Assembly: GCA_000992345.1 (NCBI GenBank)
Contig: LBUA01000001.1
Span: 13,542-77,541 of the forward strand
Source of the DNA: Parcubacteria group bacterium GW2011_GWD2_38_12
GTDB taxonomy: Bacteria; Patescibacteriota; Minisyncoccia; GWC2-36-17
Direction of reading: 5' to 3'
DNA length: 64,000 nt
Below the pieces are notes generated by a model. That model was given only the letters and a program-made list of their open reading frames with translations, had not been told where the DNA came from and searched no databases. Both the position numbers and the translations under genes were made by a program. Positions 1-64,000 of the stretch are shown here, one piece after another (positions within the stretch are counted from its first letter, which is position 1; each line of letters opens with the position of its first letter).

Positions 1-25
1 TGCTCGCGCGAATATCAATACGGCC

Positions 26-796
26 ATGTCCAGTATAAATACCCAGAAGCAAGCAATATCCGCGCAAAAATCTACGAATCAAAATAATATTGATGCAGCT
101 AAAGCGCAAATTTCAAGCGCAGAAAGCGCTCTGAATGTCGCAAATTCTCAGCTTGTGTTCAAAAAGGCGCTGCCAAGGAGCGAGGATATTGAAATCGCCA
201 AAGCTCAAGTATCGGAAATAGAAAATCAAATTGCGGCGGTAAGAGAAAAAATACGCAAGGCGACTCTTTCATCTCCCATACCGGCGAAAATTTCTAAAAT
301 CTTTTTTAAGGAAAAAGAATTTTTTAGAACAGGACAATCCGCTGTTTCGCTTATTGCTTTCGATTTTAAAATCCAAGCCGATATTTCGGAATTGGAAATA
401 GGAAAAATCAATGATTCGGACGGTAATAATGTTTCCGTGCAATTTGATGCTTTTGCGGGAGAAATGTTCTCCGGCAAAGTTGTTTCCATTGAACCAAAAG
501 AGGTTTTGAAGGATGGAGATAAATATTATCGTGCGGATATTTATTTTGAAGACAGGGGAATCTCTATTCGTCCGGGTATGAGCGCTGATTTGATGATAAA
601 AATACAATTTAAGGAAAATGTGGTTAAAATTCCAGAAATAGTTGTTTATAAAAAAGACAAGAAAAAATTTGTCATTCTTTCTGAAAATGGCAATCAAAAA
701 GAAACGGAAATTGAGACTGGAATTTCAGATGGGGAATTAATTGAGGTGACAAAAGGACTTTCTGAGGGGCAAATTGTAATTATGTCAATAAAATAA
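26..796 (+). CDS. Efflux transporter periplasmic adaptor (membrane fusion protein, HlyD/MacA-like). Reading frame is open to the window start, so the gene is 5'-truncated.
   Basis: Has the C-terminal beta-barrel/membrane-proximal region typical of MFPs. Followed directly by an ABC ATPase and an FtsX-type permease, giving MacAB-like operon order. Confidence 0.6.
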   Translation: MSSINTQKQAISAQKSTNQNNIDAAKAQISSAESALNVANSQLVFKKALPRSEDIEIAKAQVSEIENQIAAVREKIRKATLSSPIPAKISKIFFKEKEFFRTGQSAVSLIAFDFKIQADISELEIGKINDSDGNNVSVQFDAFAGEMFSGKVVSIEPKEVLKDGDKYYRADIYFEDRGISIRPGMSADLMIKIQFKENVVKIPEIVVYKKDKKKFVILSENGNQKETEIETGISDGELIEVTKGLSEGQIVIMSIK

Positions 797-910
797 AGGT
801 TTTTCGGGACTTCCGGGCTCTTTTTTGAGGCATTAAACCTATATTTCGTTTTTGCTCATCGCCCGTGCTTATTGCAGGCAGGATAAACGAAATAAGCGAG
901 TGATATTTTA

Positions 911-1798
911 ATGAGAAAAACAAGCGTACAAAACAATACAATAAACAATACTGGCGAGGGGATGTTTGATCCGGTTTGCGGGATGAATTTAAAAGGGATT
1001 GATGAATTTAAAAAAAATCAATTAGCGGAAAAGGGATTATTTTTTTGTAGCGATCATTGTAAAAGCCGATTTGAAAAGAACCCGGAAAAATTCCAAAATG
1101 AACCGTTAATCAAACTCAGAAATGTTCAGAAAGTTTTTAATCTGGGCGGAGTGGATACTTATGCGTTAAAAGACCTTGATATTTATATTTGGGAAGGAGA
1201 TTTTGTGGCGATTATAGGCGCTTCAGGATCGGGGAAAAGCACGGCTTTGAATATGATAGGTCTTTTAGACAAACCGACTTCCGGCGACATTTTTTTAAAG
1301 GGGGTTAATATATCCGATTTAAATGATGAAGAAAAAACAAAGTTTCGTTCAGAGACCTTCGGCTTTATTTTTCAGCAATATAATTTAATACCCTGGTTGA
1401 CTGCTTTTGAAAATATTTCATTACCATTGATTTTTTCCGGCAAAGGTATTAATAATAAAAAAATCAATGCGAGTATTGAGGGAATCGGTCTTGGGGGAAG
1501 GTCTTTGCATCGCCCATTTGAGCTTTCCGGAGGCGAACAGCAAAGAGTTGCTTTGCTTCGCGCGCTCGTTAGCGATCCGGATATAATACTTGGCGATGAG
1601 CCGACCGGAAACCTTGATTCCAGCACAGGAAATAAGCTGTTGGATATATTGCTGGATTTGAATAAAAAGGAAGGCAAAACATTGTTAATTGTCACTCATG
1701 ATGCCGATATAGCGGGAAAAGCGGATCAAATCATAACTATGAAAGACGGGAAAGCGATAAAAGACCATCAGGTTTATAAAAAAATATATACAGAGTAA
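911..1798 (+). CDS. ABC transporter ATP-binding protein (MacB/LolD-like) with an N-terminal YHS-like zinc-ribbon metal-binding domain
   Basis: Walker A GASGSGKST, ABC signature LSGGEQQRVALLRAL, Walker B ILGDEPT and H-loop VTHD. N-terminal DPVCGM...FFCSDHCKSRFEKNPEKF matches the YHS domain pattern. Confidence 0.85.
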   Translation: MRKTSVQNNTINNTGEGMFDPVCGMNLKGIDEFKKNQLAEKGLFFCSDHCKSRFEKNPEKFQNEPLIKLRNVQKVFNLGGVDTYALKDLDIYIWEGDFVAIIGASGSGKSTALNMIGLLDKPTSGDIFLKGVNISDLNDEEKTKFRSETFGFIFQQYNLIPWLTAFENISLPLIFSGKGINNKKINASIEGIGLGGRSLHRPFELSGGEQQRVALLRALVSDPDIILGDEPTGNLDSSTGNKLLDILLDLNKKEGKTLLIVTHDADIAGKADQIITMKDGKAIKDHQVYKKIYTE

Positions 1799-1825
1799 AC
1801 GATTTTTAAATCTTAGACGCGTTAT

Positions 1826-3031
1826 ATGCTCAAAAATTTTATAATTTTAATTTTAAAAGGTGTCAGACACAGGCCCATCAGAAGTTGGTTGACTATTTTA
1901 GGGATTATTATCGGAGTGATGCTTGTAATAATGATTCTTTCTTTGAGCGCCGGAGTTCAGAATGCGATTAGCAGTACATTGCAAATGTTCGGTTCAGACT
2001 TGATTATTATTTTTCCCGGCAAGGAAACAAACCCTATTGCCGGAATTTTGGCCGGCCAAAAATTCAAAGAACAGGATATTATGGATCTTGAAAATATTGA
2101 AGGGGTTGATTCTGTGGCTCCGATGACTATCGGGACATTGAATGTTGATTTTAAGGGGGAGAAGAAATCTGTCGCTTTTCATGCTTCTTATTGGGATAAA
2201 ATGAAAAGCATTTTTGAAGAATCGCGTGGCGTGAAATTGGAAATCGGCGCATGGCCGCAGAATGAAGATGCTAACGAAGTGGTCCTTGGGTATTTAGCCG
2301 CAAACAGTCTTTTTAAAAATAAAATTCAGGCAGGAGATGAAATCATTGTTCAATCAAAAAGGTTGAAAGTATCTGGTATTATGGCGCGGCTCGGCATTCA
2401 GGAGGATGATAATTCCATGTATATGTCTTGGAATATGTTTCATAATATTTCCGGATTAAAGCCGGGAGTTATGTCGGCCTTAGTCAGGGTTGTCCCTGGG
2501 GGAAATATCGAGTTTATTGCCCAGCAGATAAGATTTCAGCTTCAGAAACAGGAGGTTGTCCGTGATTTTTCCGTTTTAAGTCCGGAAAAAGCCGGCCGCA
2601 TAGTTGGCGATATATTATCCATAGTGGAATTGGTGTTGCTTCTAATCGCCATGGTTTCTTTGCTTGTTGGCGCGGTTGGGATTATGAATACAATCTATAC
2701 TTCGGTTTTAGAACGTACAAAGCAGATAGGAATCATGAAAGCCATCGGAGCTTCATCAGAAAGTATTCTGATGCTGTTTTTAATAGAGTCGGGAGTTATT
2801 GGTATTATTGGAGGAGTTTTAGGGGTGGTTGTCGGTATTATTTTCGCTTGGATTGCCGGTTTTATAGCTTCGCGTTTTGGGATTAACGGACTTTTTTCTT
2901 TCGCTTCGCTTGATTTTTTTGGATTTTTCGCCATTTTAATTATTACTTTTATAACCGGCATTGTCTCCGGTATTTTGCCGGCGCGCCAAGCGGCAAAGAT
3001 GGAGCCAGCCGAAGCATTAAGATATGAATAA
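1826..3031 (+). CDS. ABC transporter permease, FtsX/MacB-type, with a large periplasmic loop
   Basis: N-terminal TM helix, roughly 200-aa extracytoplasmic domain and a C-terminal FtsX-like 3-TM bundle. Starts 28 nt after the upstream ABC ATPase stop codon. Confidence 0.8.
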   Translation: MLKNFIILILKGVRHRPIRSWLTILGIIIGVMLVIMILSLSAGVQNAISSTLQMFGSDLIIIFPGKETNPIAGILAGQKFKEQDIMDLENIEGVDSVAPMTIGTLNVDFKGEKKSVAFHASYWDKMKSIFEESRGVKLEIGAWPQNEDANEVVLGYLAANSLFKNKIQAGDEIIVQSKRLKVSGIMARLGIQEDDNSMYMSWNMFHNISGLKPGVMSALVRVVPGGNIEFIAQQIRFQLQKQEVVRDFSVLSPEKAGRIVGDILSIVELVLLLIAMVSLLVGAVGIMNTIYTSVLERTKQIGIMKAIGASSESILMLFLIESGVIGIIGGVLGVVVGIIFAWIAGFIASRFGINGLFSFASLDFFGFFAILIITFITGIVSGILPARQAAKMEPAEALRYE

Positions 3032-5165
3032 TAAAATTATGTATACTTGTCCAATGCATTTAGAAATTATCAGAGAGCTTCCCGGAGAATGTCCAAAATG
3101 CGGGATGAAACTTGTTGAGAGTAAAGAGGGTAAGGGGAAGAGTAAAGAGATGGGTTACGAAAGTCGCGCTTTAATCGACAGTGCGCGACACGATTCTGCA
3201 GAATCGCATGCAGGGCATAAGGCCGAAGATTTTTTGAAAAAGTTTTTAGTGAGTTTGGCGTTGACCATACCAGTTTTATTTTATTCTGATGTTATTCAGA
3301 AATTGATTGGTTGGTCACCACCGAGTTTTTACGGGTCGCAATATCTTGCTTTTATTTTAAGCTCTTTTGTGTTTTTTTACGGCGGTTTTATTTTTTTGCG
3401 CGGCGCTTTCTCAGAATTAAAAGCGCGACTTCCCGGAATGATGACTTTGATTACGATTGCAATTTCTGTCGCGTATCTCTATAGCGTATTTACGGTGTTT
3501 TCCGGCAAAGGCGAAAATCTTTTTTGGGAATTGACCACCTTAATCACAATAATGCTGCTTGGCCATTGGATTGAAATGCGAGCGGTTCAAGGCACCGAGA
3601 AAACATTGAAAGAATTGGCAAAACTTTTACCGGATAAAGCAGAGGTGGTAAAGGGCGCGCAAACGGAAATTATTTCGCTCAGCGAATTAAAGTTTGATGA
3701 TATTGTTTTTATAAGGCCCGGAGGGAAAATTCCGGCTGATGGAGCTGTGATAGAGGGAAAATCAGACGTTAATGAATCAATGATTACCGGAGAATCAAAT
3801 CTAGTAGAAAAAACAATCGGTAGCGAAGTAATTGCCGGCACGATAAATAGCGACGGCGTTTTAAAGGTAAAAATTACTAAAATAGGAGAGCAGACTTTTT
3901 TGGCTGGCGTGATGCGCTTAGTATCTAGCGCTCAAACATCAAAATCGCGCTTACAAATATTATCTGATAGAGCCGCATTTTACTTGACTCTTGTGGCTAT
4001 TATTTCCGCAATCACGACATTTTTTTTGTGGTTTTTTATAGGAGGAAATTTGGTTTTTGCCATAGAAAGATTCGTTGTTGTGCTTGTAATTGCCTGCCCC
4101 CACGCTTTGGGACTTGCCATTCCGCTTGTTGCATCAATCTCCACATCGCTTGGCGCAAAAAATGGTTTATTGATCAGACAGCGTCTTGCGCTTGAAGCCG
4201 CTAGAAAAATAGATATTGTTCTATTTGATAAGACCGGCACCTTAACTAAAGGGGAATATGGCGTTGAAGAAATTTTCCCCATAAAAGCCGATCAAGATAC
4301 GATTCTTCATTTGGCGGCATCAATTGACGCTTATTCCGAGCATATGGTGTCAAAAGCCATTGTCAGGAAATTCAAGGAAAAAAATAAAGCGTTTCTTGAG
4401 GTAAAAGACTTCACTAGAGTTCCCGGCAAAGGTGTTAGAGGAATTATAAACAAAGAAGAAGTGTTGGCTGGAGGAGCATCTATTTTGGACGATGAAAAAA
4501 TTATTGTTGCGGAAAATACAAAAAAAATAATTGAAGAAGAAAGTAAAAAAGGCAGAACAATTATTTTTGTTATTAAAAATAAAGAAATTTTAGGGATAAT
4601 ATCGCTTGGCGATGTGGTGCGCGAAGAATCAGAAGAAGCAGTTTTACAACTTCAAAATATGGGCGTGAATGTGGCGATGATTACCGGGGATTCGGAAGAT
4701 GTTGCCAGATGGGTGGCAAAAGATTTGGATATTAGCGAGTATTTTGCGAAAGTTTTGCCTCACGAAAAAGTGGAGAAAGTAAAAATTTTACAATCAAAAG
4801 GCTTTAAGGTGGCGATGGTCGGAGATGGCATTAATGATGCGCCGGCGTTGACCCAGGCAGATTTGGGTATTGCCATTGGCGCCGGGACAAATGTGGCGAT
4901 TGAATCTGCGGGAATTATTTTAGTAAAAAATGACCCTCGCGATATTGTAAAAATAATTAAACTTTCCAAAGCCACTTATCGTAAAATGATACAGAATTTA
5001 TTCTGGGCGACTGGATACAATATTGTGGCTTTGCCATTAGCAGCCGGTATTTTGGCATCAAAAGGGATATTGCTTCAGCCAGCATTAGCGGCATTATTTA
5101 TGTCGGCAAGCACCATTATTGTCGCCGTGAATGCAATGTTTTTGCGACGATCAAAATTTGATTAG
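3024..5165 (+). CDS. Heavy-metal (copper) translocating P1B-type ATPase with an N-terminal CxxC...CxxC zinc-ribbon metal-binding domain
   Basis: DKTGTLT phosphorylation motif, TGES, GDGINDAPAL, membrane CPH motif (IACPHALGLA), and N-terminal YTCPMH...GECPKCGM ribbon. CPH instead of CPC suggests the CopB-like P1B-3 subgroup. Confidence 0.9.
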   Translation: MNNKIMYTCPMHLEIIRELPGECPKCGMKLVESKEGKGKSKEMGYESRALIDSARHDSAESHAGHKAEDFLKKFLVSLALTIPVLFYSDVIQKLIGWSPPSFYGSQYLAFILSSFVFFYGGFIFLRGAFSELKARLPGMMTLITIAISVAYLYSVFTVFSGKGENLFWELTTLITIMLLGHWIEMRAVQGTEKTLKELAKLLPDKAEVVKGAQTEIISLSELKFDDIVFIRPGGKIPADGAVIEGKSDVNESMITGESNLVEKTIGSEVIAGTINSDGVLKVKITKIGEQTFLAGVMRLVSSAQTSKSRLQILSDRAAFYLTLVAIISAITTFFLWFFIGGNLVFAIERFVVVLVIACPHALGLAIPLVASISTSLGAKNGLLIRQRLALEAARKIDIVLFDKTGTLTKGEYGVEEIFPIKADQDTILHLAASIDAYSEHMVSKAIVRKFKEKNKAFLEVKDFTRVPGKGVRGIINKEEVLAGGASILDDEKIIVAENTKKIIEEESKKGRTIIFVIKNKEILGIISLGDVVREESEEAVLQLQNMGVNVAMITGDSEDVARWVAKDLDISEYFAKVLPHEKVEKVKILQSKGFKVAMVGDGINDAPALTQADLGIAIGAGTNVAIESAGIILVKNDPRDIVKIIKLSKATYRKMIQNLFWATGYNIVALPLAAGILASKGILLQPALAALFMSASTIIVAVNAMFLRRSKFD

Positions 5166-5215
5166 TGGAATTGGCGGCAACAAGTATAATAAAAGAATAA
5201 TTTGTTTAATTTATC

Positions 5216-5770
5216 TTGATTATTATGGATGTATTTTCACACGGCCTTTGGAGTGGGGCTGTTTACAAAATTATTAATGCAAAAATTAAAAAGCCATTGA
5301 ATATCAAGTGGGCGGTTATTTTTGGCATATTCCCGGATTTTTTTTCATTTGCGCCATCATTTATCTTTATGTTTTGGGGATTAATTTTCGGCGGTATGAA
5401 TTTTGCTGATTGGCCGCGACCCGATGAATTGGAGCCATTTCCGCCGGATACCCTATTTATTTTTAAATTAACGAATTTTCTCTATAGTATGACTCATAGT
5501 TTAGTGATTTTTCTTGTTATATTTGGCGTTGTGTATCTGATTTTTAAAAGACCAATTTGGGAAATGGGTGCATGGATATTTCATATTTTGATAGATATTC
5601 CTACACATAGTTATGCATTTTATCCGACGCCGTTTTTGTGGCCATTTTCCAATATCAAACTTGATGGATTATCTTGGGCGAATCCATGGTTTTTAGCTGT
5701 TGAGTATTCGTTGGTTATTTCTATTTATCTCTATTTTTATTTCAGAAATAAAAATAAATTACGCATATAA
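5216..5770 (+). CDS. Integral membrane protein, possibly a membrane-bound metal-dependent hydrolase (YdjM/DUF457-like)
   Basis: Multiple TM helices with conserved His positions (HGLW, THS, HILIDIPTHS). Confidence 0.35.
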   Translation: MIIMDVFSHGLWSGAVYKIINAKIKKPLNIKWAVIFGIFPDFFSFAPSFIFMFWGLIFGGMNFADWPRPDELEPFPPDTLFIFKLTNFLYSMTHSLVIFLVIFGVVYLIFKRPIWEMGAWIFHILIDIPTHSYAFYPTPFLWPFSNIKLDGLSWANPWFLAVEYSLVISIYLYFYFRNKNKLRI

Positions 5771-6091
5771 TAATTTAGTTTATATGGTATAAAAACCGCA
5801 TAAATAAGCGGATTTTAGGCGGTTTTAGTCTCTTTAGCTATTGACTTTTTCGGGACGTTATGCTAAGATTGTTTTTACGCCATTGATTTTCAGTGGTGTT
5901 TTATTTTGCCTAGCGGAAAGTTTAATTATCGAGAAATAATTTTGAATAAAGTTTGTAATTTATTTGAAATTTATGCGAGGTCCAGCTGATATTTTCGACG
6001 GATTCTTTTTTAAGAATAAGTTGAGGATTAGGCGCTTATCCATAAAATCGAGATTAATGAAGGATAAGTTTGTTTTTGTGACAAATCTAAT

Positions 6092-6634
6092 ATGGTTACA
6101 TTGACGAGTATAGCGGTTTTATCCGGGTTGCTCCTTGGTATTACTGCTCCCGGAAATATAATTTTAGACAGTAAAAATGATGATGTAAGGGGATTTGCGG
6201 TTGAATTTGCGATAGATGGCTGGTCGGAAAATAGTATGAAGGCCAGTAATTCAAGCGCTATTAAGATTTCTCAGAAGACTATAAAAAATAGGAATTACAT
6301 TGCCATTGAAAGTGGCGATGTAACTGTTACGGCTTATTCTTCGACTTTTGACCAGACGGATGATTCCCCGTTTATTATGGCTTCGGGAAAATATGTTTAT
6401 GACGGAGCAATCGCGGCAAATTTCTTGTCTATTGGCACTAAAGTCCGTTTTCCGGAAAAATACGGCGATAAGATATTCACTGTAGAAGACAGAATGAATA
6501 AAAGATATGATTATAGGATGGATATTTGGATGGAAACCAGACAAGAAGCTCAAAGTTTCGGTTTAAGAAAATTGAAATATGAAATAGTGAAAGATGATTC
6601 TGATGCATTTCATAATATTGTAGCTGTTAAATAA
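6092..6634 (+). CDS. 3D-domain cell-wall-associated protein (MltA/YuiC-like 3D domain)
   Basis: N-terminal hydrophobic signal/anchor. The C-terminal YSSTFDQTDDSPFIMASGKYVYDGAIAANFLSIGTKVRF...RMDIWM segment matches the 3D domain with its conserved Asp residues. Confidence 0.7.
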   Translation: MVTLTSIAVLSGLLLGITAPGNIILDSKNDDVRGFAVEFAIDGWSENSMKASNSSAIKISQKTIKNRNYIAIESGDVTVTAYSSTFDQTDDSPFIMASGKYVYDGAIAANFLSIGTKVRFPEKYGDKIFTVEDRMNKRYDYRMDIWMETRQEAQSFGLRKLKYEIVKDDSDAFHNIVAVK

Positions 6635-6675
6635 AAACTAAAACCGTCCGCCTAAGGCGGACGGTTTTAGTTTTA
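6634..6675. terminator. Bidirectional rho-independent terminator between convergent genes
   Basis: Perfect hairpin aaaaccgtccgcc-TAAG-ggcggacggtttt flanked by A/T runs on both sides. Confidence 0.8.
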
Positions 6676-6691
6676 AGTGCTCTTAGTCTGT

Positions 6692-7051
6692 TTATATTGT
6701 TGTTTGTATTGATGTTTCTTCGGTCAGTAGTTTATAAAGCGCAAGACCTGCCAAGAAATCAACAGCAACAAACATAACGTCCGTAAGGCCAGTCATGATT
6801 GCCACTGCAATGCCAGCATCGGTTTTCATGAAAAAATGATATAGGCCGGCAACGGCAAGTAAGGTGTTTAGATAAAATCCATACTCAATTGTTTGTTTTC
6901 TTGCCATGAGGATCGTCACAATTACGGCATCAAATAAAGTCACCCACATCAGCCAGCTGATTTGGGGATGTAATTTGCCATGAAGGAGCGTGGCGGCCGC
7001 AGGCATTAGAAAAAGTATGGCGAGCAATGAATATTGGATAAGTTTGTTCAT
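6692..7051 (-). CDS. DoxX-family small membrane protein
   Basis: About 119 aa with 4 TM helices and DoxX-like composition. Confidence 0.5.
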   Translation of the reverse strand: MNKLIQYSLLAILFLMPAAATLLHGKLHPQISWLMWVTLFDAVIVTILMARKQTIEYGFYLNTLLAVAGLYHFFMKTDAGIAVAIMTGLTDVMFVAVDFLAGLALYKLLTEETSIQTTI

Positions 7052-7198
7052 TTCTATTTTATTGGTTAATTATAAATATGACGACCTTTAATATATCAAA
7101 TAATGATGAATATAATAAATTATTCATTAATATTAATACATCGGTTATGGGTTATGCAATAGTTAAAAATGTGGCCGTTAGTTAAGGACTTTATTATT

Positions 7199-7276
7199 CC
7201 CCGCAATATAAGAAGGATATGTTGTGTTATCCTTCTTATATTGCGGGGTTTGACAATTTTGAGAAAAGAGTATAAT
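7199..7276. promoter_or_regulatory. Perfect 20-bp-arm inverted repeat directly abutting a near-consensus sigma70-like promoter (TTGACA-15-TATAAT)
   Basis: ccccgcaatataagaaggat / atccttcttatattgcgggg with a 10-nt loop. Followed by tttgacaattttgagaaaagagtataat. Confidence 0.5.
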
Positions 7277-7406
7277 ATAGTAATAATTTAAGTTGGGCAG
7301 ATGATTCTCGGAAAGAGTGGCATTGGTCCAGCGAATGAAAAGGTCGTTGTTAGATTACGATATAAAATTTGATAGTTTTAAAGCTATTAAATTTTAAGCT
7401 AAGAAC

Positions 7407-7715
7407 ATGACAGCAAAAACAGTTGATCAAGAATTTCTTGAATATCTTATCAAATCGATTGTTACCCATCCTGAAGAGGTGAAGGTTGACAGGAAGGTTG
7501 ACGAAATGGGAGTTTTATTAACTCTCAAGGTTAACAAAGAAGACATGGGAACTATTATTGGGCGTGGTGGAGATACTGCAAAAGCCATCAGGAGTTTGGT
7601 GAGAATTGTTGGTTTAAAAAATAATGCCAGAGTTAATTTAAAGATTGAAGAGCCGGAAGGCGGCACTGGCGGTAATTCAAAAAGATCTGCCGATATTGGA
7701 GATCTAGACCTTTAG
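7407..7715 (+). CDS. KH-domain RNA-binding protein (KhpA/YlqC-like, UPF0109)
   Basis: GXXG KH motif [15 protein letters not shown]. Located immediately upstream of trmD, as in the rpsP-khpA-rimM-trmD cluster. Confidence 0.75.
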
Positions 7716-7730
7716 TTTTTCACAAAATAC

Positions 7731-7762
7731 AAAACCCCTCATTTTGAGGGGTTTTGTATTTT
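7731..7762 (+). terminator. Rho-independent terminator
   Basis: aaaacccctc-atttt-gaggggtttt hairpin followed by a T-run. Confidence 0.75.
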
Positions 7763-7779
7763 GTGTTAATGTAAAATTA

Positions 7780-8436
7780 ATGATCAAATTTGATATAATA
7801 ACAATCTTCCCCGAAATTTTCAGCTCGTATTTTGGTAAATCCATTTTAAAGCGCGCGCAGGAGAATGAGTTGATAAAAATCGGCGTTCACGATTTGCGTA
7901 AATTTTCCATTGACAAACACAAAAAAGTGGATGACAAAGCATATGGCGGAGGACCGGGGATGGTGCTCAAAATTGAACCAATTGTTAGAGCAATTGGTTC
8001 AATTTTGAAGTTAAAAGTTAAAAGTAAAAAGTTAAAAGTAAAAAGCAGAGTTATATTATTTTCTACTCGGGGGAAAAAATTCAACAATAAAATTGCCGAA
8101 AAATTGGTAAAATATGATCAATTGATTTTAATTTGCGGTAGATATGAAGGGGTGGACGAGAGGGTAGCCAAATATATTGCCGATGAGGAAATATCCATTG
8201 GAGAGTATGTTTTGACTGGCGGTGAAATTCCGGCGATGGTTTTGGTGGATGCGGTTAGTCGCCATATTCCCGGAGTTTTAGGCAAGCAAGAATCATTAGA
8301 GGAAATAAAGGGATCGTATCCGGTTTATACGCGTCCAGAAGTTTTTGAGATGAGAAATAAAAATTTGCGCGTGCCGAAAGTTTTATTATCCGGCGATCAT
8401 AAAAAAATAGAAGAATGGAGGGAGAAATTTCACTAA
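7780..8436 (+). CDS. trmD: tRNA (guanine37-N1)-methyltransferase TrmD, carrying a Lys-rich insertion from an AAAGTTA heptamer repeat
   Basis: [13 protein letters not shown]-terminus, [16 protein letters not shown] and [11 protein letters not shown] motifs. The annotated ORF start at 7744 overlaps the upstream terminator, so the start is placed at Met 7780. Confidence 0.9.
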
Positions 8437-8564
8437 TTGCAAATTTATCAGTCGTAAATCGCGGATTATTTAATTGACCCCTTAGGAATTGTCTATATTA
8501 TATAAGATTTAAAAATTTATATAGAGTGTTATAATGGTTATAAGAATATTAAAGAATAAATAAA

Positions 8565-10172
8565 ATGCTAAAGTATATCTTTGTTACCGGGGGGGTATGC
8601 TCTGGCCTGGGCAAAGGAATAGCCGCGTCTTCTATCGGCATGCTTTTGAAATCCGCGGGATATAAGGTTGTTATCCAAAAAATGGATCCTTATTTAAATA
8701 TTGATCCCGGGACTATGAATCCGTATCAACATGGCGAGGTTTTTGTGACTCATGACGGCGCGGAGACGGATTTAGACCTTGGGCATTATGAAAGATTTAT
8801 AGACGAAGAACTTTCTGCGATATCTAGTATTTCCACGGGACAAATTTATAGGGATGTTTTGGGGAAGGAAAGAAGCGGAGATTTTTTGGGAAAAACAATT
8901 CAGATAATTCCTCATATCACAAACGCCATCAAAGATTCAATAAGAAAATGTGCTAAAAAATCTAGAGTCGATATTTTAATTTGTGAAATCGGCGGAACAG
9001 TAGGCGATATTGAGGGCGAGCCGTTCCTAGAAGCGGCGCGTCAACTTCATAATGAAGAAGGGCATCACAGCGTGATGTTTATTCATCTAGTACTCTTGCC
9101 GTACCTGAGGAATTCCGATGAATTGAAAACCAAACCCGCTCAAGCATCGGTAAGGGAGCTTCGAAGATCGGGCATTAATGCCGATATTATTTTATGTCGC
9201 GCTGATGAAAAGATAGCGAAAAATCATTTAGAAAAAATCGCTTTATTTTGCGATGTTTCTGTTGCGGCTGTGGTTCCTGCTCCAACGGTAAATTCCATAT
9301 ATGAAGTGCCGGTGAATTTCGAAAATTATAAAATCACTAAACTTATAACCAAACATTTGGATTTGAGTTATAGAAAACCAAATCTTAAAGAATGGAATCG
9401 TTTTATAAAAAAAATTAATTCCAAATTGCCGGTTATTAATATCGCTTTGGTTGGAAAATACATGGAACTTAAGGATGCTTATCTGAGTGTCGCAGAATCC
9501 GTGAAATCAGCCGCTTATTTCAATAATTTTTCCGCAAATCTTGTTTGGATTAATTCTGATAAATTGGAGGCTGATAATAAATTCGCGGAAAAAGAATGGG
9601 ATAAATTGAAAAATGCAAAAGGAGTGATAGTAATGGGCGGATTCGGGAAAAGGGGCATTGAAGGCAAGATTGCAGTTGCAAAATACGCGAGGGAAAACAA
9701 AGTTCCTTATTTGGGAATTTGTCTTGGAATGCAAATAGCCGCGATTGAATTTGCGAGGAATGTTTTGGGATTAAAGAATGCCAATTCAACAGAATTTGAT
9801 AATAAAACCACCCAACCGATTATTTATCTTATGCCTGATCAGCGGGGTATATACAAAAAGGGCGGGACAATGCGACTTGGCGACTATGATTGTATTTTAA
9901 GGGAAGGATCAAAAAGTTTTGCTGCTTATAGAAATAAAAAAATAGTGGAAAGACACAGACACAGGTATGAATTTAATAGTGCGTATGAGAAGAAACTTGA
10001 AGCTAAAGGAATGGTTGTTACCGGCAGAAATCCCAGGAGCGGTCTTTGTGAGATATTGGAAAATATAAATCATCCTTGGTTTGTCGGAGTTCAATTCCAT
10101 CCGGAATTTAAATCACAACCACTCGCGCCACATCCGCTTTTTAGGGAATTTATTAAAGTTTGTGTAAAATAA
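8565..10172 (+). CDS. pyrG: CTP synthase
   Basis: N-terminal FVTGGVCSGLGKG synthase domain and C-terminal glutamine amidotransferase domain (GICLGMQ, HPEF). Confidence 0.95.
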   Translation: MLKYIFVTGGVCSGLGKGIAASSIGMLLKSAGYKVVIQKMDPYLNIDPGTMNPYQHGEVFVTHDGAETDLDLGHYERFIDEELSAISSISTGQIYRDVLGKERSGDFLGKTIQIIPHITNAIKDSIRKCAKKSRVDILICEIGGTVGDIEGEPFLEAARQLHNEEGHHSVMFIHLVLLPYLRNSDELKTKPAQASVRELRRSGINADIILCRADEKIAKNHLEKIALFCDVSVAAVVPAPTVNSIYEVPVNFENYKITKLITKHLDLSYRKPNLKEWNRFIKKINSKLPVINIALVGKYMELKDAYLSVAESVKSAAYFNNFSANLVWINSDKLEADNKFAEKEWDKLKNAKGVIVMGGFGKRGIEGKIAVAKYARENKVPYLGICLGMQIAAIEFARNVLGLKNANSTEFDNKTTQPIIYLMPDQRGIYKKGGTMRLGDYDCILREGSKSFAAYRNKKIVERHRHRYEFNSAYEKKLEAKGMVVTGRNPRSGLCEILENINHPWFVGVQFHPEFKSQPLAPHPLFREFIKVCVK

Positions 10173-10549
10173 TTCAGCATATGTTGAAATTTCTTCTTGG
10201 AGGAATCATATTCGCAACTGGTATTTCATGGGCGTCTTTTGCGGCGATTGTATTTAGCGTTGACCCTAAAGATGTTGGGGGGGTGGGCATCGCGCTTTTT
10301 TATACTAGCTTATTTTTGGGGCTTTCCGGGGTTTTATTTTTATTGATGGCGTATTTGAGAAATAAAAAGCTCAGAATCAATGTAAAAGAGATGATTCATA
10401 ATATTTTTAGGCATTCTATTTTATTATCGGTATTTTTTGTCGGCTTGTTATTTTTGCACCAATCTAATATGCTGAATATTATTTCGGTTGTATGCTTGGC
10501 GGTGTTTACATTGGCTGTAGAAATATATTTTTTAAAAATGAATCAATAA
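10160..10549 (+). CDS. Small hypothetical membrane protein
   Basis: Four predicted TM helices. No recognisable motif. Confidence 0.35.
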   Translation: MCKIIQHMLKFLLGGIIFATGISWASFAAIVFSVDPKDVGGVGIALFYTSLFLGLSGVLFLLMAYLRNKKLRINVKEMIHNIFRHSILLSVFFVGLLFLHQSNMLNIISVVCLAVFTLAVEIYFLKMNQ

Positions 10550-10588
10550 AATCACGCAACATAAAACATCCGGCAAGAGGCAATATAT

Positions 10589-11644
10589 TTGAAACGCTTC
10601 ATGCTTCATATTTTGTGTTTCATGACTGTGATGGATTTACAGCAAAAATTAGAGAATATAAAGAAACTATTTAATCAAAAAATAAGAGATGTAAAAAATC
10701 TTGAAGTTTTGGAAAATTTGCGAGTTCAGTTTTTGGGTAGGAAAAGCGAGTTGGTGGAATTTTTAAAGGGGATTAAAAATTTAACCGAAGAAGAAAAAAG
10801 GAAATTTGGCCCCGTTGCCAATCAATTGAGGCGGGAGATGGAAAAATTAATGGAAGACGCAAAGAAATCGCTTAAAATGCGCGAGGTTGGTAAATTGATG
10901 GAAAAAGATCGTATTGATATTTCTGCTCCAGCCAAAAAAATATCTCAAGGACATTTACACCCATTAACTTTGATACAAAGGAAGATTGAGGATATTTTTC
11001 AGTCTATTGGTTTTGAAGTTGTTGAAGGACCAGAGATAGAGACGGAATACTATAATTTCAATGCCCTAAATATTCCGGCTGATCATCCAGCCAGAGAAAT
11101 GCAAGATACTTTCTGGCTCCAAACTCCAAACTCCAAACTCCAAACTCCAAAGTTACTAATGCGAACACAGACTTCATCTGTTCAGATTAGATACGCGGAA
11201 AATCATCAACCGCCGATTAGAATTATTTCCCCGGGCAGAGTTTTTAGGTTTGAAGCAACTGACCAAACTCACGATATTCAATTTCATCAAATTGAGGGAT
11301 TGATGATTGATAAAAATATTTCCCTTGCCAATCTAAAGGGAGTTTTGGAAATTTTATTTAAAAAGCTTTATGGCAAAGGAGTGGAGGTTCGTTTTAGGCC
11401 CAGTTACTTTCCCTTTGTGGAGCCGGGAGTGGAGGTAGATATGAAATTCAGAGGAAAGTGGATGGAAATTGCGGGCGCCGGAATGGTGCATCCGAAAGTT
11501 TTAAATACCATGAAAATAGATAGTCGCATTTGGCAGGGATTTGCTTTCGGTATGGGGCTTGAGAGATTGGCAATAATTAAATATGGGATTGATGATGTGA
11601 GACTGTTTTCATCGGGAGATTTGAGATTTCTGAAACAGTTTTAA
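10589..11644 (+). CDS. pheS: Phenylalanine--tRNA ligase alpha subunit, with an in-frame ACTCCAA heptamer-repeat insertion
   Basis: Class II aaRS motifs (FRPSYFPFVEPG, GAGMVHP, GMGLERL). The insert reads LQTPNSKLQTPK. Confidence 0.9.
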   Translation: MKRFMLHILCFMTVMDLQQKLENIKKLFNQKIRDVKNLEVLENLRVQFLGRKSELVEFLKGIKNLTEEEKRKFGPVANQLRREMEKLMEDAKKSLKMREVGKLMEKDRIDISAPAKKISQGHLHPLTLIQRKIEDIFQSIGFEVVEGPEIETEYYNFNALNIPADHPAREMQDTFWLQTPNSKLQTPKLLMRTQTSSVQIRYAENHQPPIRIISPGRVFRFEATDQTHDIQFHQIEGLMIDKNISLANLKGVLEILFKKLYGKGVEVRFRPSYFPFVEPGVEVDMKFRGKWMEIAGAGMVHPKVLNTMKIDSRIWQGFAFGMGLERLAIIKYGIDDVRLFSSGDLRFLKQF

Positions 11645-11668
11645 TCAAACGCTGATTGGCGCGGAATT

Positions 11669-12079
11669 ATGGAAGAATTTAAAAAAACTTTAGGACATGG
11701 AAAAGAAGAAGAACATTCTCCCGAAGATTTAAGAAGAGAGATAGTGGAGATGATAGCAAAAATAAAAAAAGAAAACCCGAACGATCCCCATCTTATTAAT
11801 ATAAATACAGAAAATATTAAAGAAGAAGATAGGGAGATACAAAAAAGATATGAGCAACTCTTAAATAAAGGACTGACGTTGACCGAAGAGGAGTATAATG
11901 AATTTTTTAATGAATTTGTCATATATAGAAATAAGGTTTTTAAAGAAATTGAAGAGAAAAAGACACATTCAAGTCGCTTAGACTTTGTTGGTTATTTGGG
12001 AAATAAAATAGCAGGGAAAATTTATGTTCCCTGTAGGAAAAATTGGCCAAATAAAGGGGAGAGACCATTAAAACCATGA
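11669..12079 (+). CDS. Hypothetical highly charged (Glu/Lys-rich) protein between pheS and pheT. Its stop overlaps the pheT start (ATGA).
   Basis: ORF only. No recognisable motifs. Confidence 0.35.
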   Translation: MEEFKKTLGHGKEEEHSPEDLRREIVEMIAKIKKENPNDPHLININTENIKEEDREIQKRYEQLLNKGLTLTEEEYNEFFNEFVIYRNKVFKEIEEKKTHSSRLDFVGYLGNKIAGKIYVPCRKNWPNKGERPLKP

Positions 12080-14637
12080 AAATCTCATATAATTGGTTAA
12101 AAGATTTCGTGAACCTAAAAAGATATTCGGCTCCAGAGCTAGCGGATTTATTGACCATGAACTTTGCGGAAGTCGATGGGATTAAAACGCTTGGCGATGA
12201 TTTGATTTTTGATTTGAAAATTTTACCAGATAGAGCTTCGGATTGCCTGTCGCATTATGGAGTGGCGCGTGAGTTAGCTGCGCTAACAAAGTTAAAAGTT
12301 AAAAGTTTAAAGTTTAAAGTTAAAGAAAGTAAAAAAATAAATATAAAAGATTTGATAGAAGTTGAAAATCAAAATCCGGAGATTTGTAAAAGATATATTT
12401 CGCGAGTAATTTTGGATGTTAAGGTCGGGGCTTCTCCGAAATGGTTGAAAGAGAGACTTGAATCATTGGGTCAAAAATCTATAAATAATGTAGTGGACGC
12501 GACAAATTATGTGATGTTGGAACTGGGGCAACCGATGCATATTTTTGATTTTGATAAAATCAAAAATATGCAAGTTAAAAGTGAAAAGTCCATGCCTACC
12601 GGCAGGCAGGTAAAAGCGCAAAGTGAAATTTCAAAAATTATAATCCGAAAAGCAAAAGTCGGAGAAAAGATAACAACCCTAGATAATCAAGAAATAGAAC
12701 TAAATGAAGATGTTCTTGTAATTGTCGGCTCTGATACTCCAAACTCCAAACTCCAAACTCCAAGCTCTATTCTGGCAATTGCTGGCATAAAAGGCGGAAA
12801 GAAAGCGGAAATAGATCAAAATACCAAAAATATTATTTTGGAATCAGCGAATTTCAGCGCAGAGGCAATACGCAAAGCTTCAAAACTGACTGGAATAAGA
12901 ACAGAGTCTTCTGCCAGGTTTTCCGCTGATTTAGATCCTAATCTAGCGGGTATTGCTATTGAAAGATTGGCATCTTTATTGGTTCAAATTGCTGGAGGGG
13001 AAGCAGTTAGCGGGAAAATAGACATTTATCCACGCAAGGTTATGAGTGCGAAAGTTGCTGTTTCTTTGAATGACGTTATAAGTTTATTGGGAGAGAAAAT
13101 ATCCGAAAAAGAATTTTTGAGTATTTTTAAACAGCTAAACTTTAAGGTAGAAAAGATTTATCAAGAGAAAGAATTAATGAAATTGGCAAGGAAATTTATT
13201 GGCAGGCCATACAAATATGGGGCAAGCACAAGTCAAGATGCTCCCGAAACATTTGATTGCTCCAGTTTTGTTCAATATTTATATTGGCAAATTGGCATTG
13301 AGATTCCCAGAATTTCAGTTGAGCAGTTTTTATTTGCGCGTTCCATTGAAAAGAAAGATTTGAAAATTGGCGATCTGGCTTTTAGAAAAGGAGGAAGGCC
13401 ATATTTCTATAAAGAAACTCCAAGGGGTATTGGACATGTGGGGGTTTATATCGGGAAAGGCAGGGTTGTCCATGCATCCGGAGACAAAAAGAAAGTAATC
13501 GAAGAAAAATTAGAAACATTTTGCAAGAAAGACTTTCGCGGATTTGGAAGAATAGCTGATTTAGGGGATGAGGCTTTTGTCATCGAAATCCCCACATATA
13601 GGAGAGATATCAGAATGAAAGCTGATATTATTGAAGAGATTGGCCGGATTTACGGTTATCAAAATATAAAATCAAAATTGCCTGAAGGTATTCTGATGCT
13701 GCCTCAAAGAAATGATGAGATTTTTTGGGAAAATTTATCAAAAAACGCTTTAGTATCCACTGGATTTACTGAAGTTTATAACTACTCTTTTATCGGTGGA
13801 AAAGATTTAAAGGCGGGTTTTATTATTCCTGAAAATATTTTAGAACTTCAAAATTATATTAGCGATGACAAAAGATATTTGCGACCAAGCTTGATTTTTG
13901 GTTTTCTAAGAAATATCGAAGAAAATTTCAGGTATTTTAATGAGACGCGCATATTTGAAGTTGGCAAAATTTTCACCCTTAATGCAAAAGAAAAAATTTC
14001 TGAGAGAAAGTTTATTGGCGGGGCCATTTCCCTTAAAGGGAAAAGAAATAGCGCAAAAGCTGAGGAATTTTATGAATTAAAAGCCACCGTTGATTTATTG
14101 ATGCAGAAATTGGGTGTGCCGGAATTTTGGTATGATGATTATCAGGCCACGCCCGAGATCATTGAAGGAAAAATTTGGCACCATTTGCGTTTAGCGGAAA
14201 TTAAAATAGGTGACGAGAGAGTCGGATTTATTGGAGAAATAAATCCGAATGTCATTGGAAATTATGATATAGACGGAAGAGTGGCGATGTTTGAAATTGA
14301 TTTTGAAAAATTAGCGTGTCTCGCTAACGAAGATTTTATTTATAGTCCTATATCAAAATTCCCAGCCATAGAAAGAGATTTGGCGATACTTACTCCCATT
14401 AATGTGAAAGTTGATGATGTTTTAAATGTCCTGGAAAATATAGGCGGCCAGTTGCTCATAAATACGGATTTATTTGATGTTTATGAAGGCGATAATATTC
14501 AGGAGGGTAAAAAGAGTTTGGCCTTCCATTTGATATTCCAGTCGCGGGAAAGAACTTTATCCGATAAGGAAGTGGATGAAATTTTAGCCGAAATAATCGT
14601 TGCTTTATCCGAGGAGGGTTGGGAAATTAGAAGATAG
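12076..14637 (+). CDS. pheT: Phenylalanine--tRNA ligase beta subunit that lacks the N-terminal OB (B2) domain and carries an inserted NlpC/P60 domain plus two heptamer-repeat insertions
   Basis: MKISYNWLKDFV N-terminus, B3/4, a B5 motif pair (FKVEKI ... IPTYRRDIRMKADIIEEIGRIYGYQNI) and an FDX-ACB C-terminus. The NlpC/P60 block (RPYKYG, FDCSSFVQY, GHVGVYIG, VHAS) is embedded inside B5. Confidence 0.9.
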   Translation: MKISYNWLKDFVNLKRYSAPELADLLTMNFAEVDGIKTLGDDLIFDLKILPDRASDCLSHYGVARELAALTKLKVKSLKFKVKESKKINIKDLIEVENQNPEICKRYISRVILDVKVGASPKWLKERLESLGQKSINNVVDATNYVMLELGQPMHIFDFDKIKNMQVKSEKSMPTGRQVKAQSEISKIIIRKAKVGEKITTLDNQEIELNEDVLVIVGSDTPNSKLQTPSSILAIAGIKGGKKAEIDQNTKNIILESANFSAEAIRKASKLTGIRTESSARFSADLDPNLAGIAIERLASLLVQIAGGEAVSGKIDIYPRKVMSAKVAVSLNDVISLLGEKISEKEFLSIFKQLNFKVEKIYQEKELMKLARKFIGRPYKYGASTSQDAPETFDCSSFVQYLYWQIGIEIPRISVEQFLFARSIEKKDLKIGDLAFRKGGRPYFYKETPRGIGHVGVYIGKGRVVHASGDKKKVIEEKLETFCKKDFRGFGRIADLGDEAFVIEIPTYRRDIRMKADIIEEIGRIYGYQNIKSKLPEGILMLPQRNDEIFWENLSKNALVSTGFTEVYNYSFIGGKDLKAGFIIPENILELQNYISDDKRYLRPSLIFGFLRNIEENFRYFNETRIFEVGKIFTLNAKEKISERKFIGGAISLKGKRNSAKAEEFYELKATVDLLMQKLGVPEFWYDDYQATPEIIEGKIWHHLRLAEIKIGDERVGFIGEINPNVIGNYDIDGRVAMFEIDFEKLACLANEDFIYSPISKFPAIERDLAILTPINVKVDDVLNVLENIGGQLLINTDLFDVYEGDNIQEGKKSLAFHLIFQSRERTLSDKEVDEILAEIIVALSEEGWEIRR

Positions 14638-14671
14638 TGATTATTTATATAATTAGATATAAATTTCAAGT

Positions 14672-14702
14672 AAAAATCCCGCTTAACTAAGCGGGATTTT
14701 TA
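14672..14702 (+). terminator. Rho-independent terminator after pheT
   Basis: aaaaatcccgcttaactaagcgggattttt. Confidence 0.8.
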
Positions 14703-14854
14703 CTTATTTTTAGGGTTGTATAAATGTTTAAAATTTGATATAATTTGATTATAAAACAAGTTGAAAAAACGCTTTTTAGTCCGCTTTATAAGCGGATTTC
14801 TAATTGATATTAGGCTTAAATTGCAGAATTGTATTTTGTAATTTAAGGCAGTAA

Positions 14855-16999
<2,145 letters not shown>

Positions 17000-17003
17000 A
17001 TAA

Positions 17004-17567
17004 ATGCAAAACACAAAACACAAAACACAAAATAAAATTATACCTCAAAAATTTTTTGAAAAGCCAACATTGGAAGTGACGGAGAATTTACTTGGGAAAT
17101 ATTTGGTTAGAAAAACAGGTGGTAAGACGATTGCTGGAATAATAACGGAACTGGAAGCATATGTTGGTGAAACTGATTTAGCGTGTCACGCCGCAAAAGG
17201 GCGAACAAAAAGGACAGAGATTATGTATCAAGATGCCGGAACTCTGTATGTTTATATGATTTACGGGATGTTTTATTGTTTGAATGTCGTGACCGAGAAA
17301 AAAGATTTTCCTTCGGCAATATTGATACGGGCAGTAAAAGTAGACGGTATTGATTTTATGGCGACAAGTGGTCCGGGGAAATTATGTAAAATTTTAAAAA
17401 TAGATCGCAAATTCAACGGGTTGAAATTAGGCAAGAAAAGCGGACTTTGGATAGAAGATAGGGGGATAAAAATAAAAAAATCACAAATTATAAAAAGCAA
17501 AAGAATAGGGGTTGATTATGCCGGACATTGTAAAGATTATTTGTGGAGGTTTTCTATTAAAATTTAA
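17004..17567 (+). CDS. mpg: DNA-3-methyladenine glycosylase (Mpg/AAG family); N-terminus encoded by a CAAAACA heptamer repeat
   Basis: TELEAYVGETDLACHA, YVYMIYGMFYCLNVV and GPGKLCK motifs of the AAG fold. Confidence 0.8.
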   Translation: MQNTKHKTQNKIIPQKFFEKPTLEVTENLLGKYLVRKTGGKTIAGIITELEAYVGETDLACHAAKGRTKRTEIMYQDAGTLYVYMIYGMFYCLNVVTEKKDFPSAILIRAVKVDGIDFMATSGPGKLCKILKIDRKFNGLKLGKKSGLWIEDRGIKIKKSQIIKSKRIGVDYAGHCKDYLWRFSIKI

Positions 17568-17571
17568 GATT

Positions 17572-18291
17572 ATGCAAGTTTTGTTTTTCTTTTCGGCATT
17601 TTTTGCAGAAATTGCAGGGACCATAGCTGGCTTCGGATCTTCCACTATTTTTCTGCCCCTCGCATTATTTTTCGTTGATTTTAAAACTGCCCTTTTACTT
17701 GTGGCTTTGACGCATATTTTCGGTAATCTCGGAAAAATAACATTTTTTAAACACGGCATAGATAAAAGATTGCTTATAATCTTTGGCTTGCCGAGCGTTT
17801 TATTATCTTTGTTCGGCGCTTTGCTTGTTGGTTATATCAATCAAGATATTCTAAAAATGATTCTTGGTATTTTTCTCGCCATTTTTTCACTAGGATCATT
17901 TTTGATGCCAGATTTTAAATTTGCTCCAGTCGCGCAGAATGCAATTGTCGGAGGGGCAATTTCCGGTTTCATAGCCGGATTGATCGGGACAGGCGGAGCG
18001 CTTCGTAGCGCTTTTTTGACGGCTTTTAATTTGGAGAAAGAAAAATATATTGCTACAGCCGCAGTAATTGCTATCGCAGTTGATGCGACAAGAATCCCCG
18101 TGTATCTCTCCAGCGATTTTATGGATGAAAAATATTATTATTTCATACCTATGCTTTTTGTGATTGCGATTTTAGGCTCGTTTATCGGCAGGAAAATAGT
18201 TGACAAGATTTCTCAGGATAAGTTTAGGAAGCTAGTACTTTTTGCGATTTTTCTAATATCTCTAAAATTCATTTGGGATTATTTGGGTTGA
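17572..18291 (+). CDS. TauE/SafE (TSUP) family sulfite/anion exporter-like membrane protein
   Basis: Eight TM helices with the duplicated GxGGG-type 4-TM repeat (AGFGSSTIFLP, IGTGGALRS). Start placed at Met 17572. Confidence 0.75.
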   Translation: MQVLFFFSAFFAEIAGTIAGFGSSTIFLPLALFFVDFKTALLLVALTHIFGNLGKITFFKHGIDKRLLIIFGLPSVLLSLFGALLVGYINQDILKMILGIFLAIFSLGSFLMPDFKFAPVAQNAIVGGAISGFIAGLIGTGGALRSAFLTAFNLEKEKYIATAAVIAIAVDATRIPVYLSSDFMDEKYYYFIPMLFVIAILGSFIGRKIVDKISQDKFRKLVLFAIFLISLKFIWDYLG

Positions 18292-18584
18292 TGGCGAATA
18301 AAATATAAATGTGACAAAAATAAGAAAACAAACTTTTACTTATGGACTCGTTTTGGGAATTATAATAAATAATTGTTTTTGACTTCTATTTGATGAATAT
18401 GTAAGATGGGTTTGTGCTAGAGAAAATAGCGACTTCTGCGCCAATTATAAATAATCAGTGAGTTTTTAATACTTATTGTTTAGTGTCGTCTAGCAGTCCC
18501 TATTTTTAAGAATAAATTTAATTTATAGAATTAGTGCGGGGTGTTCAGAATTTTAATCAAATTTTGTATGCTTCGTTTTGAAAT

Positions 18585-19862
18585 TTGGAGCATTCCGGCA
18601 AATTTTTAATAAAAGGTGGAAGAAAGCTGAGCGGCGAGATTGATATAATGGGCAGCAAAAATGCGGCAACACCGATATTGGCTGCGACATTGTTGACGAG
18701 TGAAGAATGTATTATCGATAACATCCCTTTGATTGAAGATGTATTTAGATTGATTGAAATTTTAAAACACCTTGGCGCAGAAGCTGATTTTATTGGTAAG
18801 AGAAAATTGAAAATAAGAGCAAGAAACATAGACGTAGGTAGATTAAATAATGCAGGCGTTGGCAAATTAAGATCCTCGGTTTTATTGATGGGGCCGCTTC
18901 TCGCTAGATTCAGGAAAATTCAAACCAAAAATCCGGGAGGATGTCTTATCGGTAATCGTCCGCTTGATACTCATCTTGAGGCATTTGTTGATTTAGGAGC
19001 CAAGATTGCGCCAAATGGCAACAATCTTGATATAATTTTAAAAAATAAACCCAAAGATGAAATAGTGCTTAAAGAATTTTCCGTAACTGCGACGGAAAAT
19101 GTCTTAATGTTTGCTTCATTGATGCCACAAAGAACAATTATAAAAATAGCCGCAATGGAGCCACATGTACGAGATTTAATAAAATTTTTACGCGCCATGG
19201 GCGTAAAAATAAAATTATTAGACAGTCATACCATTGAAGTAGTGGGAGTAAAAAAACTTCGCGGCGCAAAGCATAAAATTATTCCGGATCAAATAGAGGC
19301 GGGAACGTTTTTAATAATTGGAGCTTTGATAGGCAGTGATATTTTAGTAAAAAATTGCAGAATAGATCATTTGGATTTAATTTTAAAAAAGTTGAAAGAA
19401 TTTAATATTGATTATAAGTTTGAAAAGCGAAGGGGAAATTTTGCCGATATTAGAATTAAGACAAATTATCCATTAAGAGCGGCAAAGGTTCAGGCGATGC
19501 CATATCCGGGAATTCCTACGGATTTGCAATCAATCTTTGGTGTCTTAGCCACTCAAGCGCAGGGGACAAGCATGATTCATGACCCATTATTTGAAGGAAG
19601 ATTCAAATATCTGGATGAGCTTGTGAAAATGGGTGCTAATGTTGTTGTCTGCGATCCGCACAGAGCATTAATTACCGGTCGGACTCAGCTTCAAGGAACT
19701 AATATAACAAGTTATGATTTACGCGCGGGAGCGTCTTTGATTATTGCAGGCTTGATTGCTAGCGGAGAAACTGTTATAAATGACGCATATCAAGTGGATA
19801 GAGGATATGAAAGGATAGAAGAAAGGTTGCAGAAGTTGGGAGCGGACATAACCAGAATTTAG
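18585..19862 (+). CDS. murA: UDP-N-acetylglucosamine 1-carboxyvinyltransferase (TTG start likely)
   Basis: KFLIKGGRKLSGEIDIMGSKNAATPIL, GNRPLDTHL, and a C-terminal DRGYERIEERL segment that aligns with the E. coli MurA C-terminus. Confidence 0.9.
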   Translation: MEHSGKFLIKGGRKLSGEIDIMGSKNAATPILAATLLTSEECIIDNIPLIEDVFRLIEILKHLGAEADFIGKRKLKIRARNIDVGRLNNAGVGKLRSSVLLMGPLLARFRKIQTKNPGGCLIGNRPLDTHLEAFVDLGAKIAPNGNNLDIILKNKPKDEIVLKEFSVTATENVLMFASLMPQRTIIKIAAMEPHVRDLIKFLRAMGVKIKLLDSHTIEVVGVKKLRGAKHKIIPDQIEAGTFLIIGALIGSDILVKNCRIDHLDLILKKLKEFNIDYKFEKRRGNFADIRIKTNYPLRAAKVQAMPYPGIPTDLQSIFGVLATQAQGTSMIHDPLFEGRFKYLDELVKMGANVVVCDPHRALITGRTQLQGTNITSYDLRAGASLIIAGLIASGETVINDAYQVDRGYERIEERLQKLGADITRI

Positions 19863-19936
19863 AATTTTGAATTTAGAATTTAACGGTATTTAAAACTTAT
19901 ATTCTAAATACTACATTTTATAATTCTTTCAAGAAC

Positions 19937-20944
19937 TTGTTTCTCAAAAAAATCGGAATAGATTTAGGCACGACAAATACTTTAGTTTTTATTCCCCACA
20001 AAGGGGTTGTTATCAATGAGCCGTCGGTGGTGGCGGTTTCTGTTATTGATAATTCTATTTTGGCTGTTGGCGTGGAAGCAAAAGAAATGGTTGGCCGCAC
20101 GCCTGAAACCATTGTAGCGCGCAGGCCGCTTAAAGACGGGGTAATAGCCGATTATAAAACTACCGAGGCAATGCTCAGATATTTTATAAATAAAGCTTTG
20201 GGGAGATTTCGATTTTTTAGGCCGGAAGTTATGGTTTCTGTTCCTGCGGGTATTACCTCTACGGAGAGAAGGGCAGTTATTGATGCGGCTATCCGTTCTG
20301 GCGCAAAAACTGCTTATCTCATTAAGGAGCCGGTGCTTGCCGCTATCGGAGCAGGTATTCCCATTAACGAAGCTATGGGCAATATGATTGTGAATATCGG
20401 GGGTGGCACAAGCGAAATAGCCGTTATATCGCTTGGCGGTATTGTTTCTTGCCATTCGATACGTGTGGCCGGGAATAAGCTCGACCAGTCTTTAGTTGAC
20501 TATATAAAGCGCAAGCATAATTTGGCTATTGGCGAAAGAACAGCAGAAGAAATAAAAATAACTATTGGTAGCGCTTTAGCTCAGAAAAAAGAAGAAGAGA
20601 TGGAAGTCAGGGGCCGAGATCTCATAACTGGTCTGCCCAAAACCATTAAAATAACTACAAATGAAACAGTAGAGGCTATGGCAGATCAATTAGAAGAAAT
20701 AATAAGAGCTATTAGGGGGGTTGTATCGCAAACTCCTCCGGAACTTTGCGCGGACATTATGGATAAGGGAATTGTTTTATCTGGTGGCACCGCTCTGCTT
20801 CGCAATCTTGATGAATTAATAATGAAATCTACAGGTGTTCCATCTTATGTCGCGCAAGATCCTTTGCTTTGTGTCGCAAAAGGTGCTGGCGTTACATTGG
20901 AGAATTTGGAAATTTATAAGAGATCAATAATGGCGAAAAAGTAA
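19937..20944 (+). CDS. mreB: Rod shape-determining actin homologue MreB (copy 1, intact)
   Basis: IGIDLGTTNTLVF phosphate-1 motif, GGGTSEIAVISLGG and LSGGTALLRNLD. Confidence 0.9.
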   Translation: MFLKKIGIDLGTTNTLVFIPHKGVVINEPSVVAVSVIDNSILAVGVEAKEMVGRTPETIVARRPLKDGVIADYKTTEAMLRYFINKALGRFRFFRPEVMVSVPAGITSTERRAVIDAAIRSGAKTAYLIKEPVLAAIGAGIPINEAMGNMIVNIGGGTSEIAVISLGGIVSCHSIRVAGNKLDQSLVDYIKRKHNLAIGERTAEEIKITIGSALAQKKEEEMEVRGRDLITGLPKTIKITTNETVEAMADQLEEIIRAIRGVVSQTPPELCADIMDKGIVLSGGTALLRNLDELIMKSTGVPSYVAQDPLLCVAKGAGVTLENLEIYKRSIMAKK

Positions 20945-20954
20945 GATTTTTGTC

Positions 20955-21075
20955 CAAATTTTAGAGCTGAAAGCGAATAAAATTTGGTTACAAAATCTTA
21001 CCCTGTTAAATTCCCGCGAAGCGGGGGCGCCGAAGGCGCATTTAACAGGGTGTGCTGGGCTTTGCGATTGTTTAA
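20955..21075 (+). repeat. Family-1 structured repeat element, copy 1 (shorter variant), directly upstream of the GT4 gene
   Basis: Shares about 50 nt of 5' extension with copy 2 (ttttagagc.gaaagc.aataaaattt) and the nested hairpin core cttaccctgttaaat-[ccccgcGAAGcggggg]-[cgccGAAggcg]-catttaacaggg. Confidence 0.7.
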
Positions 21076-21092
21076 ATTTATTTTTATAAAAT

Positions 21093-22199
21093 ATGATTAT
21101 TGGAATTCACAGTGTAGCTGCTTTTAAACCGCACAAAACCGGCGTTGAAAAATACGCTAAGAGATTAGTTGAGAATATGGCGATGCTTCCGGAAGCGAAG
21201 GAGCATCGTTTTATTTTGTATACAAATAAACAGAATCAATCTACTGTTACGGAAAGAATAAAGAATCAAGATTTGCCAGAAAATTTTTATTTGAAAATTT
21301 TGAAGTTTCCGTTTTTGTGGACGCAAATAAGACTAGCGGCGCATTTTATTTTTAAAAAACCCGATGCTTTTTTTGTTCCAGCTCATATTTTGCCGATAAT
21401 ATCGCATCCCAAAAACTCCACAGTGATGATTCACGACATTGCTTTTGAATTATTCCCCGAGGCGTATCCATTGTTTCATAGAAAATATTTGCGATTTACC
21501 ACAAAATACGCGCTAAAACACGCTGAAAAAATAATCGTGCCATCGGAAAGCACAAAGCAAGATATTTTGCGTTTTTATAAATGGGTGGACGAGAAAAAGA
21601 TTTTTGTTGTTTATCACGGAATGGAGTATAAACTGCTTGATTTAAAATTCTCCGAAGCACCACTCAATTTCCCCTATTTTCTTTATATCGGGAGATTAGA
21701 GTTTAAGAAAAATATTCTCGGAATTTTGCGGGCGTTTGATTTGTTTAAAGCGCAGTATAAATCTACGCACAAATTAGTGCTTGCCGGCGGTTTGGGTTTT
21801 GGCGGCGAGAAAATAAAAGAAATGGCGGCAAAACACAGATTTAAAAATGATATAATTTTAACAGGGTTTATTTCCGAAGAAAAAAAAGAAAATTTGTTTG
21901 TCTCTGCCGATATATTTTTGTTCCCATCTCTTTATGAGGGTTTTGGTTTTCCGATCTTGGAAGCGCAAGCTTTTGGCGTTCCAGTAATAACTTCATGTAT
22001 CTCTTCTATGCCTGAAGTATCCGGGGAGGGGGCTATTTTGGTTAATCCTCATAAGCCAGAAGAAATTAAAGATGCTATAATCAGGATTTTAATTGATGAA
22101 AGCTTGCGGAAAAATCTGATTGTAAAAGGCAGGGAAAATTTAAAAATATTTTCCTGGCAAAATTGCGCCCGAGAAACTTTAAGAATTATAACCGATTAA
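21093..22199 (+). CDS. Glycosyltransferase family 4 (GT-B, retaining)
   Basis: EX7E-type C-terminal motif region FPSLYEGFGFPILEAQAFGVPVITS. Confidence 0.8.
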   Translation: MIIGIHSVAAFKPHKTGVEKYAKRLVENMAMLPEAKEHRFILYTNKQNQSTVTERIKNQDLPENFYLKILKFPFLWTQIRLAAHFIFKKPDAFFVPAHILPIISHPKNSTVMIHDIAFELFPEAYPLFHRKYLRFTTKYALKHAEKIIVPSESTKQDILRFYKWVDEKKIFVVYHGMEYKLLDLKFSEAPLNFPYFLYIGRLEFKKNILGILRAFDLFKAQYKSTHKLVLAGGLGFGGEKIKEMAAKHRFKNDIILTGFISEEKKENLFVSADIFLFPSLYEGFGFPILEAQAFGVPVITSCISSMPEVSGEGAILVNPHKPEEIKDAIIRILIDESLRKNLIVKGRENLKIFSWQNCARETLRIITD

Positions 22200-22311
22200 A
22201 ATTAGATTAAGTTTAACCCCCCAGTTATTCAGTTATTGTTCCAATATTCTTAAGAATTTGAGAATGATAATTCTTTTATTAAAATTGTGGAATTTGGTAG
22301 AATGGCGGTAT

Positions 22312-22372
22312 AGATTGCTTCGTGCTTGATTGACCACAATCACCTACTGGGTCGGCAATGATAAAATGGTGT
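22312..22372. repeat. Family-2 repeat element, copy A; its inverted counterpart lies at 55393-55460
   Basis: agattgcttcgtgcttgattgaccacaatcacctactg equals the reverse complement of 55405-55444 with one mismatch. It contains the palindrome TGATTG-acca-CAATCA. Confidence 0.7.
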
Positions 22373-22402
22373 TTTGTAATTTAAGGGATTATTCTATATT
22401 CT

Positions 22403-23392
22403 ATGCCCATCGTTGGTCATAAAAAACAAATAAATTATTTGAACAATATCTTAAAAAATAAGGAGCAGATGCCCCATGCTTTTTTATTTGTCGGACCGGA
22501 TAAGATTGGTAAAAAAACAATCGCATTGGAATTTATAAGGTCCATTCAATGCGAGAAAAGCGAGGGACTGGGAAAGCATTGCAATGAATGCATGGCTTGC
22601 GATCAGCAGGATAGAGTGAGCGCGGATTTTTTACTGATAGAGCCGGATAGAACCGAGAAAGGGGATTTAAAAGAAATAGGAATTTCTAAGATAAGGTCTT
22701 TAATTGATTTTGCCGGCGATCGTCCCGTTTCAAACCCGTTTAAAATCGCAATTATTGATGAAGCTCATAATATGACTCAAGAGGCGCAGAATGCATTATT
22801 GAAAGTCCTTGAAGAGCCAAAGGGAGATAAAGTGATTTTTTTGGTAAGTTCCCGCGTGGAAAATTTTCTTGACACTATATTGTCGCGAGTTTATTCTATT
22901 AAATTTAATTTTGCCTCAGATGAAGAGATTTCCAAGGTATTAGATGCGATGCCATTAAAATATATCCAGAATTTGAAAGATATCCTCGGCATTGCTGGCT
23001 TGAGACCGGGCCTTGTTTATGATTTATCGCAAAAAGAAGAGTTGATAAAAAAATACGGAAAGATTATTGATGATTTTTTTGATTTTGCCAAAGCCGATCT
23101 GAATGATCGTTTTAACTATATAGAAAAATGCAATCAGCTAAAGGATTTTGACATTAGAAAATTGTTGGATAGTTGGATTATGATTTTGAGATTTGCACTC
23201 TTTCAAAAGTCGCAGATTTATGATTTAATTGATGATAGTAAAATGAAAAAGCGCCTGGCGGAATATAGTGAAAAAAGGACCATCAAAAACATTTCCGGCA
23301 GCTTGTGCTTGGCTCAGGAGATTTATTTCTTAGGCAAGTCAACTAATATAAATCAGCGTTTGGCGTTTGAAATGTTGGCACTTGCGTTATAA
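22403..23392 (+). CDS. holB: DNA polymerase III subunit delta' (clamp-loader AAA+ subunit)
   Basis: HAFLFVGPDKIGKKT Walker A-like, zinc module CNECMAC, IDEAHNMTQEAQNALLKVLEEP, and SRV sensor region. Confidence 0.8.
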   Translation: MPIVGHKKQINYLNNILKNKEQMPHAFLFVGPDKIGKKTIALEFIRSIQCEKSEGLGKHCNECMACDQQDRVSADFLLIEPDRTEKGDLKEIGISKIRSLIDFAGDRPVSNPFKIAIIDEAHNMTQEAQNALLKVLEEPKGDKVIFLVSSRVENFLDTILSRVYSIKFNFASDEEISKVLDAMPLKYIQNLKDILGIAGLRPGLVYDLSQKEELIKKYGKIIDDFFDFAKADLNDRFNYIEKCNQLKDFDIRKLLDSWIMILRFALFQKSQIYDLIDDSKMKKRLAEYSEKRTIKNISGSLCLAQEIYFLGKSTNINQRLAFEMLALAL

Positions 23393-23435
23393 TAATACGG
23401 AACATTTAACAATTTAACATCCGACATTTAACTAA

Positions 23436-24587
23436 TTGCGAGTTGACACTTTTATTTTTGTCAATCGTCAATCGTCAATTGTCAATCGTTTTTTGAAAGT
23501 AGCAATTTCATTAATTATTATTTTTCTTATTTTAGGCGCTATTTTGTTTTTTGCAGTTCCTTTTTTGTTGCAAAATATTTCTTTTCCCGGATTTTCGTCT
23601 AGTGGCTCAGGCATTGCCGGAATTTTCAAGACCATTGATGGGGGCGATTTTTGGTTTTCAAAAAATAATATTGAATCTTCAAAGTCAACGATTGGATCCG
23701 CAAATATTTTGGATTTAGTTCTTGACCCTTTTGATAATAATATTATGTATGCGGGTACTAATGGCGCCGGGATTCTTAAAAGCATAAATAATGGCGAGAG
23801 CTGGAAACGATTAGTTGATGACAATAACTTATTGGCATCTAGCGCGGTTATCAATCAAATTGCGATTAACCCTCGTGACCCCGCTCATATTTTTATTGCC
23901 GCTTTTCAGGGAGGCAGTGGCGGCATTTTTAAAACAGAAGATGCGGGACGTAGTTGGAAGCAGCTTTACATCGTTCCGTTGGCGAAACAAGACATTAAGA
24001 CGTTGGTGATTGATCCTTTAAATCCTAATTTTCTTTATGCTGGCACTACGGCTGGAGGGTTTTTGGTCAGTTCTGACGGGGGGGAGTCATGGAGAGCGCT
24101 TAAATGGTTTTTCGACCCGATAAAGAAGATTGTAATAAATCCGTTTTCATCGGCAGAGCTTTTTTTGGTTCTTGAAAACAGGGGGTTTTATAAGACGGCC
24201 GATAGGGGAGAGAACTGGAAAGATTTAACCCATACTTTTTCTGGCTATCCGTCGGCTATTAGAGTAGAGAATATTGTTTTAGATCCTCAAAGACCCAACG
24301 TTTTGTATATGACTTCCATGTATGGATTATTGAAATCTACTGATGGCGGAAATAGCTGGAGGTCGCTTAAAATTTTAGTGTCGCCCGAGACTCTGCCCGT
24401 GCAAGACATCGCAATTGATAGAAATAATTATAAGATGATTTATATAAGTGCAGGATCTAAGATTTATATTTCTAATGATGAGGGAGAGAATTGGACTGTA
24501 AAAAGTTTAAATACCGGAAAAAACGCGAAGCTAATTAGGATAGATTATAAAAATCCAAAAGTAATTTTTGTGGGGATACATAAATAA
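23436..24587 (+). CDS. Membrane-anchored BNR/Asp-box repeat beta-propeller protein (Ycf48/sortilin-like). Start codon uncertain (TTG).
   Basis: N-terminal TM helix, then six or more S-x-D-x-G-x-(S/T)-W Asp-box repeats (NNGESW, DAGRSW, DGGESW, DRGENW, DGGNSW, DEGENW). Confidence 0.7.
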   Translation: MRVDTFIFVNRQSSIVNRFLKVAISLIIIFLILGAILFFAVPFLLQNISFPGFSSSGSGIAGIFKTIDGGDFWFSKNNIESSKSTIGSANILDLVLDPFDNNIMYAGTNGAGILKSINNGESWKRLVDDNNLLASSAVINQIAINPRDPAHIFIAAFQGGSGGIFKTEDAGRSWKQLYIVPLAKQDIKTLVIDPLNPNFLYAGTTAGGFLVSSDGGESWRALKWFFDPIKKIVINPFSSAELFLVLENRGFYKTADRGENWKDLTHTFSGYPSAIRVENIVLDPQRPNVLYMTSMYGLLKSTDGGNSWRSLKILVSPETLPVQDIAIDRNNYKMIYISAGSKIYISNDEGENWTVKSLNTGKNAKLIRIDYKNPKVIFVGIHK

Positions 24588-24665
24588 GCTTAGTAGACCG
24601 GAAGCCTAAAAACTGAAAAGTAAAATACTATTAAGCTATTCAGTTAGATTTTCACCTGAATTATA

Positions 24666-25220
24666 ATGCAAGAAATATTAAATAAATTTAAATCACAATT
24701 AGAAAAAACCCTTGATTTTTTTAAGAATGATATTGCCGTGCTTCGTGCGGGCAGGCCAACGCCGGCGCTTGTTGAGAATATTTTAATAGATGCTTATGGC
24801 CAGAAAATGCCACTTCAGCAACTTGCGGTTATCAGTGTTTCTCCGCCAAATTTAATATTAATAAATCCTTGGGATAAAAATGTTATTGAAGCGATAAGTA
24901 AAGCGATAATAAATTCGCAATTGGGGCTTGCGCCAATCGTAGAGCAGGATTTTATTCGTATAGCATTACCACAGATGACGCAGGAAAAAAGAGAACAATT
25001 GATAAAATTATTGCATGAAAAATCAGAGCATGCGAGAATTTCCGTTAGAAACGAGAGGGAAGACGCATCAAAACATTTACAAAGAATGGAAAAAGAGAAA
25101 ACAATTTCGGAGGATGAATGGTTTAAAGGCAAAGAGAATATACAGAAATCGGTGGATGAATATAATATCAAGATAAAGGAAACAACAGAGAAGAAGGAGG
25201 AGGAAATCCGAACTTTATAA
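24666..25220 (+). CDS. frr: Ribosome recycling factor
   Basis: Full-length RRF similarity (DIAVLRAGRPTPALVENI...). Confidence 0.95.
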   Translation: MQEILNKFKSQLEKTLDFFKNDIAVLRAGRPTPALVENILIDAYGQKMPLQQLAVISVSPPNLILINPWDKNVIEAISKAIINSQLGLAPIVEQDFIRIALPQMTQEKREQLIKLLHEKSEHARISVRNEREDASKHLQRMEKEKTISEDEWFKGKENIQKSVDEYNIKIKETTEKKEEEIRTL

Positions 25221-25316
25221 ATTAATTTTCAATTTCTAATTTTTATTAAATATCTAATGATTAAATTTCTAAAAAGTTTAAAAATTGATAATTAGAAATT
25301 TGATTTAATTTTACAA

Positions 25317-26399
25317 ATGCTCACTTTTATTATTTTTATATTAGTTCTTGGCGTTTTGGTGGTTGTCCATGAATTCGGGCATTTTTGGATTGCGCGTAGA
25401 AATGGTGTTCGCGTTGATGAGTTTGGTTTTGGTTTTCCGCCAAAACTTTTGGGCATTAAAAGAGGCGAGACATTATATTCTTTCAATGCCTTGCCACTTG
25501 GCGGATTTGTAAAAATTTTCGGAGAAGATATGGAAGAGGGGAAAGATGATCCGCGAAGTTTTGCGACTAAAAGCGTTGGAGCAAGATTTCGTATTATCGT
25601 TGCGGGAGTGGTGATGAATTTTATTTTAGCCGTTGTTTTATTTTCTTTCGGGTCTGCTATTGGTTTGCCCAGCGCCATAGACGGGTCTAACGAAAAATAT
25701 GCCCGTGATATCAGTGTGCAGATTATTGGTGTAGCAAAAAATTCGCCGGCGGAATTATCAGGGATTAAGATGGGGGATAAGATTTTGGAAGTTGGAGGTT
25801 GGAAGTTGGAAGTTGGAGACAGCCAAATTGAAAAAATTCAGAAAGTAATAAGCGAAAACAAGGGGCAAGAAATAATTATCACTGTTCAAAGAAAAGATGA
25901 AATTTTGAATATCAAAACAATTCCAAGGGTTGAAATTCCGAAAGACGAAGGGGCGTTAGGCATTGCGATGGCCAAAGTCGGTATAGTTGCCTATCCAGTT
26001 TACCTGGCGCCAATTAAGGGGGTGGAAGCGGCTTTTGGCGTCGGAATAAATTTTATTCACTCAGTCTATTCAATATTTAATATATGGATTACTGACGGAA
26101 GAATGATAGGAGACATTGCCGGCCCGGTGGGAATTTTCACTTTAACCGGACAAGCCGCGCGACTTGGATTTATTTATCTTCTGCAATTTGTCGCGATGCT
26201 TTCTGTTAATCTGGCGATTATTAACGCTGTTCCTTTTCCGGCGCTTGACGGAGGAAGATTATTATTTTTAGGGTTGGAAAAAATAAAGGGTTCGCCGATA
26301 AGCATTAAATGGGAAAAATACGCCCATATTATCGGTTTCGCGATTTTAATTTTATTGATCTTATTGATTACATATAAAGATGTAAGGAGAATGTTTTAG
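25317..26399 (+). CDS. rseP: RIP metalloprotease RseP (site-2 protease) with a PDZ domain; carries a GAAGTTG heptamer-derived insert
   Basis: HEFGHF zinc motif in TM1, a PDZ domain, and the C-terminal LDGG motif (NAVPFPALDGGR). Confidence 0.85.
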   Translation: MLTFIIFILVLGVLVVVHEFGHFWIARRNGVRVDEFGFGFPPKLLGIKRGETLYSFNALPLGGFVKIFGEDMEEGKDDPRSFATKSVGARFRIIVAGVVMNFILAVVLFSFGSAIGLPSAIDGSNEKYARDISVQIIGVAKNSPAELSGIKMGDKILEVGGWKLEVGDSQIEKIQKVISENKGQEIIITVQRKDEILNIKTIPRVEIPKDEGALGIAMAKVGIVAYPVYLAPIKGVEAAFGVGINFIHSVYSIFNIWITDGRMIGDIAGPVGIFTLTGQAARLGFIYLLQFVAMLSVNLAIINAVPFPALDGGRLLFLGLEKIKGSPISIKWEKYAHIIGFAILILLILLITYKDVRRMF

Positions 26400-26403
26400 G
26401 GAT

Positions 26404-27663
26404 ATGTTGCAATCCAAATATTTCATAAAAACTAAAAAAGAAGCGTCTAGCGATGAGGTATCGGTGAATGCCCAATTTTTAACCAGGGGCGGATTCATTG
26501 ATAAAGAAATGGCTGGAGTCTATAGTTTTTTACCACTTGGTCTCAGAGTTTTAAGAAAAATAGAAAATATTATTCGTGAAGAAATAAATGCTATTGGTGG
26601 TCAGGAATTATTGATGCCTGCATTGCAGCCAAGAGAATTATGGGAAGAAACTCAAAGATGGGAGGAGATGGATGTGCTTTATCGCTTTCAAGACCAGCAG
26701 AAAAAATGGCTGGCTTTGGGCCCGACTCACGAAGAGGTACTCACCGATATTATCAGAAAAAACATCAATTCTTATAAAGATTTGCCACTTTATCTTTTTC
26801 AAATACAGACAAAGTTTCGCGATGAGCTTCGCGCGAAAGCCGGATTGCTTCGGGGCAGAGAATTTTTAATGAAAGATTTGTATAGTTTTCATGAGAGTGA
26901 AGAAGACAGGAAAAATTATTATCAAAAAGCCATTAAAGCGTATAAGAAAATTTTTAAACGTTGCGGACTTGATGTTTTAGTGGCTGAGGCATCGGGTGGC
27001 GCATTTTCCAAGGAATTTTCTCATGAATTTCAAGTGCAGACTCCAAGCGGTGAAGATTTGGTAGTTTTTTGTCCCAATGGAGATTTTTCCAAAAATAAAG
27101 AAATCACGGATTTGAGGGAAGGGGCAAAATGTCCGAATTGCTTAGCTCATTTAATAGATGTCAAAACCATTGAGGTTGGCAATATTTTCACGCTTGGCAC
27201 AAAATTTTCCGAAGCAATGGGAGCTAATTTTTTAGATAAGAACGGGCAAAAAAAACCGATTGTGATGGGCTGTTATGGTATTGGCATTTCAAGAATTATG
27301 GGTGCAGTTGCGGAAGTAAATCATGATGAAAGAGGGATAATTTGGCCAGAAGAAATCGCGCCGTTTAAAACACATTTGATTTCTATAACGGCTAAAGATA
27401 AAAAAACCGATCAAAAAGTTAAAAATACCACAAAAAAGACTTATAAAGAACTACTTGATTTGGATATTGAAGTATTGTATGATGACCGCACTGAAATATC
27501 GGCAGGCGCTAAATTTGCTGATTCGGACCTATTGGGGATACCATTTAGGATAGTTATTAGCGAGAAGACATTAGCAAAAAATAGCGTGGAGATTAGAAAA
27601 AGAGGAGAGGAAAAGGCGAAATTAGTGAAAATTAAAGAAATTTTTAGAAAATTAAAAATTTAG
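26404..27663 (+). CDS. proS: Proline--tRNA ligase (compact form without the large editing insertion)
   Basis: Class II motifs, a ProRS-specific N-terminal region, the CPNCLAH zinc site and a C-terminal anticodon-binding domain. Confidence 0.88.
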   Translation: MLQSKYFIKTKKEASSDEVSVNAQFLTRGGFIDKEMAGVYSFLPLGLRVLRKIENIIREEINAIGGQELLMPALQPRELWEETQRWEEMDVLYRFQDQQKKWLALGPTHEEVLTDIIRKNINSYKDLPLYLFQIQTKFRDELRAKAGLLRGREFLMKDLYSFHESEEDRKNYYQKAIKAYKKIFKRCGLDVLVAEASGGAFSKEFSHEFQVQTPSGEDLVVFCPNGDFSKNKEITDLREGAKCPNCLAHLIDVKTIEVGNIFTLGTKFSEAMGANFLDKNGQKKPIVMGCYGIGISRIMGAVAEVNHDERGIIWPEEIAPFKTHLISITAKDKKTDQKVKNTTKKTYKELLDLDIEVLYDDRTEISAGAKFADSDLLGIPFRIVISEKTLAKNSVEIRKRGEEKAKLVKIKEIFRKLKI

Positions 27664-27674
27664 CTGAAAAGTAA

Positions 27675-28726
<1,052 letters not shown>

Positions 28727-28731
28727 TTTAA

Positions 28732-29565
28732 TTGGTTTTATCTTTAAACTATGCGCGGAATATGAGATTATTTAAGAATAAATTCTTTATTTTTTTGTTG
28801 TTCTTAATTTTCTCCTTCTTGATTATTTTCTTAAATTCCCGAAAGTTATTGGGATTTTCAAATAATTTTTTAAATGTATTTGTCTCTTCCGTTTCGAAGC
28901 CGGTTTGGTTGGTATCTGGAAGATTTTCCAGCCTTTTTTCTTTTATAGTTGATTTAAAAAATATTCGTTCGGAAGATTTCAATTTGAAAGATAAAAATCA
29001 AAGGTTACTCGCAGAGAATATTTATTTGAAAGATTTATTGAAAGAAAAAGAAATTCTGGATAAGGCAAGAGAATTTCATATTAAAGATAATTTTGATTGG
29101 CAGATTGGTCGTGTCATTGGTATGGATATTCAGAATTGGTCCGGATATGTAATTGTTGATATTGGTAGTGATGATGGCATAAAGATTGGTATGCCAGTTA
29201 TTACGCAAAATAAATTGTTAGTAGGGAAAGTTATTGAAGTAGAGAAGAAATTCTCCAAAATCTCCACATTACTTAATCCTTCGATTAAGGTAGCCACGAA
29301 AACTCAAGATAGTCAGGCATTTGGAATGTTGACGGGTGACTATACAAAGAGTTTATTAATGGATTTCATTGATAAGGACAAAGTTCTTTTATTGGGAGAG
29401 CCGGTTATGACTTCCGGTAAAGACGGATTCTTCCCGGCGGGTCTTGTAATAGGAGAATTGAAAAATTTTGAAATAAAGCCGGAAAATCTTTTTCAAACCG
29501 CAATAATACGGAGCGAATTGAATATTTATGATTTGGACAGAGTTTTGGTTTTAACGAAATTTTAA
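28732..29565 (+). CDS. mreC: Rod shape-determining protein MreC
   Basis: N-terminal TM helix, coiled coil, then an MreC beta-domain (GMPVITQNKLLVGKVIEV...GEPVMTSGKDGFFPAGLVIGEL). Confidence 0.8.
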   Translation: MVLSLNYARNMRLFKNKFFIFLLFLIFSFLIIFLNSRKLLGFSNNFLNVFVSSVSKPVWLVSGRFSSLFSFIVDLKNIRSEDFNLKDKNQRLLAENIYLKDLLKEKEILDKAREFHIKDNFDWQIGRVIGMDIQNWSGYVIVDIGSDDGIKIGMPVITQNKLLVGKVIEVEKKFSKISTLLNPSIKVATKTQDSQAFGMLTGDYTKSLLMDFIDKDKVLLLGEPVMTSGKDGFFPAGLVIGELKNFEIKPENLFQTAIIRSELNIYDLDRVLVLTKF

Positions 29566-29578
29566 CAATAACAAATAG

Positions 29579-30109
29579 ATGAAGTTTTTTTTCTTTTCTT
29601 TATTACTGTTTTTTTTGTTTATTTTGCAAATAAGTGTTTTACCGTTTTTATTAATTTTTGGAGTTCTGCCGAATCTATTGCTTGTAGCTTCGATTTTCTT
29701 TATATTTTATCCATTAGGCAGGGGATTAGATTATAGGGAATTGATGGCATTTTCTTTTGCGTCCGGATTTCTTATTGATACTTACTCTGGAATGCCTTTT
29801 GGGGTCGTCATGTTATCTTTTATTTTGACGGTAGCGTTAGTTCACTTTTTGGCTTATAATTTTTTGGAAAAAGCCAATTTTTTTATGGTTTGTATCGGCG
29901 TATTGATAGGTTCGATCGCTTACTCCATAATTTCCTTTGGCATTTTGAGATTATATATCGCGTTTAATTTAATATCTGATTTGGGATTTGATTATTCGGT
30001 ATTTTTCAAAGTAATGTTGATTTTCTCTGTATTAAATATTGGTGCTGTAATGGTGATGCATATACCGTTTAAAAAATTTGTGATATTTACTGATAAATTT
30101 AAGAGATGA
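29579..30109 (+). CDS. mreD: Rod shape-determining protein MreD (polytopic membrane protein)
   Basis: About 176 aa with 5 TM helices, positioned between mreC and PBP2. Confidence 0.6.
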   Translation: MKFFFFSLLLFFLFILQISVLPFLLIFGVLPNLLLVASIFFIFYPLGRGLDYRELMAFSFASGFLIDTYSGMPFGVVMLSFILTVALVHFLAYNFLEKANFFMVCIGVLIGSIAYSIISFGILRLYIAFNLISDLGFDYSVFFKVMLIFSVLNIGAVMVMHIPFKKFVIFTDKFKR

Positions 30110-30116
30110 TTTTCAT

Positions 30117-32069
30117 ATGTTTATTTCAGGCGATGAAGAAGAATATAAAGTTTCAAGAAATGAACAATCTTCCATTGAGCCGGAAGAAATTTTTTTTGAC
30201 GCCAAGGTAAAACGTAATTTTTGGAATCAGGGCGGAGACCTTTCTCAATCCAGGATGGAAGTGCCCTTGGGTTTTAAAAATTTTTTTGTTGTCGGATTTT
30301 TAATAATAACCATGTTCCTGGTTATGTTTTTTTATAATTTTTATATTCAGATATTTTTAAAAGAAAAATTTAGGTTGCAGGCGAAAATCAACAGTATGAG
30401 GGTGGAGAGCATAAAAGCTCCTCGAGGCATTATTTATGATCATAATATGAAAGCGCTTGTATCCAATGAACCGAGTTTTGATGTGATTTTAATTCCGAAA
30501 GATTTATCAACTGACAGTGTAGATGATTATATTGGTGAATTAAGCGATATAATAGGAGTTTCGGAAAATGAATTAAGGGGGGTATTTGAAAATTCCGATA
30601 GAATGTCCATAGTGCCAATTATTTTAAAGGAAAATCTCGATAAAAACCTCGCTCTTTTACTGGAAGCGCAAATCAGCAATTTTAAAGGCATTGAGGTTGA
30701 AAAAAATGCCGTACGTGATTATAAAGATGGGATGATTTTTTCGCATCTTATTGGGTATACGGCAAAAATATCCGGTGAGGAATTAAAATTAAAAAAAAAT
30801 TATCTTCCAACCGACTATATAGGAAAAACTGGGATAGAGCAGTATTATGAGGATTTTTTGAGGGGAGAAAACGGGAAATATGTCAGCTATCTTGATGCGC
30901 GTCACAATACTTTAAGAGAGGGCTTGGAACGTGAGCCAAAAGTTGGCGATAGCGTTATTTTATCTATTGATGCTGATCTGCAAAAATTGGCCTATGAATC
31001 TTTGAAAGAGGCGACGAGTAAAGCCGGACTTGGCGGCGTGTTTATAGCTATCAATCCGAAAGATGGAAAAATTTTATCTGCTGTGAGCGCGCCGGGATAC
31101 GATAATAATCTTTTTTCTCGAGGGATTTCTAATAAGGATTATCAGTCGTTGCTCCAAGATAAATCTAAACTGCTTTTTAATAGAATTATTTCCGGAAAAT
31201 ACCCCCCAGGATCCAGCATAAAGCCATATATTGGAGCAGCAGCTCTTGAAGAAAATATTATTACTCCGGACAGGCAGATTTTAAGTACCGGAAGCATAGC
31301 TATAGGAGATAATCCAGAAACTGCTTATGTATTTAATGATTGGAAAATTGGTGGTCATGGGTGGGTTAATATTGGCAAGGCGATTGCGCAGTCCGTGAAT
31401 ACTTATTTTTATACGATTGGCGGTGGCTACGGCGATATAAAAGGCCTTGGCATGGAAAAAATTAAAAAGCATCTTGAGCAATTCGGTTTTAATAATCTGT
31501 CCGGCATAGATATTTTAGGGGAATCAGGAGGATTTATTCCTACGCCGGAGTGGAAAAAAGAAAAAATAGGAGAAAGTTGGTATATCGGCGACACCTATAA
31601 TGCATCTATCGGCCAGGGCTATATAACGGTGACGCCATTACAGATTGCTCTTGCCGTATCTACAATCGCGAATGGCGGAATTCTTTTTGAGCCGAAATTA
31701 GCGGAGAGAATTATTGATTCCAATAAGAAAATAATCCAAGAATTTGCTCCAGAAATTATTAGGAAGGATTTTATTCAAAAAAATAATATTGAAGTTATAA
31801 GGCGTGCGATGAGAGAAACGGTTAGCGATGGATCGGCGAGGTCGCTGAATGAATTGCCTATTAAGGTTGCCGGAAAAACCGGCACAGCGCAATTCGGAGG
31901 CGATGGGAAAACACATGCATGGTTTTCCGGATGGGCGCCATATGAAAATCCGGAGATTGCCATTGTTGTTTTAGTTGAAGGAGGAGGTGAGGGGTCTTCT
32001 GTTTCTGTGCCAATAGCTAAAGAAATTTTTAAATGGTGGGCTGAACAGAAAATTAAAGATTCAAAATGA
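30117..32069 (+). CDS. mrdA: Penicillin-binding protein 2 (elongasome class B transpeptidase)
   Basis: N-terminal TM helix and PBP dimerisation domain, then transpeptidase motifs SxxK (GSSIKP), SxN region and KTGT (VAGKTGTAQ). Confidence 0.85.
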   Translation: MFISGDEEEYKVSRNEQSSIEPEEIFFDAKVKRNFWNQGGDLSQSRMEVPLGFKNFFVVGFLIITMFLVMFFYNFYIQIFLKEKFRLQAKINSMRVESIKAPRGIIYDHNMKALVSNEPSFDVILIPKDLSTDSVDDYIGELSDIIGVSENELRGVFENSDRMSIVPIILKENLDKNLALLLEAQISNFKGIEVEKNAVRDYKDGMIFSHLIGYTAKISGEELKLKKNYLPTDYIGKTGIEQYYEDFLRGENGKYVSYLDARHNTLREGLEREPKVGDSVILSIDADLQKLAYESLKEATSKAGLGGVFIAINPKDGKILSAVSAPGYDNNLFSRGISNKDYQSLLQDKSKLLFNRIISGKYPPGSSIKPYIGAAALEENIITPDRQILSTGSIAIGDNPETAYVFNDWKIGGHGWVNIGKAIAQSVNTYFYTIGGGYGDIKGLGMEKIKKHLEQFGFNNLSGIDILGESGGFIPTPEWKKEKIGESWYIGDTYNASIGQGYITVTPLQIALAVSTIANGGILFEPKLAERIIDSNKKIIQEFAPEIIRKDFIQKNNIEVIRRAMRETVSDGSARSLNELPIKVAGKTGTAQFGGDGKTHAWFSGWAPYENPEIAIVVLVEGGGEGSSVSVPIAKEIFKWWAEQKIKDSK

Positions 32070-32133
32070 AAAAGAGACAAACGCAAAATGCTTGACTTTT
32101 GAGAAGTAACCTTTTATCATTCAAAGTTATTAA

Positions 32134-32202
32134 ATTCGCTATTCGCTAATCGCTATTCGCTAATCGTTTTTTATGATTTGCGTTTTGCATTTTGCGTTTT
32201 GC
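32134..32202. repeat. Intergenic tandem repeats (ATTCGCTA/ATCGCTA units, then GCGTTTTGCATTTTGCGTTTTGC)
   Basis: Direct reading of attcgctattcgctaatcgctattcgctaatcg ... gatttgcgttttgcattttgcgttttgc. Confidence 0.8.
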
Positions 32203-32213
32203 TTTTTAGCAAG

Positions 32214-32678
32214 ATGTCGTCAAAAGAATATATTTCTGAGGAGGGTCTTGAGAAATTAAAACAAGAATTAGAGAATTTTAAAACTGTCAAAAGACAAGAA
32301 ATCGCTCAGCGTCTTGAAGAAGCGAAAAAAATGGGAGATTTGTCAGAAAATGCCGAATATACAGAAGCAAGGGAAGCTCAGGAGTTTAATGAGCGTGAAA
32401 TTGCAGAAATGGAGGACTTAATTAAAAAAGCGATAGTAATCGGGAAAACTAAAAATAAAGATGAAATACAAGTAGGGTCTGTGTTTGTTGTGAAATCTCA
32501 CGGAAAAGAACAAGAGCTGACTATTGTTGGCTCGGAAGAGGCGGATCCAATCCAAGGGAAAATCTCCAACGAATCTCCTCTTGGCAAAGCATTTCTAGGC
32601 AAGAAAAAGGGAGATGATGCCAGGATTAAAACTCCCAAGGGGGAAGCGAAATATACTATAGAGAAAATTATTTCGTAA
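32214..32678 (+). CDS. greA: Transcription elongation factor GreA
   Basis: The coiled-coil N-terminus carries the acidic tip (MGDLSENAEYTEA). The C-terminus is FKBP-like. Confidence 0.9.
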   Translation: MSSKEYISEEGLEKLKQELENFKTVKRQEIAQRLEEAKKMGDLSENAEYTEAREAQEFNEREIAEMEDLIKKAIVIGKTKNKDEIQVGSVFVVKSHGKEQELTIVGSEEADPIQGKISNESPLGKAFLGKKKGDDARIKTPKGEAKYTIEKIIS

Positions 32679-32682
32679 GCGC

Positions 32683-32712
32683 GAGGCGGCCGAATGGCCG
32701 CCTTTTTTATTT
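32683..32712 (+). terminator. Rho-independent terminator after greA
   Basis: gaggcggccgaatggccgcctttttt. Confidence 0.8.
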
Positions 32713-32792
32713 TCTTGTCTAAATGTGTTTTTTTAGCTAAACTTAAAACATATAACATGAAATATATAACATGAAACACAAAGCATTTTTTA

Positions 32793-34337
32793 TTGAATTT
32801 TTGCTCCATGTTTCATATTTCATGTTCCACAAAGTTGGCTTCTATTGAAGAAATTCGCGATAATCGCATAAAAAAACTGGAAGAATTAAGGAAATTCGAC
32901 ATAAATCCATATCCCGCAAAAAGCGGAAGGAATTTTTCTATTGCCGATATTTTGACTGATTTTGATAATTTAGCGCAAGATAAAAAAGAAGTGATTTTAG
33001 CCGGAAGGATTACTTCTTTGCGCGGTCAAGGCGCTTTGATATTCGTAGATCTGAAGGATGGCAGTGGGAGTATCCAACTTTTTTTTAAAAAAGATAATTT
33101 TAGCGACAGTGATTTTGAAAAATTACAAAACTTGTTTGATATAGGAGATATTGTGGAATCCGGCGGTATTTTGTTCGTCACTAAACGTGGCGAGAAAACT
33201 CTGGAAGTTAAAAATTTCAGGATTTTGACTAAAAGTTTAAGACCGATACCCACGGAATTTTACGGACTTTCCGATATTGAAGAACGCTATCGTAGAAGAT
33301 ATTTGGATCTCCTATTGAATGATGATGTTAGAGAAAAATTCATTAAGCGCAGTAAAATTATAAATGTTTTGAGAGAATTTTATAATACAAAAGGATATTT
33401 GGAGGTGGAAACGCCGATATTACAGACAATCCCGGGTGGAGCAACTGCCAAACCATTTAAAACACATTTAAATGCGCTTGATCTTGATTTATATTTGCGC
33501 ATTGCCCCGGAACTTTATTTAAAACGTCTTTTGGTGGGTGGGTTTGAAAAAGTTTATGAAATAGGAAGGTGTTTTCGCAACGAAGGAATGGACGCGACTC
33601 ACAACCCCGATTTCACGATGCTTGAAAGCTATAGCGCTTATGAAAATTACAAAGATTTAATGATTATGGTGGAACGATTGATGGAATTTTTGATTGCCAA
33701 AATCTATCCCGACGCGGAAAACTATAGAATAGAATATAAAGAACAAAAAATTATTTTTAAGGCCCCATACATGATAATAGAATTTACGGAGCTGTTAAAA
33801 GAACATTTTAAGATTGATTATGATGAAATGTCTGAAGACGAATTATTTAAATTTGCGGAAAAAGAAATTAAAAATAGAAAAAGTGATTTAAAGTTAAAAC
33901 AGGGTATGCATAAAGGAAAAATAGCTGATGAGCTTTATAAGGAGTTCATAAGAAGTGAAATCATTCAGCCGATATTTATGATAAATCATCCTCTTGAACT
34001 TTCTCCGCTTGCTAAAAAAACAGAAGAAAATCCCTTGAAAGTGGAAAGATTTCAATTGATTGTTGCGGGGATTGAATTAATGAATGGATATTCCGAGCTC
34101 AATGATCCAATTGATCAGCATAAAAGATTCAGAGAGCAGGAAAATATCGGAAAATCCGGAGATGAGGAAGTGCAAAGACTTGATATTGATTATATTGAAG
34201 CATTGGAATATGGCATGCCTCCAGCTGCCGGGCTTGGTATTGGCGTTGAACGGTTAGTGATGCTTCTGACTGATTCCCAGACCTTGAGAGAATCCATGCT
34301 TTTCCCGACAATGAAACCTCGCGGTGAGGGAAGATGA
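32793..34337 (+). CDS. lysS: Lysine--tRNA ligase (class II). True start probably a few codons downstream of the annotated ORF start.
   Basis: N-terminal OB anticodon-binding domain, class II motifs 1-3 (FRNEGMDATHNPDFT, ...GIELMNGYSELNDP..., GLGIGVERLVMLL). Confidence 0.9.
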   Translation: MNFCSMFHISCSTKLASIEEIRDNRIKKLEELRKFDINPYPAKSGRNFSIADILTDFDNLAQDKKEVILAGRITSLRGQGALIFVDLKDGSGSIQLFFKKDNFSDSDFEKLQNLFDIGDIVESGGILFVTKRGEKTLEVKNFRILTKSLRPIPTEFYGLSDIEERYRRRYLDLLLNDDVREKFIKRSKIINVLREFYNTKGYLEVETPILQTIPGGATAKPFKTHLNALDLDLYLRIAPELYLKRLLVGGFEKVYEIGRCFRNEGMDATHNPDFTMLESYSAYENYKDLMIMVERLMEFLIAKIYPDAENYRIEYKEQKIIFKAPYMIIEFTELLKEHFKIDYDEMSEDELFKFAEKEIKNRKSDLKLKQGMHKGKIADELYKEFIRSEIIQPIFMINHPLELSPLAKKTEENPLKVERFQLIVAGIELMNGYSELNDPIDQHKRFREQENIGKSGDEEVQRLDIDYIEALEYGMPPAAGLGIGVERLVMLLTDSQTLRESMLFPTMKPRGEGR

Positions 34338-34376
34338 GATATTTGTTTTTTGAAAATTAAATAAGGAGGGCTGAGA

Positions 34377-34925
34377 ATGAAAAAACGGATAAGGGATGAC
34401 GATATTAAAATTGATGATCTTTGTGAAATATATGAGACAAAAGATATAAATAAGGTTGAGTTTGAAATGGCTCATAATGATATCAACAAAGATTATGTGC
34501 CATATATTTGCGTATATCCCAAGAGTTATGGAGCTGAGAGTTTGCTTTTTTGGATGGATACCGTAATGTCCGTAAAAATAAAGGCGATTTGTCTTGCGAA
34601 ATTGTTTTGGCTACTTTTAAATGATGAAAATATGGCCCGTATAATTTTTGAAGGTGGGCGGTCGCAGAATTTGCAAGATTTAAAATCCGATTGCGGCTTT
34701 GATCACAATTCAAAAGACGGGGATTATTGTGATGCTGTCGGTATAAAACAAGAGGATTTTAAAAAAGCTTTTAGCGCGCTTGATAATTTATTTTATGCCA
34801 ACCATATGGAGCAAATGGTTGATATTCTAGAATTATTTCTGCAAAAATCATTTGAGAATAAAATAAAATCCTCAGTTTTGCATATTTTATTAAGGAATTT
34901 GATTGAAAAAATAGCATTGGCATAG
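34377..34925 (+). CDS. Hypothetical protein
   Basis: ORF with a strong SD (AAGGAGGG) 8 nt upstream. No motif recognised. A terminator hairpin follows at about 34945-34975. Confidence 0.4.
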   Translation: MKKRIRDDDIKIDDLCEIYETKDINKVEFEMAHNDINKDYVPYICVYPKSYGAESLLFWMDTVMSVKIKAICLAKLFWLLLNDENMARIIFEGGRSQNLQDLKSDCGFDHNSKDGDYCDAVGIKQEDFKKAFSALDNLFYANHMEQMVDILELFLQKSFENKIKSSVLHILLRNLIEKIALA

Positions 34926-35090
34926 GAAATAAAATTAAAAGAGCTATCTTTCGGGATTGCTCTTTTTTGTCTTTAAAGTATACTTTTAGTAATGATATAG
35001 AGAGAGAAATGTGAAAGTAATTTCTCTTGTCTCCGAGCCGAGCCTGCCTGTAGGCAGGCAGGGAGTTGACGCAGGTTAATGCCTTTAGTA

Positions 35091-35848
35091 TGTCCCAATA
35101 TTATAATCCTAAAAGGACAAAAAATTTATTTAATCCCGAAAGTAAAGACCAATTTAAATTGAGTCGTTCAAAAATTGACCTTTTTTTGAATTGTCCGCGA
35201 TGTTTTTATTTGGATAGACGTCTTGGAGTCGATAGGCCGCCGGGATTTCCATTTGCCTTGAATTCCGCGGTTGATAAATTACTCAAGAAAGAATTTGATA
35301 TTCACCGCATTAAAGCGTCAGCTCATCCATTGATGGATAAATATAAAATTGATGCCATACCGTTTTTGCATAAAGATTTGGATCAGTGGCGCGCAAATTT
35401 TATTGGCGTGCAATATCTCCATAAACCGACAAATTTTATTGTTACCGGAGCGATTGATGATGTTTGGATAAATTCCAATGGTGAGTTGATGGTGGTTGAT
35501 TATAAGGCAACAAGCAAGGAAAGCGAGGTCAATCTTGAAGCGGAGTGGCAAATAGGGTATAAAAGACAGATGGAAATTTATCAATGGCTTTTGCGAAAAA
35601 ATGGCCATAAAGTTTCTGATATCGGATATTTTGTCTATTGCAACGGTAAAACGGATAGAGCGGCGTTTGATGGTAAATTGGATTTTGATGTGACAATCTT
35701 GGATTATAAGGGAGATGACGGTTGGGTGGAAAAAGCCGTAAAAGAAGCCCATGATTGTTTAGTGGCAGATAGTATTCCGAAAGCAAATTCGGATTGTGAT
35801 TACTGCAATTATCGCGAAGCGGTGAATGATTTAAAAATTAGCCGTTAG
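35091..35848 (+). CDS. Cas4/RecB-like PD-(D/E)XK nuclease with an N-terminal CxxC and a C-terminal Cys cluster (stand-alone, not CRISPR-linked)
   Basis: CPRCFYLDR, GAIDDVW...GELMVVDYKATS (D...E-x-K), QMEIYQ (QxxxY) and C...CDYC. Confidence 0.6.
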
Positions 35849-35906
35849 CTTTTAGATTCTATTTAAGAAGTTAACAATTAACAATTAACAATTAATAGCT
35901 AATTCA

Positions 35907-37184
35907 ATGATTGATATAGATTTACTTCGTAAAAATCCCGAGACATTCGTGAGGGGCTCAAAAAATAAAAACATTAATATAGATATTGATGAAGTTTTGG
36001 AATTGGATAAAAGGTGGCGCGATGTATTGAGGGAGACGGAAGATATGCGAGCTAAACAGAATTTTTTTGGCGAAGGAGTATCCTCCGAAAAGAGTGAGGC
36101 GAGAAAAAGGGAGATGATAGAAGAGCTTAAAAATATAAAAGATCAAATAAAAACCAAAGAAATTGAAGAAAGTATATTGAAAGAAAAATTAGATAAAATG
36201 ATTCGGCAAATTCCCAATCCTCCCTTTGATGGCGTGATTATCGGGAAAGATGAAAACGACAATAAAGTATTGCGTGAAATTGGATTAAAACCATTTTTTA
36301 ATTTTAAATTTAAAAATTACATTGAGATAGGCGAGGAATTGGATTTGATAGATACGGAAAGAGCGGCTAAAGTTTCTGGTACAAGATTCGGATATTTGAA
36401 GGGAGGAGCGGCCGTACTGGAATTTGCTCTTATTCAATATGCGTTTGATATTTTAATGAAAGAAGGTTTTGTCCCTATTGTTCCTCCAGTTCTTGTAAAA
36501 CCGGAAGCTATACAGGCGATGGGTTATGTCGAGCGTGGCGGAGATGAGATATATTTTTTAGAAAAAGACAATATATATCTTGTGGGCACATCTGAACAAT
36601 CAATCGGTCCCATGCATAAGGATGAAATTTTTGAAGAAAAAGAATTGCCAAAAAGATATGTTGCTTTTTCATCTTGCTTTAGAAGAGAAGCCGGTTCACA
36701 CGGAAAAGACACTCGGGGAATTTTGAGGGTGCATCAATTTGATAAGTTAGAAATGTTTTGTATTACGACGCCGGAAAAATCAAAAGAGGAACACCAATTT
36801 TTATTGTCGCTTGAAGAAAGATTAATGCAGGGATTAAAAATTCCCTATAGAGTTCTAGATATTTGCAGTGGAGATTTGGGGGATCCGGCGGCCGCAAAAT
36901 ACGACATTGAGGCCTGGATACCGTCTCAGGATACTTATCGCGAGACCCACTCATCATCAAATACGACCGATTTCCAATCAAGGAGATTAAATATTAGATA
37001 TCGTCCCAAAGGCCAAGAAAAAGGCACTCGATTTGTACATATGCTCAATGGCACGGCCTTTGCCATTGGCAGAATGATTATTGCCATACTGGAGAATTAT
37101 CAGCAAGCAGATGGATCGATTGTGATTCCCGAGGTTCTGCAAAAATACATGCCCGGACACAAGGATATTATTTCTAAAAAATAA
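35907..37184 (+). CDS. serS: Serine--tRNA ligase
   Basis: N-terminal coiled-coil tRNA-binding arm and class II catalytic core (FRREAGSHGKDTRGILRVHQF, GSGDLG, NGTAFAIGR). Confidence 0.95.
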   Translation: MIDIDLLRKNPETFVRGSKNKNINIDIDEVLELDKRWRDVLRETEDMRAKQNFFGEGVSSEKSEARKREMIEELKNIKDQIKTKEIEESILKEKLDKMIRQIPNPPFDGVIIGKDENDNKVLREIGLKPFFNFKFKNYIEIGEELDLIDTERAAKVSGTRFGYLKGGAAVLEFALIQYAFDILMKEGFVPIVPPVLVKPEAIQAMGYVERGGDEIYFLEKDNIYLVGTSEQSIGPMHKDEIFEEKELPKRYVAFSSCFRREAGSHGKDTRGILRVHQFDKLEMFCITTPEKSKEEHQFLLSLEERLMQGLKIPYRVLDICSGDLGDPAAAKYDIEAWIPSQDTYRETHSSSNTTDFQSRRLNIRYRPKGQEKGTRFVHMLNGTAFAIGRMIIAILENYQQADGSIVIPEVLQKYMPGHKDIISKK

Positions 37185-37190
37185 TCATAA

Positions 37191-37224
37191 CATTTGACGT
37201 CTGACATTTGACGCCTGACATTTT
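37191..37224. repeat. Intergenic tandem repeat CATTTGACG(T/C)CTGA x2.5
   Basis: catttgacgtctgacatttgacgcctgacatttt. Confidence 0.8.
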
Positions 37225-37256
37225 TTAAAAGTTAATTGTCGATTGCTGATGGTTAA

Positions 37257-38132
37257 TTGTTCTCTTCGCGATTGTCTCGCAATTACAGTAAAAATTATAA
37301 TTTCTCGGGTAGATCCCCAATAAAATCGCGAAATTCAATATGGCGGACGGTTGTTAAATTTGTATATATAGTTTTGCCCATAATTATTATTGTATTTGGA
37401 GTATATTTTTTTATTTTTTCCGATTTTTTCAAAATCAAAGAAATTGTGGTTAGAGGTAATAGTTATGTCGTCAGCGCGGCCATAGTGGATGCATTTCAGA
37501 ATATATTTGCGGAAACGAAATTGTTATTTTTGAAAAATAACAATTTGAATATATTGAATTCTCAAAGCGCAGAGCAAGAAATTAAAGATAAATTTCCGAG
37601 GATAGAAGAAGTAAGCATAGAAAAACAATGGCCGGATAAAATTATTGTGGTCATCAAAGAGAAAGAAGCAGTGGAGATATTGTGCAAATCAAAAAATGCC
37701 TCTGTTTCCGATTTTTCCGTTGCTAATTTTTCCGACTGTTTTTTTATTGATAAAAACGGCATTGCTTTTGACAGAGCGGCTGACACTCAGGGATTTTTAA
37801 TTCTAAAAATTCTGGATAATAGGGGAGTTGATATTGGGCTGGATAAAAAATCGTTAAATACGGAATTTTTGAATTTTGTCAGAGACTTAAAAAATAACTT
37901 TGACGATTATTTGAATTACAATATAAAATTAATAGTCCTCGATCATTCGGCGCAAAGAGAGGTTTCTGCTCTAATTGATAATTGGCGGGCGATATTTGAT
38001 GTTTCCGGAGACGCAAAGAAACAGCTTTTTGTATTGAGGGAGGTGTTGGAAAAAGAAGTAAAAGATCAAAAAGACAAGTTGGATTATATTGATTTAAGAG
38101 TTGAGGGCAGAGCGTATTATAAGCTAAAATAA
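37257..38132 (+). CDS. FtsQ/DivIB-like cell-division protein (TM helix plus POTRA domain)
   Basis: Single N-terminal TM helix, followed by a POTRA-like IKEIVVRGNSYV... segment. Confidence 0.5.
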   Translation: MFSSRLSRNYSKNYNFSGRSPIKSRNSIWRTVVKFVYIVLPIIIIVFGVYFFIFSDFFKIKEIVVRGNSYVVSAAIVDAFQNIFAETKLLFLKNNNLNILNSQSAEQEIKDKFPRIEEVSIEKQWPDKIIVVIKEKEAVEILCKSKNASVSDFSVANFSDCFFIDKNGIAFDRAADTQGFLILKILDNRGVDIGLDKKSLNTEFLNFVRDLKNNFDDYLNYNIKLIVLDHSAQREVSALIDNWRAIFDVSGDAKKQLFVLREVLEKEVKDQKDKLDYIDLRVEGRAYYKLK

Positions 38133-38309
38133 TTCTTTTTTAAAATATTTCGGGACAAAAGAATCATTCCCGCAGACGCTGATAAAATTTAAAGAGTCAA
38201 GAGGAGATATTTTATGAATAAAATCTCAGTGTGCGGATAAAAAATCATAGTGTTGTAAATATCCAGTATTATAAATTAAAAAACCAGCCGTTTAAGACGA
38301 CCGGTTTTA

Positions 38310-39323
38310 TCATTTTAGATATTTCAAGATGCTCTGATAATAATTAAGCATCTTATTGCAACACGTAAGATTATAATCCGCCGCTGATGTATACTTTTGG
38401 GGATCCCATTGAAAATAAGATTCTTCAAAATAATTAATCATAAAACGCGCGGCCAGTTCCAGCGTTATAAGAAGAGTGGCATTTAAAGCTGTTTTCTCAT
38501 TAATATAATCTTTTTTGTTTTGAGTTAAATATGCCTTCAATGCCGCGTCAAAAAGTTTTTTATCGAATTCGGCATAATTTTTAATACTCCAACTCCTGAG
38601 AGCGTCTCCAATGTCTATTAATTCATTGGCCCCCATTAAAGTATCCATATCTATTAAAGCAACCACTTTTCCGTCTCTAAAAAGAAAATTTTCAAATTTT
38701 GGATCTCCGTGTATTATTATTTTGGGTAATTTCTTCGGTAAATAATGTTTTGGCGTATTTTCCGATATAAACGATGTTTGGTATTGTGCTTTTCGAGCCT
38801 TTATTTTGTCTTCGCGGTCAGGGCTATTTGATGCAAGAGCAGTCATGAATATCAGTTTTTTAATAATTCGTTTTGTGTTGTGAAAATTTATAGCAGGTGG
38901 CTTATTTATCGGGCCGTCATATTTAGACATAATCTCATGGAATTTACCGAGTTTTGAAGCGGCTTTGATGACTAAGGGAATATTTTTCTCGACTTTGTCA
39001 TGCTCAATATAGCGCGATACCTTCCAATTGTGATTTTTAATCTTTGTCGTTAATGAGAGATTAGAGTTTTTGATTAACTGCGGGATATCGAAGAATTGAT
39101 GATTTCGTAAATAGTTTGATGCGAGATACTGTCTTAAAGTTGTGCTTTTTGGGAAAAATTTATTGAGGCGCTGGGCCACAAATGCCCCCCGATTGGTTAT
39201 TATCTTGAATGTGTCATTTGTAATTCCGCCTGATAATTTTTCGCAACTTTTTATTTCATCCAATCCAAATCTTCCAGCGACTTTTTCTAATGCTTCCATA
39301 TCCCCATCATTGATTATCGGCAT
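38310..39323 (-). CDS. Aminoglycoside/choline-ethanolamine kinase-family phosphotransferase (APH fold)
   Basis: Brenner motif IHGDPKFENFLF and DxD (LIDMDT) of APH-type kinases. Confidence 0.7.
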   Translation of the reverse strand: MPIINDGDMEALEKVAGRFGLDEIKSCEKLSGGITNDTFKIITNRGAFVAQRLNKFFPKSTTLRQYLASNYLRNHQFFDIPQLIKNSNLSLTTKIKNHNWKVSRYIEHDKVEKNIPLVIKAASKLGKFHEIMSKYDGPINKPPAINFHNTKRIIKKLIFMTALASNSPDREDKIKARKAQYQTSFISENTPKHYLPKKLPKIIIHGDPKFENFLFRDGKVVALIDMDTLMGANELIDIGDALRSWSIKNYAEFDKKLFDAALKAYLTQNKKDYINEKTALNATLLITLELAARFMINYFEESYFQWDPQKYTSAADYNLTCCNKMLNYYQSILKYLK

Positions 39324-39365
39324 AATCAGCCCCCTTTTTATATTTTAGCTGTATTTTAAAAGAAC

Positions 39366-40541
39366 CTAATATTTTATCTTAATAAAATCATTATATAATT
39401 TTTCGTATTCTAAGACAATATTTTCAATAGCGTATTTTTGAGCCGCTTTTTGGGAGTTTTCCGACATTTTTTGTCTTAAGGTCGGGTTTTCTATTAATTT
39501 GGTTATCTCTTTTGAGAGTTCGATAAAGCTGTACCTTTCCGTTATGAGACCGGTTGTTCCATGTTCTACATATTCATCGATTGGGGATTTGGCGACAATT
39601 TGCGGCAGGCCTAGAGCCATTGCCTCAAATATCGGCAAGGGCTGATTTTCGGTATCTGATGCGGTAATAAAAATATCATTTGCAGCCACGGCATCGATGA
39701 AATTTTGGTCTATCAACATGCCAAAAAATATGACCTTGTCTCTAATGTTTAATCTTTTCGCGAATTTTTCAAGATTTTTTCTCTCCGGTCCATCGCCAAT
39801 TAAGGAAAGTTTTATTTTGGGATATTTTGGCGAAAGAAGCGCAAAAACTTTCAAGAGTTCATGGATTCTTTTCTCGTAGGTAATTTTTCCGAAATAAACT
39901 AAAGAAAATTCTGGCAAACCACAACGTTTTTTTAGTATATCTTTTTGCGCTGATGGTTTAAATTTAGAAATATCTATTGAGTTGGGAATAATAGAAACTG
40001 GAGCAGTAAGACCGTTTTTGATAAGATTCTCCGCAATGGTTTTTGACGGTACAATGACTATTTTACAGGAGTTATAAAATTTAACAATTTCTTTTTTAAG
40101 GAGGAATTCCGAAAGAAATGATCGACTTTTTATTATATGTTCTATATAGTTGGCATAAAAAGTATGGTGGGATCCGATTAGGGGAAGTTTTAAGATGCGA
40201 GCGACTTTTCGCGCTTCGTGGCCGGCGAAAAAGGGCGTATGAGCATGAATAACATCGGGATTTAATGAAAGAATATCCCGAAAGCCGGGGTTTATGGGAT
40301 GGAAGATATTTTTCAGATTAAAATATTCGTTTTTTGCTCTGTAGATTTCTATAAGTTGCGGTTTTTCAAAGTCGTTATCTATATTATTCTCTGATGATTG
40401 GTTTGTGAAAATAGAAACATTGTGGCCGTGATTTGCAAGTTCGTGGCTTAATGTTTGGAGAGAAACAGAAATACTGTTTATGTCCGGAAGAAAAGTGTCG
40501 GAAAAAAAGGAGATACGCATAAAATATGAAACATGTAACAT
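39366..40541 (-). CDS. Glycosyltransferase family 4
   Basis: GT-B fold. C-terminal region FITASDTENQPLPIFEAMALGLPQIV (E-x7-E). Confidence 0.8.
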   Translation of the reverse strand: MLHVSYFMRISFFSDTFLPDINSISVSLQTLSHELANHGHNVSIFTNQSSENNIDNDFEKPQLIEIYRAKNEYFNLKNIFHPINPGFRDILSLNPDVIHAHTPFFAGHEARKVARILKLPLIGSHHTFYANYIEHIIKSRSFLSEFLLKKEIVKFYNSCKIVIVPSKTIAENLIKNGLTAPVSIIPNSIDISKFKPSAQKDILKKRCGLPEFSLVYFGKITYEKRIHELLKVFALLSPKYPKIKLSLIGDGPERKNLEKFAKRLNIRDKVIFFGMLIDQNFIDAVAANDIFITASDTENQPLPIFEAMALGLPQIVAKSPIDEYVEHGTTGLITERYSFIELSKEITKLIENPTLRQKMSENSQKAAQKYAIENIVLEYEKLYNDFIKIKY

Positions 40542-40582
40542 GAAATATGTAATCCGCCGTGGCGGACTTCATGATTCATGAG

Positions 40583-42442
40583 TTAATCGAGTCGGTAGAC
40601 GAAGATTGAGTGTCCAATCGTTGTAATCGGTTTTTTATCTTTGAGCCAGGAGTAGGTATCTTCCGGCTTCATAATAAATCCAGGAGCTGGTTTTCCATGA
40701 GCATTTTGAAGTAATGTGGCAGAAATAGCAAAATAGCCATGATATGGACCCTTTGATGATTGCCATTGGTCATATTTTTCACCAAGATAATATCTGGGTG
40801 ATCCGCCTCCGAAATATTCAACCCCAATTTTATTTATTTTATTTTTTTCAACATATTGAGTAAGCCGTTTTAAATCCTGTCCCCAGTCAAGATTGGAATC
40901 CACTACATATCTGTATCCATTTTTAGGTCCGCCGATCAATTCATTGAAATATGCTAAAAAATACGGGAAAGTGAAAATCGTGGCGATAGCGTACCAAAAA
41001 AGTAGGATTGCGATTAGCGCATAACGCGAGAAAATTTTCAGATATGAACCAATAACATTTCCGATTGCCTTGAATGGGAATTTAGATAGATCAATAATTT
41101 CATTTTTTAATATTGCCCATTTATTTATTTCTGCGCTAATTAGAACATAGACAAAGGGGAATGTCGGAATAATATGCCTGACTCCGATATTAAGATTGCT
41201 ACGGAGCGTGACAAGCCAATACAGTATAATAAATCCCAGCATCGCTACCTCGTGATAATTATTTTTTGCCCAGTGAATTAGAGCCGTAAACATTGATGGT
41301 TCTTCGTGGCGGCGCTTGGTATTGGCAATGAATAATTTTATGAATCCATAAATTGCAATTAGTATCATTATATGTTTAGCCAGTGGTTCTTTTATCAAAT
41401 AAACAATCAGGAAATAGCTTTTCCATCCTGCGGATGACACCTCGCCCAGGTAGTAGGTTGTATTGCCTCCGGTGGCGCGTTGAGTCACCATCAAAAACCC
41501 ATGACCGTATTGGGCAAATGGCCTTAAGATTGGTTTGTCAGACATCCAGATAATCGGATCTGCAAATAAGCGATTCCCGAATGAACCCAAATTGAATATG
41601 GTATCCGCTTTTTGACGCTCGGCGGGATAGTTCCATGTATGCCACTGATAAATCGGCCAGACAACGAAGATAAATCCAGCAGATATAATAGATACGCTCA
41701 TTACACCGTGCTTGAAAGAGCGCCAAATTTTTTCTTTGAATGGAGCGTCTGTTTGGATATATCCGTAGAGTAGGGCGAGTAATCCTAAAAATGGAATTAA
41801 TAAAAATGTGGAAAATTTCGCGAGTATCGCAAAGCCGAAAGCTAAAGAAGCAAGAATAAAGAATTTGGGAGTTTTATTGCGCAGAAATTTAACGAAATAA
41901 TATATAGAAATAAATATACCGGCAGTCGCTCCGATATCGGTGGTGACAAATCTTCCGTGGGCGAGTATTGTTGGAGAAAATACATAAAGGGTCAGTGCCA
42001 TCAAAGCCGTTTTATCTCCAAATTCCTCAAGAGTCCATTTGAAAATATAAAATCCAAGAAGTAGCATTATGAGTATCGGACCAATGCGTCCCCAGAAAAT
42101 TATTTTATCCGGATTATTTCCCGATTCATATAAAAATTGCGATCCCAAAACCCACTGGTCGTTTATATTTTCTTTCCACGCTTTGCCGTCGTTAGGAAAT
42201 TTAAGATCCATAAATTGCAGGGGAAGAGCGGCAATATCTTTTATAAGCGGAGGATGCTCTGGATTTAAGCGCATATCTTTGTATTTAAGATAGGAATATC
42301 CGGCAGCGATATGGGGAGATTCGTCCATAATAACAGAGTCGTTCCACATGCTGGCAACGGCCAAAATAAGCATTATGCCGAGTAATGCGCAAGCAAGGAT
42401 GTTGGTGAATTTGCGTTCAAACATATTTAAATTATGAATCAT
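40583..42442 (-). CDS. Polytopic membrane glycosyltransferase, GT-C superfamily (PMT/ArnT-like)
   Basis: N-terminal DESPHIAAGYSY...NPEHPPL loop-1 motif typical of GT39/GT83-like enzymes, 10 or more TM helices, and a C-terminal soluble domain. Confidence 0.5.
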   Translation of the reverse strand: MIHNLNMFERKFTNILACALLGIMLILAVASMWNDSVIMDESPHIAAGYSYLKYKDMRLNPEHPPLIKDIAALPLQFMDLKFPNDGKAWKENINDQWVLGSQFLYESGNNPDKIIFWGRIGPILIMLLLGFYIFKWTLEEFGDKTALMALTLYVFSPTILAHGRFVTTDIGATAGIFISIYYFVKFLRNKTPKFFILASLAFGFAILAKFSTFLLIPFLGLLALLYGYIQTDAPFKEKIWRSFKHGVMSVSIISAGFIFVVWPIYQWHTWNYPAERQKADTIFNLGSFGNRLFADPIIWMSDKPILRPFAQYGHGFLMVTQRATGGNTTYYLGEVSSAGWKSYFLIVYLIKEPLAKHIMILIAIYGFIKLFIANTKRRHEEPSMFTALIHWAKNNYHEVAMLGFIILYWLVTLRSNLNIGVRHIIPTFPFVYVLISAEINKWAILKNEIIDLSKFPFKAIGNVIGSYLKIFSRYALIAILLFWYAIATIFTFPYFLAYFNELIGGPKNGYRYVVDSNLDWGQDLKRLTQYVEKNKINKIGVEYFGGGSPRYYLGEKYDQWQSSKGPYHGYFAISATLLQNAHGKPAPGFIMKPEDTYSWLKDKKPITTIGHSIFVYRLD

Positions 42443-42521
42443 AAAACATGAATCAATTTTTAAAAATACGAATTTTAATTATTGAATGTATGTCGCGTGC
42501 TTCATGTTGTATGTTGCGTGA

Positions 42522-44192
42522 TTATTTAATTATATAATTAAATCCTTCCCCCTTTTCTAATTTTCCGGGAGCCAGAGATTGCAATTGTTTTGTTAAATTA
42601 TCATCATACTCCATTAATATAATAACATACGATTTATCATCATAAAAATTTCGCTTTTTTATATCGTTCGGCAATAAATAAATTATATTCTTTTCAAGTT
42701 GGTTGGTTTTTTTATAGCTGTTTGTTATAAACATTGTTGTCTGACTGGACATGGGAATGTTATTGACCAGTGCGCCCCCGCTATTTATTATTACGTATTT
42801 TTTTATATCCCCGGGCAGATTATTGATAAATCGGCCGATTTTAACGTAATTGTCGGAGAAAGCTCCTTTTATATTGGGATTATTAGCATAATTGACAAAG
42901 TATTTTCGATATCCGCTAAATGCCACGTAAAATAAGATAATAAAATATAGTGGCATAATTAATTTCTTGTTGGAATATAGGAAGATTTTCTTTTTAAAAA
43001 AATTATAAAGTGTAAAAGTTCCAAGGCCGGCAAGTATGAATGTTGGAGGGATGGCGCCGATGGATCTTAAAGCATGCGGCAGGCCTTCGGTGCTCAAGAT
43101 TGACGGAGCAAGCATAGCGGAAAACCACGCAAGTAAAAATATGTGTTGCAAGGGGATGGGATTGTGCGGGAATTTTTTCAGTAATTGGTAGCAGAATTTC
43201 AGGAATTTTTTTAAACAGATGAAAATACCGATTAAGAAGAAAATGCCGACAGGCCAGAAAAGCAATGGTGAACCCGCAAAGTTATGCCGCCAATTCCAGT
43301 CGCCAATAAAATTAAATTGCGCAAGTGTCAAAATAGAGCTTTTTATTACTTCTGTTATTGGATTCTCCGAAGCGAAAATCGAAACCTGTCCGGCTCTGCC
43401 GATGAAATCATCCGGATGAATGTAGAAATAATAGAATATCGGCAATGCCGCAAGAAGGGCAAAAGAGCCGTAAATAACGATGTTATAGAAGAATTCTTTT
43501 AATAATTCTTTTTTGTTTGCGCTATTTTCAATATCGCCGGCGCCATTTGTTCTTATTATTTCAATTAATTTAAAAATCAAAACTGCAATTACCACAATTG
43601 GAACGATACGAAAAGCGATATAGGTGTGAAAACCAAGACCCATGAATATGCCAGCCCAAATAAAATTAATATTTTTTTTAGTTCTAAATCCTTTAAATAA
43701 AAAATAAAAAGAAAAAGTCGTGAGAAACGGCAACATAATGGCGCGAAAACCAATACGGGAGAAGTTTGTATGCCAGAAGCTCACAGCGAGAAAGAAAGAT
43801 GATAAAAGAGCAATAATTTTTGAATTATGAAGTATGAATTTTGAATTATGGAGATTATTTTCTGGCTCCAATTCTTGATTCATAATTCTTGATTCATAAT
43901 TCTTTTTGCAAAAAAGCTCTTTGGTCAATAAATACACTCCTAAAACTGTTAATACGCCAAACAATGCGCTTACTAGTCGCAATGCCCACGGCTCATTGCC
44001 GAATGTCGCGACAGATAGCGCCTGGATATTTATAAAAAGTCCTTCGCGACCGTTATTTTCCGGATAAAATATCTTAAAATTTCCAGTTGAGAGCGCTTCC
44101 AGCGCGTTGTTGCCGTTCATAGCTTCGTCCGGGTAAAGTCCGGGCGGCATCTGGGCTATATTGTAGAAACGGAAAAAAGTCGCTATAATCAA
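42522..44192 (-). CDS. Polytopic membrane glycosyltransferase, GT-C superfamily (ArnT/PMT-like), second paralogue
   Basis: N-terminal RFYNIAQMPPGLYPDEAMNG (DE motif in the first extracytoplasmic loop), and more than 10 TM helices. Confidence 0.55.
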   Translation of the reverse strand: MIIATFFRFYNIAQMPPGLYPDEAMNGNNALEALSTGNFKIFYPENNGREGLFINIQALSVATFGNEPWALRLVSALFGVLTVLGVYLLTKELFCKKNYESRIMNQELEPENNLHNSKFILHNSKIIALLSSFFLAVSFWHTNFSRIGFRAIMLPFLTTFSFYFLFKGFRTKKNINFIWAGIFMGLGFHTYIAFRIVPIVVIAVLIFKLIEIIRTNGAGDIENSANKKELLKEFFYNIVIYGSFALLAALPIFYYFYIHPDDFIGRAGQVSIFASENPITEVIKSSILTLAQFNFIGDWNWRHNFAGSPLLFWPVGIFFLIGIFICLKKFLKFCYQLLKKFPHNPIPLQHIFLLAWFSAMLAPSILSTEGLPHALRSIGAIPPTFILAGLGTFTLYNFFKKKIFLYSNKKLIMPLYFIILFYVAFSGYRKYFVNYANNPNIKGAFSDNYVKIGRFINNLPGDIKKYVIINSGGALVNNIPMSSQTTMFITNSYKKTNQLEKNIIYLLPNDIKKRNFYDDKSYVIILMEYDDNLTKQLQSLAPGKLEKGEGFNYIIK

Positions 44193-44284
44193 GATGGCAA
44201 TTAGATAGATTTTATATTTATGAGTTTTGATAAATTGTATATTTAAGTGATCAAGCGATCTTATAAATTATATCAAATTAATCC

Positions 44285-44773
44285 GTGGAAAACCATAAAG
44301 ATAAAAAGAAGGAGATTCCAGCTTTTATGGAAACAAATTCAGTGCAAAGTTTAGAGGCGCAACCAAAAACTCAGCTTCACGAAGAAATCGCCGAACTTGA
44401 AAAAAATTTAGAAGAGAAAAAGCGTTTGGCGGGAATATCAGGCGTTGAGATTCCTTACGAAAAAGAGGTTTTTAAGGATGTTATTAAAGAGCATATCTCT
44501 CAAAAAAGAGAGCAGATTTTGTCTTCTCTACCGCCTTCACAAGCGCAGGCACAACAGGCACAAGTGGCAGATGACGCGCAAAAATTAAAAGAATTGACCG
44601 AGCAGAAACAGCTTGAGGAGTTAATAGGTATTGCTCATAAAAAAAGTCCGATTGCCGCGGCGCATATTGCCGAACATATGAAAAATCCCAGATTACTTGA
44701 TAGCTTTCATGATTATTTGACTGATCAATTGTATGATTATTTAGTAAAAACCAGAAAATTAAGAGAACTTTAA
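44285..44773 (+). CDS. Hypothetical coiled-coil protein
   Basis: ORF only. Gln/Ala-rich low-complexity centre. Confidence 0.35.
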   Translation: MENHKDKKKEIPAFMETNSVQSLEAQPKTQLHEEIAELEKNLEEKKRLAGISGVEIPYEKEVFKDVIKEHISQKREQILSSLPPSQAQAQQAQVADDAQKLKELTEQKQLEELIGIAHKKSPIAAAHIAEHMKNPRLLDSFHDYLTDQLYDYLVKTRKLREL

Positions 44774-44852
44774 GTTAGCTATTCCAGTGGTTCAGCTATT
44801 TTAGCGGTTTAGCTTCGGCTATACTGCTATACCGCCATACCGCTTACCGCCC

Positions 44853-47303
44853 TTGATTTTAAATCTAAATTTAGACCCCAGAATATTGATTATTATTATT
44901 TTATTTGTAGCGCTGACCATTTCAATAATTGTCGCGCTAATTTTTATTTCTCGCATGAAAGAAGAGGGGAGATTGGAGCGGTCATTGAATATGGTTTTAT
45001 TTTTAGTGACATTGCCGAGATTCAAGCCGGAAAAAGAGGGCGAAAAACGTGAAGAGAAAAATTTTATAGCGATATCGGAACAGTTTTTTACCGGTTTATC
45101 GGAGATAACAGACAAGGGATTTTTGAAAAATTTTATTTATGGCCAGCCGTACTTGGTACTGGAGATGGCTGTGTCGTCAAATGCCAATGAAATAGTTTTT
45201 TATATTGCTGTCCCGAGAAAATTTTCCGAAATTCTAGAAAGACAAATTCATAGTTTTTTCCCCGGCGCTTTTTATGAGAGAGTAAAAGACTACAACCCCT
45301 TTGTTTCGGGTGGATATACTGCCGCATCTTATGTTTCTCTTGCCAAGCATTATGCAATGCCGGTTCGCACATATCAAAAAATGGAAGTTGATCCATTAAG
45401 CGCGTTCGCTAATTCGCTCTCAAAGTTGCAGGAAAAGGGAGAAGGCGGAGCGATACAACTATTAATTTCTCCTGCAAAAAATTGGCAAAAATTCAGTTCG
45501 GAAGTGATAAGGCAAATGCAAAAAGGATTGGAATTTTCTAGAGCTATCAAAAGGGCGCAGGGCGGCGTTTGGGAAACTATCAATGAAATATTTATCAAGA
45601 AAAAAAAAGAGAAAGAGCCAAAATTATTGACGCCAATCCAAGAAGAGGAAATAAAAATTATCAGCGAAAAGGCGCAAAAAGTCGGTTTTGCGGTAAATAT
45701 TAATCTTGTGGCTTCGGCGCAAACGAAAGCCAGAGCAGAAGAAATTTTATCGCAAATAGAGAAAAGTTTTACCCAATTTTCTTCACCTAATCTTAATTCT
45801 TTCAAAATTAATCGTTTGAGCAGTAAGGTGGCTGAAGATATAATTTATGATTTTTCCTTTCGGATTTTTCACATACACAGCAAAATGATTTTAAATACAG
45901 AAGAATTGGCGAGTATATATCATTTCCCCACTCCGTATTTGGAAACGCCCAAGATAAGATATCTGACCTTCAAAAAAGCTCCTCCGCCGGTAACTTTACC
46001 AGAGGAAGGGGTGATGCTGGGAATAAATATTTATCGCGGCATTGAGACTACCGTGAAGATGACGCGCGATGACAGGAGAAGACATTTGTATGTTATCGGT
46101 CAAACCGGCACGGGAAAAACATTTTTATTGCAAAATATGATTCGCCAAGATATGGAAAACGGTGACGGATGCTGTTTCATCGATCCGCACGGTGAGGCGA
46201 TTGAATACATTTTGGGATTAGTGCCGAAAAATAGGGCGGATGATGTCGTGGTTTTTGACCCAGCCGACCTTGAAAGGCCTTTAGCGTTGAATTTTCTGGA
46301 GTATGACCCTGCCCATCCGGAACAGAAAACTTTCATTACCAATGAACTGCTTGTGATATTGGATCGACTTTATAATCTTAAAGAAACCGGCGGGCCAATG
46401 TTTGAAAGATATTTAAGAAATACTTTGGGGCTTTTGATGGATTTTCCGGAAAAAGGATTTACTTTGATGGAGATACCAAAAATTTTTGCTGATGAAGATT
46501 TCAGGAATAATCTTTTGGCGAATTGCAAAGATATTTTAGTAAAAGAATTTTGGGAAAAAGAGGCGCTTAAAGTGAAGGGTGAAGGATCGTTGGCTGAGTT
46601 GACCCCATATATCACCAGTAAATTTGGCATATTTATAAATAATGATTATATGAGGCCCATTATCGGCCAATCAAAAAGCACTTTGAATTTTAGCGATATT
46701 ATAAATAACAAAAAGATATTATTGATAAATCTTTCTAAGGGGAAAATAGGCGATATAAATTCGCAGTTGCTCGGTATGATAGTTGTCGGTAAATTAACTC
46801 AAGCGGCATTGGCGCGTGTTGATATGCCCCAAGAACAAAGAAAAGATTTTTATTTATACATTGACGAGTTTCAAAATTACACCACTCCGTCGATTTCCAC
46901 TATTTTATCCGAGGCGAGAAAATATCGGCTATGTCTTAATTTGGCGCATCAATTTATTGGTCAATTGCCTGAAGATATTTCAAAAGCTGTTTTTGGCAAT
47001 GTCGGATCTCTGGCGCTTTTTCGGGTTGGACCGGAAGACGCGGAATTTTTGACGCAATTTTTAAAGCCGGTATTTTCCGAATATGATTTGATAAATTTGG
47101 ATAATCGGAACGCATTGGTCAAGTTGTTGGTAAATGGCGCAGTGACTCAGTCATTTAACATTACCACGACAATGACCGATATTCCGTCGCCCGATTTGGA
47201 GATTACCTCTGCCATCAAACAGCTTTCTCGCTTGAAATTTGGGCGCGATAAAGTGATAATAGAAGAAGAGATAAGAACTCGCTATAAACAATCTGACAAT
47301 TAA
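44853..47303 (+). CDS. Membrane-anchored P-loop ATPase of the TraD/TraG/VirD4 (type IV coupling protein)-like family
   Basis: N-terminal TM helix, then HLYVIGQTGTGKTFLL Walker A followed by CFIDPHGE, then Walker B YIDEFQNY and SEARKYRLCLNLAHQFIGQL, all as in T4CP/TrwB-type ATPases. Confidence 0.55.
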   Translation: MILNLNLDPRILIIIILFVALTISIIVALIFISRMKEEGRLERSLNMVLFLVTLPRFKPEKEGEKREEKNFIAISEQFFTGLSEITDKGFLKNFIYGQPYLVLEMAVSSNANEIVFYIAVPRKFSEILERQIHSFFPGAFYERVKDYNPFVSGGYTAASYVSLAKHYAMPVRTYQKMEVDPLSAFANSLSKLQEKGEGGAIQLLISPAKNWQKFSSEVIRQMQKGLEFSRAIKRAQGGVWETINEIFIKKKKEKEPKLLTPIQEEEIKIISEKAQKVGFAVNINLVASAQTKARAEEILSQIEKSFTQFSSPNLNSFKINRLSSKVAEDIIYDFSFRIFHIHSKMILNTEELASIYHFPTPYLETPKIRYLTFKKAPPPVTLPEEGVMLGINIYRGIETTVKMTRDDRRRHLYVIGQTGTGKTFLLQNMIRQDMENGDGCCFIDPHGEAIEYILGLVPKNRADDVVVFDPADLERPLALNFLEYDPAHPEQKTFITNELLVILDRLYNLKETGGPMFERYLRNTLGLLMDFPEKGFTLMEIPKIFADEDFRNNLLANCKDILVKEFWEKEALKVKGEGSLAELTPYITSKFGIFINNDYMRPIIGQSKSTLNFSDIINNKKILLINLSKGKIGDINSQLLGMIVVGKLTQAALARVDMPQEQRKDFYLYIDEFQNYTTPSISTILSEARKYRLCLNLAHQFIGQLPEDISKAVFGNVGSLALFRVGPEDAEFLTQFLKPVFSEYDLINLDNRNALVKLLVNGAVTQSFNITTTMTDIPSPDLEITSAIKQLSRLKFGRDKVIIEEEIRTRYKQSDN

Positions 47304-47306
47304 CAA

Positions 47307-48023
47307 ATGACGATTGACTATTTGGTCAAATGTCAAAGGTTAAAAGTCAAGAAGTTTGCAAAACATATGGAACAACCATTTCAGAGGGCTCAAGCAACGG
47401 TCGCGGTGGAATCAGCTTCTCCTGTGATTAAGTTTAGAAAAGGGGACGCAATAGCTTCGGTGGCGTTGGGGCTTATCATCGGATTTTTTACGCCGTTTAT
47501 TTTAAATAATATCGGACGGACTTTGCCTCTTCAGGATTTTTATTTTGTAATCTTCCCTATTGTGGCGCTGATGGGAATGTGGATTGTTTTTTTGATTGCC
47601 GCGAGAGTTCCGGTTTTGGTGCAGATTACGAAATTTGGCGCAATTGGCGCAGCTAATACCGTAATTGATTTTGGGATATTGAATTTTCTGTCTTTCAAAT
47701 TCCAGATTTTTAGCGGAGGAAGTCTGACTATATTGAATATTATTTCTTTTAGTGTCGCCGTCATAAATAGTTATTTTTGGAACAAGCACTGGACTTTTAA
47801 ATCCGAGCAAAATAATTCCAGCAAACAATTTATAGAGTTTATTGTTGTGTCCGTTATAGGAGTATTAATAAATACTGGAATAGTTTATTTAATGACGACT
47901 TTGGTTATTCCTTTTGCTGGTATTTCCGAGCAGATTTGGTTAAATATCGGCAAATTGATGGCAACATTTATTTCTCTTGCATGGAACTTCGCTGGTTATA
48001 AATTTATAGTGTTTAGAAAATAA
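47307..48023 (+). CDS. GtrA-family polyprenol-phosphate-sugar flippase-like membrane protein with an N-terminal extension
   Basis: C-terminal about 130 aa with 4 TM helices and GtrA hallmarks (KFGAIGAANTVIDFGILNFL ... FWNKHWTF ... WNFAGYKFIVFRK). Confidence 0.65.
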   Translation: MTIDYLVKCQRLKVKKFAKHMEQPFQRAQATVAVESASPVIKFRKGDAIASVALGLIIGFFTPFILNNIGRTLPLQDFYFVIFPIVALMGMWIVFLIAARVPVLVQITKFGAIGAANTVIDFGILNFLSFKFQIFSGGSLTILNIISFSVAVINSYFWNKHWTFKSEQNNSSKQFIEFIVVSVIGVLINTGIVYLMTTLVIPFAGISEQIWLNIGKLMATFISLAWNFAGYKFIVFRK

Positions 48024-48034
48024 GGGCTTTATTA

Positions 48035-48198
48035 AAATTTTAGAGCAGAAAGCAAATAAAATTTAGATAGTAAATCTTAACCTTGTTAAATCCCCGCGGA
48101 GCTGGGGCGCCAAAGGCGCATTTAACAGGGTACTCGATTTTGAAATAAAATTTTGCGCACTCCGCAAAGCTTCGTTTCAAAATTTCGATAAAATCGGC
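48035..48198 (+). repeat. Family-1 structured repeat element, copy 2 (full length); its last three bases are the ATG of the downstream gene
   Basis: About 85% identical to 53725-53871. Nested hairpins: ccttgttaaat/atttaacaggg enclosing ccccgc-gga-gctgggg and gcgcc-aaa-ggcgc, then ttttgaaat...[tttgcg-cactc-cgcaaa]...cgtttcaaaa, then ..aaaatcggcATG. Confidence 0.75.
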
Positions 48199-48684
48199 AT
48201 GTATGAGATTTATAAATTTTTACATGGAATTGGAATTTTAATGACTGTTGGCGTGATTACCGCGTCGCTTATTTACGGTTGGTATAAAAAATTATTCCCA
48301 AATAATAAATTATTAACCAAAATCCAATTTCCATATAAGTGGATATCTCCGTCGGTGAAAATTGGCCTTGTTGTTTTAATTATTTCCGGCCTTGGGATGT
48401 ATGCGGAGAGAGCGGAACAATTCAATAGTTCGGCGGTTTTTTGGATAAAAATGGGTTTTGTTTTGGCGCTTGTAATAAATAATATTTGGTTAAACAGCAT
48501 TTTAAAACCAAAAGGCAAAAAGATATTTTCCGATCCAGTTCTTGCCAATTCGCCGGAAGCCTTAAAACTTAAAAAGACATTTAATTTTGCAGAAAATCTG
48601 TCTTTATTTTTATGGTTCACAACCATGATTGTAAGTTTTCTTTTGCCTGAGGGCCGTGAAGAGCGCGGAGGAAGAGAATTTTAA
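48199..48684 (+). CDS. Hypothetical membrane protein (4 TM)
   Basis: ORF with TM helices. The start codon is supplied by the upstream repeat element. Confidence 0.4.
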   Translation: MYEIYKFLHGIGILMTVGVITASLIYGWYKKLFPNNKLLTKIQFPYKWISPSVKIGLVVLIISGLGMYAERAEQFNSSAVFWIKMGFVLALVINNIWLNSILKPKGKKIFSDPVLANSPEALKLKKTFNFAENLSLFLWFTTMIVSFLLPEGREERGGREF

Positions 48685-48766
48685 TTATAGATTTATAACA
48701 CACAGAGCATGCAGCATGAAGTCCGCCGCGGCGGATTCATGTTTCATGTCTCATGTTTTATGTTGC

Positions 48767-49882
48767 ATGAGCTTAGTTTTATATCGTAAATATCGTCCTA
48801 AAACTTTTGCCGAGATTAGCGGGCAAAAGCATATTGTTGAAACCTTGGTCAATGCCATAAAGAGCGGGCGAGTAGCGCATGCCTATTTATTTTGCGGTCC
48901 GCGCGGCACAGGCAAGACGACTATGGCGCGTTTACTTGCCAAAGCATTAAATTGCGAAAAACTTTTAACTTTTAACTTTAAACTTTCAACTGACCCAATA
49001 GAGCCGTGTAATAAATGTTTGAGTTGTCAGTCAATCAACGATGGCAATGCTCTGGATATCATTGAAATAGACGCGGCTTCCAATAGGGGTATTAATGAAA
49101 TTCGCGATTTGCGCGAAGGAGTAAAATTTTCTCCAGCCGCGCTTAAATACAAAGTATTTATTATTGACGAGGTACATATGTTAACCAAAGAAGCGTTCAA
49201 TGCTCTGCTTAAAACACTGGAAGAGCCGCCCCAGCACGCCATTTTTATTTTGGCCACAACCGAAGCGAATAAAATACCAGCGACGATTTTATCGCGTTGT
49301 CAGAGATTTGATTTTAGAAAATTATCGGTCAATGAGATTATAGAAAGGCTGAATGGAATTATAAAAAAGGAGGGGATAGATTGCGGCGATGATGTTGTAA
49401 GCTTTATTGCGACAATCAGCGATGGCGGACTTCGCGATGCTGAGTCATTGCTTGGCCAAATTATTAGCGTATCGAGCGGGAAAATAGATTTGGAAACGGT
49501 TCAGGATGTTTTAGGGATTGCCGACATGAGAGATGTATATGCATTTGTTGATTTGCTTATTAATAATAATCATCAGGAAATTTTTAAATTTATCAATAAT
49601 CTTTTTAATCAGGGAAAAGATATGGCGGAGTTTATGAGATCATCTTCTAATTATTTAAGAAAAATGATGATTTGTCAGATTGACAATGCGCTTGTTGCCA
49701 CCGTAGCCAAAGATATGACACGCGAACAACAGGTAAATTTGTGCTCCCAGGCGCAAAAATTTGAAAATGCCAAGATTCATAAAATAGTGGCCCGACTAGT
49801 GGATGCTGAAAATCAAATTAAAAAATCATTCTCTCCTATTATTCCCATTGAGCTTGCTATGATTGATATTTTAGGGATATAA
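48767..49882 (+). CDS. dnaX: DNA polymerase III subunit gamma/tau (short, gamma-like), with an in-frame TTAACTT (reverse AAAGTTA) heptamer insert
   Basis: YRPKTFAEISGQKHIV, Walker A GPRGTGKTT, Zn module CNKCLSCQ, DEVHML and SRCQRF. The insert reads LLTFNFKLSTD between the Walker A and the zinc module. Confidence 0.9.
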   Translation: MSLVLYRKYRPKTFAEISGQKHIVETLVNAIKSGRVAHAYLFCGPRGTGKTTMARLLAKALNCEKLLTFNFKLSTDPIEPCNKCLSCQSINDGNALDIIEIDAASNRGINEIRDLREGVKFSPAALKYKVFIIDEVHMLTKEAFNALLKTLEEPPQHAIFILATTEANKIPATILSRCQRFDFRKLSVNEIIERLNGIIKKEGIDCGDDVVSFIATISDGGLRDAESLLGQIISVSSGKIDLETVQDVLGIADMRDVYAFVDLLINNNHQEIFKFINNLFNQGKDMAEFMRSSSNYLRKMMICQIDNALVATVAKDMTREQQVNLCSQAQKFENAKIHKIVARLVDAENQIKKSFSPIIPIELAMIDILGI

Positions 49883-49884
49883 TT

Positions 49885-49912
49885 TTCTAGCTTCTAGCTT
49901 CTAGCTTCTAGC
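49885..49912. repeat. TTCTAGC heptamer x4 tandem repeat immediately upstream of tRNA-Gln
   Basis: ttctagcttctagcttctagcttctagc. Confidence 0.85.
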
Positions 49913-49916
49913 TTTT

Positions 49917-49987
49917 TGCGGGATCGTCTAATGGTAGGACTCCGCCCTTTGAAGGCGGCTATCTTGGTTCGAATCCAGGTCCCGCAG
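49917..49987 (+). tRNA. tRNA-Gln (anticodon UUG), CCA not encoded
   Basis: Manual cloverleaf: acceptor TGCGGGA/TCCCGCA (U1-A72, G73 discriminator as in bacterial tRNA-Gln), D-arm GTCT-AATGGTA-GGAC, anticodon arm CCGCC-CTTTGAA-GGCGG, T-arm CTTGG-TTCGAAT-CCAGG. Confidence 0.85.
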
Positions 49988-50049
49988 CACGAGTCAGTGC
50001 GTTATTGAGAGACCGAGAAGGCTATATTTTAAGTTATTAATTATATCTA

Positions 50050-50484
50050 ATGCAAAATTACAAAGACAAAATAATTGAATTTATAAGATTATTTTTGTTA
50101 TCGTTGTTTATAATATTTGTTTTATTAATTTTACCAATACTAATAGAAACTATTTTAAGATTATATTTGGAAAGTAGAACAATTGGCGTATTAATAACAT
50201 CTATTTATTTAATTACTTTTCTATATATTTTATATTATAAAAAAAGAGACAAGAGTAAGACATTTCTAGAAAATTTTTATTTGTTTACAAATTCCATAAG
50301 AAAATCTATAAAAGAAATAATTAGTTTTATTACAAAAATTCCTCACTTTTTTAAATTAACAGGAAATTCTATTATCAAAATAGTAGGTTACATTTTTGTT
50401 GCGGCATTGATAATAATCCCAATATTTATAGTCATAATAATTATGTTAGCCATTATAAAATGGTCTTTTCAAATAGTGTTTTAG
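50050..50484 (+). CDS. Hypothetical membrane protein (AT-rich islet downstream of tRNA-Gln)
   Basis: ORF with 4 TM helices. Very AT-rich codon usage compared with neighbouring housekeeping genes. Confidence 0.35.
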   Translation: MQNYKDKIIEFIRLFLLSLFIIFVLLILPILIETILRLYLESRTIGVLITSIYLITFLYILYYKKRDKSKTFLENFYLFTNSIRKSIKEIISFITKIPHFFKLTGNSIIKIVGYIFVAALIIIPIFIVIIIMLAIIKWSFQIVF

Positions 50485-50508
50485 TTTTTAATCTATTAAA
50501 ATAAGATT

Positions 50509-51111
50509 TTGTTAGTAAATAATTGTTTAGATAAAATATTTATGGAAGATCAAATAATTAAAATATCTGAAGATATAACTTCTATTGCTGATAGCACTAA
50601 TCAAATTCAATCTTATATTAAAATCATCTTACAACGCCATTGGTGGGATACTCAATGGTTTTCTTCGTTATTTGGTGTTATTTTGGGCACTATAATAACA
50701 TTATCGATTGGATGGATGAAAGATTATTTACAATGGAGAAAGAAAATTTTATTGAGTTGGTATAAAAAATTGATAAAAGGCCCAAATTTAGATGATCTAA
50801 TATATCAAGCGCTTCATATTAGTTATGCTTATGGTGGAAAAGATACAAATGACAAATCCTTATCAGAAAAAGTTTTAATTGAGTTTCGTAAAAAATATAA
50901 GCATTGGAATCTTCCATTATTATCAAGACTTCGGTTTTTATTTATAAAATGTGAGAAGTTTATTAAAAAATTACCAAATAAAAATAATGCACAGTATGAA
51001 GAATTTAAGAAAAGTGATGAATATAAAATATTAAATAAAATTTTTAATAAAATTATTTTTATTTCCGAAAAGAGCACCGGAGAAAATCGATGGACATTAA
51101 TTAATGATTAA
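50509..51111 (+). CDS. Hypothetical protein (AT-rich islet)
   Basis: ORF only. One central TM helix. Confidence 0.35.
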   Translation: MLVNNCLDKIFMEDQIIKISEDITSIADSTNQIQSYIKIILQRHWWDTQWFSSLFGVILGTIITLSIGWMKDYLQWRKKILLSWYKKLIKGPNLDDLIYQALHISYAYGGKDTNDKSLSEKVLIEFRKKYKHWNLPLLSRLRFLFIKCEKFIKKLPNKNNAQYEEFKKSDEYKILNKIFNKIIFISEKSTGENRWTLIND

Positions 51112-51265
51112 AATAATTAAATATTTAATTTATAGCTACCACCGCGACCCGACCGAGACGGGTTATTGTGGTATAATAAAAACAGTCAAAAAAGCTCTCA
51201 ACGGTCTCGCTAGTTTTGGTTCTAGACCGGAGTAGCTAGCCAACAAAGATAAGTTGGAAAGACTG

Positions 51266-51299
51266 CCTCGCGGATAGATATCCGCGAGGTTTTTGTTTT
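51266..51299 (+). terminator. Rho-independent terminator (plus orientation) ending a roughly 110-nt possible small transcript
   Basis: cctcgcgga-tagata-tccgcgagg followed by tttttgttttg. Confidence 0.7.
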
Positions 51300-51306
51300 G
51301 TAGGCA

Positions 51307-52017
51307 TTATAGAAGTGATAAAAATTCTTCCAGTTCTTTTCCGATAATTGGCCTTATTTTATTAGGTTTGAGATTACCAAGGCGTATGTTCATAATGCGA
51401 ATTCTTTTTAGATCTGCGACTGCATACCCAAGCGCTCCGCACATTCTTCTGATTTGATGTTTTTTGCCTTCCGTCAGGATTATTCTAAAAGTAAAGTTAT
51501 TGATGCGACTAATTTTGCATTTCTTTGTTCTATAACCATCAATATTCACACCCTCGCTCATGCGTTTGAAAAAACTCGGCTTCAAGGGAGTTCTAACATT
51601 TACGATATATTCTTTTTCGTGATTATATTCAGGACTCAAGAGTTTTTCGGTGATGCGACCATCGTCCGTGAGGATTATTAATCCCTCAGAATCTTTATCA
51701 AGGCGACCCATAGGGAAAATATGTGTATTTAACAAAAAATCGCGAATGCTTTTTTCGTTCATTTGCGGGCTGTGAGTAATAACGCCGCGAGGCTTATTAT
51801 AGGCGATATAAGAATATTTTCTATTCGCTATATCTCTTGGTATTTTTACATCATCTCCTTCGTTGACCATATCGCCAAGCACGGCAATTTTACCATTTAT
51901 AAATACATTTTTTCTTCTAATCAGATCATCAGCCCCTCTGCGGGTCGCGAGGTTATGTAGAGCCAGATATTTATTTATCCTTATTGGATAGGATATTGAT
52001 TTTGAATTTTTAAGCAT
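51307..52017 (-). CDS. rRNA pseudouridine synthase, RsuA/RluB family (S4 domain plus catalytic domain)
   Basis: N-terminal S4 (IRINKYLALHNLATRRGADDLI), catalytic motif GRLDKDSEGLIILTDDG, and C-terminal KxYxV region. Confidence 0.85.
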   Translation of the reverse strand: MLKNSKSISYPIRINKYLALHNLATRRGADDLIRRKNVFINGKIAVLGDMVNEGDDVKIPRDIANRKYSYIAYNKPRGVITHSPQMNEKSIRDFLLNTHIFPMGRLDKDSEGLIILTDDGRITEKLLSPEYNHEKEYIVNVRTPLKPSFFKRMSEGVNIDGYRTKKCKISRINNFTFRIILTEGKKHQIRRMCGALGYAVADLKRIRIMNIRLGNLKPNKIRPIIGKELEEFLSLL

Positions 52018-52121
52018 ATTATTTTATACATTATTTTTATAAACTTGTAAACTAAGGGATTTTACTAAAAAAAGTTATATGTTATAATGATTGTATTAAT
52101 AATTAATACACTTGTAAATTT

Positions 52122-52190
52122 ATGGCGAAAGGAAACAACGCTCAAAGAAAAGAAAAGAAGAAACCGAAAAAGGATAAGAAAAAGAAGTAG
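52122..52190 (+). CDS. Possible tiny Lys-rich ORF (22 aa, MAKGNNAQRKEKKKPKKDKKKK). Speculative.
   Basis: ATG ORF downstream of a TATAAT-like box (ttatatgttataatg). No SD. Confidence 0.15.
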   Translation: MAKGNNAQRKEKKKPKKDKKKK

Positions 52191-52229
52191 TTTTAATTAC
52201 CCTTTTTAATTACAAAACCTATTAGGGGG

Positions 52230-52258
52230 TTGACAAAGCTAAGAAAGTTGTATATTAT
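52230..52258 (+). promoter_or_regulatory. Near-consensus sigma70-type promoter (TTGACA-N15/17-TATATT/TATTAT) driving the DEAD-box helicase leader
   Basis: ggggttgacaaagctaagaaagttgtatattattg. Confidence 0.5.
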
Positions 52259-52340
52259 TGGGGAATTAAGAAATAACAAAGTATCAAATATCTCACTGAG
52301 GCCGCGCTAATTATTGCAATATTGCAATTACTCTTAGAAA

Positions 52341-52376
52341 ATGTCGCAGGATTCCGTGCGACATTTTGCTTTTTTG
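52341..52376 (+). terminator. Intrinsic terminator/attenuator hairpin inside the DEAD-box helicase 5' leader. It is followed by GGAGG and a 16-codon TTG uORF.
   Basis: atgtcgca-ggattccg-tgcgacat followed by tttgcttttttgg, then ggaggttgtttaaagac... Confidence 0.55.
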
Positions 52377-52445
52377 GAGGTTGTTTAAAGACTTTTTTCG
52401 TAGCGATTGCAGTAGAAAAGCGAGTTTTTAAATAGCTTCAGCGGT

Positions 52446-53636
52446 ATGTATAGAAATAACACTCGCCACGGCGAGGGTTCGTTTGGTAGATTTTCCGGCA
52501 ATAGAAAGCGACCAGCGCGTCGCGCGCGTCGCGGTCAAAATATTGATGTTTCAAAATTCATCAATAAAGCGGTCATAACCGAAACAACAGAACATTTTGT
52601 TCCCGAACATTTGTTCGCTGATTTTAATATTGATGCTCGCTTAAAAGCGAATGTCTTAGCTAAAGGATATAATACTCCAACTCCGATTCAGGATAAATCA
52701 ATCCCGCATATTTTGCGCGGATCCGATATTGTGGGTATTGCCAATACCGGAACCGGGAAAACCGGAGCATTTCTTGTTCCTCTTATTCAGAAAGTATTGA
52801 TAAATCATAAAGAAAAAGTTTTGATTATCGTGCCGACTCGCGAATTGGCTTTGCAAATTGATAAAGAATTCAAGAGTTTTGCCAGGGGATTGAATATGTT
52901 TTCCGTGTGTTGTGTCGGCGGCGCGCCTATCGGCAAACAGATTTCTGAATTGAGATATTATAATCATTTCATAATCGGTACCCCGGGCAGATTGAAAGAT
53001 TTGGCTCAAAGGGGCTTTATATCTTTTCCTCAGTTTTCTGCGATTGTCTTAGATGAAGCGGACAGAATGCTTGATATGGGATTTATTGATGATATGAAAT
53101 TTATAATGTCTAAGATGCCCGAGAAACGCCATACGTTATTTTTCTCGGCGACAATGTCTCGAGAAATTGAAGCGCTTATTAAAAATTTTCTACGCGACCC
53201 GATATCTATCTCGGTAAAAACCGGAGATACTCCAAAAAATGTTGATCAAGATATTGTGAGGGTATCGGCGGATAATAAAATAGATATATTGCATAATCTT
53301 CTGAAGAATGAAGAATTCAGCAAGGTGTTGATATTCGGCAGAACAAAACATGGCGTGGAAAAATTATCCGAGATACTGATTGCACGCGGATTTAAAGCGG
53401 AGTCAATCCATGGAGACAAAAATCATGCTAAGAGACAACGGGCCTTGGGACTTTTTATTGATAATCGCATTCAGATTCTTGTTGCTACTGATGTGGCGGC
53501 GCGCGGATTGGATATCCCCAATGTGAGCCATGTCATTAACTACGATATTCCTGCCGCGTACGAAGATTATGTTCACCGCATTGGTCGAACTGGTCGCGGC
53601 AATAAAAAAGGCAAAGCGCTCACATTTATTGGATAA
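52446..53636 (+). CDS. DEAD-box ATP-dependent RNA helicase with an Arg-rich N-terminal tail
   Basis: Q-motif, Walker A ANTGTGKT, DEAD (VLDEADRMLD), SAT and HRIGRTGRG. Confidence 0.9.
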   Translation: MYRNNTRHGEGSFGRFSGNRKRPARRARRGQNIDVSKFINKAVITETTEHFVPEHLFADFNIDARLKANVLAKGYNTPTPIQDKSIPHILRGSDIVGIANTGTGKTGAFLVPLIQKVLINHKEKVLIIVPTRELALQIDKEFKSFARGLNMFSVCCVGGAPIGKQISELRYYNHFIIGTPGRLKDLAQRGFISFPQFSAIVLDEADRMLDMGFIDDMKFIMSKMPEKRHTLFFSATMSREIEALIKNFLRDPISISVKTGDTPKNVDQDIVRVSADNKIDILHNLLKNEEFSKVLIFGRTKHGVEKLSEILIARGFKAESIHGDKNHAKRQRALGLFIDNRIQILVATDVAARGLDIPNVSHVINYDIPAAYEDYVHRIGRTGRGNKKGKALTFIG

Positions 53637-53724
53637 GGGCTTCGTCTAAAATTTGAATCCGCCCAGTCTCGATTTTTCTTGAAAAATCGAGGATGCTCAA
53701 TTACAAAGTAATCGGCACTGGCGG

Positions 53725-53868
53725 AGCACAAATTTTAGAAACAAAACCTTACCCTGTTAAATCCCCGCGAAGCGGGGGTGCGAAAGCGCATTTAACAGGG
53801 TGCTCATTTTTGAAACGAAATTTTGCGCACTCCGCAAAGCTCCGTTTCAAAATTTTGACAAAATCGGC
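53725..53868 (+). repeat. Family-1 structured repeat element, copy 3 (full length); it ends at the ATG (53869) that most likely starts the ABC-F gene
   Basis: cttaccctgttaaat-[ccccgcGAAGcggggg]-[tgcgAAAGcgca]-tttaacaggg ... ttttgaaacg-aaat-[tttgcg-cactc-cgcaaa]-gctc-cgtttcaaaa-ttttgacaaaatcggcATG. Confidence 0.75.
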
Positions 53869-55377
53869 ATGTCGCAAAATGCAAAGCCCCGTAGCGAACG
53901 AAGTTCTGCTGCAGGAGAAGTTATAATCAGATTTGATGAAGTGTCTTTTGAACACGGACCCCAAAAACCCATTCTTGAAGAGGTGGGTTTTTCGGTGCGT
54001 AGAGGAATGAAAGTCACGCTGATGGGGCAAAATGGCGCCGGAAAAAGCACTATTTTTCAACTCATTACCGGAGCGGCAAAACCCGAATCAGGCGCGGTGC
54101 ATATCGGGTCGGATATTATTGTCGCTATTTCGCGGCAAGTAATTCCTCGCGATCAGTTGGATTTAACAGTGCGGGAATTTTTTGAGAAATGTTTTGATAA
54201 AAAAGTTTACGATATAGATCCTAAAATTGATGAGGTGTTGGAAGTGGTGAATTTAAAAGGCCACGAAAAAATGCACAAAAGGATTATTAAGTCATTTTCC
54301 GGCGGTCAGCAGGCGCGGCTTCTTTTGGCGTCGGCGCTCATTCAAGATCCCGATGTATTGCTTCTTGATGAGCCGACCAACAATTTGGATAAAGCCGGTA
54401 TCGCGCATCTGACAAATTTTTTAGTTAATTATAAGAAGACTTGTATTGTTATTTCTCACGACGCGGATTTTCTCAACGCTTTCACGCAGGGCGTTTTGTA
54501 TCTTGATATATTTACTCGCAAAATAGAACAATATGTCGGTAATTATTTTGATGTGGTGAAACAAATCTCTGTTCGAATAGAAAAAGAAAATAGAAAGAAT
54601 GCGTTATTAGCAAAAGAGATTCAGGAGAATAAAGACAAGGCAAACTTTTTTGCGCACAAAGGCGGACGTATGAGGTTGCTCGCTAAACGTATGCGTGAGA
54701 AAGCCGAGGAGATGGAAGAAGAAAAAGTTGATGTGCGAAAAGAAGATAAACCCATCAGGCCGTTTATTATTCCTTTCCAAGAGGATTTGATAGGGGAGAT
54801 TATAAATATCTCATCTTTCACGACGATGAAAAATCATCAGCCAGCAGAACACAAAGCCAAAATTTCAATGAAGAAAAATCAGCACTTGCTCTTATCCGGC
54901 CCCAATGGCATCGGCAAAAGCACATTACTAAAATCCATCGCCAAAGGTACTGTAGGGGGCGTGGCGATTGCCCGAGGTGTCCGCGTCGGGTATTATTGCC
55001 AAGACTTTTCTACGCTTAATTTTGATGAAACTGTTTATGAATCGCTCGTGTCGGCGATGGAGAAAGCGACCGGAAAAAAAGACGATGAATTCATCCGTGC
55101 TATCGCTGCGAGTTTTATGATTAGAGGTGATATGGTTTATTCTAAAATCGGCAGTTTGTCCGAAGGGCAAAAGGGGCTCGTTGCTTTTGCGCGACTGGTA
55201 ATTCAAAAACCCGGCCTTTTGATACTTGATGAGCCAACCAATCACATCAATTTTCGCCATTTACCAGTCATCGCTGGAGCGCTCAACAAATACGACGGCG
55301 CGATGATTCTCGTCAGCCATGTCCCCGAATTCGTCTCCCAAATCCGCATTGATGAGATATTGGATTTAGAGAAATAG
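53869..55377 (+). CDS. ABC-F family ATPase (tandem ABC domains, no TMD; ribosome-associated EttA/Uup-like). Start placed at the ATG supplied by the repeat; the annotated ORF extends upstream to 53800 through the repeat.
   Basis: Two Walker A motifs (GQNGAGKST; GPNGIGKST), two signatures (FSGGQQARLLLASAL; LSEGQKGLVAFARL) and an inter-domain linker with a charged arm. Confidence 0.85.
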   Translation: MSQNAKPRSERSSAAGEVIIRFDEVSFEHGPQKPILEEVGFSVRRGMKVTLMGQNGAGKSTIFQLITGAAKPESGAVHIGSDIIVAISRQVIPRDQLDLTVREFFEKCFDKKVYDIDPKIDEVLEVVNLKGHEKMHKRIIKSFSGGQQARLLLASALIQDPDVLLLDEPTNNLDKAGIAHLTNFLVNYKKTCIVISHDADFLNAFTQGVLYLDIFTRKIEQYVGNYFDVVKQISVRIEKENRKNALLAKEIQENKDKANFFAHKGGRMRLLAKRMREKAEEMEEEKVDVRKEDKPIRPFIIPFQEDLIGEIINISSFTTMKNHQPAEHKAKISMKKNQHLLLSGPNGIGKSTLLKSIAKGTVGGVAIARGVRVGYYCQDFSTLNFDETVYESLVSAMEKATGKKDDEFIRAIAASFMIRGDMVYSKIGSLSEGQKGLVAFARLVIQKPGLLILDEPTNHINFRHLPVIAGALNKYDGAMILVSHVPEFVSQIRIDEILDLEK

Positions 55378-55385
55378 GTTTTGTC

Positions 55386-55409
55386 ATTCCCGCGAAGGCG
55401 GGAATTTAG
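55386..55409 (+). terminator. Terminator hairpin with a GCGAAG mini-loop
   Basis: attcccgc-gaag-gcgggaat followed by tt. Confidence 0.6.
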
Positions 55410-55460
55410 TCCATGGCCATTGCGATTCAGTAGGTGATTGTGGTCAATCAGGCACGAAGC
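55393..55460. repeat. Family-2 repeat element, copy B (inverted relative to 22312-22372)
   Basis: cagtaggtgattgtggtcaatcaggcacgaagcaatct is the reverse complement of 22316-22353 (37/38). Confidence 0.7.
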
Positions 55461-55548
55461 AATCTCTCCGTAATAGAATGTCGCCGAAAGGCGGCTTTTT
55501 AAAATTTGCGTTTTTTACGATTTCAGTGTATAATATAAAGAATAAATT

Positions 55549-55803
55549 ATGCAAAAACCTGATGTAAAAATAAAAGATTGGATTGGGATAGGCGAAAGCA
55601 GGCCCTTGTGCTCTCCTCTGTATGCGGTTGTTTGCAATATTAGCCATGATGATATAGAAGTGGTATACCTTCAAAACGATCACAAGCCGGTAAAACAAGA
55701 AGTTATTTGGGATGGAGAAACGTGGCAATTTAATACTAATTCCGGCATTACCTTGAGAGAAGGTGAGGGATATGAGTTTATACAGATTTTAAAAAATAGA
55801 TAA
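55549..55803 (+). CDS. Hypothetical small protein (orphan cassette gene 1)
   Basis: ORF only. Confidence 0.3.
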   Translation: MQKPDVKIKDWIGIGESRPLCSPLYAVVCNISHDDIEVVYLQNDHKPVKQEVIWDGETWQFNTNSGITLREGEGYEFIQILKNR

Positions 55804-55816
55804 AAAATAAAAATAA

Positions 55817-56170
55817 ATGGGAAAAATATTGTCAATAAATCACAAGCTTGGTAAAGCGGATATATCTTTAGATGATGTTTTGATTAGGCTTTTTATTAAG
55901 TATTATAATGGCACATGCTCTGAAATAAGAATATGGAAGCTACCATTAAAAAGAAGTTTTTGGAGCATGTTTAATGTTAAAAATTTAATTTGGGCTATTT
56001 ATAATGACGACGCTAAATATATTCATGGTTGGTTTTCAAGAGATGGTGATATTCTGGAAGTTTTAACAAGGAAGATTGAAAAATGTAATAATTATAATGA
56101 TCTTAAAGAATTGCTTATTAAATTAGAGAATATTATAAATGGAATTTCTTTACCACATGATGAGTTATAA
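55817..56170 (+). CDS. Hypothetical small protein (orphan cassette gene 2)
   Basis: ORF only. Confidence 0.3.
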   Translation: MGKILSINHKLGKADISLDDVLIRLFIKYYNGTCSEIRIWKLPLKRSFWSMFNVKNLIWAIYNDDAKYIHGWFSRDGDILEVLTRKIEKCNNYNDLKELLIKLENIINGISLPHDEL

Positions 56171-56191
56171 AATTTTTTAAATTAGCGAAAT

Positions 56192-56407
56192 ATGAAAAAT
56201 ATAATTATTATTTTAATAATTTTAGTAGCCGCCATCGGTAGCGGATTGTTTTATTGGTATGAGTATAGACCGAATAAAATAAGAAGTTATTGCAATGATA
56301 AGGCACAAGATACTTTAACCGGCTCACTTCGAGAATTTGTAGCGGTTCAAGCCAACTATGAAGATAATTATAAAAAATGTTTAAGAGGTAATGGAATAAG
56401 AGAGTAA
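56192..56407 (+). CDS. Hypothetical small signal-anchored protein with two Cys (orphan cassette gene 3)
   Basis: N-terminal TM/signal helix. Confidence 0.3.
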   Translation: MKNIIIILIILVAAIGSGLFYWYEYRPNKIRSYCNDKAQDTLTGSLREFVAVQANYEDNYKKCLRGNGIRE

Positions 56408-56423
56408 GTTAAATAAAATTTTT

Positions 56424-56747
56424 ATGGGAAATTTAACAGATGCTTTAAAAAAATATAATGGAAATTCGTTGCCAGAAGATATAATTAAGGGGTTGCAAGA
56501 TGGTGGTTATACTCATGGATTAAATCCGGCGACAGAGGAACCGATTTTTCAAAACTATTTAACTGCTTTATTAAACTCAAAAACTAATAAAGAATTGTCT
56601 GTATCTTTAAATAATTTTAAGGATGTGATAAAAGAATTCTCGCTTTCAAGTTTTGAGTCAACAAAAGCATTGAATCTTTGGACAATGGTATTGGCGTTTG
56701 CCACAACAGCATTAGTATTTGTGACAATCGTAGCGATATTTTATTAA
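56424..56747 (+). CDS. Hypothetical C-tail-anchored small protein (orphan cassette gene 4)
   Basis: C-terminal TM helix. Confidence 0.3.
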   Translation: MGNLTDALKKYNGNSLPEDIIKGLQDGGYTHGLNPATEEPIFQNYLTALLNSKTNKELSVSLNNFKDVIKEFSLSSFESTKALNLWTMVLAFATTALVFVTIVAIFY

Positions 56748-56754
56748 GAGTAAA

Positions 56755-57129
56755 TTGTTTGAAAATATGAATTTTACTGAAGCAAACAAAATTTTTAAAA
56801 TTTGGAGTGAATGGTATTGGCCATCTCACTTTATACTGCATTCAGTTTTTCTCAATAAAATACCGGAATCTTTTTTGCCATATCAAAAAAATGTTTTAGA
56901 GGAGGCACTAAATATTATAGCAAAGCAATATTATGACAATGGCGATTTTAAGGTCTCCAAAAATATCCAAGAATCTATCGCGTCTCTTGCGGCTTATGTA
57001 AGAGATGATGATGCCTTACAGCAAGTGTCTGACAGATTATCTGATGTTAAGATGAGAGAGGCTGTACTTATTTATATTTCAAATTTTAAAAAAGATTGGA
57101 AAAATTGGTTAGACAAACAAGAGGATTAA
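56755..57129 (+). CDS. Hypothetical small protein, Trp-rich N-terminus (orphan cassette gene 5)
   Basis: ORF only. Confidence 0.3.
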   Translation: MFENMNFTEANKIFKIWSEWYWPSHFILHSVFLNKIPESFLPYQKNVLEEALNIIAKQYYDNGDFKVSKNIQESIASLAAYVRDDDALQQVSDRLSDVKMREAVLIYISNFKKDWKNWLDKQED

Positions 57130-57217
57130 AAAGAAAGGCATATGTCTCATAAGTCAAGATAAAATAAACCTTTTTAAAATTTTTTAACAAAATTTAATTG
57201 CTTGAGATAGTTGTATT

Positions 57218-57598
57218 TTGGATAATATGAATAATAAATCAGAGGAAATTATTAAAAAATCAATTGAACAAGCAATTATTAACGCTGTTAGTAAAAAAAT
57301 ATATCCACCACAGCAACCAGGCTTTTTAGGCAGATTTTTAAAAAAATCGCCAGGAAAATACATAGACCTAAATATCGAAGAAGATAAGAGTGGTTGCAAT
57401 AAGATAATATTTAAATTAGAAAATTATAAAAATCCAGTTAGTATCGATCTTGAAAAGATTTTTGAAGGAATATTTTGGACAGAATTTTTCGATGCTGATA
57501 AGTATACAGAAGTCAGTGAATACGTTGATAAATTTGAAAAATTAAATACATGGGATGAAAAAGCAAACTTTTTAAGCCAATGTTTAAAAAGTTTTTAA
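57218..57598 (+). CDS. Hypothetical small protein (orphan cassette gene 6)
   Basis: ORF only. Confidence 0.3.
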   Translation: MDNMNNKSEEIIKKSIEQAIINAVSKKIYPPQQPGFLGRFLKKSPGKYIDLNIEEDKSGCNKIIFKLENYKNPVSIDLEKIFEGIFWTEFFDADKYTEVSEYVDKFEKLNTWDEKANFLSQCLKSF

Positions 57599-57604
57599 TT
57601 CGGT

Positions 57605-58132
57605 ATGCATTCAAAAGAAAACAATTTTGCGTATATTGATGGGGCGAATTTACATAATGGCATTGCCGGTTTGGGTTGGAAGCTGGATTATAAAAGATTT
57701 AGAGTGTGGCTGTCTGATAAATACGGCATAAAAAGCGCCTATATTTTTATTGGTTTAATACCGAAATATAAAGATTTATATAAATATCTCCAAGAATGCG
57801 GATTTACCTTGATATTCAAAGAGGTGGTGTATAACAGCGATGGGAAACCAAAAGGGAATTGTGATGCGGATTTAGTTTTGCAATCAGTATGCGATGCGTA
57901 TAAAAATAAATTTGATAAAGCAATTATCGTTTCGAGTGATGGCGATTATGCCGGACTGGTTAAATTTCTTAAGGAACGCGGAAAATTAAAAACAATACTG
58001 TCGCCTCATACTAAAAATCTCTGCTCTATTCTTCTAAAAAGGACGAATGCGCCGATTGCTTATTTGAATGATCAAAAAACAATTTTACGGGATAAAAAAG
58101 AAAAAGCCCCCGATGCGGACAAAACCGCATAG
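57605..58132 (+). CDS. NYN-domain (LabA-like, PIN-related) predicted ribonuclease
   Basis: NFAYIDGANLHNG ... CDADLVL ... IVSSDGDYAGLV, which are the hallmark Asp residues of the NYN/LabA fold. Confidence 0.75.
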   Translation: MHSKENNFAYIDGANLHNGIAGLGWKLDYKRFRVWLSDKYGIKSAYIFIGLIPKYKDLYKYLQECGFTLIFKEVVYNSDGKPKGNCDADLVLQSVCDAYKNKFDKAIIVSSDGDYAGLVKFLKERGKLKTILSPHTKNLCSILLKRTNAPIAYLNDQKTILRDKKEKAPDADKTA

Positions 58133-58262
58133 GGGTCTTTTTCGTAAGTATTAACTATATAATAGCAAGCGCTTGTAAAAAGTCAATAGTCAGTAAAATG
58201 CCTTATTGCATCTATATTTTATAATGTTTTGATAAGTAAAAATTTAAAAAATATATAATAAA

Positions 58263-58296
58263 AATGCGATGATTTACCGCCATCGCATTTTTTTGT
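58263..58296 (+). terminator. Strong rho-independent terminator 2 nt before the helicase start codon
   Basis: atgcgatg-atttaccgcc-atcgcat followed by ttttttt. Confidence 0.7.
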
Positions 58297-58297
58297 T

Positions 58298-59977
58298 ATG
58301 ATATGGGCTATGAAACAAAATACGGCTCTCAAAATTTTAAAAACGGGACGGAATGTGTATTTGACCGGTGCTCCAGGGAGCGGAAAGACGCATATTTTAA
58401 ACGAATATATAAACTATCTGAGAAATCACGGCATTTCTGTTGGCGTGACCGCTTCCACTGGTATCGCGGCGACGCACATTGGTGGCGTTACGATTCATTC
58501 TTGGTCCGGTATGGGAGTGAAAGATTTTTTATCCGACGATGATATCTCGTATATCGTGCATAAAAAATATTTGCAAAAGCGTTTTGATAAAACGCGAGTG
58601 CTTGTCATTGATGAAGTTTCAATGCTGAGCCCCAAGATACTCGACAATGTTGATCGGGTGTGTCGCGCGGCGAAAGGAAATCAAAATCCTTTTGGCGGAA
58701 TGCAAGTTGTGCTTTCCGGAGATTTTTTCCAATTGCCTCCGATTACGCAGGGTGGCTCTTCTGTGCAATTTGTAAATACTTCTCGCGCGTGGAAAGAAAT
58801 GGACATTCGCGTTTGTTATTTGGACGAGCAATTCAGGCACGAAGATAACACGCTGGAGGCGATATTAAATGAAATGCGCGGCGGATTTGTCTCGCAAAAA
58901 ACGCGGGATGTTTTGGCGAGCCAATGCGAGAAAAATTTTGCAAATGGTATAGCGCCGACGCGGCTCTATGCGCACAATATTGATGTGGATATTCTTAATG
59001 AGAGGGAACTTGCCAAATTGCCGGGCGAAGCGCAAGAATTTGAAATGCAAATAAAAGGCAAAGATATTCTTGTTAAATCATTGAAGAAAAGCATATTGGC
59101 GCCGGAATTTTTGAAATTAAAAAAAGACGCCGTAGTGATGTTTGTAAAAAATAATTTTGATGCGGGATATGTGAATGGCACCTTAGGGATTATTGATGGA
59201 TTTGATAATGATGGCGCGCCGATTGTACGTTTATTTTCCGACAAAAAAATTACCGTGTTACCGGTCCAGTGGGCTGTTGAAGAAGACGGTAAAATATTGG
59301 CGAGAGCAGAACAATTGCCGCTTCGCCTCGCGTGGGCGATTATTACCATCCACAAAAGCCAAGGGATGAGTATGGATGCGGCCGAAATTGATTTATCCAA
59401 GGCGTTTGTGCCCGGGCAAGGATATGTGGCATTGTCGCGCTTGCGAACGCTCGCCGGGCTTGTGCTTTTGGGGATGAACGAAATGGCATTTGCTGTGCAT
59501 CCGGAAGTCGCGACGCTTGATAGGAGTTTGCTTTTGAATTCGGAAAAATGGGAGCAGGAAATAGCGCAATTTGACAATGACAAACTCCGTATAATGCACA
59601 AAGATTTTATTTTGAAATTTGGTGGCACGACAGATGAAAAAGAAATAGCAAAAAATAAAAATAAAGAAAAAGAAAACAGTAAAGACCGCGTCTCTACCCA
59701 CGAGAAAACAAAAGAGTTTGTGAATTTGGGATTGTCTCTCGCTGAAATCGCGAGCGGCAGAGAGATGACTATAGGAACAATCATTTCTCATTTGGAAAAA
59801 CTCAAAGAGCTCGGAGTGGAAATGAATTTTGAAAAATTTAAACCCAATGAAAGCGATTTAAGAAAAATAAAAGAGGCGTTCGCGGCGACCGGCGACACAA
59901 AACTATCTCCCGTCCACCGCCTTCTTTGCGGAGAATATTCCTACGACGACATCCGCCTAGCGCGATTATTTTTATAA
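58298..59977 (+). CDS. Pif1/RecD-like superfamily-1 DNA helicase with a C-terminal HTH domain
   Basis: Walker A GAPGSGKTH, VIDEVSML, QLPPI, and C-terminal LAEIASGREMTIGTIISHL. Confidence 0.85.
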   Translation: MIWAMKQNTALKILKTGRNVYLTGAPGSGKTHILNEYINYLRNHGISVGVTASTGIAATHIGGVTIHSWSGMGVKDFLSDDDISYIVHKKYLQKRFDKTRVLVIDEVSMLSPKILDNVDRVCRAAKGNQNPFGGMQVVLSGDFFQLPPITQGGSSVQFVNTSRAWKEMDIRVCYLDEQFRHEDNTLEAILNEMRGGFVSQKTRDVLASQCEKNFANGIAPTRLYAHNIDVDILNERELAKLPGEAQEFEMQIKGKDILVKSLKKSILAPEFLKLKKDAVVMFVKNNFDAGYVNGTLGIIDGFDNDGAPIVRLFSDKKITVLPVQWAVEEDGKILARAEQLPLRLAWAIITIHKSQGMSMDAAEIDLSKAFVPGQGYVALSRLRTLAGLVLLGMNEMAFAVHPEVATLDRSLLLNSEKWEQEIAQFDNDKLRIMHKDFILKFGGTTDEKEIAKNKNKEKENSKDRVSTHEKTKEFVNLGLSLAEIASGREMTIGTIISHLEKLKELGVEMNFEKFKPNESDLRKIKEAFAATGDTKLSPVHRLLCGEYSYDDIRLARLFL

Positions 59978-59982
59978 AATCA

Positions 59983-60264
59983 ATGCCTTATTATGTTTAT
60001 ATTCTAGAATGCGCGGATGGGTCGCTCTATGTCGGATCCACAAATGATTTGGAAAAAAGATTACATCAGCACAACAATTCAAAATCCGGAGCCCATTATA
60101 CAAAAATGAGAAGACCGGTCGCTCTGAAGTATTCCGAGAAGTTGAAAAATCTCAGTGAGGCGCTCAAAAGAGAAATAGAGATTAAAAGATGGAAGAGAGA
60201 GAAGAAACTAAAATTAATTAAAAGTCATAAATTTACCGAAAAGGAAAAGAATGCTTTTTATTAA
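59983..60264 (+). CDS. GIY-YIG nuclease-domain protein (YhbQ/UPF0213-like, about 93 aa)
   Basis: YYVYILECADGSLYVGSTNDLEKRLHQHN ... E.K.W. Confidence 0.8.
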   Translation: MPYYVYILECADGSLYVGSTNDLEKRLHQHNNSKSGAHYTKMRRPVALKYSEKLKNLSEALKREIEIKRWKREKKLKLIKSHKFTEKEKNAFY

Positions 60265-60493
60265 TTTTATCTTTTTTATAGATAGTTGGTTTAATGCCTT
60301 TTGGTTTGGCGTAGGGAGTATATATCTTTGTTTTAGTTTCATCTTGCCAGACTTCTACAATATCTTTTTCATTTACTTTAGTGCCAAGCGGAGAGAGTTT
60401 CCCGTTGATATAGACTTGTTTATTTACAATGAGTTTATCCACTTCTCTCCGATTTGATTTATATCTCAACGCTAGATATTTATTGATTCGCAT
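60233..60493 (-). pseudogene. S4-domain fragment homologous to the N-terminus of the RsuA/RluB pseudouridine synthase at 51307-52017. Likely a truncated paralogue; its 3' end overlaps the GIY-YIG gene.
   Basis: MRINKYLALRYKSNRREVDKLIVNKQVYINGK...KIYTPYAKPKGI aligns with IRINKYLALHNLATRRGADDLIRRKNVFINGK...YSYIAYNKPRGV. The sequence stops before the catalytic Asp motif. Confidence 0.45.
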
Positions 60494-60548
60494 TGGGTAA
60501 GTTGGGTTTTCCATGGTGGAAATATAACAAATAATGCAAATTAAGCAA

Positions 60549-61826
60549 TTACCAAGTTCGATTTTTCAATTCATTGGTGGCGGCGGTGCCGGCGACAAAT
60601 CCGGTGGTCCAGCAGAGTTGGAGAGAGTAGCCGCCCGATGGCCGGTCAACATTCAAAATATCGCCGACCAGATATAAATTCGGATAAAGTCGCGAGCTCA
60701 TAGTTTTAAAATCCACTTCTTCGAGCGTCACGCCGCCGCTTGTGATAATCGCTTTTTCAACTCCCAAAAGTCCTGATACTTGCATTGGCATATCTTTTAT
60801 AATTTTACCCAGTCGAAGGCGTTCCTCGCGGTGAATGCTATGGCAAAATGTTTCCGGATTGATGCCGGACATTTTTATAACTATAGGCACGAGTGTTGAT
60901 GGCAATAAATTGCCAAGACAATTTTTCAATTGTTTGTTGCTTTGTTTGGTGAATAATTCTTGAATAGTTAAATCCAGTTTACCGTGGTCAAAATGAGGAA
61001 ATAAATCCAGCAACAAAGAAACATCCCCATATTTGAGAAGTTCGCCGATGTCTTTGCTCATATTTAAAATTGCCGGTCCGCTTAGACCAAAATGTGTGAA
61101 AAGGATTTTACCCGTGCGCATTTCTTGTTTTTGGCCGAATTGAAGAACTTTTATTCTGACATTAGGCAAACTTAATCCTGATAGTTGTTTGACCCAATCA
61201 TCTTTTATGGCGATTGGCACAAGCGCCGCGCTTGGTTTTATTATTTTATGGCCGAATTCTTTAAGCCAGACAAACCCATCGCCGGTCGAGCCAGTGTCGG
61301 GACGCGATTTACCTCCTGTTGCCAGAATAAATGACCGCGCTTTTATTTTTTTCCCATTTTTAAGCTTGACCGCTTCTATGGCATATTTATCGTGAATGAT
61401 ATTTACGACAGGGGAGTCAGAGAGAATATTGACACCGCCATTTTTCATATATTGAACAAGGACATCCCAGACAGATTCTGCTTTATCGCTCATAGGAAAA
61501 ACGCGATTTTCTTCTTCTATTTTTGTCGGCATATTTTTGGAATGAAAAAAATACAGCGTTTCCTTGACGCCAAATTGCGAGAAAGTTGAAAAAAGAAATT
61601 TATCGCCTTCTTTGAATTTGGCGAGAAATTTTCTCGTGTCAAATTCAGCATTTGTGAGATTGCACCGACCTCCACCAGTGAGAAGGAGTTTTTCCCCAAG
61701 GGATTCGTTTTTCTCAATAAGTATGACTTTTGCTCCTAGCTCAGCGGCTCGTCCGGCCGCCATCATTCCCGCCGGTCCTCCGCCTATGATTGCTATATCC
61801 CAGATTGTTTGATTGCGCGCATCCAT
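60549..61826 (-). CDS. HI0933/YhiN-family FAD-dependent flavoprotein (aminoacetone oxidase-like)
   Basis: N-terminal Rossmann IIGGGPAGMMAAGRAA, and TGGGRCNLTN. Confidence 0.85.
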   Translation of the reverse strand: MDARNQTIWDIAIIGGGPAGMMAAGRAAELGAKVILIEKNESLGEKLLLTGGGRCNLTNAEFDTRKFLAKFKEGDKFLFSTFSQFGVKETLYFFHSKNMPTKIEEENRVFPMSDKAESVWDVLVQYMKNGGVNILSDSPVVNIIHDKYAIEAVKLKNGKKIKARSFILATGGKSRPDTGSTGDGFVWLKEFGHKIIKPSAALVPIAIKDDWVKQLSGLSLPNVRIKVLQFGQKQEMRTGKILFTHFGLSGPAILNMSKDIGELLKYGDVSLLLDLFPHFDHGKLDLTIQELFTKQSNKQLKNCLGNLLPSTLVPIVIKMSGINPETFCHSIHREERLRLGKIIKDMPMQVSGLLGVEKAIITSGGVTLEEVDFKTMSSRLYPNLYLVGDILNVDRPSGGYSLQLCWTTGFVAGTAATNELKNRTW

Positions 61827-61917
61827 TGTTTTTATCCTAAGTTTAATTACAAGACTTGTCTATGGCAAATAAGAAGCGCCGAGGTTGAACCTTTGGCACT
61901 GTTTAGGATTTTAATAG

Positions 61918-61952
61918 AAAAGCACGCCCCCGCTTCGCGGGGGCGTGCTTTT
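61918..61952. terminator. GC-rich hairpin (aaagcacgccccc-GCTTCGC-gggggcgtgcttttt) in the divergent spacer between the flavoprotein gene and rnr
   Basis: 13-bp stem, with A-run and T-run flanks. The motif is the complement of the GCGAAGC mini-hairpin seen in the Family-1 repeats. Confidence 0.6.
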
Positions 61953-61980
61953 TAGATAAAGAAGTGATAGAGTGATATTT

Positions 61981-64000
61981 ATGAAAAACGAAAATAAACA
62001 ATCAAAAATGATGGGGATTTCAAGCGATGCCACGCTTCGTGCATCGCTTGAGATTCCGTCGCTCGCCCCGGATGAAAGCAAGCTTTCGCCTGCGGGCTCG
62101 CTAGGAATTATAAGCATAACTTCAATGGGTATCGGATATGTGACGGTGGCTGGTTTTGACGAGGATATCCAAATACAACCCCAATTTTTAAATACTGCCT
62201 TACATGGCGATGAAGTGGATATTGTTTTGTTTCCAAAAGTAGAAGGCGAGAAGTTAAGTGGCGAAGTGGAAGGAATATTAAAAAGAGCAAGGATGGAATT
62301 TGTGGGGACGATAGACAGAAAAGAAGGAAATAATTTTTGTTTTATAAAGCCCGATGACAAGCGGATGTATATGGATATTTTTGTCCCTTCAGCTCAAACC
62401 AAAAAACTTCAAAATGGCTACAAGGCTTTAGTAAAAATAAAAAAATGGGATAATTCCAAGAAAAATCCGGAAGGCGAGATAGTAAAAATACTTGGTAAAA
62501 AAGGTGATAACGATACGGAAATGGAATCCATAATCGTAGAAAAAGGATTCCAATCCGAATTTCCTCCGAAGGTTGAGAAAGAAGCGGAGGCGCTGAAAAA
62601 AAAATCCAAACCAATTCCCCAAAAGGATATAGATGAAAGAAGAAATTTTAGAAATATCACAACATTCACGATTGACCCCGAAGACGCAAAAGATTTTGAC
62701 GACGCCATTTCTTTCAGAGAAATTTCTGATGGTTTATTTGAGATAGGGGTGCATATTGCCGATGTTTCGCATTATGTGAGAGAAAACACGGAGCTCGACA
62801 AAGAAGCGATTCATCGCGGAGTTTCCATATATTTAGTTGATAGAACCATACCAATGTTGCCGGAAGTTTTGTCTAACGATATTTGCAGTTTGAATCCTCG
62901 CGAGGACAAACTGACTTTTTCGGCGGTTTTGACGATGTCGGCAAATGGCGACATAACAAATGTTTGGCTTGGCAGAACGGTGATAAATTCCGATAAAAGA
63001 TTTACCTACGAAGAAGCTCAGAAGGTTTTGGATGAGAAATCCGGATTTTATTGCGACGAACTTGCTAATTTAAACAAGATAGCCAAAATATTCAAAGGCA
63101 AAAGAATGGCGATGGGTGCGATAGATTTTGAAAAAGAAGAGGTGAAATTTAAACTTGATGCCAAAGGCAAGCCGATAGATATTATTGAAAAGCCGCGACT
63201 TGATGCCCATAAATTGGTTGAGGAATTTATGATTTTGGCGAACAAAAAAGTTGCCACGTATCTTAGCGAGGAAGTAAAAAAAATCAATAAAGGAGCTTCT
63301 ATCTATCGTATCCATGATGTTCCCAAAAAAGAGGCAATGGATGAACTTTTGGTTTTTCTGAGAATGTTGGGACATGAAATAGAAATGAAGGGCGAACATA
63401 TTTCATCCAAAGAATTGAATAAACTTTTTGAAAAGCTCAAGGGAAAACCAGAGGAGTCGCTGGTAAAGACCGCCGCAATGCGATCAATGGCAAAAGCGAT
63501 TTATTCCATGAGAAACATCGGGCATTATGGATTGGCGCTGGAAAATTACACACATTTTACTTCGCCGATCAGAAGGTATGCGGATTTATTGGTGCATCGT
63601 ATTTTAGCAAAACATTTGGCGGGAGAAAGTTTGAGCGCCGAAGAAGTCGCATGGCATCACAATCTCGCGATGAGTTTGTCGCGCAGAGAAGTTGACGCAG
63701 TGGAAGCCGAAAGGTCATCAATTGCTTATAAGCAAACAGAATATATGCTTGAAAGAATAGGGCAAACATATACAGGAGTAATCAATGGCATAACCAATTG
63801 GGGTATATATGTGGAAGAATCCCATACGAAATCCAGCGGTATGGTGAAACTCAAAGATATGAAAGATGATTTTTATGTTTTAAACAAGGAAACCTATTCT
63901 CTTGTTGGCCAGAGAACCAAGAAGAAATATTCTGTTGGCGACAAAGTGAAAATTAAAGTCGTTGCCGGCGATTTGGAAAGAAAAACGATAGATTATAAAT
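61981..64000 (+). CDS. rnr: Ribonuclease R (RNB family 3'-5' exoribonuclease). The 3' end runs off the window.
   Basis: OB/cold-shock N-terminus, RNB motifs TIDPEDAKDFDDA, IGVHIADVSHYV, YLVDRTIPMLP, HYGLAL...YTHFTSPIRRYADLLVHR, and a C-terminal S1 domain beginning (KVKIKVVAGD). Confidence 0.9.
   Translation, partial: MKNENKQSKMMGISSDATLRASLEIPSLAPDESKLSPAGSLGIISITSMGIGYVTVAGFDEDIQIQPQFLNTALHGDEVDIVLFPKVEGEKLSGEVEGILKRARMEFVGTIDRKEGNNFCFIKPDDKRMYMDIFVPSAQTKKLQNGYKALVKIKKWDNSKKNPEGEIVKILGKKGDNDTEMESIIVEKGFQSEFPPKVEKEAEALKKKSKPIPQKDIDERRNFRNITTFTIDPEDAKDFDDAISFREISDGLFEIGVHIADVSHYVRENTELDKEAIHRGVSIYLVDRTIPMLPEVLSNDICSLNPREDKLTFSAVLTMSANGDITNVWLGRTVINSDKRFTYEEAQKVLDEKSGFYCDELANLNKIAKIFKGKRMAMGAIDFEKEEVKFKLDAKGKPIDIIEKPRLDAHKLVEEFMILANKKVATYLSEEVKKINKGASIYRIHDVPKKEAMDELLVFLRMLGHEIEMKGEHISSKELNKLFEKLKGKPEESLVKTAAMRSMAKAIYSMRNIGHYGLALENYTHFTSPIRRYADLLVHRILAKHLAGESLSAEEVAWHHNLAMSLSRREVDAVEAERSSIAYKQTEYMLERIGQTYTGVINGITNWGIYVEESHTKSSGMVKLKDMKDDFYVLNKETYSLVGQRTKKKYSVGDKVKIKVVAGDLERKTIDYK

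Follow-up and report, generated by a model that had tools for sequence, protein, structure and literature searches.

A YHS domain fused to the ATPase subunit of a MacB-type pump, encoded beside a CopB-like ATPase gene in a CPR bacterium

Described systems and their relation to the locus

Pumps of the MacB family lack a substrate path through the membrane; they take up their substrates at its outer face, by mechanotransmission (PMC8277102). In the MacAB(-TolC) systems of E. coli, A. actinomycetemcomitans and Acinetobacter, the NBD and permease are fused in MacB, and the membrane-fusion protein (MFP) MacA has about 370 aa. MFP-dependent MacB-type pumps have also been described in Gram-positive bacteria, namely Spr0693-0694-0695 of S. 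pneumoniae and YknWXYZ of Bacillus (PMC8277102). Their hosts have a single membrane; NBD, permease and MFP are made as separate proteins, a YHS domain is lacking, and the pumps protect against antimicrobial peptides or SDP toxin. We know of no association of either pump with P1B ATPases.

Precedents for the remaining components come from several other systems. The class IIIc adenylyl cyclase of Mycobacterium phlei has a fused YHS domain and is activated by 1–10 µM copper, with an Asp and three Cys as proposed ligands (Linder 2015, PMC4626032). Among Acidobacteriota, Planctomycetota, Nitrospirota and others, YHS and HMBD domains occur together in cis on P1B ATPases. The P1B-3 group of ATPases is defined by CPH, GYN(X)4P and MSXST in the membrane domain (PMC5552934). 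In the fetABCDEF cluster of C. jejuni, two thioredoxins and an ABC transporter accompany a membrane protein with a YHS domain, in a metal-related setting (PMC10783030).

The locus analysed here, from a groundwater CPR/Patescibacteria bacterium, holds the genes of a MacAB-type envelope pump adjoining a copper P-type ATPase gene (Table 1; the window is the whole 64-kb stretch of DNA analysed). As in MacAB, the permease matches MacB end to end and the MFP is nearest to MacA; the NBD is 39–43% identical to MacB NBD structures, and by analogy the mechanotransmission of the pump is presumably the same. It departs from MacAB in that NBD and permease are separate polypeptides, the NBD bears an N-terminal YHS domain that is absent from every solved MacB-family NBD, the MFP has 548 aa with roughly 180–200 extra residues between its lipoyl halves, in the hairpin region, and an outer-membrane partner is not expected in a CPR cell. 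Separate subunits and a single-membrane host are shared with the Gram-positive pumps; the NBD has one of its best matches in Spr0694 (5xu1), and the CPR MFP matches Pfam YknX_C. The initial annotation had regarded an MFP-dependent ABC exporter in a monoderm-like cell as notable, but such pumps are already known from single-membrane bacteria; the present pump differs from them in the YHS domain on its ATPase subunit.

In the M. phlei cyclase, a short linker joins YHS to a catalytic domain that uses a nucleotide, and the proposed Asp and three Cys match the D20/C23/C46/C50 pattern; functionally this is the nearest precedent for YHS as a sensor module, although there the domain is C-terminal, its partner is a cyclase and Cu2+ was tested, whereas here it is N-terminal on an ABC NBD. 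The YHS-HMBD-P1B ATPases have the same two small metal-binding domains, YHS (at 40–48% identity) and HMBD, along with a P1B core; in the window, the HMBD sits on the ATPase, whereas YHS is found on the ABC NBD encoded next to it. Like CopB of A. fulgidus and E. hirae and CopB/CopX of S. aureus, the window ATPase has all three P1B-3 membrane motifs, but in place of the N-terminal poly-His domain of classical CopB it has an HMBD ribbon and a modest His stretch. CusCFBA is a functional analogue only, as a second, adaptor-bearing pump that clears the extracytoplasmic space after P1B copper export; Cus belongs to the RND type and has copper sites formed by Met clusters, none of which is conserved in the CPR pump. 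The Fet cluster resembles the CPR island in gene content, but its YHS domain, predicted to be periplasmic, is carried by a membrane protein of its own, and the context is one of iron uptake.

Organization of the locus and its transport proteins

The features described in the initial annotation (YHS domain, MacB/LolD-like NBD, FtsX-type permease, MFP, and a CPH or P1B-3-like ATPase with a Cys ribbon) were all recovered in place by Pfam, NCBIfam and motif searches. A 27-nt gap separates the YHS-ABC and permease genes, the permease and P1B genes overlap by 8 nt, and a 50-nt gap precedes the YdjM-like gene. Judging from this arrangement, the co-encoded pump genes and CopB-type ATPase gene are probably co-transcribed.

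Table 1. Features of the window (position 1 is its first base).
Feature	Position	Strand	Basis or remark
MFP, C-terminal 265 codons	2..796	+	Frame open from base 2; gene cut by window edge
Terminator-like hairpin then T-run, weak, just 3' of MFP stop codon	803..817	+	Consensus scan only
YHS-ABC fusion, 295 aa, pump ATPase subunit	911..1798	+	Single ORF without internal stop; Pfam YHS and ABC_tran
YHS/TRASH domain, aa 20-63	968..1099	+	Pfam PF04945; putative ligands D20, C23, C46, C50 (C-x22-C-x3-C) plus M25
MacB/LolD-type NBD, aa 66-284, plus conserved C-terminal tail DHQVYKKIYTE	1106..1795	+	Invariant catalytic motifs; PDB matches
Walker A	1217-1240	+	Within YHS-ABC NBD
LSGGE signature	1523-1537	+	Within YHS-ABC NBD
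Walker B (ILGDE)	1586-1600	+	Within YHS-ABC NBD
MacB-type permease, 401 aa, extracytoplasmic core and FtsX-type C-terminal transmembrane domain	1826..3031	+	Pfam MacB_PCD, FtsX
P1B-3 (CopB-like, CPH-type) ATPase, predicted copper exporter, 713 aa	3024..5165	+	NCBIfam, motifs; overlaps permease stop codon
HMBD Cys ribbon (CPMH-x12-CPKCGM), ATPase N-terminus	3042..3119	+	Pfam PF19335
His-containing stretch HDSAESHAGH, modest, after HMBD	3189-3218	+	Sequence
CPH	4095-4103	+	P1B ATPase motif
DKTGT	4227-4241	+	P1B ATPase motif
GYNIVALP	5013-5036	+	P1B ATPase motif
MSAST	5100-5114	+	P1B ATPase motif
YdjM-like membrane protein, 184 aa	5216..5770	+	Pfam YdjM 28.2 bits, just under cut-off of 29
Terminator-like hairpin, 10 pairs and T-run, 3' of YdjM-like gene	5877..5899	+	Consensus scan only

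The P-type ATPase matched NCBIfam TIGR01525 (581 bits) and TIGR01511 (574 bits), each over its cut-off, and Pfam E1-E2_ATPase and Hydrolase. Its best solved relatives are CopA of A. fulgidus, CopA of L. pneumophila and the CopB ATP-binding domain 3skx (E=4.6e-78). The metal-class motifs, which the initial annotation had proposed for classification, place the protein as P1B-3/CopB-like: CPH (aa 358–360), GYNIVALP and MSAST are present, as is DKTGT. The zinc ribbon that had been described as the ATPase's own does exist, but it is the known HMBD (aa 7–32, CPMH...CPKCGM, E=5.3e-11) and is not peculiar to this protein.

The MFP, whose ORF at 26–796 belongs to the longer frame given in Table 1, matches Pfam HlyD_3 and HlyD_D23 and NCBIfam RND_mfp. 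Its whole gene, available at positions 8240–9886 of locus L001, encodes lipoyl halves at aa 62–91 and from aa 372 onward; the best solved relatives are the MacA structures 4dk0 and 4dk1. The permease comprises MacB_PCD (aa 20–236) and FtsX (aa 273–394) and aligns over its full length with solved MacB (5nik, 5lil, 5gko; E=2.5e-32). Taken together, the sequences point to a type VII ABC (mechanotransmission) pump of three components: a membrane-anchored adaptor whose helical hairpin is very long, a permease of MacB type, and an ATPase subunit that is a protein of its own. Conservation among homologues revealed no conserved Met/His/Cys cluster in the permease extracytoplasmic domain or the MFP; H119 is the sole conserved Met/His/Cys position within that domain of the permease.

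The YHS-ABC fusion protein

The YHS assignment was borne out by profile search, with PF04945 scoring 32.8 bits (E=6.9e-8) against a cut-off of 30.3 bits, just 2.5 bits over for the window protein, and with the model matched independently by 35 of 41 homologues (best E=3e-11). A few database homologues lack a Pfam YHS call through N-termini shortened by start-codon choice; the complete domain is present in the DNA behind such shortened homologues (e.g. locus L017). C23, M25, C46 and C50 are invariant in 30–31 of the 31 orthologues, and D20 is likewise reported invariant. The second domain matched ABC_tran at aa 86–232 and is nearest in NCBIfam to LolD, DarD and MacB, scoring below the equivalog cut-off of every one, that of MacB included. 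Since the ABC catalytic motifs are all invariant across the YHS-ABC family, the ATPase should be active. The C-terminal tail has two further conserved positions, H286 (29/31 sequences) and H289 (21/31).

That the fusion might be an artefact, whether by mis-assembly or by an overlooked stop codon or frameshift separating stand-alone YHS and ABC genes, is refuted and has next to no probability. A stop codon between the two parts was looked for and is absent from the single ORF; an identical protein is encoded on contigs of several independent assemblies; tblastn aligns residues 20–295 as one unbroken segment in 30 other loci; and the junction NPEKFQGEPLIKL is highly conserved. Matches of the NBD to solved structures (MJ0796, Spr0694 5xu1, MacB, LolD) all start at query residue 61–67 or later. 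An AlphaFold model of the fusion protein (pLDDT 86, pTM 0.84) gave a pLDDT of about 95 at the YHS-NBD junction (residues 51–70), which suggests that the YHS domain is joined rigidly to the NBD with no loose tether. Translation may begin at ATG 911 or at the alternative ATG 962 (M18); residues 1–19 are unconserved and of low model confidence.

A candidate copper sensor on the pump ATPase

We propose, with a probability of about 0.5 for the reading as a whole, that the cytoplasmic YHS domain gates the MacB-type pump ATPase by copper; from the sequences, the pump is probably copper-responsive through this domain. The P-type ATPase would export copper from the cytoplasm, while the YHS domain would take up cytoplasmic Cu(I) via D20/C23/C46/C50. 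By sequence spacing, the domain would be rigidly attached to the first beta-strand of the NBD, ~13 residues ahead of the A-loop (adenine-stacking) F76, and its copper loading would allosterically switch on ATP binding or hydrolysis. The MacB/MFP machine would then perform mechanical work outside the membrane only at high copper, ridding the membrane surface and wall zone of copper or of molecules loaded with or damaged by it. We infer all three of copper as the ligand, activation (versus inhibition) of the ATPase, and the pump substrate; the data presented here back the domain composition, the conservation of ligand residues, the gene order, and the enrichment of copper and thiol-redox genes.

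Two mechanisms had been suggested initially, metal sensing and a metallochaperone hand-off to the ABC exporter. Since MacB pumps have no transmembrane substrate passage and external metal ligands are not conserved, a hand-off to the exporter itself is unlikely and a cytoplasmic copper sensor is favoured; of the two, metal sensing appears to fit the sequences best.

The missing extracytoplasmic ligands would also suit a structural role, in which the YHS/TRASH domain binds Zn and stabilizes or dimerizes the NBD of a general CPR housekeeping or defence pump, and proximity to metal genes reflects an envelope-stress island. We consider this doubtful, as we do the cargo suggested for such a pump, namely peptides, lipids or damaged membrane components, like that of YknWXYZ, Spr0693-0695, HrtBA and YbbAP. 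The closest solved relatives are indeed peptide, lipoprotein or heme-handling pumps, and a weak Pfam match to DUF2116, a treble-clef family, overlaps the YHS domain; yet in profile searches the domain is recognized as YHS rather than as a generic zinc ribbon, its pattern of Asp, three Cys and Met is typical of copper-associated YHS domains, and its nearest relatives are the YHS domains of copper ATPases. All three subunits are highly conserved across CPR classes (55–68% identity for the permease, 53–65% for the NBD), a finding that counts against the copper-sensor reading and fits a metal-unrelated housekeeping role too.

Distribution and genomic neighbourhood

The MFP, YHS-ABC and permease genes are collinear, in this order, in 31/31 non-redundant fusion loci. 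The phylogenetic distribution of the fusion, flagged for attention at the outset, was checked, and every fusion locus with a named source belongs to CPR/Patescibacteria; the fusion is genuine and to date known from CPR bacteria alone. The expectation that YHS is normally found on Cu-ATPases agrees with 65 non-fusion YHS loci, where a P1B ATPase core lies directly downstream of YHS in 29 (with an HMBD too in 21) and an ABC NBD in none (0/65). We therefore regard the fusion as a lineage-specific rearrangement.

The family that occurs most often near the triad is that of the P-type ATPases (18 loci). Among the 24 loci whose flanks reach 4 kb or more, a heavy-metal P1B ATPase was found in the flank of 15 and within 2.5 kb in 11. 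The 19 heavy-metal P1B genes in 315 kb of total flank indicate an enrichment; its estimate assumes that a CPR genome of roughly 1 Mb carries one to a few P1B genes, and draws on fusion loci that are not phylogenetically independent. These ATPases belong to four subtypes (CPH, CPC+HMA, CPD+HMBD, TPCP) and are placed relative to the triad in nine or more ways, be it upstream, downstream, on the opposite strand or in two copies. CsoR-type repressors occur in 7 fusion loci, and DsbD_TM/DsbD_2 (DsbD/CcdA), AhpC-redoxin and thioredoxin genes recur around the triad. The recurrence of P1B, CsoR and thiol-redox genes in CPR relatives supports the link to metal homeostasis that had been drawn from the window, and P1B and CsoR enrichment in so many arrangements is hard to reconcile with structural zinc in a pump unconnected to metals.

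Other observations count against the copper-sensor reading. The surveyed flank held no P1B ATPase in 9 of the 24 loci, and lipid-related genes recur nearby (CMAS in 6 loci, ICMT/PEMT in 4, a lycopene-cyclase-like domain in 5), both of which favour the structural-zinc account; no CsoR or redox-cassette genes were found in the window's 64 kb.

The adjacency of the triad and P1B genes in many loci, including the overlap in the window, also admits a role for the YHS domain that does not involve ABC regulation: close to the membrane, it would buffer Cu(I) or pass it on to the neighbouring P1B ATPase, or it would tether both machines as a single efflux platform. The closest YHS domains outside CPR are N-termini of P1B ATPases also bearing HMBD, and YHS was absent from all inspected P1B N-termini in CPR fusion loci, so its function may have moved to the neighbour; the scarcity of small CopZ-like HMA proteins, found in two loci only (L010 and L101), points the same way. 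We nonetheless judge this role unlikely: the nine loci without a flanking P1B gene speak against it, the four subtypes with their differing N-terminal metal-binding domains speak against a specific docking partner, and the NBD junction, highly conserved and predicted to be rigid, is unlike a mobile chaperone arm.

Additional features of the window

Automated gene calls on the source contigs begin the P-type ATPase 5–10 residues later than given here (12144 vs 12114 in L001), and on the main contigs the later start removes the first Cys-Pro of the ribbon. The hairpin 3' of the MFP gene is a weak feature, the regional number of such sites being not above shuffled expectation. The YdjM-like gene is probably co-transcribed with the P1B ATPase gene upstream; a homologue lies near the triad in just two further loci (L103 and L105), and its membership of the pump/ATPase module is uncertain. 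The hairpin that follows it could mark the end of the transcription unit.

Integrity of the YHS-ABC fusion

The initial annotation held that the ATPase subunit of the triad (three collinear genes for a membrane fusion protein, MFP, the YHS-ABC protein and a permease) carries a metal-binding YHS domain ahead of its nucleotide-binding domain (NBD), and the Pfam scan bears this out. PF04945 matches aa 20–63 of the 295-aa protein with 32.8 bits against a gathering score of 30.3 (profile positions 3–45 of 47), and ABC_tran follows at aa 86–232. Taken alone, this YHS score is marginal; the family-level evidence is strong, as the model is matched independently by 35 of 41 homologues (best E=3e-11) and the remaining six have truncated N-termini. 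Across the homologues, D20, C23, M25, C46 and C50 vary little or not at all. The TRASH motif is a Cys triad of the form C-x(19-22)-C-x3-C, and by its spacing the putative triad C23-x22-C46-x3-C50, whose cysteines are invariant in 30–31 of 31 orthologues, fits it. Preceded by D20, these cysteines make up the putative ligand set; the YHS ligands proposed elsewhere are one Asp and three Cys (PMC4626032).

The same annotation had allowed that a stop codon might separate the two parts. The window ORF contains no stop codon between YHS and NBD, an identical protein is encoded on contigs of several independent groundwater assemblies (PRJNA268031 and others), and junction-spanning loci occur elsewhere, so that an assembly or ORF-calling artefact is excluded. 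PDB sequence matches to the protein all begin at query residue 61–67 or beyond, and none of the solved MacB-family NBDs among them has a YHS-like domain. A PDB sequence search with the YHS segment returned nothing at E≤1, and a fold search with the whole model aligned the NBD alone.

A MacB-type pump labelled as LolD

MacB-family permeases have four TM helices, with a large extracytoplasmic core that separates TM1 from TM2, and end in an FtsX-type domain; this permease fits that layout by its domains and alignments. Pfam assigns MacB_PCD to aa 20–236 (E=1.5e-27) and FtsX to aa 273–394 (E=1.7e-18), and solved MacB structures align over its full length (E=2.5e-32). Walker A, Walker B, signature motif and H-switch are invariant in the NBD family, whose structural matches are MJ0796, S. 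pneumoniae Spr0694 (5xu1), MacB, LolD and YbbA. The nearest NCBIfam models are LolD, DarD and MacB, all below their equivalog cut-offs. Wherever the contig of a fusion locus extends 5' of the ABC gene, that gene is directly preceded by the MFP gene, whose product has a YknX_C match (Pfam) and MacA as its closest solved relative. We therefore class the pump, from these alignments, as a MacAB-type (type VII) ABC system in which, as in the Gram-positive MacB-type members, NBD and permease are separate proteins.

Some public records of homologues, P0035 among them, are nevertheless named 'lipoprotein-releasing system ATP-binding protein LolD'. This label is unjustified, because the equivalog cut-offs are missed both for LolD (TIGR02211, 221.3 bits vs 307.75; NF008639, 206.7 vs 360) and, in the permease, for LolC/E (78.6 bits vs 362.45). 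Neither the Lol pathway nor an outer-membrane factor is expected in CPR (Patescibacteria) cells, and no TolC-like outer-membrane factor was present among the recurrent neighbour families of the fusion loci. Gram-positive MacB-type members likewise have no outer-membrane factor (PMC8277102). An MFP-dependent exporter had been thought noteworthy in a monoderm-like cell; such pumps have already been described in single-membrane bacteria, namely YknWXYZ and Spr0693-0695 (PMC8277102).

The MFP is unusually long. Since ~280 residues (aa 92–371) separate the lipoyl halves and MacA residues 76–352 align only to aa 272–546, the surplus length probably sits in the hairpin region. Relative to most homologues, the window's MFP (L001, the contig matching the window, 8240–9886) has two 18-residue insertions, at aa 149–166 and 298–315, the second at window ~44–97. 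Symmetrical insertions of this kind in a long helical region would be expected had the two arms of a coiled-coil hairpin been lengthened together.

One marine-sediment locus, L104, has tandem permease copies (2516–3718 and 3767–4966; 62% and 61% identical to the window's) lying between its YHS-ABC gene and a CPH-type ATPase gene. This arrangement suggests a heterodimeric permease, as in LolCE.

The adjoining P-type ATPase

The 713-aa P-type ATPase was earlier described as CPH-type and CopB/P1B-3-like with a cysteine ribbon of its own, and the motifs agree with that description. It has CPH at aa 358–360, GYNIVALP at aa 664–671, MSAST at aa 693–697 and DKTGT; the P1B-3/CopB signature consists of CPH in TM6, GYN(X)4P in TM7 and MSXST in TM8 (PMC5552934). 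It exceeds the cut-offs that NCBIfam sets for the heavy-metal and copper P1B subfamilies, and its Pfam domains are HMBD, E1-E2_ATPase and Hydrolase. The ribbon (CPMH-x12-CPKCGM, two Cys pairs) is HMBD PF19335 at aa 7–32, with 42.7 bits against a gathering score of 23.6 (E=5e-11). A classical P1B-3 N-terminus is a His-rich metal-binding domain of 30–100 aa; here the His content is weak, with three His in a short stretch (HDSAESHAGH, aa 56–65), and the HMBD ribbon is the main N-terminal module. Related CPH ATPases are His-rich in L019 and carry HMBD in L016. Among solved structures its closest relatives are CopA of A. fulgidus, CopA of L. pneumophila and the ATP-binding domain of CopB, and judging from sequence the ion carried would be copper. 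Purohit in 2018 reportedly found CopB to be Cu+-specific. The older literature gives P1B-3 the ion Cu2+ (PMC5552934).

Automated calls start this gene 5–10 residues after ATG 3024 (window 3024–3053 = L001 12114–12143), yielding 703 or 708 aa rather than 713, and on the main contigs the later start removes the first Cys-Pro of the ribbon. The Pfam match to HMBD supports the upstream start.

Gene order and transcription

Coordinates of the genes and of related neighbours are collected in the Table. From the YHS-ABC gene onwards the genes are tightly spaced: 27 nt separate the first pair, the second pair overlaps by 8 nt, and 50 nt separate the third. The two hairpins listed are the only terminator-like ones that a hairpin scan found in the gene block. 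The last four genes, ending with the YdjM-like gene, probably form one transcript. The spacer between the MFP and YHS-ABC genes is unusually long at 115 nt (~40–60 nt in many other loci) and contains a 15-nt inverted repeat, 87% complementary, at window 842–856 / 880–894. A structured RNA or operator was sought in this spacer; its fold was no better than that of shuffled sequences (z=-0.53), and Rfam gave no match.

Table. Genes and hairpins of the window, and P-type ATPases and thiol cassettes at other fusion loci (L numbers are loci from the genome and metagenome scans)
Feature	Position	Strand	Remark
MFP, C-terminal 265 codons	window, frame open from base 2	+	gene cut by window edge; full protein 548 aa on matching contigs
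Terminator-like hairpin	window 803–817		after MFP gene; hairpin scan, weak evidence
YHS-ABC fusion, 295 aa	window 911–1798	+	ORF
Permease, 401 aa	window 1826–3031	+	ORF
P-type ATPase, 713 aa	window 3024–5165	+	ORF
YdjM-like membrane protein	window 5216–5770		3' of P-type ATPase gene
Terminator-like hairpin	window 5877–5899		after YdjM-like gene; hairpin scan, weak evidence
CPH-type ATPases	L001, L016, L019, L104
CPC-type ATPases	L010, L013, L089, L097, L108		with HMA domains
CPD-type ATPases	L013 18177–20171, L018 1188–3416, L097 18022–20174, L101 17592–19784, L102 4389–6548
TPCP-type ATPases	L008 14307–16088, L012 17593–19344	-	opposite strand, 2–5.5 kb downstream of triad
P2-type pumps	L009, L011		not heavy-metal
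Cassette unk142>DsbD_TM>redoxin>unk179>unk341	L010 ~1–3371; L021 6824 to contig end; L102 ~12100–16000; also L016, L101

Distribution of the fusion

A protein search over 5.8 billion sequences was evaluated through its 120 top matches, the window's own 100% cluster being set apart. These best 120 are 59–68% identical to the query, nearly all carry PF04945 together with PF00005, and the named sources among them are Nealsonbacteria, Magasanikbacteria, Harrisonbacteria, Wolfebacteria and 'Patescibacteria group'. Genomes were scanned at one per species (185,579 species) using a pattern that spans the YHS-to-NBD junction and was built from 5 closer sequences; 15 loci spanned the junction (11 from named CPR lineages, 4 labelled 'bacterium' only), and the other 65 matches covered the YHS part alone. 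Metagenomes gave 22 further junction-spanning loci. The N-terminal 108 aa were also run exhaustively with HMMER against 1.84 billion cluster representatives; 9 of the 150 best matches have the YHS triad ~80 residues before Walker A, and the more divergent named fusions among the matches listed are from Candidatus Uhrbacteria, also CPR. All named carriers in the genome, metagenome and cluster-representative searches thus belong to the CPR, and the fusion appears to be restricted to this one lineage. A few non-CPR genomes (L026, L077, L083) have unfused MacB-type genes close to YHS-P1B genes; such cases are too few to exceed chance in large genomes.

The initial annotation's remark that YHS usually occurs on Cu-ATPases is borne out by the 65 non-fusion loci: a P1B ATPase core lies directly downstream of YHS in 29, the alignment reaching the HMBD ribbon in 21 of those, and an ABC NBD lies downstream in none (0/65). 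The usual architecture elsewhere is therefore YHS-HMBD-P1B. In the fusion-bearing CPR genomes the ATPase either retains HMBD or has HMA instead, and YHS is found on the NBD of the neighbouring pump.

Searches of full-text literature gave no description of a YHS-ABC fusion; the FtsX mentioned in a paper on the C. glutamicum copper stimulon is the cell-division FtsX only. Both domains have been picked up by automated annotation; at JGI, a homologue is named 'ABC-type lipoprotein export system ATPase subunit/YHS domain-containing protein'. Pump, copper ATPase and the two small metal-binding domains were each known before; their combination is new, and it appears to be lineage-specific.

Metal, thiol and lipid genes around the fusion loci

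Flanking ORFs of 34 fusion loci were clustered without prior assumptions, and P-type ATPases emerged as the commonest neighbour family after the triad itself (18 loci). Typed by their TM4 motif, they fall into the groups of the Table, of which we take the TPCP ATPases to be P1B-5-like. CPD ATPases, with CPD replacing CPH/CPC in TM4, are the second P1B ATPase in several CPR loci; their N-termini carry an HMBD ribbon in L018, L101 and L102 and are Cys-rich in L013 and L097. CPD has been known only as a rare rhizobial subtype (PMC5552934), and it appears to be common in CPR.

Enrichment was assessed on 24 non-redundant fusion loci with at least 4 kb of flank (315 kb in total). Heavy-metal P1B genes, 19 in all, occur in the flanks of 15 of the 24 loci, and within 2.5 kb in 11; the surveyed flanks of the other nine hold none. 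CPR genomes of ~1 Mb generally have one to a few P1B genes each, and relative to this assumed background density the enrichment near the triad would be tens-fold. P1B genes lie upstream, downstream, on the opposite strand or in two copies, in at least nine arrangements, which argues against plain inheritance of one ancestral operon.

The diversity of these neighbours bears on whether YHS could be a chaperone or docking module directed toward the P1B ATPase. YHS and HMBD, both on the P1B ATPase elsewhere, are split between two proteins here, as such a role would have it; the idea is weakened, however, by the four subtypes to which the neighbouring P1B ATPases belong and by the loci with no P1B gene.

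CsoR-type metal-sensing repressors lie near the triad in 7 loci, DsbD_TM in 7, DsbD_2 in 4, AhpC/redoxin in 8 and thioredoxin-like proteins in 4, and DUF3105 and DUF1573 are also recurrent neighbours. A five-gene cassette recurs (Table), whose unannotated members have no Pfam match and are Cys/His-rich: unk341 has RPCCxNxxxFPDCNHGMAM and a C-terminal GGGCG, unk142 has HGHGC, and unk179 ends in DCC. The cassette may be an Scs-like extracytoplasmic copper/thiol system. CsoR, DsbD, redoxin and cassette genes were sought in the 64-kb window and none was found, the window being a minimal version of the metal/thiol island. The misnamed YHS-ABC family marks a recurrent copper/thiol-redox island of Parcubacteria-type genomes that holds several conserved Cys/His-rich unannotated proteins. 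A link between the pump and metal homeostasis is well supported, though 9 of 24 loci have no flanking P1B gene.

Lipid-modifying genes also recur beside the triad. CMAS, a cyclopropane-fatty-acyl-phospholipid synthase, is present in L013, L018, L089, L096, L097 and L101, often directly upstream of the MFP gene; ICMT/PEMT is found in L098, L101, L102 and L108, and a lycopene-cyclase-like domain in L013, L016, L019, L089 and L102. These genes may point to a substrate related to lipids, or to remodelling of the membrane during stress. Along with the high conservation of the pump, they also support a reading of YHS as a structural zinc ribbon and of the pump as a housekeeping one of the envelope, a reading weakened by the YHS-specific signature and by the enrichment of metal genes around the triad.

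A candidate copper-gated pump

MacB-family pumps move no substrate across the membrane; NBD dimerisation drives movements of their external domains (PMC8277102). Conserved Met/His/Cys clusters were sought in the extracytoplasmic permease domain and the MFP, and none was found, H119 alone being conserved. Cus and other dedicated copper pumps, in contrast, have sites of this kind. A window stretch, MYMSWNMFH, was considered as a metal site and rejected as not conserved. The YHS domain, with neither signal peptide nor TM segment and joined to the NBD, is predicted to be cytoplasmic. The MacB mechanism, the lack of an external ligand cluster, and a cytoplasmic YHS in which all putative ligands are invariant together argue for a cytoplasmic sensor and not for a substrate path; the metallochaperone hand-off to the ABC exporter that had been proposed is disfavoured on the first two grounds (PMC8277102).

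Sequence conservation is high at the junction into the NBD (NPEKFQGEPLIKL), which is modelled with a pLDDT of about 95 (pTM 0.84). The invariant A-loop aromatic, F76, lies only ~13 residues past the YHS domain; on this spacing, metal-dependent ordering of YHS could plausibly affect ATP binding. Direct precedent for a copper-switched YHS next to a catalytic domain comes from the adenylyl cyclase of M. phlei, in which YHS, with one Asp and three Cys as proposed ligands and an 8-residue link to the catalytic domain, turns the enzyme on at 1–10 µM copper (PMC4626032).

From the sensor observations, the junction and this precedent, we favour a copper-gated MacB-type pump that would work jointly with the P1B exporter, the functions of both being ones that we infer. 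Candidate substrates are copper itself, copper complexes and envelope components damaged by copper. In its fullest form, to which we assign a probability of roughly 20%, the proposal is that of the first ligand-gated type VII ABC machine: switched by copper and acting in series with the P1B ATPase (perhaps coupled to it), it would provide two-step copper clearance across the unusual single-membrane envelope of the CPR, with the ~280-residue hairpin as a conduit through the wall or S-layer. Such a system would be functionally equivalent to CopA+CusCBA, though assembled from unrelated parts.

Known control of the MacB family is exerted through transcription or partner kinases (BceAB-BceS), and we know of no member whose ATPase subunit contains a sensor for a metal or a small molecule. 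If YHS gates ATP hydrolysis, the fusion would be a simple, testable case in which a metal directly controls a mechanotransmission ABC machine. To our knowledge almost nothing is established about CPR transport physiology, and the proposal, if true, would show how these ultra-small single-membrane bacteria shield their envelope from copper.

Wider surroundings of the window

On the matching contig L001, a gene for an unusual fusion protein with DUF192 and Peptidase_C39_2 (6981–8150, + strand) lies directly upstream of the MFP gene, and a VIT1-family (Fe/Mn) transporter gene (3477–4010, - strand) lies ~4 kb upstream of it. A tRNA at window 49917–49987 is the sole RNA gene found in the 64 kb. GC content falls to 0.29 at 50001–52000, right after this tRNA, and is low again at 56001–58000 (~0.36–0.40 elsewhere in the window); these low-GC stretches may represent an integrated element. 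All 2-kb bins of window 1–64000 have a positive GC skew, and nearly all large genes of the first 10 kb are on the + strand, consistent with a single replichore with strong strand bias.

Follow-up and report, generated by a model that had tools for sequence, protein, structure and literature searches.

DNA-copying errors appear to create and rewrite the short seven-base repeats of a Parcubacteria lineage

In the 64 kb window, by which we mean the whole stretch of DNA that was analysed, from an ultra-small bacterium of the Patescibacteria (CPR), and at related loci, DNA-copying errors appear to create and rewrite short seven-base repeats. The arrays originate and evolve at the level of DNA, and their units are linked by single substitutions that have spread to all copies, which is concerted evolution. 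We consider it probable that they are products of slippage and template switching, filtered by selection within a lineage-wide population of short heptamer SSRs, a function of the arrays not being required. They are best read as a variant of the heptamer-SSR phenomenon already known from bacteria.

TRF detected 28 period-7 arrays in the window, compared to 3.35 in Markov-3 simulations. Clear arrays with at least 3.6 copies occur about once per 3 kb, and these approximately 21 arrays comprise at least 15 unit types, about half of the arrays being intergenic. Besides three AAAGTTA-type arrays in trmD, pheT and dnaX, about 18 more reach 3.6 copies by TRF. Arrays outside the loci that are treated in detail below are:

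17007-17032: perfect CAAAACA array, 3.7 copies, at the 5' end of the methylpurine-DNA-glycosylase ORF
19854-19882: AGAATTT array, 4.1 copies, across the stop codon of an EPSP-synthase-family gene, upstream of mreB
23460-23489: GTCAATC array, 4.3 copies, at the 5' end of the BNR-repeat protein ORF
25785-25817, plus strand: TTGGAAG array, 4.7 copies, in the M50 peptidase/PDZ gene, encoding LEVGGWKLEVG
32134-32207: two adjacent arrays, ATTCGCT (4.7 copies) and TTTGCGT (4.4 copies), upstream of greA
35871-35895: perfect TTAACAA array, 3.6 copies, intergenic, upstream of serS
37190-37223: alternating ACATTTG/ACGCCTG array with period 14, 2.4 copies, intergenic between serS and an ftsQ-like gene
43821-43902: inverted array pair (TRF), TGAATTA with 4.3 copies (43821-43850) and AATTCAT with 4.7 copies (43870-43902)
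47325-47355: degenerate GTCAAAA array, 4.3 copies, at the 5' end of the GtrA-family ORF

Period 7 was also the commonest tandem period in 160 related loci, with a mode at 30-32 nt or approximately 4.4 copies. In two independent locus sets, it accounted for 107 arrays across the 1.2 Mb surrounding trmD and for 52 across the 0.84 Mb surrounding dnaX, whereas periods 6 and 8-11 were represented by 2-23 arrays in both sets. Classified by open frames only, the 122 arrays of the window and the trmD locus set comprise 57 non-coding arrays, 23 at ORF edges and 42 clearly within long ORFs; by this classification, intergenic arrays are enriched relative to the small intergenic fraction, yet the coding share is large. 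About one third of the arrays occupy recurrent hot spots in conserved essential genes, where they are in frame. Stop-containing units were more frequent in non-coding than in other arrays (76% vs 40%), a comparison that we discarded as circular given the definition of 'non-coding'. Arrays of the same genome shared unit classes in 16 pairs compared to 3.3 expected, which was significant only over all loci and hints at either copying between sites or a sequence preference. Seeding from abundant 7-mers was rejected: the AAAAGTT class ranks 105th among 1172 outside arrays, and since other 7-mers are more common in the genome than the units, abundant words fail to explain which units occur. Units of the TAACTGA class (AACTGAT) were present in two loci (L008 and L019), and an Rfam search returned tRNA as the sole match. 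A quantum of 21 nt, or three units, in all arrays was suggested by the first locus set, in which lengths of 40-49 nt were missing and arrays clustered at 50-56 nt; arrays of 41, 46 and 46 nt in the second set then closed the gap, and the idea was left as weak.

The three arrays that the preliminary description had singled out are:

8008-8045, plus strand: AAGTTAA array in trmD, 5.4 copies, 90% matches (TRF), encoding a 13-residue peptide
12288-12324, plus strand: AAAGTTA array in pheT, in the linker preceding the B3/4 domain, 5.3 copies, 93% matches, encoding KLKVKSLKFKVKESKK (listed among the parts as KLKVKSLKFKVKE)
48960-48991, plus strand: AACTTTT array in dnaX, the reverse complement of AAAAGTT, 4.6 copies, 92% matches, encoding LLTFNFKLSTD

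Heptamer arrays of the AAAGTTA type in trmD, pheT and, reverse-complemented, dnaX were confirmed, and so was their nature as DNA-level repeats within intact essential genes. Their reported positions needed only minor correction, as the 3' ends had been set a few bases too far and the dnaX string contained one surplus t. Each of the three carries a substitution exactly at the in-frame TAA, namely T>A in trmD, where AGT TAA of the perfect repeat became AGT AAA, A>T in pheT (AGT TTA) and T>A in dnaX (AAC TTT AAA). The pattern AAAGTTAAAAGTTA with up to two mismatches had 16 matches compared to 2.9 expected, and 16 matches were reached in none of 100 shuffles. Nevertheless, we rejected the triple as a significant recurrence for the window alone: the AAAAGTT class accounts for three of the 15 high-scoring arrays, no single unit dominates, and such sharing does not reach significance when compared to the pooled distribution of units (P=0.21). 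The proposed colonisation of core informational genes by one simple-sequence family is not supported, given the many unit types and the intergenic half of the arrays, and it would also not be recent, as the arrays in trmD and at the first pheT site are old and common to distant relatives.

That the arrays add length applies to trmD and dnaX, where the loops are longer, but not to the pheT 12288 array, whose segment is as long as in the orthologues. Between GGGxGM and GRYEGxDER, TrmD has 73 amino acids compared to 65-66 in orthologues without the array, and the insert amounts to +8 amino acids relative to S. aureus TrmD in the PDB alignment. The corresponding DnaX segment comprises 39 amino acids, compared to 30 or 32 in 62 of 117 orthologues, i.e. 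+7 amino acids (21 nt, three units) over the 32-residue form. It had been placed between the Walker A motif and the zinc module, whereas the alignment locates it inside the module, between its first and second Cys, flanked by the equivalents of Cys64 and Cys73 of E. coli gamma. Mapping onto structures, as had been suggested, yielded gaps in the PDB alignments at the TrmD and DnaX inserts, and the AF2 model places the TrmD array in the loop that connects helix 66-78 with strand 90-101.

Nor are the orthologous segments identical Lys-rich stretches without heptamer periodicity; they are Lys-rich, but as heptamer arrays with other units. In the TrmD loop, the arrays of 15 genomes start at a common nucleotide and have about four units each, many of them perfectly repeated. 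Most of their units form a series by one- or two-base changes (AAGTTAA, AAGTCAA, AAGTGAA, AAATCAA, AAATCCA, GAAATCC, AAAAACC, AAAACCT), from which four others are more distant (ATTTCCA, AATCAAG, AACAAGA, GCAAAGC). The encoded peptides differ completely between genomes, while the DNA remains a heptamer array. Likewise, the arrays in the DnaX zinc-module loop consist of different units in different genomes, and those at the pheT 12288 site have other units in L163-L165. At all of these orthologous sites the unit differs between genomes and the copies within one array are alike.

The pheS and pheT genes, which we compared by protein searches and contig look-ups, contain further arrays; gene order around them is not conserved among the trmD loci.

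11117-11151, plus strand: perfect CTCCAAA array, 5.0 copies, in pheS after the conserved DTFW motif, encoding QTPNSKLQTPK
12536-12610, plus strand: third hot spot of pheT with hairpin, array and quasi-palindrome (sequence analysis)
12736-12767, plus strand: ACTCCAA array, 4.6 copies, in pheT, encoding TPNSKLQTPS

The 12736 array forms a unique insert of +10 amino acids with a 5-nt direct repeat (GCTCT) at both flanks and has unit, frame and peptide in common with the pheS array 1.6 kb away.

Near-identical strains separate coding from non-coding arrays. The following features around dnaX and one related element are relevant here:

40518-40583, minus strand: second composite of CATGAAG, TCCGCCACGGCGGA and a TTCATGT-type array, immediately preceding the start codon of a gene for a GT4 glycosyltransferase
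48700-48769, plus strand: composite of CATGAAG, the GC hairpin TCCGCCGCGGCGGA and a TTCATGT array of 4.9 copies (48736-48769), directly before the dnaX start codon
49885-49914, plus strand: perfect TTCTAGC array, 4.3 copies, between the dnaX stop codon and tRNA-Gln

The claim that coding arrays are frozen holds at the strain level, as the arrays in trmD, pheS (11117) and pheT are unchanged in a 99.3%-identical strain (L081) and the dnaX coding array is identical in a second strain (L170); in total, five ORF arrays did not differ between near-identical strains. Single-unit changes, which had been considered incompatible with essential genes, are indeed absent from coding arrays between strains but occur where the frame imposes no constraint. 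Compared to positions 42373-51152 of the window, L170 has 0 substitutions in 8.8 kb and lacks exactly 48744-48750, one 7-nt unit of the dnaX leader array. The start of dnaX is miscalled upstream of this polymorphic array. In the spacer between dnaX and the tRNA, the window has 4.3 copies compared to 2.3 in L169, and L168 contains four copies of TTTTAGC instead of TTCTAGC, a further concerted unit change.

A subset of the arrays adjoins inverted repeats. Perfect hairpins of 17-18 bp are found at the TrmD site and at the third PheT site, with right arms that are reverse-complement copies of upstream coding sequence:

7967-8008, plus strand: perfect 18-bp hairpin with a 6-nt loop in the trmD coding sequence, ending at the start of the array

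Its left arm encodes the conserved L-K-I-E-P-I-V and its right arm the lineage-specific A-I-G-S-I-L; across genomes the arm sequence is read in different frames (I-G-S-I-L vs V-Q-F-L). The third pheT site comprises, in this order, a perfect 17-bp hairpin (12536-12572) with the conserved M-H-I-F-D-F encoded in its left arm, a degenerate array of AAGTTAA and AAGTGAA units (12571-12588) and a quasi-palindrome rich in GC (12589-12610), and this whole segment is absent from array-less orthologues. Homologous trmD hairpins with compensated arm changes were found in L002, L003, L009, L020, L021, L024, L025, L056 and L082, and the hairpin-plus-array layout of pheT with co-varying arms recurs in L163, L164 and L165. 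Covariation of the arms across genomes was supported by permutation of ungapped own-arm versus cross-arm complementarity (P<1e-4). All base pairs of the arms at both sites are Watson-Crick pairs and none is a G-U pair, and in L002, L024, L009, L056 and L163-L165 the arms changed together, overriding codons and protein sequence. Hairpins as a general companion of arrays were rejected, as they flank only about 7% of arrays compared to 2.3% of control positions. The association of hairpin and array in trmD may be partly phylogenetic.

With the preferred explanation by copying errors, replication slippage or misaligned re-annealing on 7-nt repeats would create, resize and re-homogenise the arrays, and intramolecular template switching, by snap-back or quasi-palindrome correction, would make the adjoining inverted repeats and keep them perfect. 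Over-representation of heptamer SSRs in many bacteria, with polymerase slippage as proposed cause, is described in PMC4692102 (citing Mrazek et al. 2007), and template switching homogenises inverted-repeat arms in coding DNA (PMC8604942, PMC5941160). Purifying selection would act as a filter: arrays could build up in intergenic DNA, and inside genes their survival would be confined to surface loops that permit insertions and to net lengths divisible by three, +7 codons or three units being common. As consecutive copies of a 7-nt unit fall into all three reading frames, only arrays whose total length keeps the frame and contains no stop survive; coding arrays would need units that lack stop codons whichever frame is used, or else a point substitution to remove the one in-frame stop. 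Among 58 coding arrays, 38 have stop-free units, 19 of these being perfect, while 20 have stop-containing units and include a single perfect array of only 21 nt. The A-rich coding strand would give rise to peptides rich in Lys, Asn and Ser, which may be tolerated by loops close to surfaces that bind tRNA or DNA. The typical product would be an array of four full units plus a few bases (30-32 nt). However, stepwise slippage alone predicts a monotonic fall in the number of arrays with copy number, and the preference for approximately 4.4 copies runs against this prediction.

Alternatively, the arrays, alone or together with hairpins, could be functional cis-elements at the RNA or DNA level, either as sites in 7-nt register for a putative multi-domain single-strand binder (S1, Csp or KH type) or as spacers for translation or transcription at start codons, a role that has been suggested for the TAACTGA repeats of Beggiatoaceae. 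We regard this as rather unlikely. A role at gene borders would fit the many arrays located directly at start or stop codons, the presence of arrays with unrelated units upstream of dnaX in three of five relatives and the position of both copies of the hairpin-plus-array composite before a start codon in the window, but the composite, the only one with multiple copies (two), precedes dnaX and a glycosyltransferase gene. As these genes are functionally unrelated, shared regulation by the composite was rejected. A preference for about four units regardless of coding status and the TAACTGA repeats of Beggiatoaceae as a precedent (PMC4679880) are also in line with a function, whereas the diversity of units, both within one genome and at orthologous sites, makes a sequence-specific binder unlikely, arrays are found in both orientations and in the middle of ORFs, and copy number varies between identical strains. 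Compensatory change maintains the hairpin arms, but their exclusive Watson-Crick pairing fits DNA templating better than selection for RNA structure.

A further alternative is that a hypothetical writer enzyme dedicated to this task, or some mobile or templated mechanism, deposits arrays of about four 7-nt units, often beside a fold-back copy of the flank. Candidates would be a templated-insertion polymerase acting at breaks or nicks (snap-back with reiterated loop-out synthesis, as in end joining of the polymerase-theta type) or a short-template reverse transcriptase. Perfect period-7 arrays have a sharp peak at 29-32 nt that is absent for periods 5, 6 and 8-11, and the preferred size is the same in coding and non-coding arrays; a writer would account for this fixed size and for genome-specific unit families. 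The sharing of units within genomes, the anatomy of the trmD site and of the third pheT site, with the upstream reverse-complement copy preceding direct repeats, and the pheT 12736 insert with its flanking direct repeat and the unit of the nearby pheS array point in the same direction. Such a writer is quite improbable, however, since the single-unit polymorphism in L170 and the two-unit difference in L169 represent ordinary stepwise change, the units at orthologous sites are related by descent instead of originating from a common template, and a four-unit mode is also known from the GGGAATC repeats of Xanthomonas (PMC4692102) and is not lineage-specific. In its broader form, that Patescibacteria and possibly many bacteria have a specific DNA transaction that writes about four 7-nt units, often at the base of a fold-back, and rewrites existing sites, the idea is unlikely as well. 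If true, the transaction would be an intrinsic source of loop insertions for essential proteins, the constant array size would result from the geometry of an enzyme or intermediate and not from G-quadruplex formation or selection, and the long-noted excess of heptamer SSRs in bacteria would be explained too.

It is highly improbable that selection for Lys-rich or amphipathic loops in tRNA- or DNA-binding proteins generated the arrays, with nucleotide periodicity as a by-product of a repeated peptide and codon bias. The orthologous TrmD loops and PheT linkers are nearly all Lys-rich, the PheT linker is constant in length and retains a K-h-K-h pattern in orthologues with 45-52% identity, and coding arrays encode 20% Lys. 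In contrast, a 7-nt period runs through three different frames and yields no matching amino-acid repeat, and synonymous-codon resampling never or almost never attained the period-7 score of the real sequence (P<=5e-4 in each of the six coding arrays that were resampled), indicating that the signal exceeds what the encoded peptides force. Moreover, about half of all arrays are non-coding, the dnaX peptide LLTFNFKLST is hydrophobic, and peptides at one site change wholly between genomes while the heptamer array stays. Chance or an assembly artefact, conceivable because all sequences stem from metagenome assemblies and short repeats are prone to mis-assembly, can practically be dismissed in view of the shuffle and Markov controls, the fact that assemblies produced independently from other samples and sources (L081 from ENA, L170 from JGI) have identical arrays, and the open frames that arrays leave in conserved essential genes of dozens of MAGs published by unrelated studies. 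The source samples besides that of the window are ENA ERZ27254731 and JGI 3300025010.

Heptamer repeats have been noted to be in excess in bacterial genomes since 2007, and we know of no tested explanation. The present lineage offers an unusually clean comparative system: its genomes are many and small, its arrays occupy fixed and alignable positions in universal genes, their units can be seen to evolve in concert, identical strains differ by a single unit, and there is a physical link to template-switch hairpins. It illustrates that a frame-breaking 7-nt repeat can still remodel loops of essential proteins such as TrmD, PheRS and the clamp loader. This is relevant for lineage-specific insertions in CPR proteins, for marker-gene alignment and phylogeny, and for gene calling at array-bearing 5' ends, as in dnaX. 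If the four-unit size is mechanistic, it questions the G-quadruplex rationale for four-unit heptamer arrays elsewhere. A literature search for heptamer or tandem repeats in Patescibacteria yielded nothing relevant.

Among known repeat systems, REP- or MITE-like elements are conserved, have their own termini and occur at many sites; here, the left hairpin arms are native coding sequence and the units differ by site. Phase-variable contingency loci of Haemophilus, Neisseria and Campylobacter share a unit that is not a multiple of three and changes in unit number by slippage, and one leader array described here is similarly polymorphic by one unit between identical strains. Their hosts, however, are surface, restriction-modification and virulence genes, whereas the arrays reported here reside in essential housekeeping genes, the hosts being trmD, pheS, pheT, dnaX and the M50 protease gene, and the ORF arrays, short and frequently interrupted, do not vary between strains. 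They do not represent a switch, because the gene-off state would be lethal. The tandem repeats of Borgs (PMC9879509) are likewise A-enriched, mostly perfect and specific to certain genomes, with an inferred local origin, and about half of them are located in ORFs, where they add low-complexity, likely disordered segments. In contrast to the frame-shifting 7-nt units, Borg ORF repeats have units divisible by three that encode perfect amino-acid repeats and occur in more copies.

TAACTGA repeats of Beggiatoaceae, cyanobacteria and Bacteroidetes (PMC4679880) and cyanobacterial STRR are also heptamers, with 2-6 copies, located mostly just 5' of start codons. Occasional TAACTGA arrays in ORFs encode parts of the protein periphery, with stop codons in forward orientation limiting their placement, and horizontal transfer or a specific binding protein was suggested (PMC4679880). 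These systems have a single conserved unit per genome or lineage, whereas many units with turnover at fixed sites were found here, and the window lacks the one dominant unit that characterises TAACTGA, STRR and GGGAATC families. With quasi-palindrome template switching and homogenisation of inverted-repeat arms (PMC7202029, PMC8604942, PMC5941160), the hairpins share perfect inverted repeats in coding sequence, arms that change together and multinucleotide changes that override the protein sequence; in our search of the template-switch literature, a hairpin physically coupled to a heptamer array at one site in many genomes was not found.

The heptanucleotide LSSRs, such as GGGAATC in Xanthomonas and GGGGA(C/T)T in Nostoc (Mrazek, Guo & Shah 2007, as summarised in PMC4692102), have several features in common with the arrays reported here: head-to-tail 7-nt units, a unique excess of period 7 among periods 4-11, mostly about four units, variation in length and sequence between related genomes, seen here as differences in unit number in L170 and L169, inverted array pairs and slippage as proposed origin. 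In LSSR genomes, one G-rich unit family dominates, unlike in the window, arrays are essentially intergenic, and the four-unit size is rationalised by G-quadruplex formation, which is impossible for the A/T-rich and very diverse units found here. The arrays of this lineage further differ from LSSRs in that about one third are in-frame in essential genes and some adjoin co-varying hairpins.

Heptamer repeats of the AAAGTTA type are present, head to tail, in all three genes in which the preliminary description had reported them, and the peptides assigned to them were right:

8008-8045, trmD: AAGTTAA, 5.4 copies, in an ORF matching solved TrmD structures (E=2e-53)
12288-12324, pheT: AAAGTTA, 5.3 copies, in a PheT homologue with the Pfam domains B3_4, B5, tRNA_synthFbeta and FDX-ACB
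48960-48991, dnaX: AACTTTT (reverse complement of AAAAGTT), 4.6 copies, in a DnaX homologue (E. coli gamma/tau, E=2e-71)

The coordinates first reported were slightly too long, and the third string contained one surplus t. Matches to AAAGTTAAAAGTTA with at most two mismatches were observed 16 times against 2.9 expected, a number reached in 0 of 100 shuffles. When synonymous codons were re-drawn, the observed period-7 score was almost never reached (P<=5e-4 for matches beyond peptide constraint at each of six coding arrays), indicating that it is the DNA, and not the peptide, that is periodic. The arrays are in-frame DNA repeats frozen inside genes, commonly as three additional units, as had been suggested. 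That informational genes are the target of a particular AAAGTTA family was not borne out, because many other units occur across the window and about half of the arrays are intergenic or at gene ends.

In total, TRF detected 28 period-7 arrays in the window compared to 3.35 in Markov-3 simulations, and about 21 of the 28 have 3.6–5.4 copies. Their units include CTCCAAA in pheS (11117, five perfect copies) and pheT (12736), TTGGAAG in an M50 protease gene, and CAAAACA, AGAATTT, GTCAATC, ATTCGCT, TTTGCGT, TTAACAA, TGAATTA/AATTCAT, TTCATGT, TTCTAGC and others; the arrays at 43821-43902 form an inverted pair. GC skew is positive in all 4 kb bins of the window (1-64000), so that cumulative skew climbs monotonically, and the + strand carries almost every long ORF, the exceptions being those at 38.3–44.2 kb and a few near the window end; the window probably lies inside a single replichore. 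The host belongs to the Patescibacteria (CPR), with Paceibacteria-type MAGs as best named relatives. The 80 loci taken from around trmD in GTDB species representatives (1.2 Mb) contain 107 period-7 arrays, by far the most of any tandem period; period 6 has 7 arrays and periods 8–11 have 12–23. Period 7 ranked first once more, with 52 arrays compared to 38 for period 12, in 0.84 Mb of metagenomic sequence made up of another 80 loci, these around dnaX. Array length has a sharp mode at 30–32 nt in coding and non-coding arrays alike, and perfect period-7 arrays form a distinct peak at 29–32 nt that is absent for periods 5, 6 and 8–11. Period-7 arrays were also seen in five loci from outside the Patescibacteria (L062, L069, L071, L072 and L073; Omnitrophota and unclassified MAGs). 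In L072 one of them is (AATAGTG)17, 123 nt long, and in L062 the position of the TrmD loop is occupied by the G-rich (AGGGAGG)7.7.

In TrmD, the spacing from GGGxGM to GRYEGxDER is 65–66 residues in array-less proteins, mostly 69–78 in array-bearing ones and 73 in the window. The insert is an alignment gap relative to solved structures, and AlphaFold2 (mean pLDDT of the model 74) places it in the loop that joins helix 66–78 to strand 90–101, with locally lower confidence. In 15 genomes the arrays start at a common nucleotide just 3' of a conserved Leu codon and comprise about four full units, which are AAGTTAA in the window and the related loci L082 and L009, AAGTCAA/AAATCCA in L001, AAGTGAA in L003, AAATCAA in L020, L025 and L021, GAAATCC in L002, AAAAACC in L008, AAAACCT in L026, and ATTTCCA, AATCAAG, AACAAGA and GCAAAGC in other genomes. 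Most of these units are one or two base changes apart, each change is found in every copy of its array, and some arrays repeat their unit with 100% identity. The pattern is that of an old array under concerted evolution and not of one family colonising the site repeatedly.

The DnaX segment from GKT (Walker A) to the Cys cluster has 30 or 32 residues in 62 of 117 relatives and 39 in the window. Relatives at 74–78% identity also have 39 residues, with different heptamer units (GCTNANA-type, GTTGTCA, and AAATTGA in which TGA has become TGT), and the closest relative (89% identity) has a wholly different, longer insert. The insert had been placed between Walker A and the zinc module, but the alignment puts it in the module, flanked by the residues that correspond to Cys64 and Cys73 of E. 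coli. In the same loop of the metagenomic locus L087 the repeated unit is 8 nt long (CTCAGCCA/CTCAGTCA) and not a heptamer; with four copies, the total is again about 32 nt.

The pheT array at 12288 had also been regarded as an insertion, but its segment is as long as in orthologues; repeats at this site in the comparison loci are AAAGTTA/AAAGTGA (L165), AAACTCA (L164) and ACGAATT-type (L163). The array at 12736 is a unique insert of +10 residues, and at a third site (PheT residues 162–190) array-type peptides occur in many orthologues and are missing from others. The CTCCAAA arrays in pheS (11105-11151) and pheT (12725-12790) have the unit, the frame and the peptide TPNSKLQTP in common, both have GATACT and TTCTGGC motifs in their flanks, and the pheT insert is bordered by a GCTCT direct repeat; ectopic templating between these sites, 1.6 kb apart, may have occurred. 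PheT additionally carries an NlpC/P60 peptidase domain (13201-13530, residues 376–485; PF00877, E=7e-19) inserted between B3/4 and B5, and PF00877 is also found in the Patescibacteria PheT relatives P0243, P0260, P0282, P0291, P0301, P0317 and P0342.

Perfect inverted repeats adjoin arrays in two of these genes:

7967-8008, trmD: 18-bp inverted repeat with a 6-nt loop, its 3' end being the exact array start
12536-12572, pheT: 17-bp inverted repeat followed by a degenerate array

The left arms are conserved coding sequence (LKIEPIV in trmD, MHIFDF in pheT), the right arms lineage-specific insert sequence. Homologous trmD hairpins occur in nine other array-bearing genomes and in none of the array-less trmD genes, and differences in the left arm are matched by complementary differences in the right arm (GAGCC/GGCTC in L002, AAAGTTGAG/CTCAACTTT in L024, AAACTTGAG/CTCAAGTTT in L009, AAAATCGA/TCGATTTT in L056). 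In the window the trmD right arm GGTTCAATTTT encodes G-S-I-L, and in L003 and L025 it is translated in a different frame, to V-Q-F-L, so that its conservation is at the nucleotide and not the protein level. Complementarity to the own arm exceeded cross-genome pairing (permutation P<1e-4), and four PheT hairpins behaved alike. The arms carry the hallmark of template switching within one molecule (quasi-palindrome correction), a process of mutation that has been described before (PMC7202029, PMC8604942, PMC5941160) and that is here physically linked to heptamer arrays. Over all arrays this link is limited, since a perfect stem of 9 bp or more lies beside 7% of arrays and 2.3% of control positions. 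A composite of CATGAAG, the GC hairpin TCCGCCnnnGGCGGA and a TTCATGT-type array occurs in two copies, directly before the start codons of dnaX and a glycosyltransferase gene.

Other hairpin-forming elements were observed as well. Short GC-rich palindromes (TCCGCC-N2-4-GGCGGA and similar) are a second small-insert type, found in the window at 12589-12610, 40553-40566 and 48722-48735 and, among relatives, in the dnaX insert of L169, TrmD proteins P0004 and P0038 and PheT proteins P0255, P0256 and P0258. They occupy intergenic leaders and, in relatives, the same protein loops as heptamer arrays, where they encode, for instance, NPPAGG, NPPVGGEGG, PTGRQ and SASGG. In the dnaX relatives L166 (both sides of dnaX) and L167 (downstream), a hairpin element resembling REP or CRISPR repeats, GTCATTCCCGCG(A/C)AAGCGGGAATCCAG, lies at positions of the window's heptamer arrays. 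A perfect 17–18 bp hairpin between convergent genes (6636-6672, AAAACTAAAACCGTCCGCC-TAA-GGCGGACGGTTTTAGTTTT), with two heptamer-like units inside its stem, looks like a bidirectional terminator.

Two conspecific assemblies allowed a comparison between strains. In L081 (ENA; 99.3% identity over 7656-14202) the trmD, pheS and two pheT arrays are unchanged, and the sole indel is an intergenic 26-nt TTTTACGCTGATTGGCGCGGAAATAT missing from the window at 11666, between pheS and the next ORF. L170 (JGI) has zero substitutions and one indel relative to 42373-51152, namely the loss of one heptamer unit (48744-48750) from the TTCATGT array immediately 5' of the dnaX start codon. Thus, unit number outside ORFs outpaces point substitution, whereas ORF arrays are constant. 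This polymorphic leader array lies downstream of the start of the longest dnaX ORF (GTG 48656) and also of the start called in the database gene (388 aa); as the one-unit indel shifts the upstream frame, ATG 48767, overlapping the last repeat unit, is most likely the true start. In the dnaX–tRNA-Gln spacer, the array counts 4.3 copies in the window but 2.3 in the relative of 89% identity, and a relative of 76% identity has (TTTTAGC)4, with a one-base change in each unit.

A perfect heptamer array traverses all three frames every 21 nt. Among 58 arrays inside long ORFs, 38 have units that are stop-free in all coding-strand frames, and half of these are perfect, compared to only one, of just 21 nt, among the 20 with stop-containing units. 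All three AAAGTTA arrays carry a substitution exactly where TAA would be in frame (AGT-TAA to AGT-AAA in trmD, AGT-TAA to AGT-TTA in pheT, TTT-TAA to TTT-AAA in dnaX). The coding strand of coding arrays is 48% A, and Lys makes up 20% of the encoded residues.

A mutational origin combined with a selective filter is the best-supported explanation. Slippage on 7-nt repeats would create, resize and re-homogenise arrays, template switching would make and perfect the adjoining inverted repeats, and selection would leave them between genes and in those protein loops that tolerate them, there with in-frame length and free of stops. Three observations are not accounted for in this way: arrays of about four units are favoured in coding and non-coding DNA alike, unit classes recur within a genome beyond chance (16 pairs where 3.3 are expected), and the units are not the genome's commonest 7-mers. 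They keep alive a possible cis-acting function near start codons, by analogy with the role proposed for TAACTGA repeats (PMC4679880), and likewise a dedicated process of templated insertion. An origin through selection on the protein is contradicted by the change of frame between successive heptamers and by the synonymous re-drawing (P<=5e-4), and chance or assembly artefact is excluded by the shuffle and simulation controls and the independent assemblies.

Heptamer SSRs had already been described as over-represented in bacteria, with slippage as hypothesis and a four-unit mode in Xanthomonas, in the part of PMC4692102 that cites Mrazek et al. 2007. We found no paper describing such arrays in the searchable literature, which is itself incomplete. 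The window arrays show the defining features of heptamer LSSRs. They differ from contingency loci in that their hosts are essential genes and the ORF arrays lack polymorphism, from single-unit families such as TAACTGA (PMC4679880) and cyanobacterial STRRs, from Borg-type amino-acid repeats, whose units in ORFs are always divisible by three (PMC9879509), and from mobile miniature elements. Four aspects appear to be new. The arrays are set in Patescibacteria, with A/T-rich and highly diverse units; they often sit in frame inside universal essential genes, where hot spots recur; their concerted evolution at these hot spots is documented; and they are coupled to hairpins. The arrays are of moderate to high interest because they render the old question of heptamer excess testable by comparison.

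Follow-up and report, generated by a model that had tools for sequence, protein, structure and literature searches.

The ACTCCAA arrays in pheS and pheT, the genes for the two PheRS subunits of a Parcubacteria bacterium, are best read as the outcome of a lineage-specific mutational regime, to which we give a probability of about 0.6, in which 7-nt slippage or template switching would generate arrays and the survivors would be filtered into tolerant loops. Their pairing in the two subunits of one enzyme is probably incidental, a by-product of gene adjacency. We analyzed a window of 64,000 nt from Parcubacteria group bacterium GW2011_GWD2_38_12 (GCA_000992345.1, LBUA01000001.1, 13,542-77,541 of the forward strand; coordinates below are window positions), detected arrays with TRF and with a separate custom scan for period-7 repeats at census cut-offs of at least 3 or at least 3.5 copies per heptamer array, and compared the PheRS loci with those of relatives L001, L003, L004, L005, L007, L208, L210 and L211.

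The gene pheS (10622..11644, + strand) encodes the phenylalanine-tRNA ligase alpha subunit, as judged from its ORF, homologs and Pfam domains (PF01409/PF02912), with the start placed as in cluster member P0122. It contains a perfect (CTCCAAA)x5 heptamer array of 35 bp (11117..11151, +) that encodes LQTPNSKLQTPK. The beta-subunit gene pheT (12076..14637, +; B3/4, NlpC/P60 insert, B5, core and FDX-ACB domains) carries a perfect (ACTCCAA)x4 array in its B3/4 domain (12736..12763, +) that encodes TPNSKLQTP. A sequence-only reading of this DNA had described a four-unit ACTCCAA array in frame in both genes; both arrays are indeed present and in frame, but pheS has five CTCCAAA units. Because three units of 7 nt make 21 nt, an in-frame (ACTCCAA)n always encodes the same cyclic heptapeptide, and the identical peptide is therefore uninformative beyond the DNA identity.

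An identical pheS array is found in L008, L128, L249, L250 and L251, which are JGI and ENA assemblies from different samples; all full-length proteins in the 90% cluster have it too, among them four NCBI Parcubacteria MAG entries. The pheT ACTCCAA array in L128 is identical apart from one SNP, a further array in trmD is identical in L249-L251, and copy numbers are unchanged in all assemblies, even in a 99% strain that carries indels elsewhere. Identical arrays in at least five independent assemblies indicate that they are fixed, neither artefactual nor phase-variable, which, for the assemblies available, answers the earlier reading's refuting condition of an assembly artefact. Short perfect repeats are prone to mis-assembly, and heptanucleotide repeats lie behind phase variation in Haemophilus (PMC8262952), whose contingency loci likewise consist of tandem short units, heptamers included, in or near genes. 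By contrast, an assembly artefact is ruled out here by identity across independent assemblies, and phase variation by the finding of zero copy-number variants among the assemblies and full-length cluster members. The hosts are essential housekeeping genes in which a change of one unit in either direction would be lethal and provide no switch, and the arrays in pheS, pheT, trmD and dnaX lie mid-gene and do not occupy the promoter or 5'-terminal region of genes for surface structures or host interaction. We regard an artefact or a hypermutable contingency locus as extremely improbable.

Comparison with relatives points to how the pheS array arose. At the array position L208 pheS has (CTCCAAG)x2 (CTC CAA GCT CCA AGA, encoding LQAPR), and a degenerate array related to that of the window gene occurs in L007 pheS. 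This comparison shows that the array grew in situ from an ancestral (CTCCAAG)x2 seed, from two to five units, a gain of 21 bp and seven residues, and because of this expansion the sequence-only reading errs for pheS in contending that the arrays did not arise by slippage. The array occupies a loop between DTFW and LLMRTQTS, in the context W-LQTPNSKLQTPK-LL, where the E. coli protein has 8 residues fewer and where lengths among relatives range from 4 to about 28 aa. A PheS monomer model, mediocre overall (pTM 0.59), has pLDDT below 50 at residues 154-179.

In pheT, the ACTCCAA array (context D-TPNSKLQTP-SS) belongs to a 30-bp insertion, adding 10 aa to the B3/4 domain, which is missing in 7/7 relatives covering the site (L004, L001, L003, L005, L007, L210 and L208) and aligns with a gap in E. 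coli PheT. None of the relatives examined has a two-unit ACTCCAA seed there. By the same kind of comparison the array looks like a younger, unseeded 30-bp insertion; its size matches neither 21 nor 28 bp. We infer as its likeliest origin a templated copy of an earlier same-unit array, for which the pheS array 1.6 kb upstream would be the obvious candidate donor. The 3' junction of the pheT array, CTCCAAGCTC, equals ancestral pheS sequence, a 4-nt match that offers a weak hint, and if the array was templated from pheS, a pheT intermediate with CTCCAAGCTCCAAG would be the expected trace. Since the closest relative lacks the ACTCCAA arrays, its PheRS must work without them.

Both arrays are members of a larger set. 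The window holds about 16 period-7 arrays of at least 3 copies, the two ACTCCAA arrays included; at a cut-off of at least 3.5 copies, we observed 13 against 0 expected in simulations. Counts at periods 5-6 and 9-15 were 0 and at period 8 the count was 1, and the run-length spectrum agrees with a period-7 excess. These arrays of many units, scattered across the window, had been missed by the sequence-only reading. Most fall within long ORFs, mainly housekeeping genes, whose identities Pfam confirms, and are not predominantly intergenic. Since arrays of this kind also occur outside PheRS, in trmD, the MPG glycosylase, an M50 protease, dnaX, glycosyltransferases and intergenic DNA, the proposed tie to the two subunits of a single enzyme is not supported.

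Among the coding arrays, an AAGTTAA-family array in trmD (8008..8045, +; 13 residues) begins at the end of a hairpin, and (CAAAACA)x3.7 at the N-terminus of the methylpurine-DNA glycosylase (17007..17032, +) accompanies a gain of 7 aa relative to L005. Others comprise (GTCAATC)x4.3 near the N-terminus of a BNR-repeat protein (23458..23489, +), (TTGGAAG/TTGGAGG)x4.7 in the M50 (RseP-type) protease (25785..25817, +), one unit of which is 1 mismatch off the reverse complement of ACTCCAA, a CATGAAA-family array in a GT4 glycosyltransferase (40518..40552, -), and a TGAATTA array with an inverted AATTCAT partner array and a 14-bp superperiod in a PMT-family glycosyltransferase (43818..43904, -). The N-terminal part of dnaX (48734..48991, +) holds TTCATGT and AACTTTT arrays, the reverse complements of the CATGAAA family and of AAGTTAA respectively. 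Five entries have no assigned strand: (AGAATTT)x4.1 (19854..19882), with a partial inverted partner at 19897-19920, and (TTAACAA)x3.9 (35869..35895), both without a covering ORF of at least 90 aa; adjacent ATTCGCT x4.7 and TTTGCGT x4.4 arrays (32134..32207), which probably precede the start codon of greA and of which the second is complementary to 32071-32091; a CATGAAA-family array with an inverted partner array (32746..32826), a hairpin just downstream of greA; and a perfect intergenic (TTCTAGC)x4.3 array (49885..49914) between the dnaX stop codon and a tRNA gene. Several arrays thus adjoin perfect hairpins or inverted partner arrays. A general +21-bp rule for coding arrays fails, as the gains are +7 aa (MPG, PheS), about +5 (TrmD), +10 (PheT site 2) and 0 (PheT site 1). 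Clustering of arrays in a 42-kb domain (P=0.0004) is a weak hint, and a replication landmark behind it is ruled out by a uniformly positive GC skew without a switch.

The arrays follow lineage. Array-bearing relatives (L004, L208, L209, L210 and L211) have 35-41% GC, and about 50 kb of syntenic DNA from the 44% GC relatives L001, L005 and L006 contains no arrays. In the protein search for relatives that could date the arrays, no homologue lay between 85% and the 90% cluster, and a metagenome scan found one strain at 97-99% with all others at about 40%. The same loops carry different units in different lineages. At pheT site 1, an AAGTTAA-family array (KLKVKSLKFKVK; 12288..12324, +) leaves length unchanged relative to relatives; its 36-nt core matches at 36/36 positions in L004 and 33/36 in L007, and L208 has (AAGTTTC)x3.6 at this spot. 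A partial AAGTTAA/AAGTGAA array (12572..12589, +) starts on the last base of a hairpin 3' arm, a position at which L004, L208, L211, L007 and L210 carry full arrays of various units.

We searched the window for a two-unit ACTCCAA pattern with at most 1 mismatch, using 100 shuffles as control, and obtained 7 overlapping matches, all at the pheS and pheT loci, and 0 in the shuffles. The flanks (9 kb upstream and 7.8 kb downstream of the window) held neither arrays nor additional ACTCCAA. Arrays of other units are widespread, and units recur among the arrays (AAGTTAA x3, ACTCCAA x2, CATGAAA x2-3), giving 5 array pairs with a common unit against 0.28 expected (P<0.0005), and only 1.7e-4 pairs would be expected by chance to be both ACTCCAA. 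Scans of viral contigs, DNA not of this lineage, showed no intrinsic preference for ACTCCAA, with 6 ACTCCAA stretches against 10, 10 and 11 for three same-composition controls; a preference particular to this lineage, or selection on the peptide, may still contribute. Genome contigs contain at least 119 ACTCCAA stretches in many phyla, and heptamer-rich loci likewise span many phyla, with at least 159 other period-7 arrays in at least 119 loci. Independent random origin of ACTCCAA in both genes is very unlikely, and since unit sharing is far above chance and ACTCCAA is not favoured, templated copying between same-unit arrays is likely. The other common-unit pairs span 4-41 kb, and those 37-41 kb apart mean that copying need not be "local". 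The interpretation proposed earlier is supported in part: the same-unit coincidence and the template-switch signatures described below speak for copying, and the in-situ expansion of pheS speaks against the exclusion of slippage.

Could a filter alone have produced the shared unit? Independent in-situ slippage at both genes, with survival limited to units that are stop-free in six frames and encode a benign hydrophilic peptide, fits the clear in-situ growth of pheS, the different units at the same loops in different lineages, and the D-x-x-P that relatives show at the pheT site, so that an ACTCCA-like single copy could pre-exist. Filtering is visible: ACTCCAA and CAAAACA are stop-free in six frames, ACTCCAA belonging to the only 43% of window heptamers without stops on both strands, and such units remain perfect within genes, whereas 3/3 AAGTTAA-family arrays have a variant unit where the codon would be TAA, as at pheT site 1, where this codon would otherwise be in frame. 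However, the filter narrows unit space only about 2-fold where the coincidence needs about 10^3-10^4-fold, the stop-containing AAGTTAA and CATGAAA units are equally often common to arrays, and no relative examined shows a two-unit seed at the pheT site. We consider independent slippage at both genes unlikely.

Hairpins next to the arrays suggest template switching. A 17/17 perfect hairpin lies inside pheT (12536..12572, +); its left arm consists of conserved MH(A/I)FDF codons, and its right arm, an inverted copy of these upstream codons, is the start of a lineage-specific insert. In the window the left arm has a non-consensus Ala->Ile change, found otherwise only in L208, that matches the right arm. 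Across 7 lineages the arms co-vary (87% paired, 8 double-change pairs, 0/500 shuffles); such covariation could also reflect selection for a functional structure instead of mutational perfecting. An 18/18 perfect hairpin inside trmD (7967..8008, +) lies in sequence of ancestral length and is significant in the window only; L005, L006 and L209 have no significant hairpin at equal protein length, and L208 has a weak outer stem. In addition, a 21-bp GC-rich quasi-palindromic insert, CCATGCCTACCGGCAGGCAGG, sits in pheT (12590..12610, +) between AAAAGT and TAAAA, and the identical 21-mer with identical flanks occurs in L210 at pheT site 1 in a different frame, with one occurrence per genome sampled. 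Its presence in two different AAGTTAA arrays of two lineages supports probable exchange between same-unit arrays. Putative template-switch signatures of these kinds are abundant in the lineage.

A bolder proposal, which we hold only tentatively, is that this clade has a hyperactive or dedicated template-switching system that writes frame-preserving arrays and self-perfecting hairpins into essential genes and moves sequences between same-unit arrays. The sequences moved would include, as part of the same joint claim, a 21-bp GC-rich hairpin targeting AAGT^TAA and, in one event, the ACTCCAA copy from pheS to pheT. If true, protein loops would have a driver of evolution not described before, and the 21-bp hairpin might be the smallest site-specific mobile insert known.

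The same 21-bp quasi-palindrome, inserted at AAGT^TAA in two places, could instead mark a small mobile element of MITE, REP or RPE type whose in-frame insertions leave arrays as footprints or cargo, and GCTCT flanks the pheT ACTCCAA array on both sides (12728-12732 and 12764-12768). Precedent exists in the Rickettsia palindromic elements (RPEs), reportedly described by Ogata et al. (2000) as in-frame selfish DNA in protein-coding genes. Such elements are conserved, measure about 100-150 bp, multiply by copying and lie in essential genes, including those for aminoacyl-tRNA synthetases. As with RPEs, repeated DNA here lies in frame in essential genes whose function is kept, at positions that may be tolerant, and the array loops are hypervariable in length among relatives, with gaps against E. 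coli PheRS. Unlike RPEs, the arrays are variable, 21-35 bp long and made locally, only the 21-bp insert resembling a copied element; they lack terminal inverted repeats or a conserved body, their units are many and unrelated, the pheS array arose from a local seed, hairpin arms come from local coding sequence, no transposase was noticed beside the arrays, and the GCTCT flank is ambiguous. A mobile element is accordingly quite improbable.

Selection for function has somewhat more in its favor and is still improbable. The arrays or hairpins might constitute a PheRS heptapeptide motif, protein-bound heptamer iterons or regulatory RNA or DNA hairpins, and they are fixed and invariant across assemblies, with pheT site 1 unusually conserved in DNA relative to L004 and the pheT hairpin pairing kept by compensatory changes. 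Yet units differ between lineages at one site, the closest relative lacks the ACTCCAA arrays, unrelated genes and intergenic DNA carry arrays as well, and peptide identity follows automatically from a 7-nt unit. An Rfam search of the arrays and hairpins gave zero matches, one tRNA being the only hit, and arm-to-arm templated correction can preserve perfect hairpins without selection (PMC6357072).

Under the mutational regime that we favor, the nascent strand in a low-GC Parcubacteria clade would frequently misalign in a 7-nt register or switch template, so that the chromosome acquires short arrays of heptamers along with perfect hairpins. In a gene-dense genome the survivors would be events that keep the frame and create no in-frame stop in indel-tolerant loops, and these would be retained as fixed and stable insertions in loops of essential proteins. 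Gains would presumably come three units at a time, without lethal frameshifted intermediates.

Such a regime combines two known phenomena. One is quasipalindrome and direct-repeat template-switch mutagenesis, associated with Ripley (1982) and the Lovett laboratory (PMC6357072). Template switching makes quasipalindromes perfect and expands tandem repeats (PMC6357072), and the same features appear here as multi-base templated perfecting without length change (trmD), as an arm templating an arm (pheT), and as tandem repeats growing through nascent-strand misalignment. Such events are rare in reporter assays (PMC6357072); here they appear as a clade-wide dominant evolutionary signature, and hairpin-plus-array composites are retained over long divergence. 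Heptamer repeats are over-represented in many bacteria, with slippage as proposed cause (PMC4692102, citing Mrazek et al. 2007); described examples are GGGAATC in Xanthomonas, GGGGAYT in Nostoc and STRR heptamers in Calothrix/Nostoc. Those repeats resemble ours in their period-7-specific excess, few unit families per genome, array sizes from about 3-5 units upward, inverted pairs that recur often and proposed origin in polymerase slippage. They are mainly intergenic and G-rich or G4-prone, whereas ours are A/T-rich, lie mostly inside essential housekeeping genes of a CPR/Parcubacteria host, are filtered for frame and stops, and are coupled to coding-sequence hairpins. Borg repeats (PMC9879509) are likewise perfect ORF repeats that arise quickly and independently in related genomes and encode low-complexity, probably disordered segments, but their units are divisible by three and belong to an archaeal extrachromosomal element; with 7 nt on a bacterial chromosome, three units are needed per frame-preserving step. 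In the literature on CPR/Parcubacteria, we found no report of heptamer arrays in that group. The CPR host, the location in essential genes and the coupling to hairpins set the present arrays apart from the described cases.

The arrays caution that peptide motifs common to adjacent genes need not be functional. They offer a natural system for asking why bacterial replisomes favor 7-nt misalignment, with the hairpin-plus-array composites and the 21-mer common to two lineages as testable leads. Unusual insertions in conserved genes are a known trait of CPR bacteria, and here the mutational source can be read directly, as 7-nt slippage and template switching that, filtered by frame and stop codons, would add lineage-specific loops, 5-10 residues or longer, to PheRS, TrmD and DnaX. 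If general, this process would explain some of the inflated protein lengths and hypervariable loops of CPR genomes.

The two arrays lie in pheS (about 10622-11644, + strand), where a perfect (CTCCAAA)x5 tract at 11117-11151 encodes W-LQTPNSKLQTPK-LL, and in pheT (12076-14637, +), where a perfect (ACTCCAA)x4 tract at 12736-12763 encodes D-TPNSKLQTP-SS. The sequence-only reading had described one four-unit array common to both genes; its presence in both and the four pheT units are confirmed, while the pheS tract has five units. A two-unit probe allowing up to one mismatch matched nothing else in the window, and shuffles gave an expectation of 0. Because three 7-nt units make 21 nt, any in-frame reading of the repeat yields the same cyclic heptapeptide, so the peptide common to PheS and PheT is no additional coincidence.

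The pheS array is unchanged in five further JGI/ENA assemblies (L008, L128, L249, L250 and L251), and identical across all full-length members of its 90% protein cluster, which takes in four NCBI 'Parcubacteria group bacterium' entries. In L128, a 99%-identical strain, both arrays keep their copy number, and the pheT array differs by a single SNP. An assembly artefact is excluded by this identity across independent assemblies, and both arrays are genuine, fixed features. We found no copy-number variation among the available strains, indicating that these are not contingency loci but insertions that have become frozen. L128 also differs from the window by indels of 15, 4, 5 and 21 bp (window positions 8852, 10819, 11665 and 12109), none of them within an array and at least some located at short direct repeats. 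The 4-bp indel, (CAAT)2 to one copy, would frameshift pheS and may therefore reflect either an error in sequencing or a defective variant. In a single assembly, that of the L250 strain (P0126), PheS contains two segments perfectly duplicated in tandem, one of 8 aa (QKLENIKK) and one of 10 aa (GFAFGMGLER), through either real 24- and 30-bp events or assembly errors; the same assembly shows a trmD-pyrG fusion call.

Comparison with relatives suggests different histories for the two arrays. In PheS, the loop that separates DTFW from LLMRTQTS corresponds to a gap in E. coli PheS, and in relatives of 72-85% identity its length is hypervariable, ranging from 4 to about 28 residues. Its shortest form, in L208, reads CTC CAA GCT CCA AGA, that is (CTCCAAG)x2, encoding LQAPR, and another relative, L007, has a four-unit degenerate array of the same family where the window has five perfect units. 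The window array thus arose in place, through an in-situ expansion that added three units (+21 bp and +7 aa) to a two-unit seed. In an AlphaFold2 model of PheS (mean pLDDT 74, pTM 0.59), residues 154-179, which include the loop, have pLDDT <50 and no regular secondary structure; neighboring segments are also poorly modeled, so loop disorder is weakly supported.

The pheT array, by contrast, is absent from all seven relatives covering the site, none of which shows a visible two-unit seed. In six of them the site takes a short form, [A/T][D/N]xxx[P/A]-LAIAG; L208 carries an unrelated +7-aa insert of its own. The window protein thus has 10 extra residues in a loop of the B3/4 domain where E. coli is gapped as well; both array peptides fall at gap positions relative to the solved E. 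coli PheRS chains. The two array-forming events are more recent than the divergence from L004, the closest known relative (85% PheS identity). The pheT array ends in CTCCAAGCTC, equal to ancestral pheS sequence, a match that weakly hints at pheS as donor. The pheT array is a later insertion, probably templated from a same-unit array, most simply that of pheS. The earlier preference for copy-paste over slippage probably holds for pheT and fails for pheS.

Several other features of this region stand apart. Pfam places an NlpC/P60 domain, cell-wall peptidase-like and unusual for an aminoacyl-tRNA synthetase, before the B5 domain of PheT (residues 376-485, window 13201-13530), and it is kept across the clade, including relatives L001, L003, L004 and L005. 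At the PheT N-terminus (window 12076-12200), residues 1-40 align with E. coli 1-39 and residue 41 with 154, leaving about 115 residues in the N-terminal part of the E. coli beta subunit without a counterpart. A conserved ORF between pheS and pheT (window 11669-12079) encodes 133-142 aa in most relatives and 106 aa in L001; it has no Pfam match and is absent from L003 and L005.

Tandem Repeats Finder and our own scan revealed many period-7 arrays in the window, of about 4-5 copies and diverse units. Thirteen have at least 3.5 copies, compared with 0 in Markov simulations; periods 5-6 and 9-15 gave none and period 8 a single array. Few are intergenic, and the hosts are mostly long ORFs, housekeeping by Pfam, among them trmD, pheS, pheT, dnaX, GtrA and genes for a methylpurine glycosylase (MPG), a BNR protein, an M50 protease and glycosyltransferases. 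One perfect array, (TTCTAGC)x4.3 at 49885-49914, takes up the space from the dnaX stop codon to a tRNA gene (49917-49987). Many arrays alternate two variant heptamers with a 14-bp superperiod (8008-8045, 32136-32166, 32177-32207, 32746-32778, 37190-37223, 40526-40552 and 43870-43904), pointing to duplication of two-unit blocks as well. The source organism belongs to the Patescibacteria/Parcubacteria. Syntenic relatives of 35-41% GC (L004, L208, L209, L210 and L211) carry such arrays; about 50 kb from the 44% GC relatives L001, L005 and L006 contained none. All 16 arrays found in 81 kb lie in one 42-kb domain (8.0-49.9 kb; P about 0.0004, or 0.003 with tight clusters merged), and the 39 kb of flanks (-9 to 8 kb and 50-72 kb, from L249:1-9090, L252:1-7826 and the window ends) had none. 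GC skew is positive throughout and offers no landmark for this domain, so an origin or terminus does not explain the clustering.

Unit sharing among the 16 arrays exceeds chance. There are five exact same-unit pairs (AAGTTAA in three arrays, ACTCCAA in two, CATGAAA in two), where 0.28 are expected when units are drawn from heptamers of the window itself (P<0.0005); the number expected for ACTCCAA alone is 1.7e-4. ACTCCAA is not generally preferred as an array unit: a scan of viral contigs outside this lineage found it in 6 stretches, and three control units of the same composition in 10, 10 and 11. Requiring freedom from stops in all six frames narrows unit choice only about 2-fold. It is therefore very unlikely that shared units arose independently at random, and templated copying of some form, or a lineage-specific preference, is needed. 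The pairs are separated by 1.6, 4.2, 8.2, 37 and 41 kb; copying between pheS and pheT would be local, as proposed, and sharing extends well beyond neighbors. With arrays of the same type in trmD, dnaX, the M50 protease, glycosyltransferases and intergenic DNA, we infer that the link between two subunits of one enzyme, part of the original argument, is incidental.

Within genes, ACTCCAA and CAAAACA, neither of which has a stop codon in any frame, are kept as perfect arrays. AAGTTAA contains TAA and has a variant unit at the would-be in-frame stop in all three coding arrays (trmD, pheT site 1 at 12288-12324, and dnaX on the opposite strand). A uniform 21-bp insert is ruled out by insert sizes of +7 aa in PheS and at the MPG N-terminus, about +5 in TrmD, +10 at PheT site 2 (the ACTCCAA site) and 0 at PheT site 1. 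The site-1 segment is unchanged in length in all relatives, revealing that arrays can overwrite existing sequence as well as insert.

Arrays also adjoin hairpins. A perfect 17-bp hairpin in pheT (12536-12572) has a left arm of conserved MH(A/I)FDF codons and a right arm that copies the upstream sequence in inverted orientation and makes up the opening 17 nt of a lineage-specific insert; L001 and L005, which lack the insert, lack the hairpin. At this position L208, L007, L210 and L211 have strong hairpins, L004 an imperfect one and L003 a degenerate one. Across at least six lineages the hairpin spans 14-17 bp with differing sequences and co-varying arms: in seven sequences 87% of cells are paired, compared with 27-50% when partners are slid, and both sides changed in 8 of 17 pairs, values reached in 0 of 500 shuffles. 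The four strong hairpins folded (window, L208, L007 and L210) gave z-scores of -7 to -9. It could be a functional RNA or DNA structure, or a self-perfecting quasipalindrome. A heptamer array starts at its 3' end in the window, L004, L007, L208, L210 and L211, with differing units (AAGTKAA, AAGCGAA, GAAATCC and AAGTTCA). Likewise, the trmD AAGTTAA array begins at the last base of a perfect 18-bp hairpin (7967-8008) within sequence of ancestral length, and no significant hairpin was found in the trmD orthologs compared. Inverted partner arrays occur at 32754/32798, 43822/43878 and 32071/32187, and in the pheS loops of L004 and L209.

The array 3' of the pheT hairpin hosts a quasi-palindromic 21-mer, CCATGCCTACCGGCAGGCAGG (12590-12610, 71% GC), between AAAAGT and TAAAA, and its removal restores collinearity with L004. 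In L210 (L210:3538-3558), the identical 21-mer sits in the site-1 AAGTTAA array of pheT, where its frame differs, within a 32-nt identity that includes its flanks; there, removal restores the L007 sequence. On the - strand, window 35036-35066 contains a palindrome related to the 21-mer, GCCTGCCTACAGGCAGGC. Two explanations would fit the 21-mer insertions: ectopic conversion between arrays that share a unit, or a tiny insert targeting AAGT^TAA. Under either, short sequences move between same-unit arrays, so the ACTCCAA array of pheT could plausibly have been templated.

The phenomenon belongs within the known class of bacterial heptamer simple sequence repeats (SSRs). An excess of heptameric SSRs has been described across many bacteria; those of Xanthomonas and Nostoc form unit families and inverted pairs, and polymerase slippage has been proposed as the cause (PMC4692102). 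In line with this, the ACTCCAA-array loci of many other phyla among the matches listed are generally heptamer-rich (159 other period-7 arrays in 837 kb, compared with 1-12 for each other period from 4 to 10). What sets the present arrays apart is that they lie largely within essential genes, are coupled to hairpins in coding sequence and come from a CPR lineage; our literature searches found no earlier description for that lineage. The hairpins, hairpin-adjoining arrays, inverted partner arrays and overwritten segment match template-switch mutagenesis, in which one arm of a quasipalindrome templates perfection of the other and nascent-strand misalignment expands tandem repeats (PMC6357072). 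The pheS and pheT arrays thus belong to a set spread across this lineage, whose heptamer arrays and hairpins are probably products of slippage and template switching that passed a reading-frame filter.
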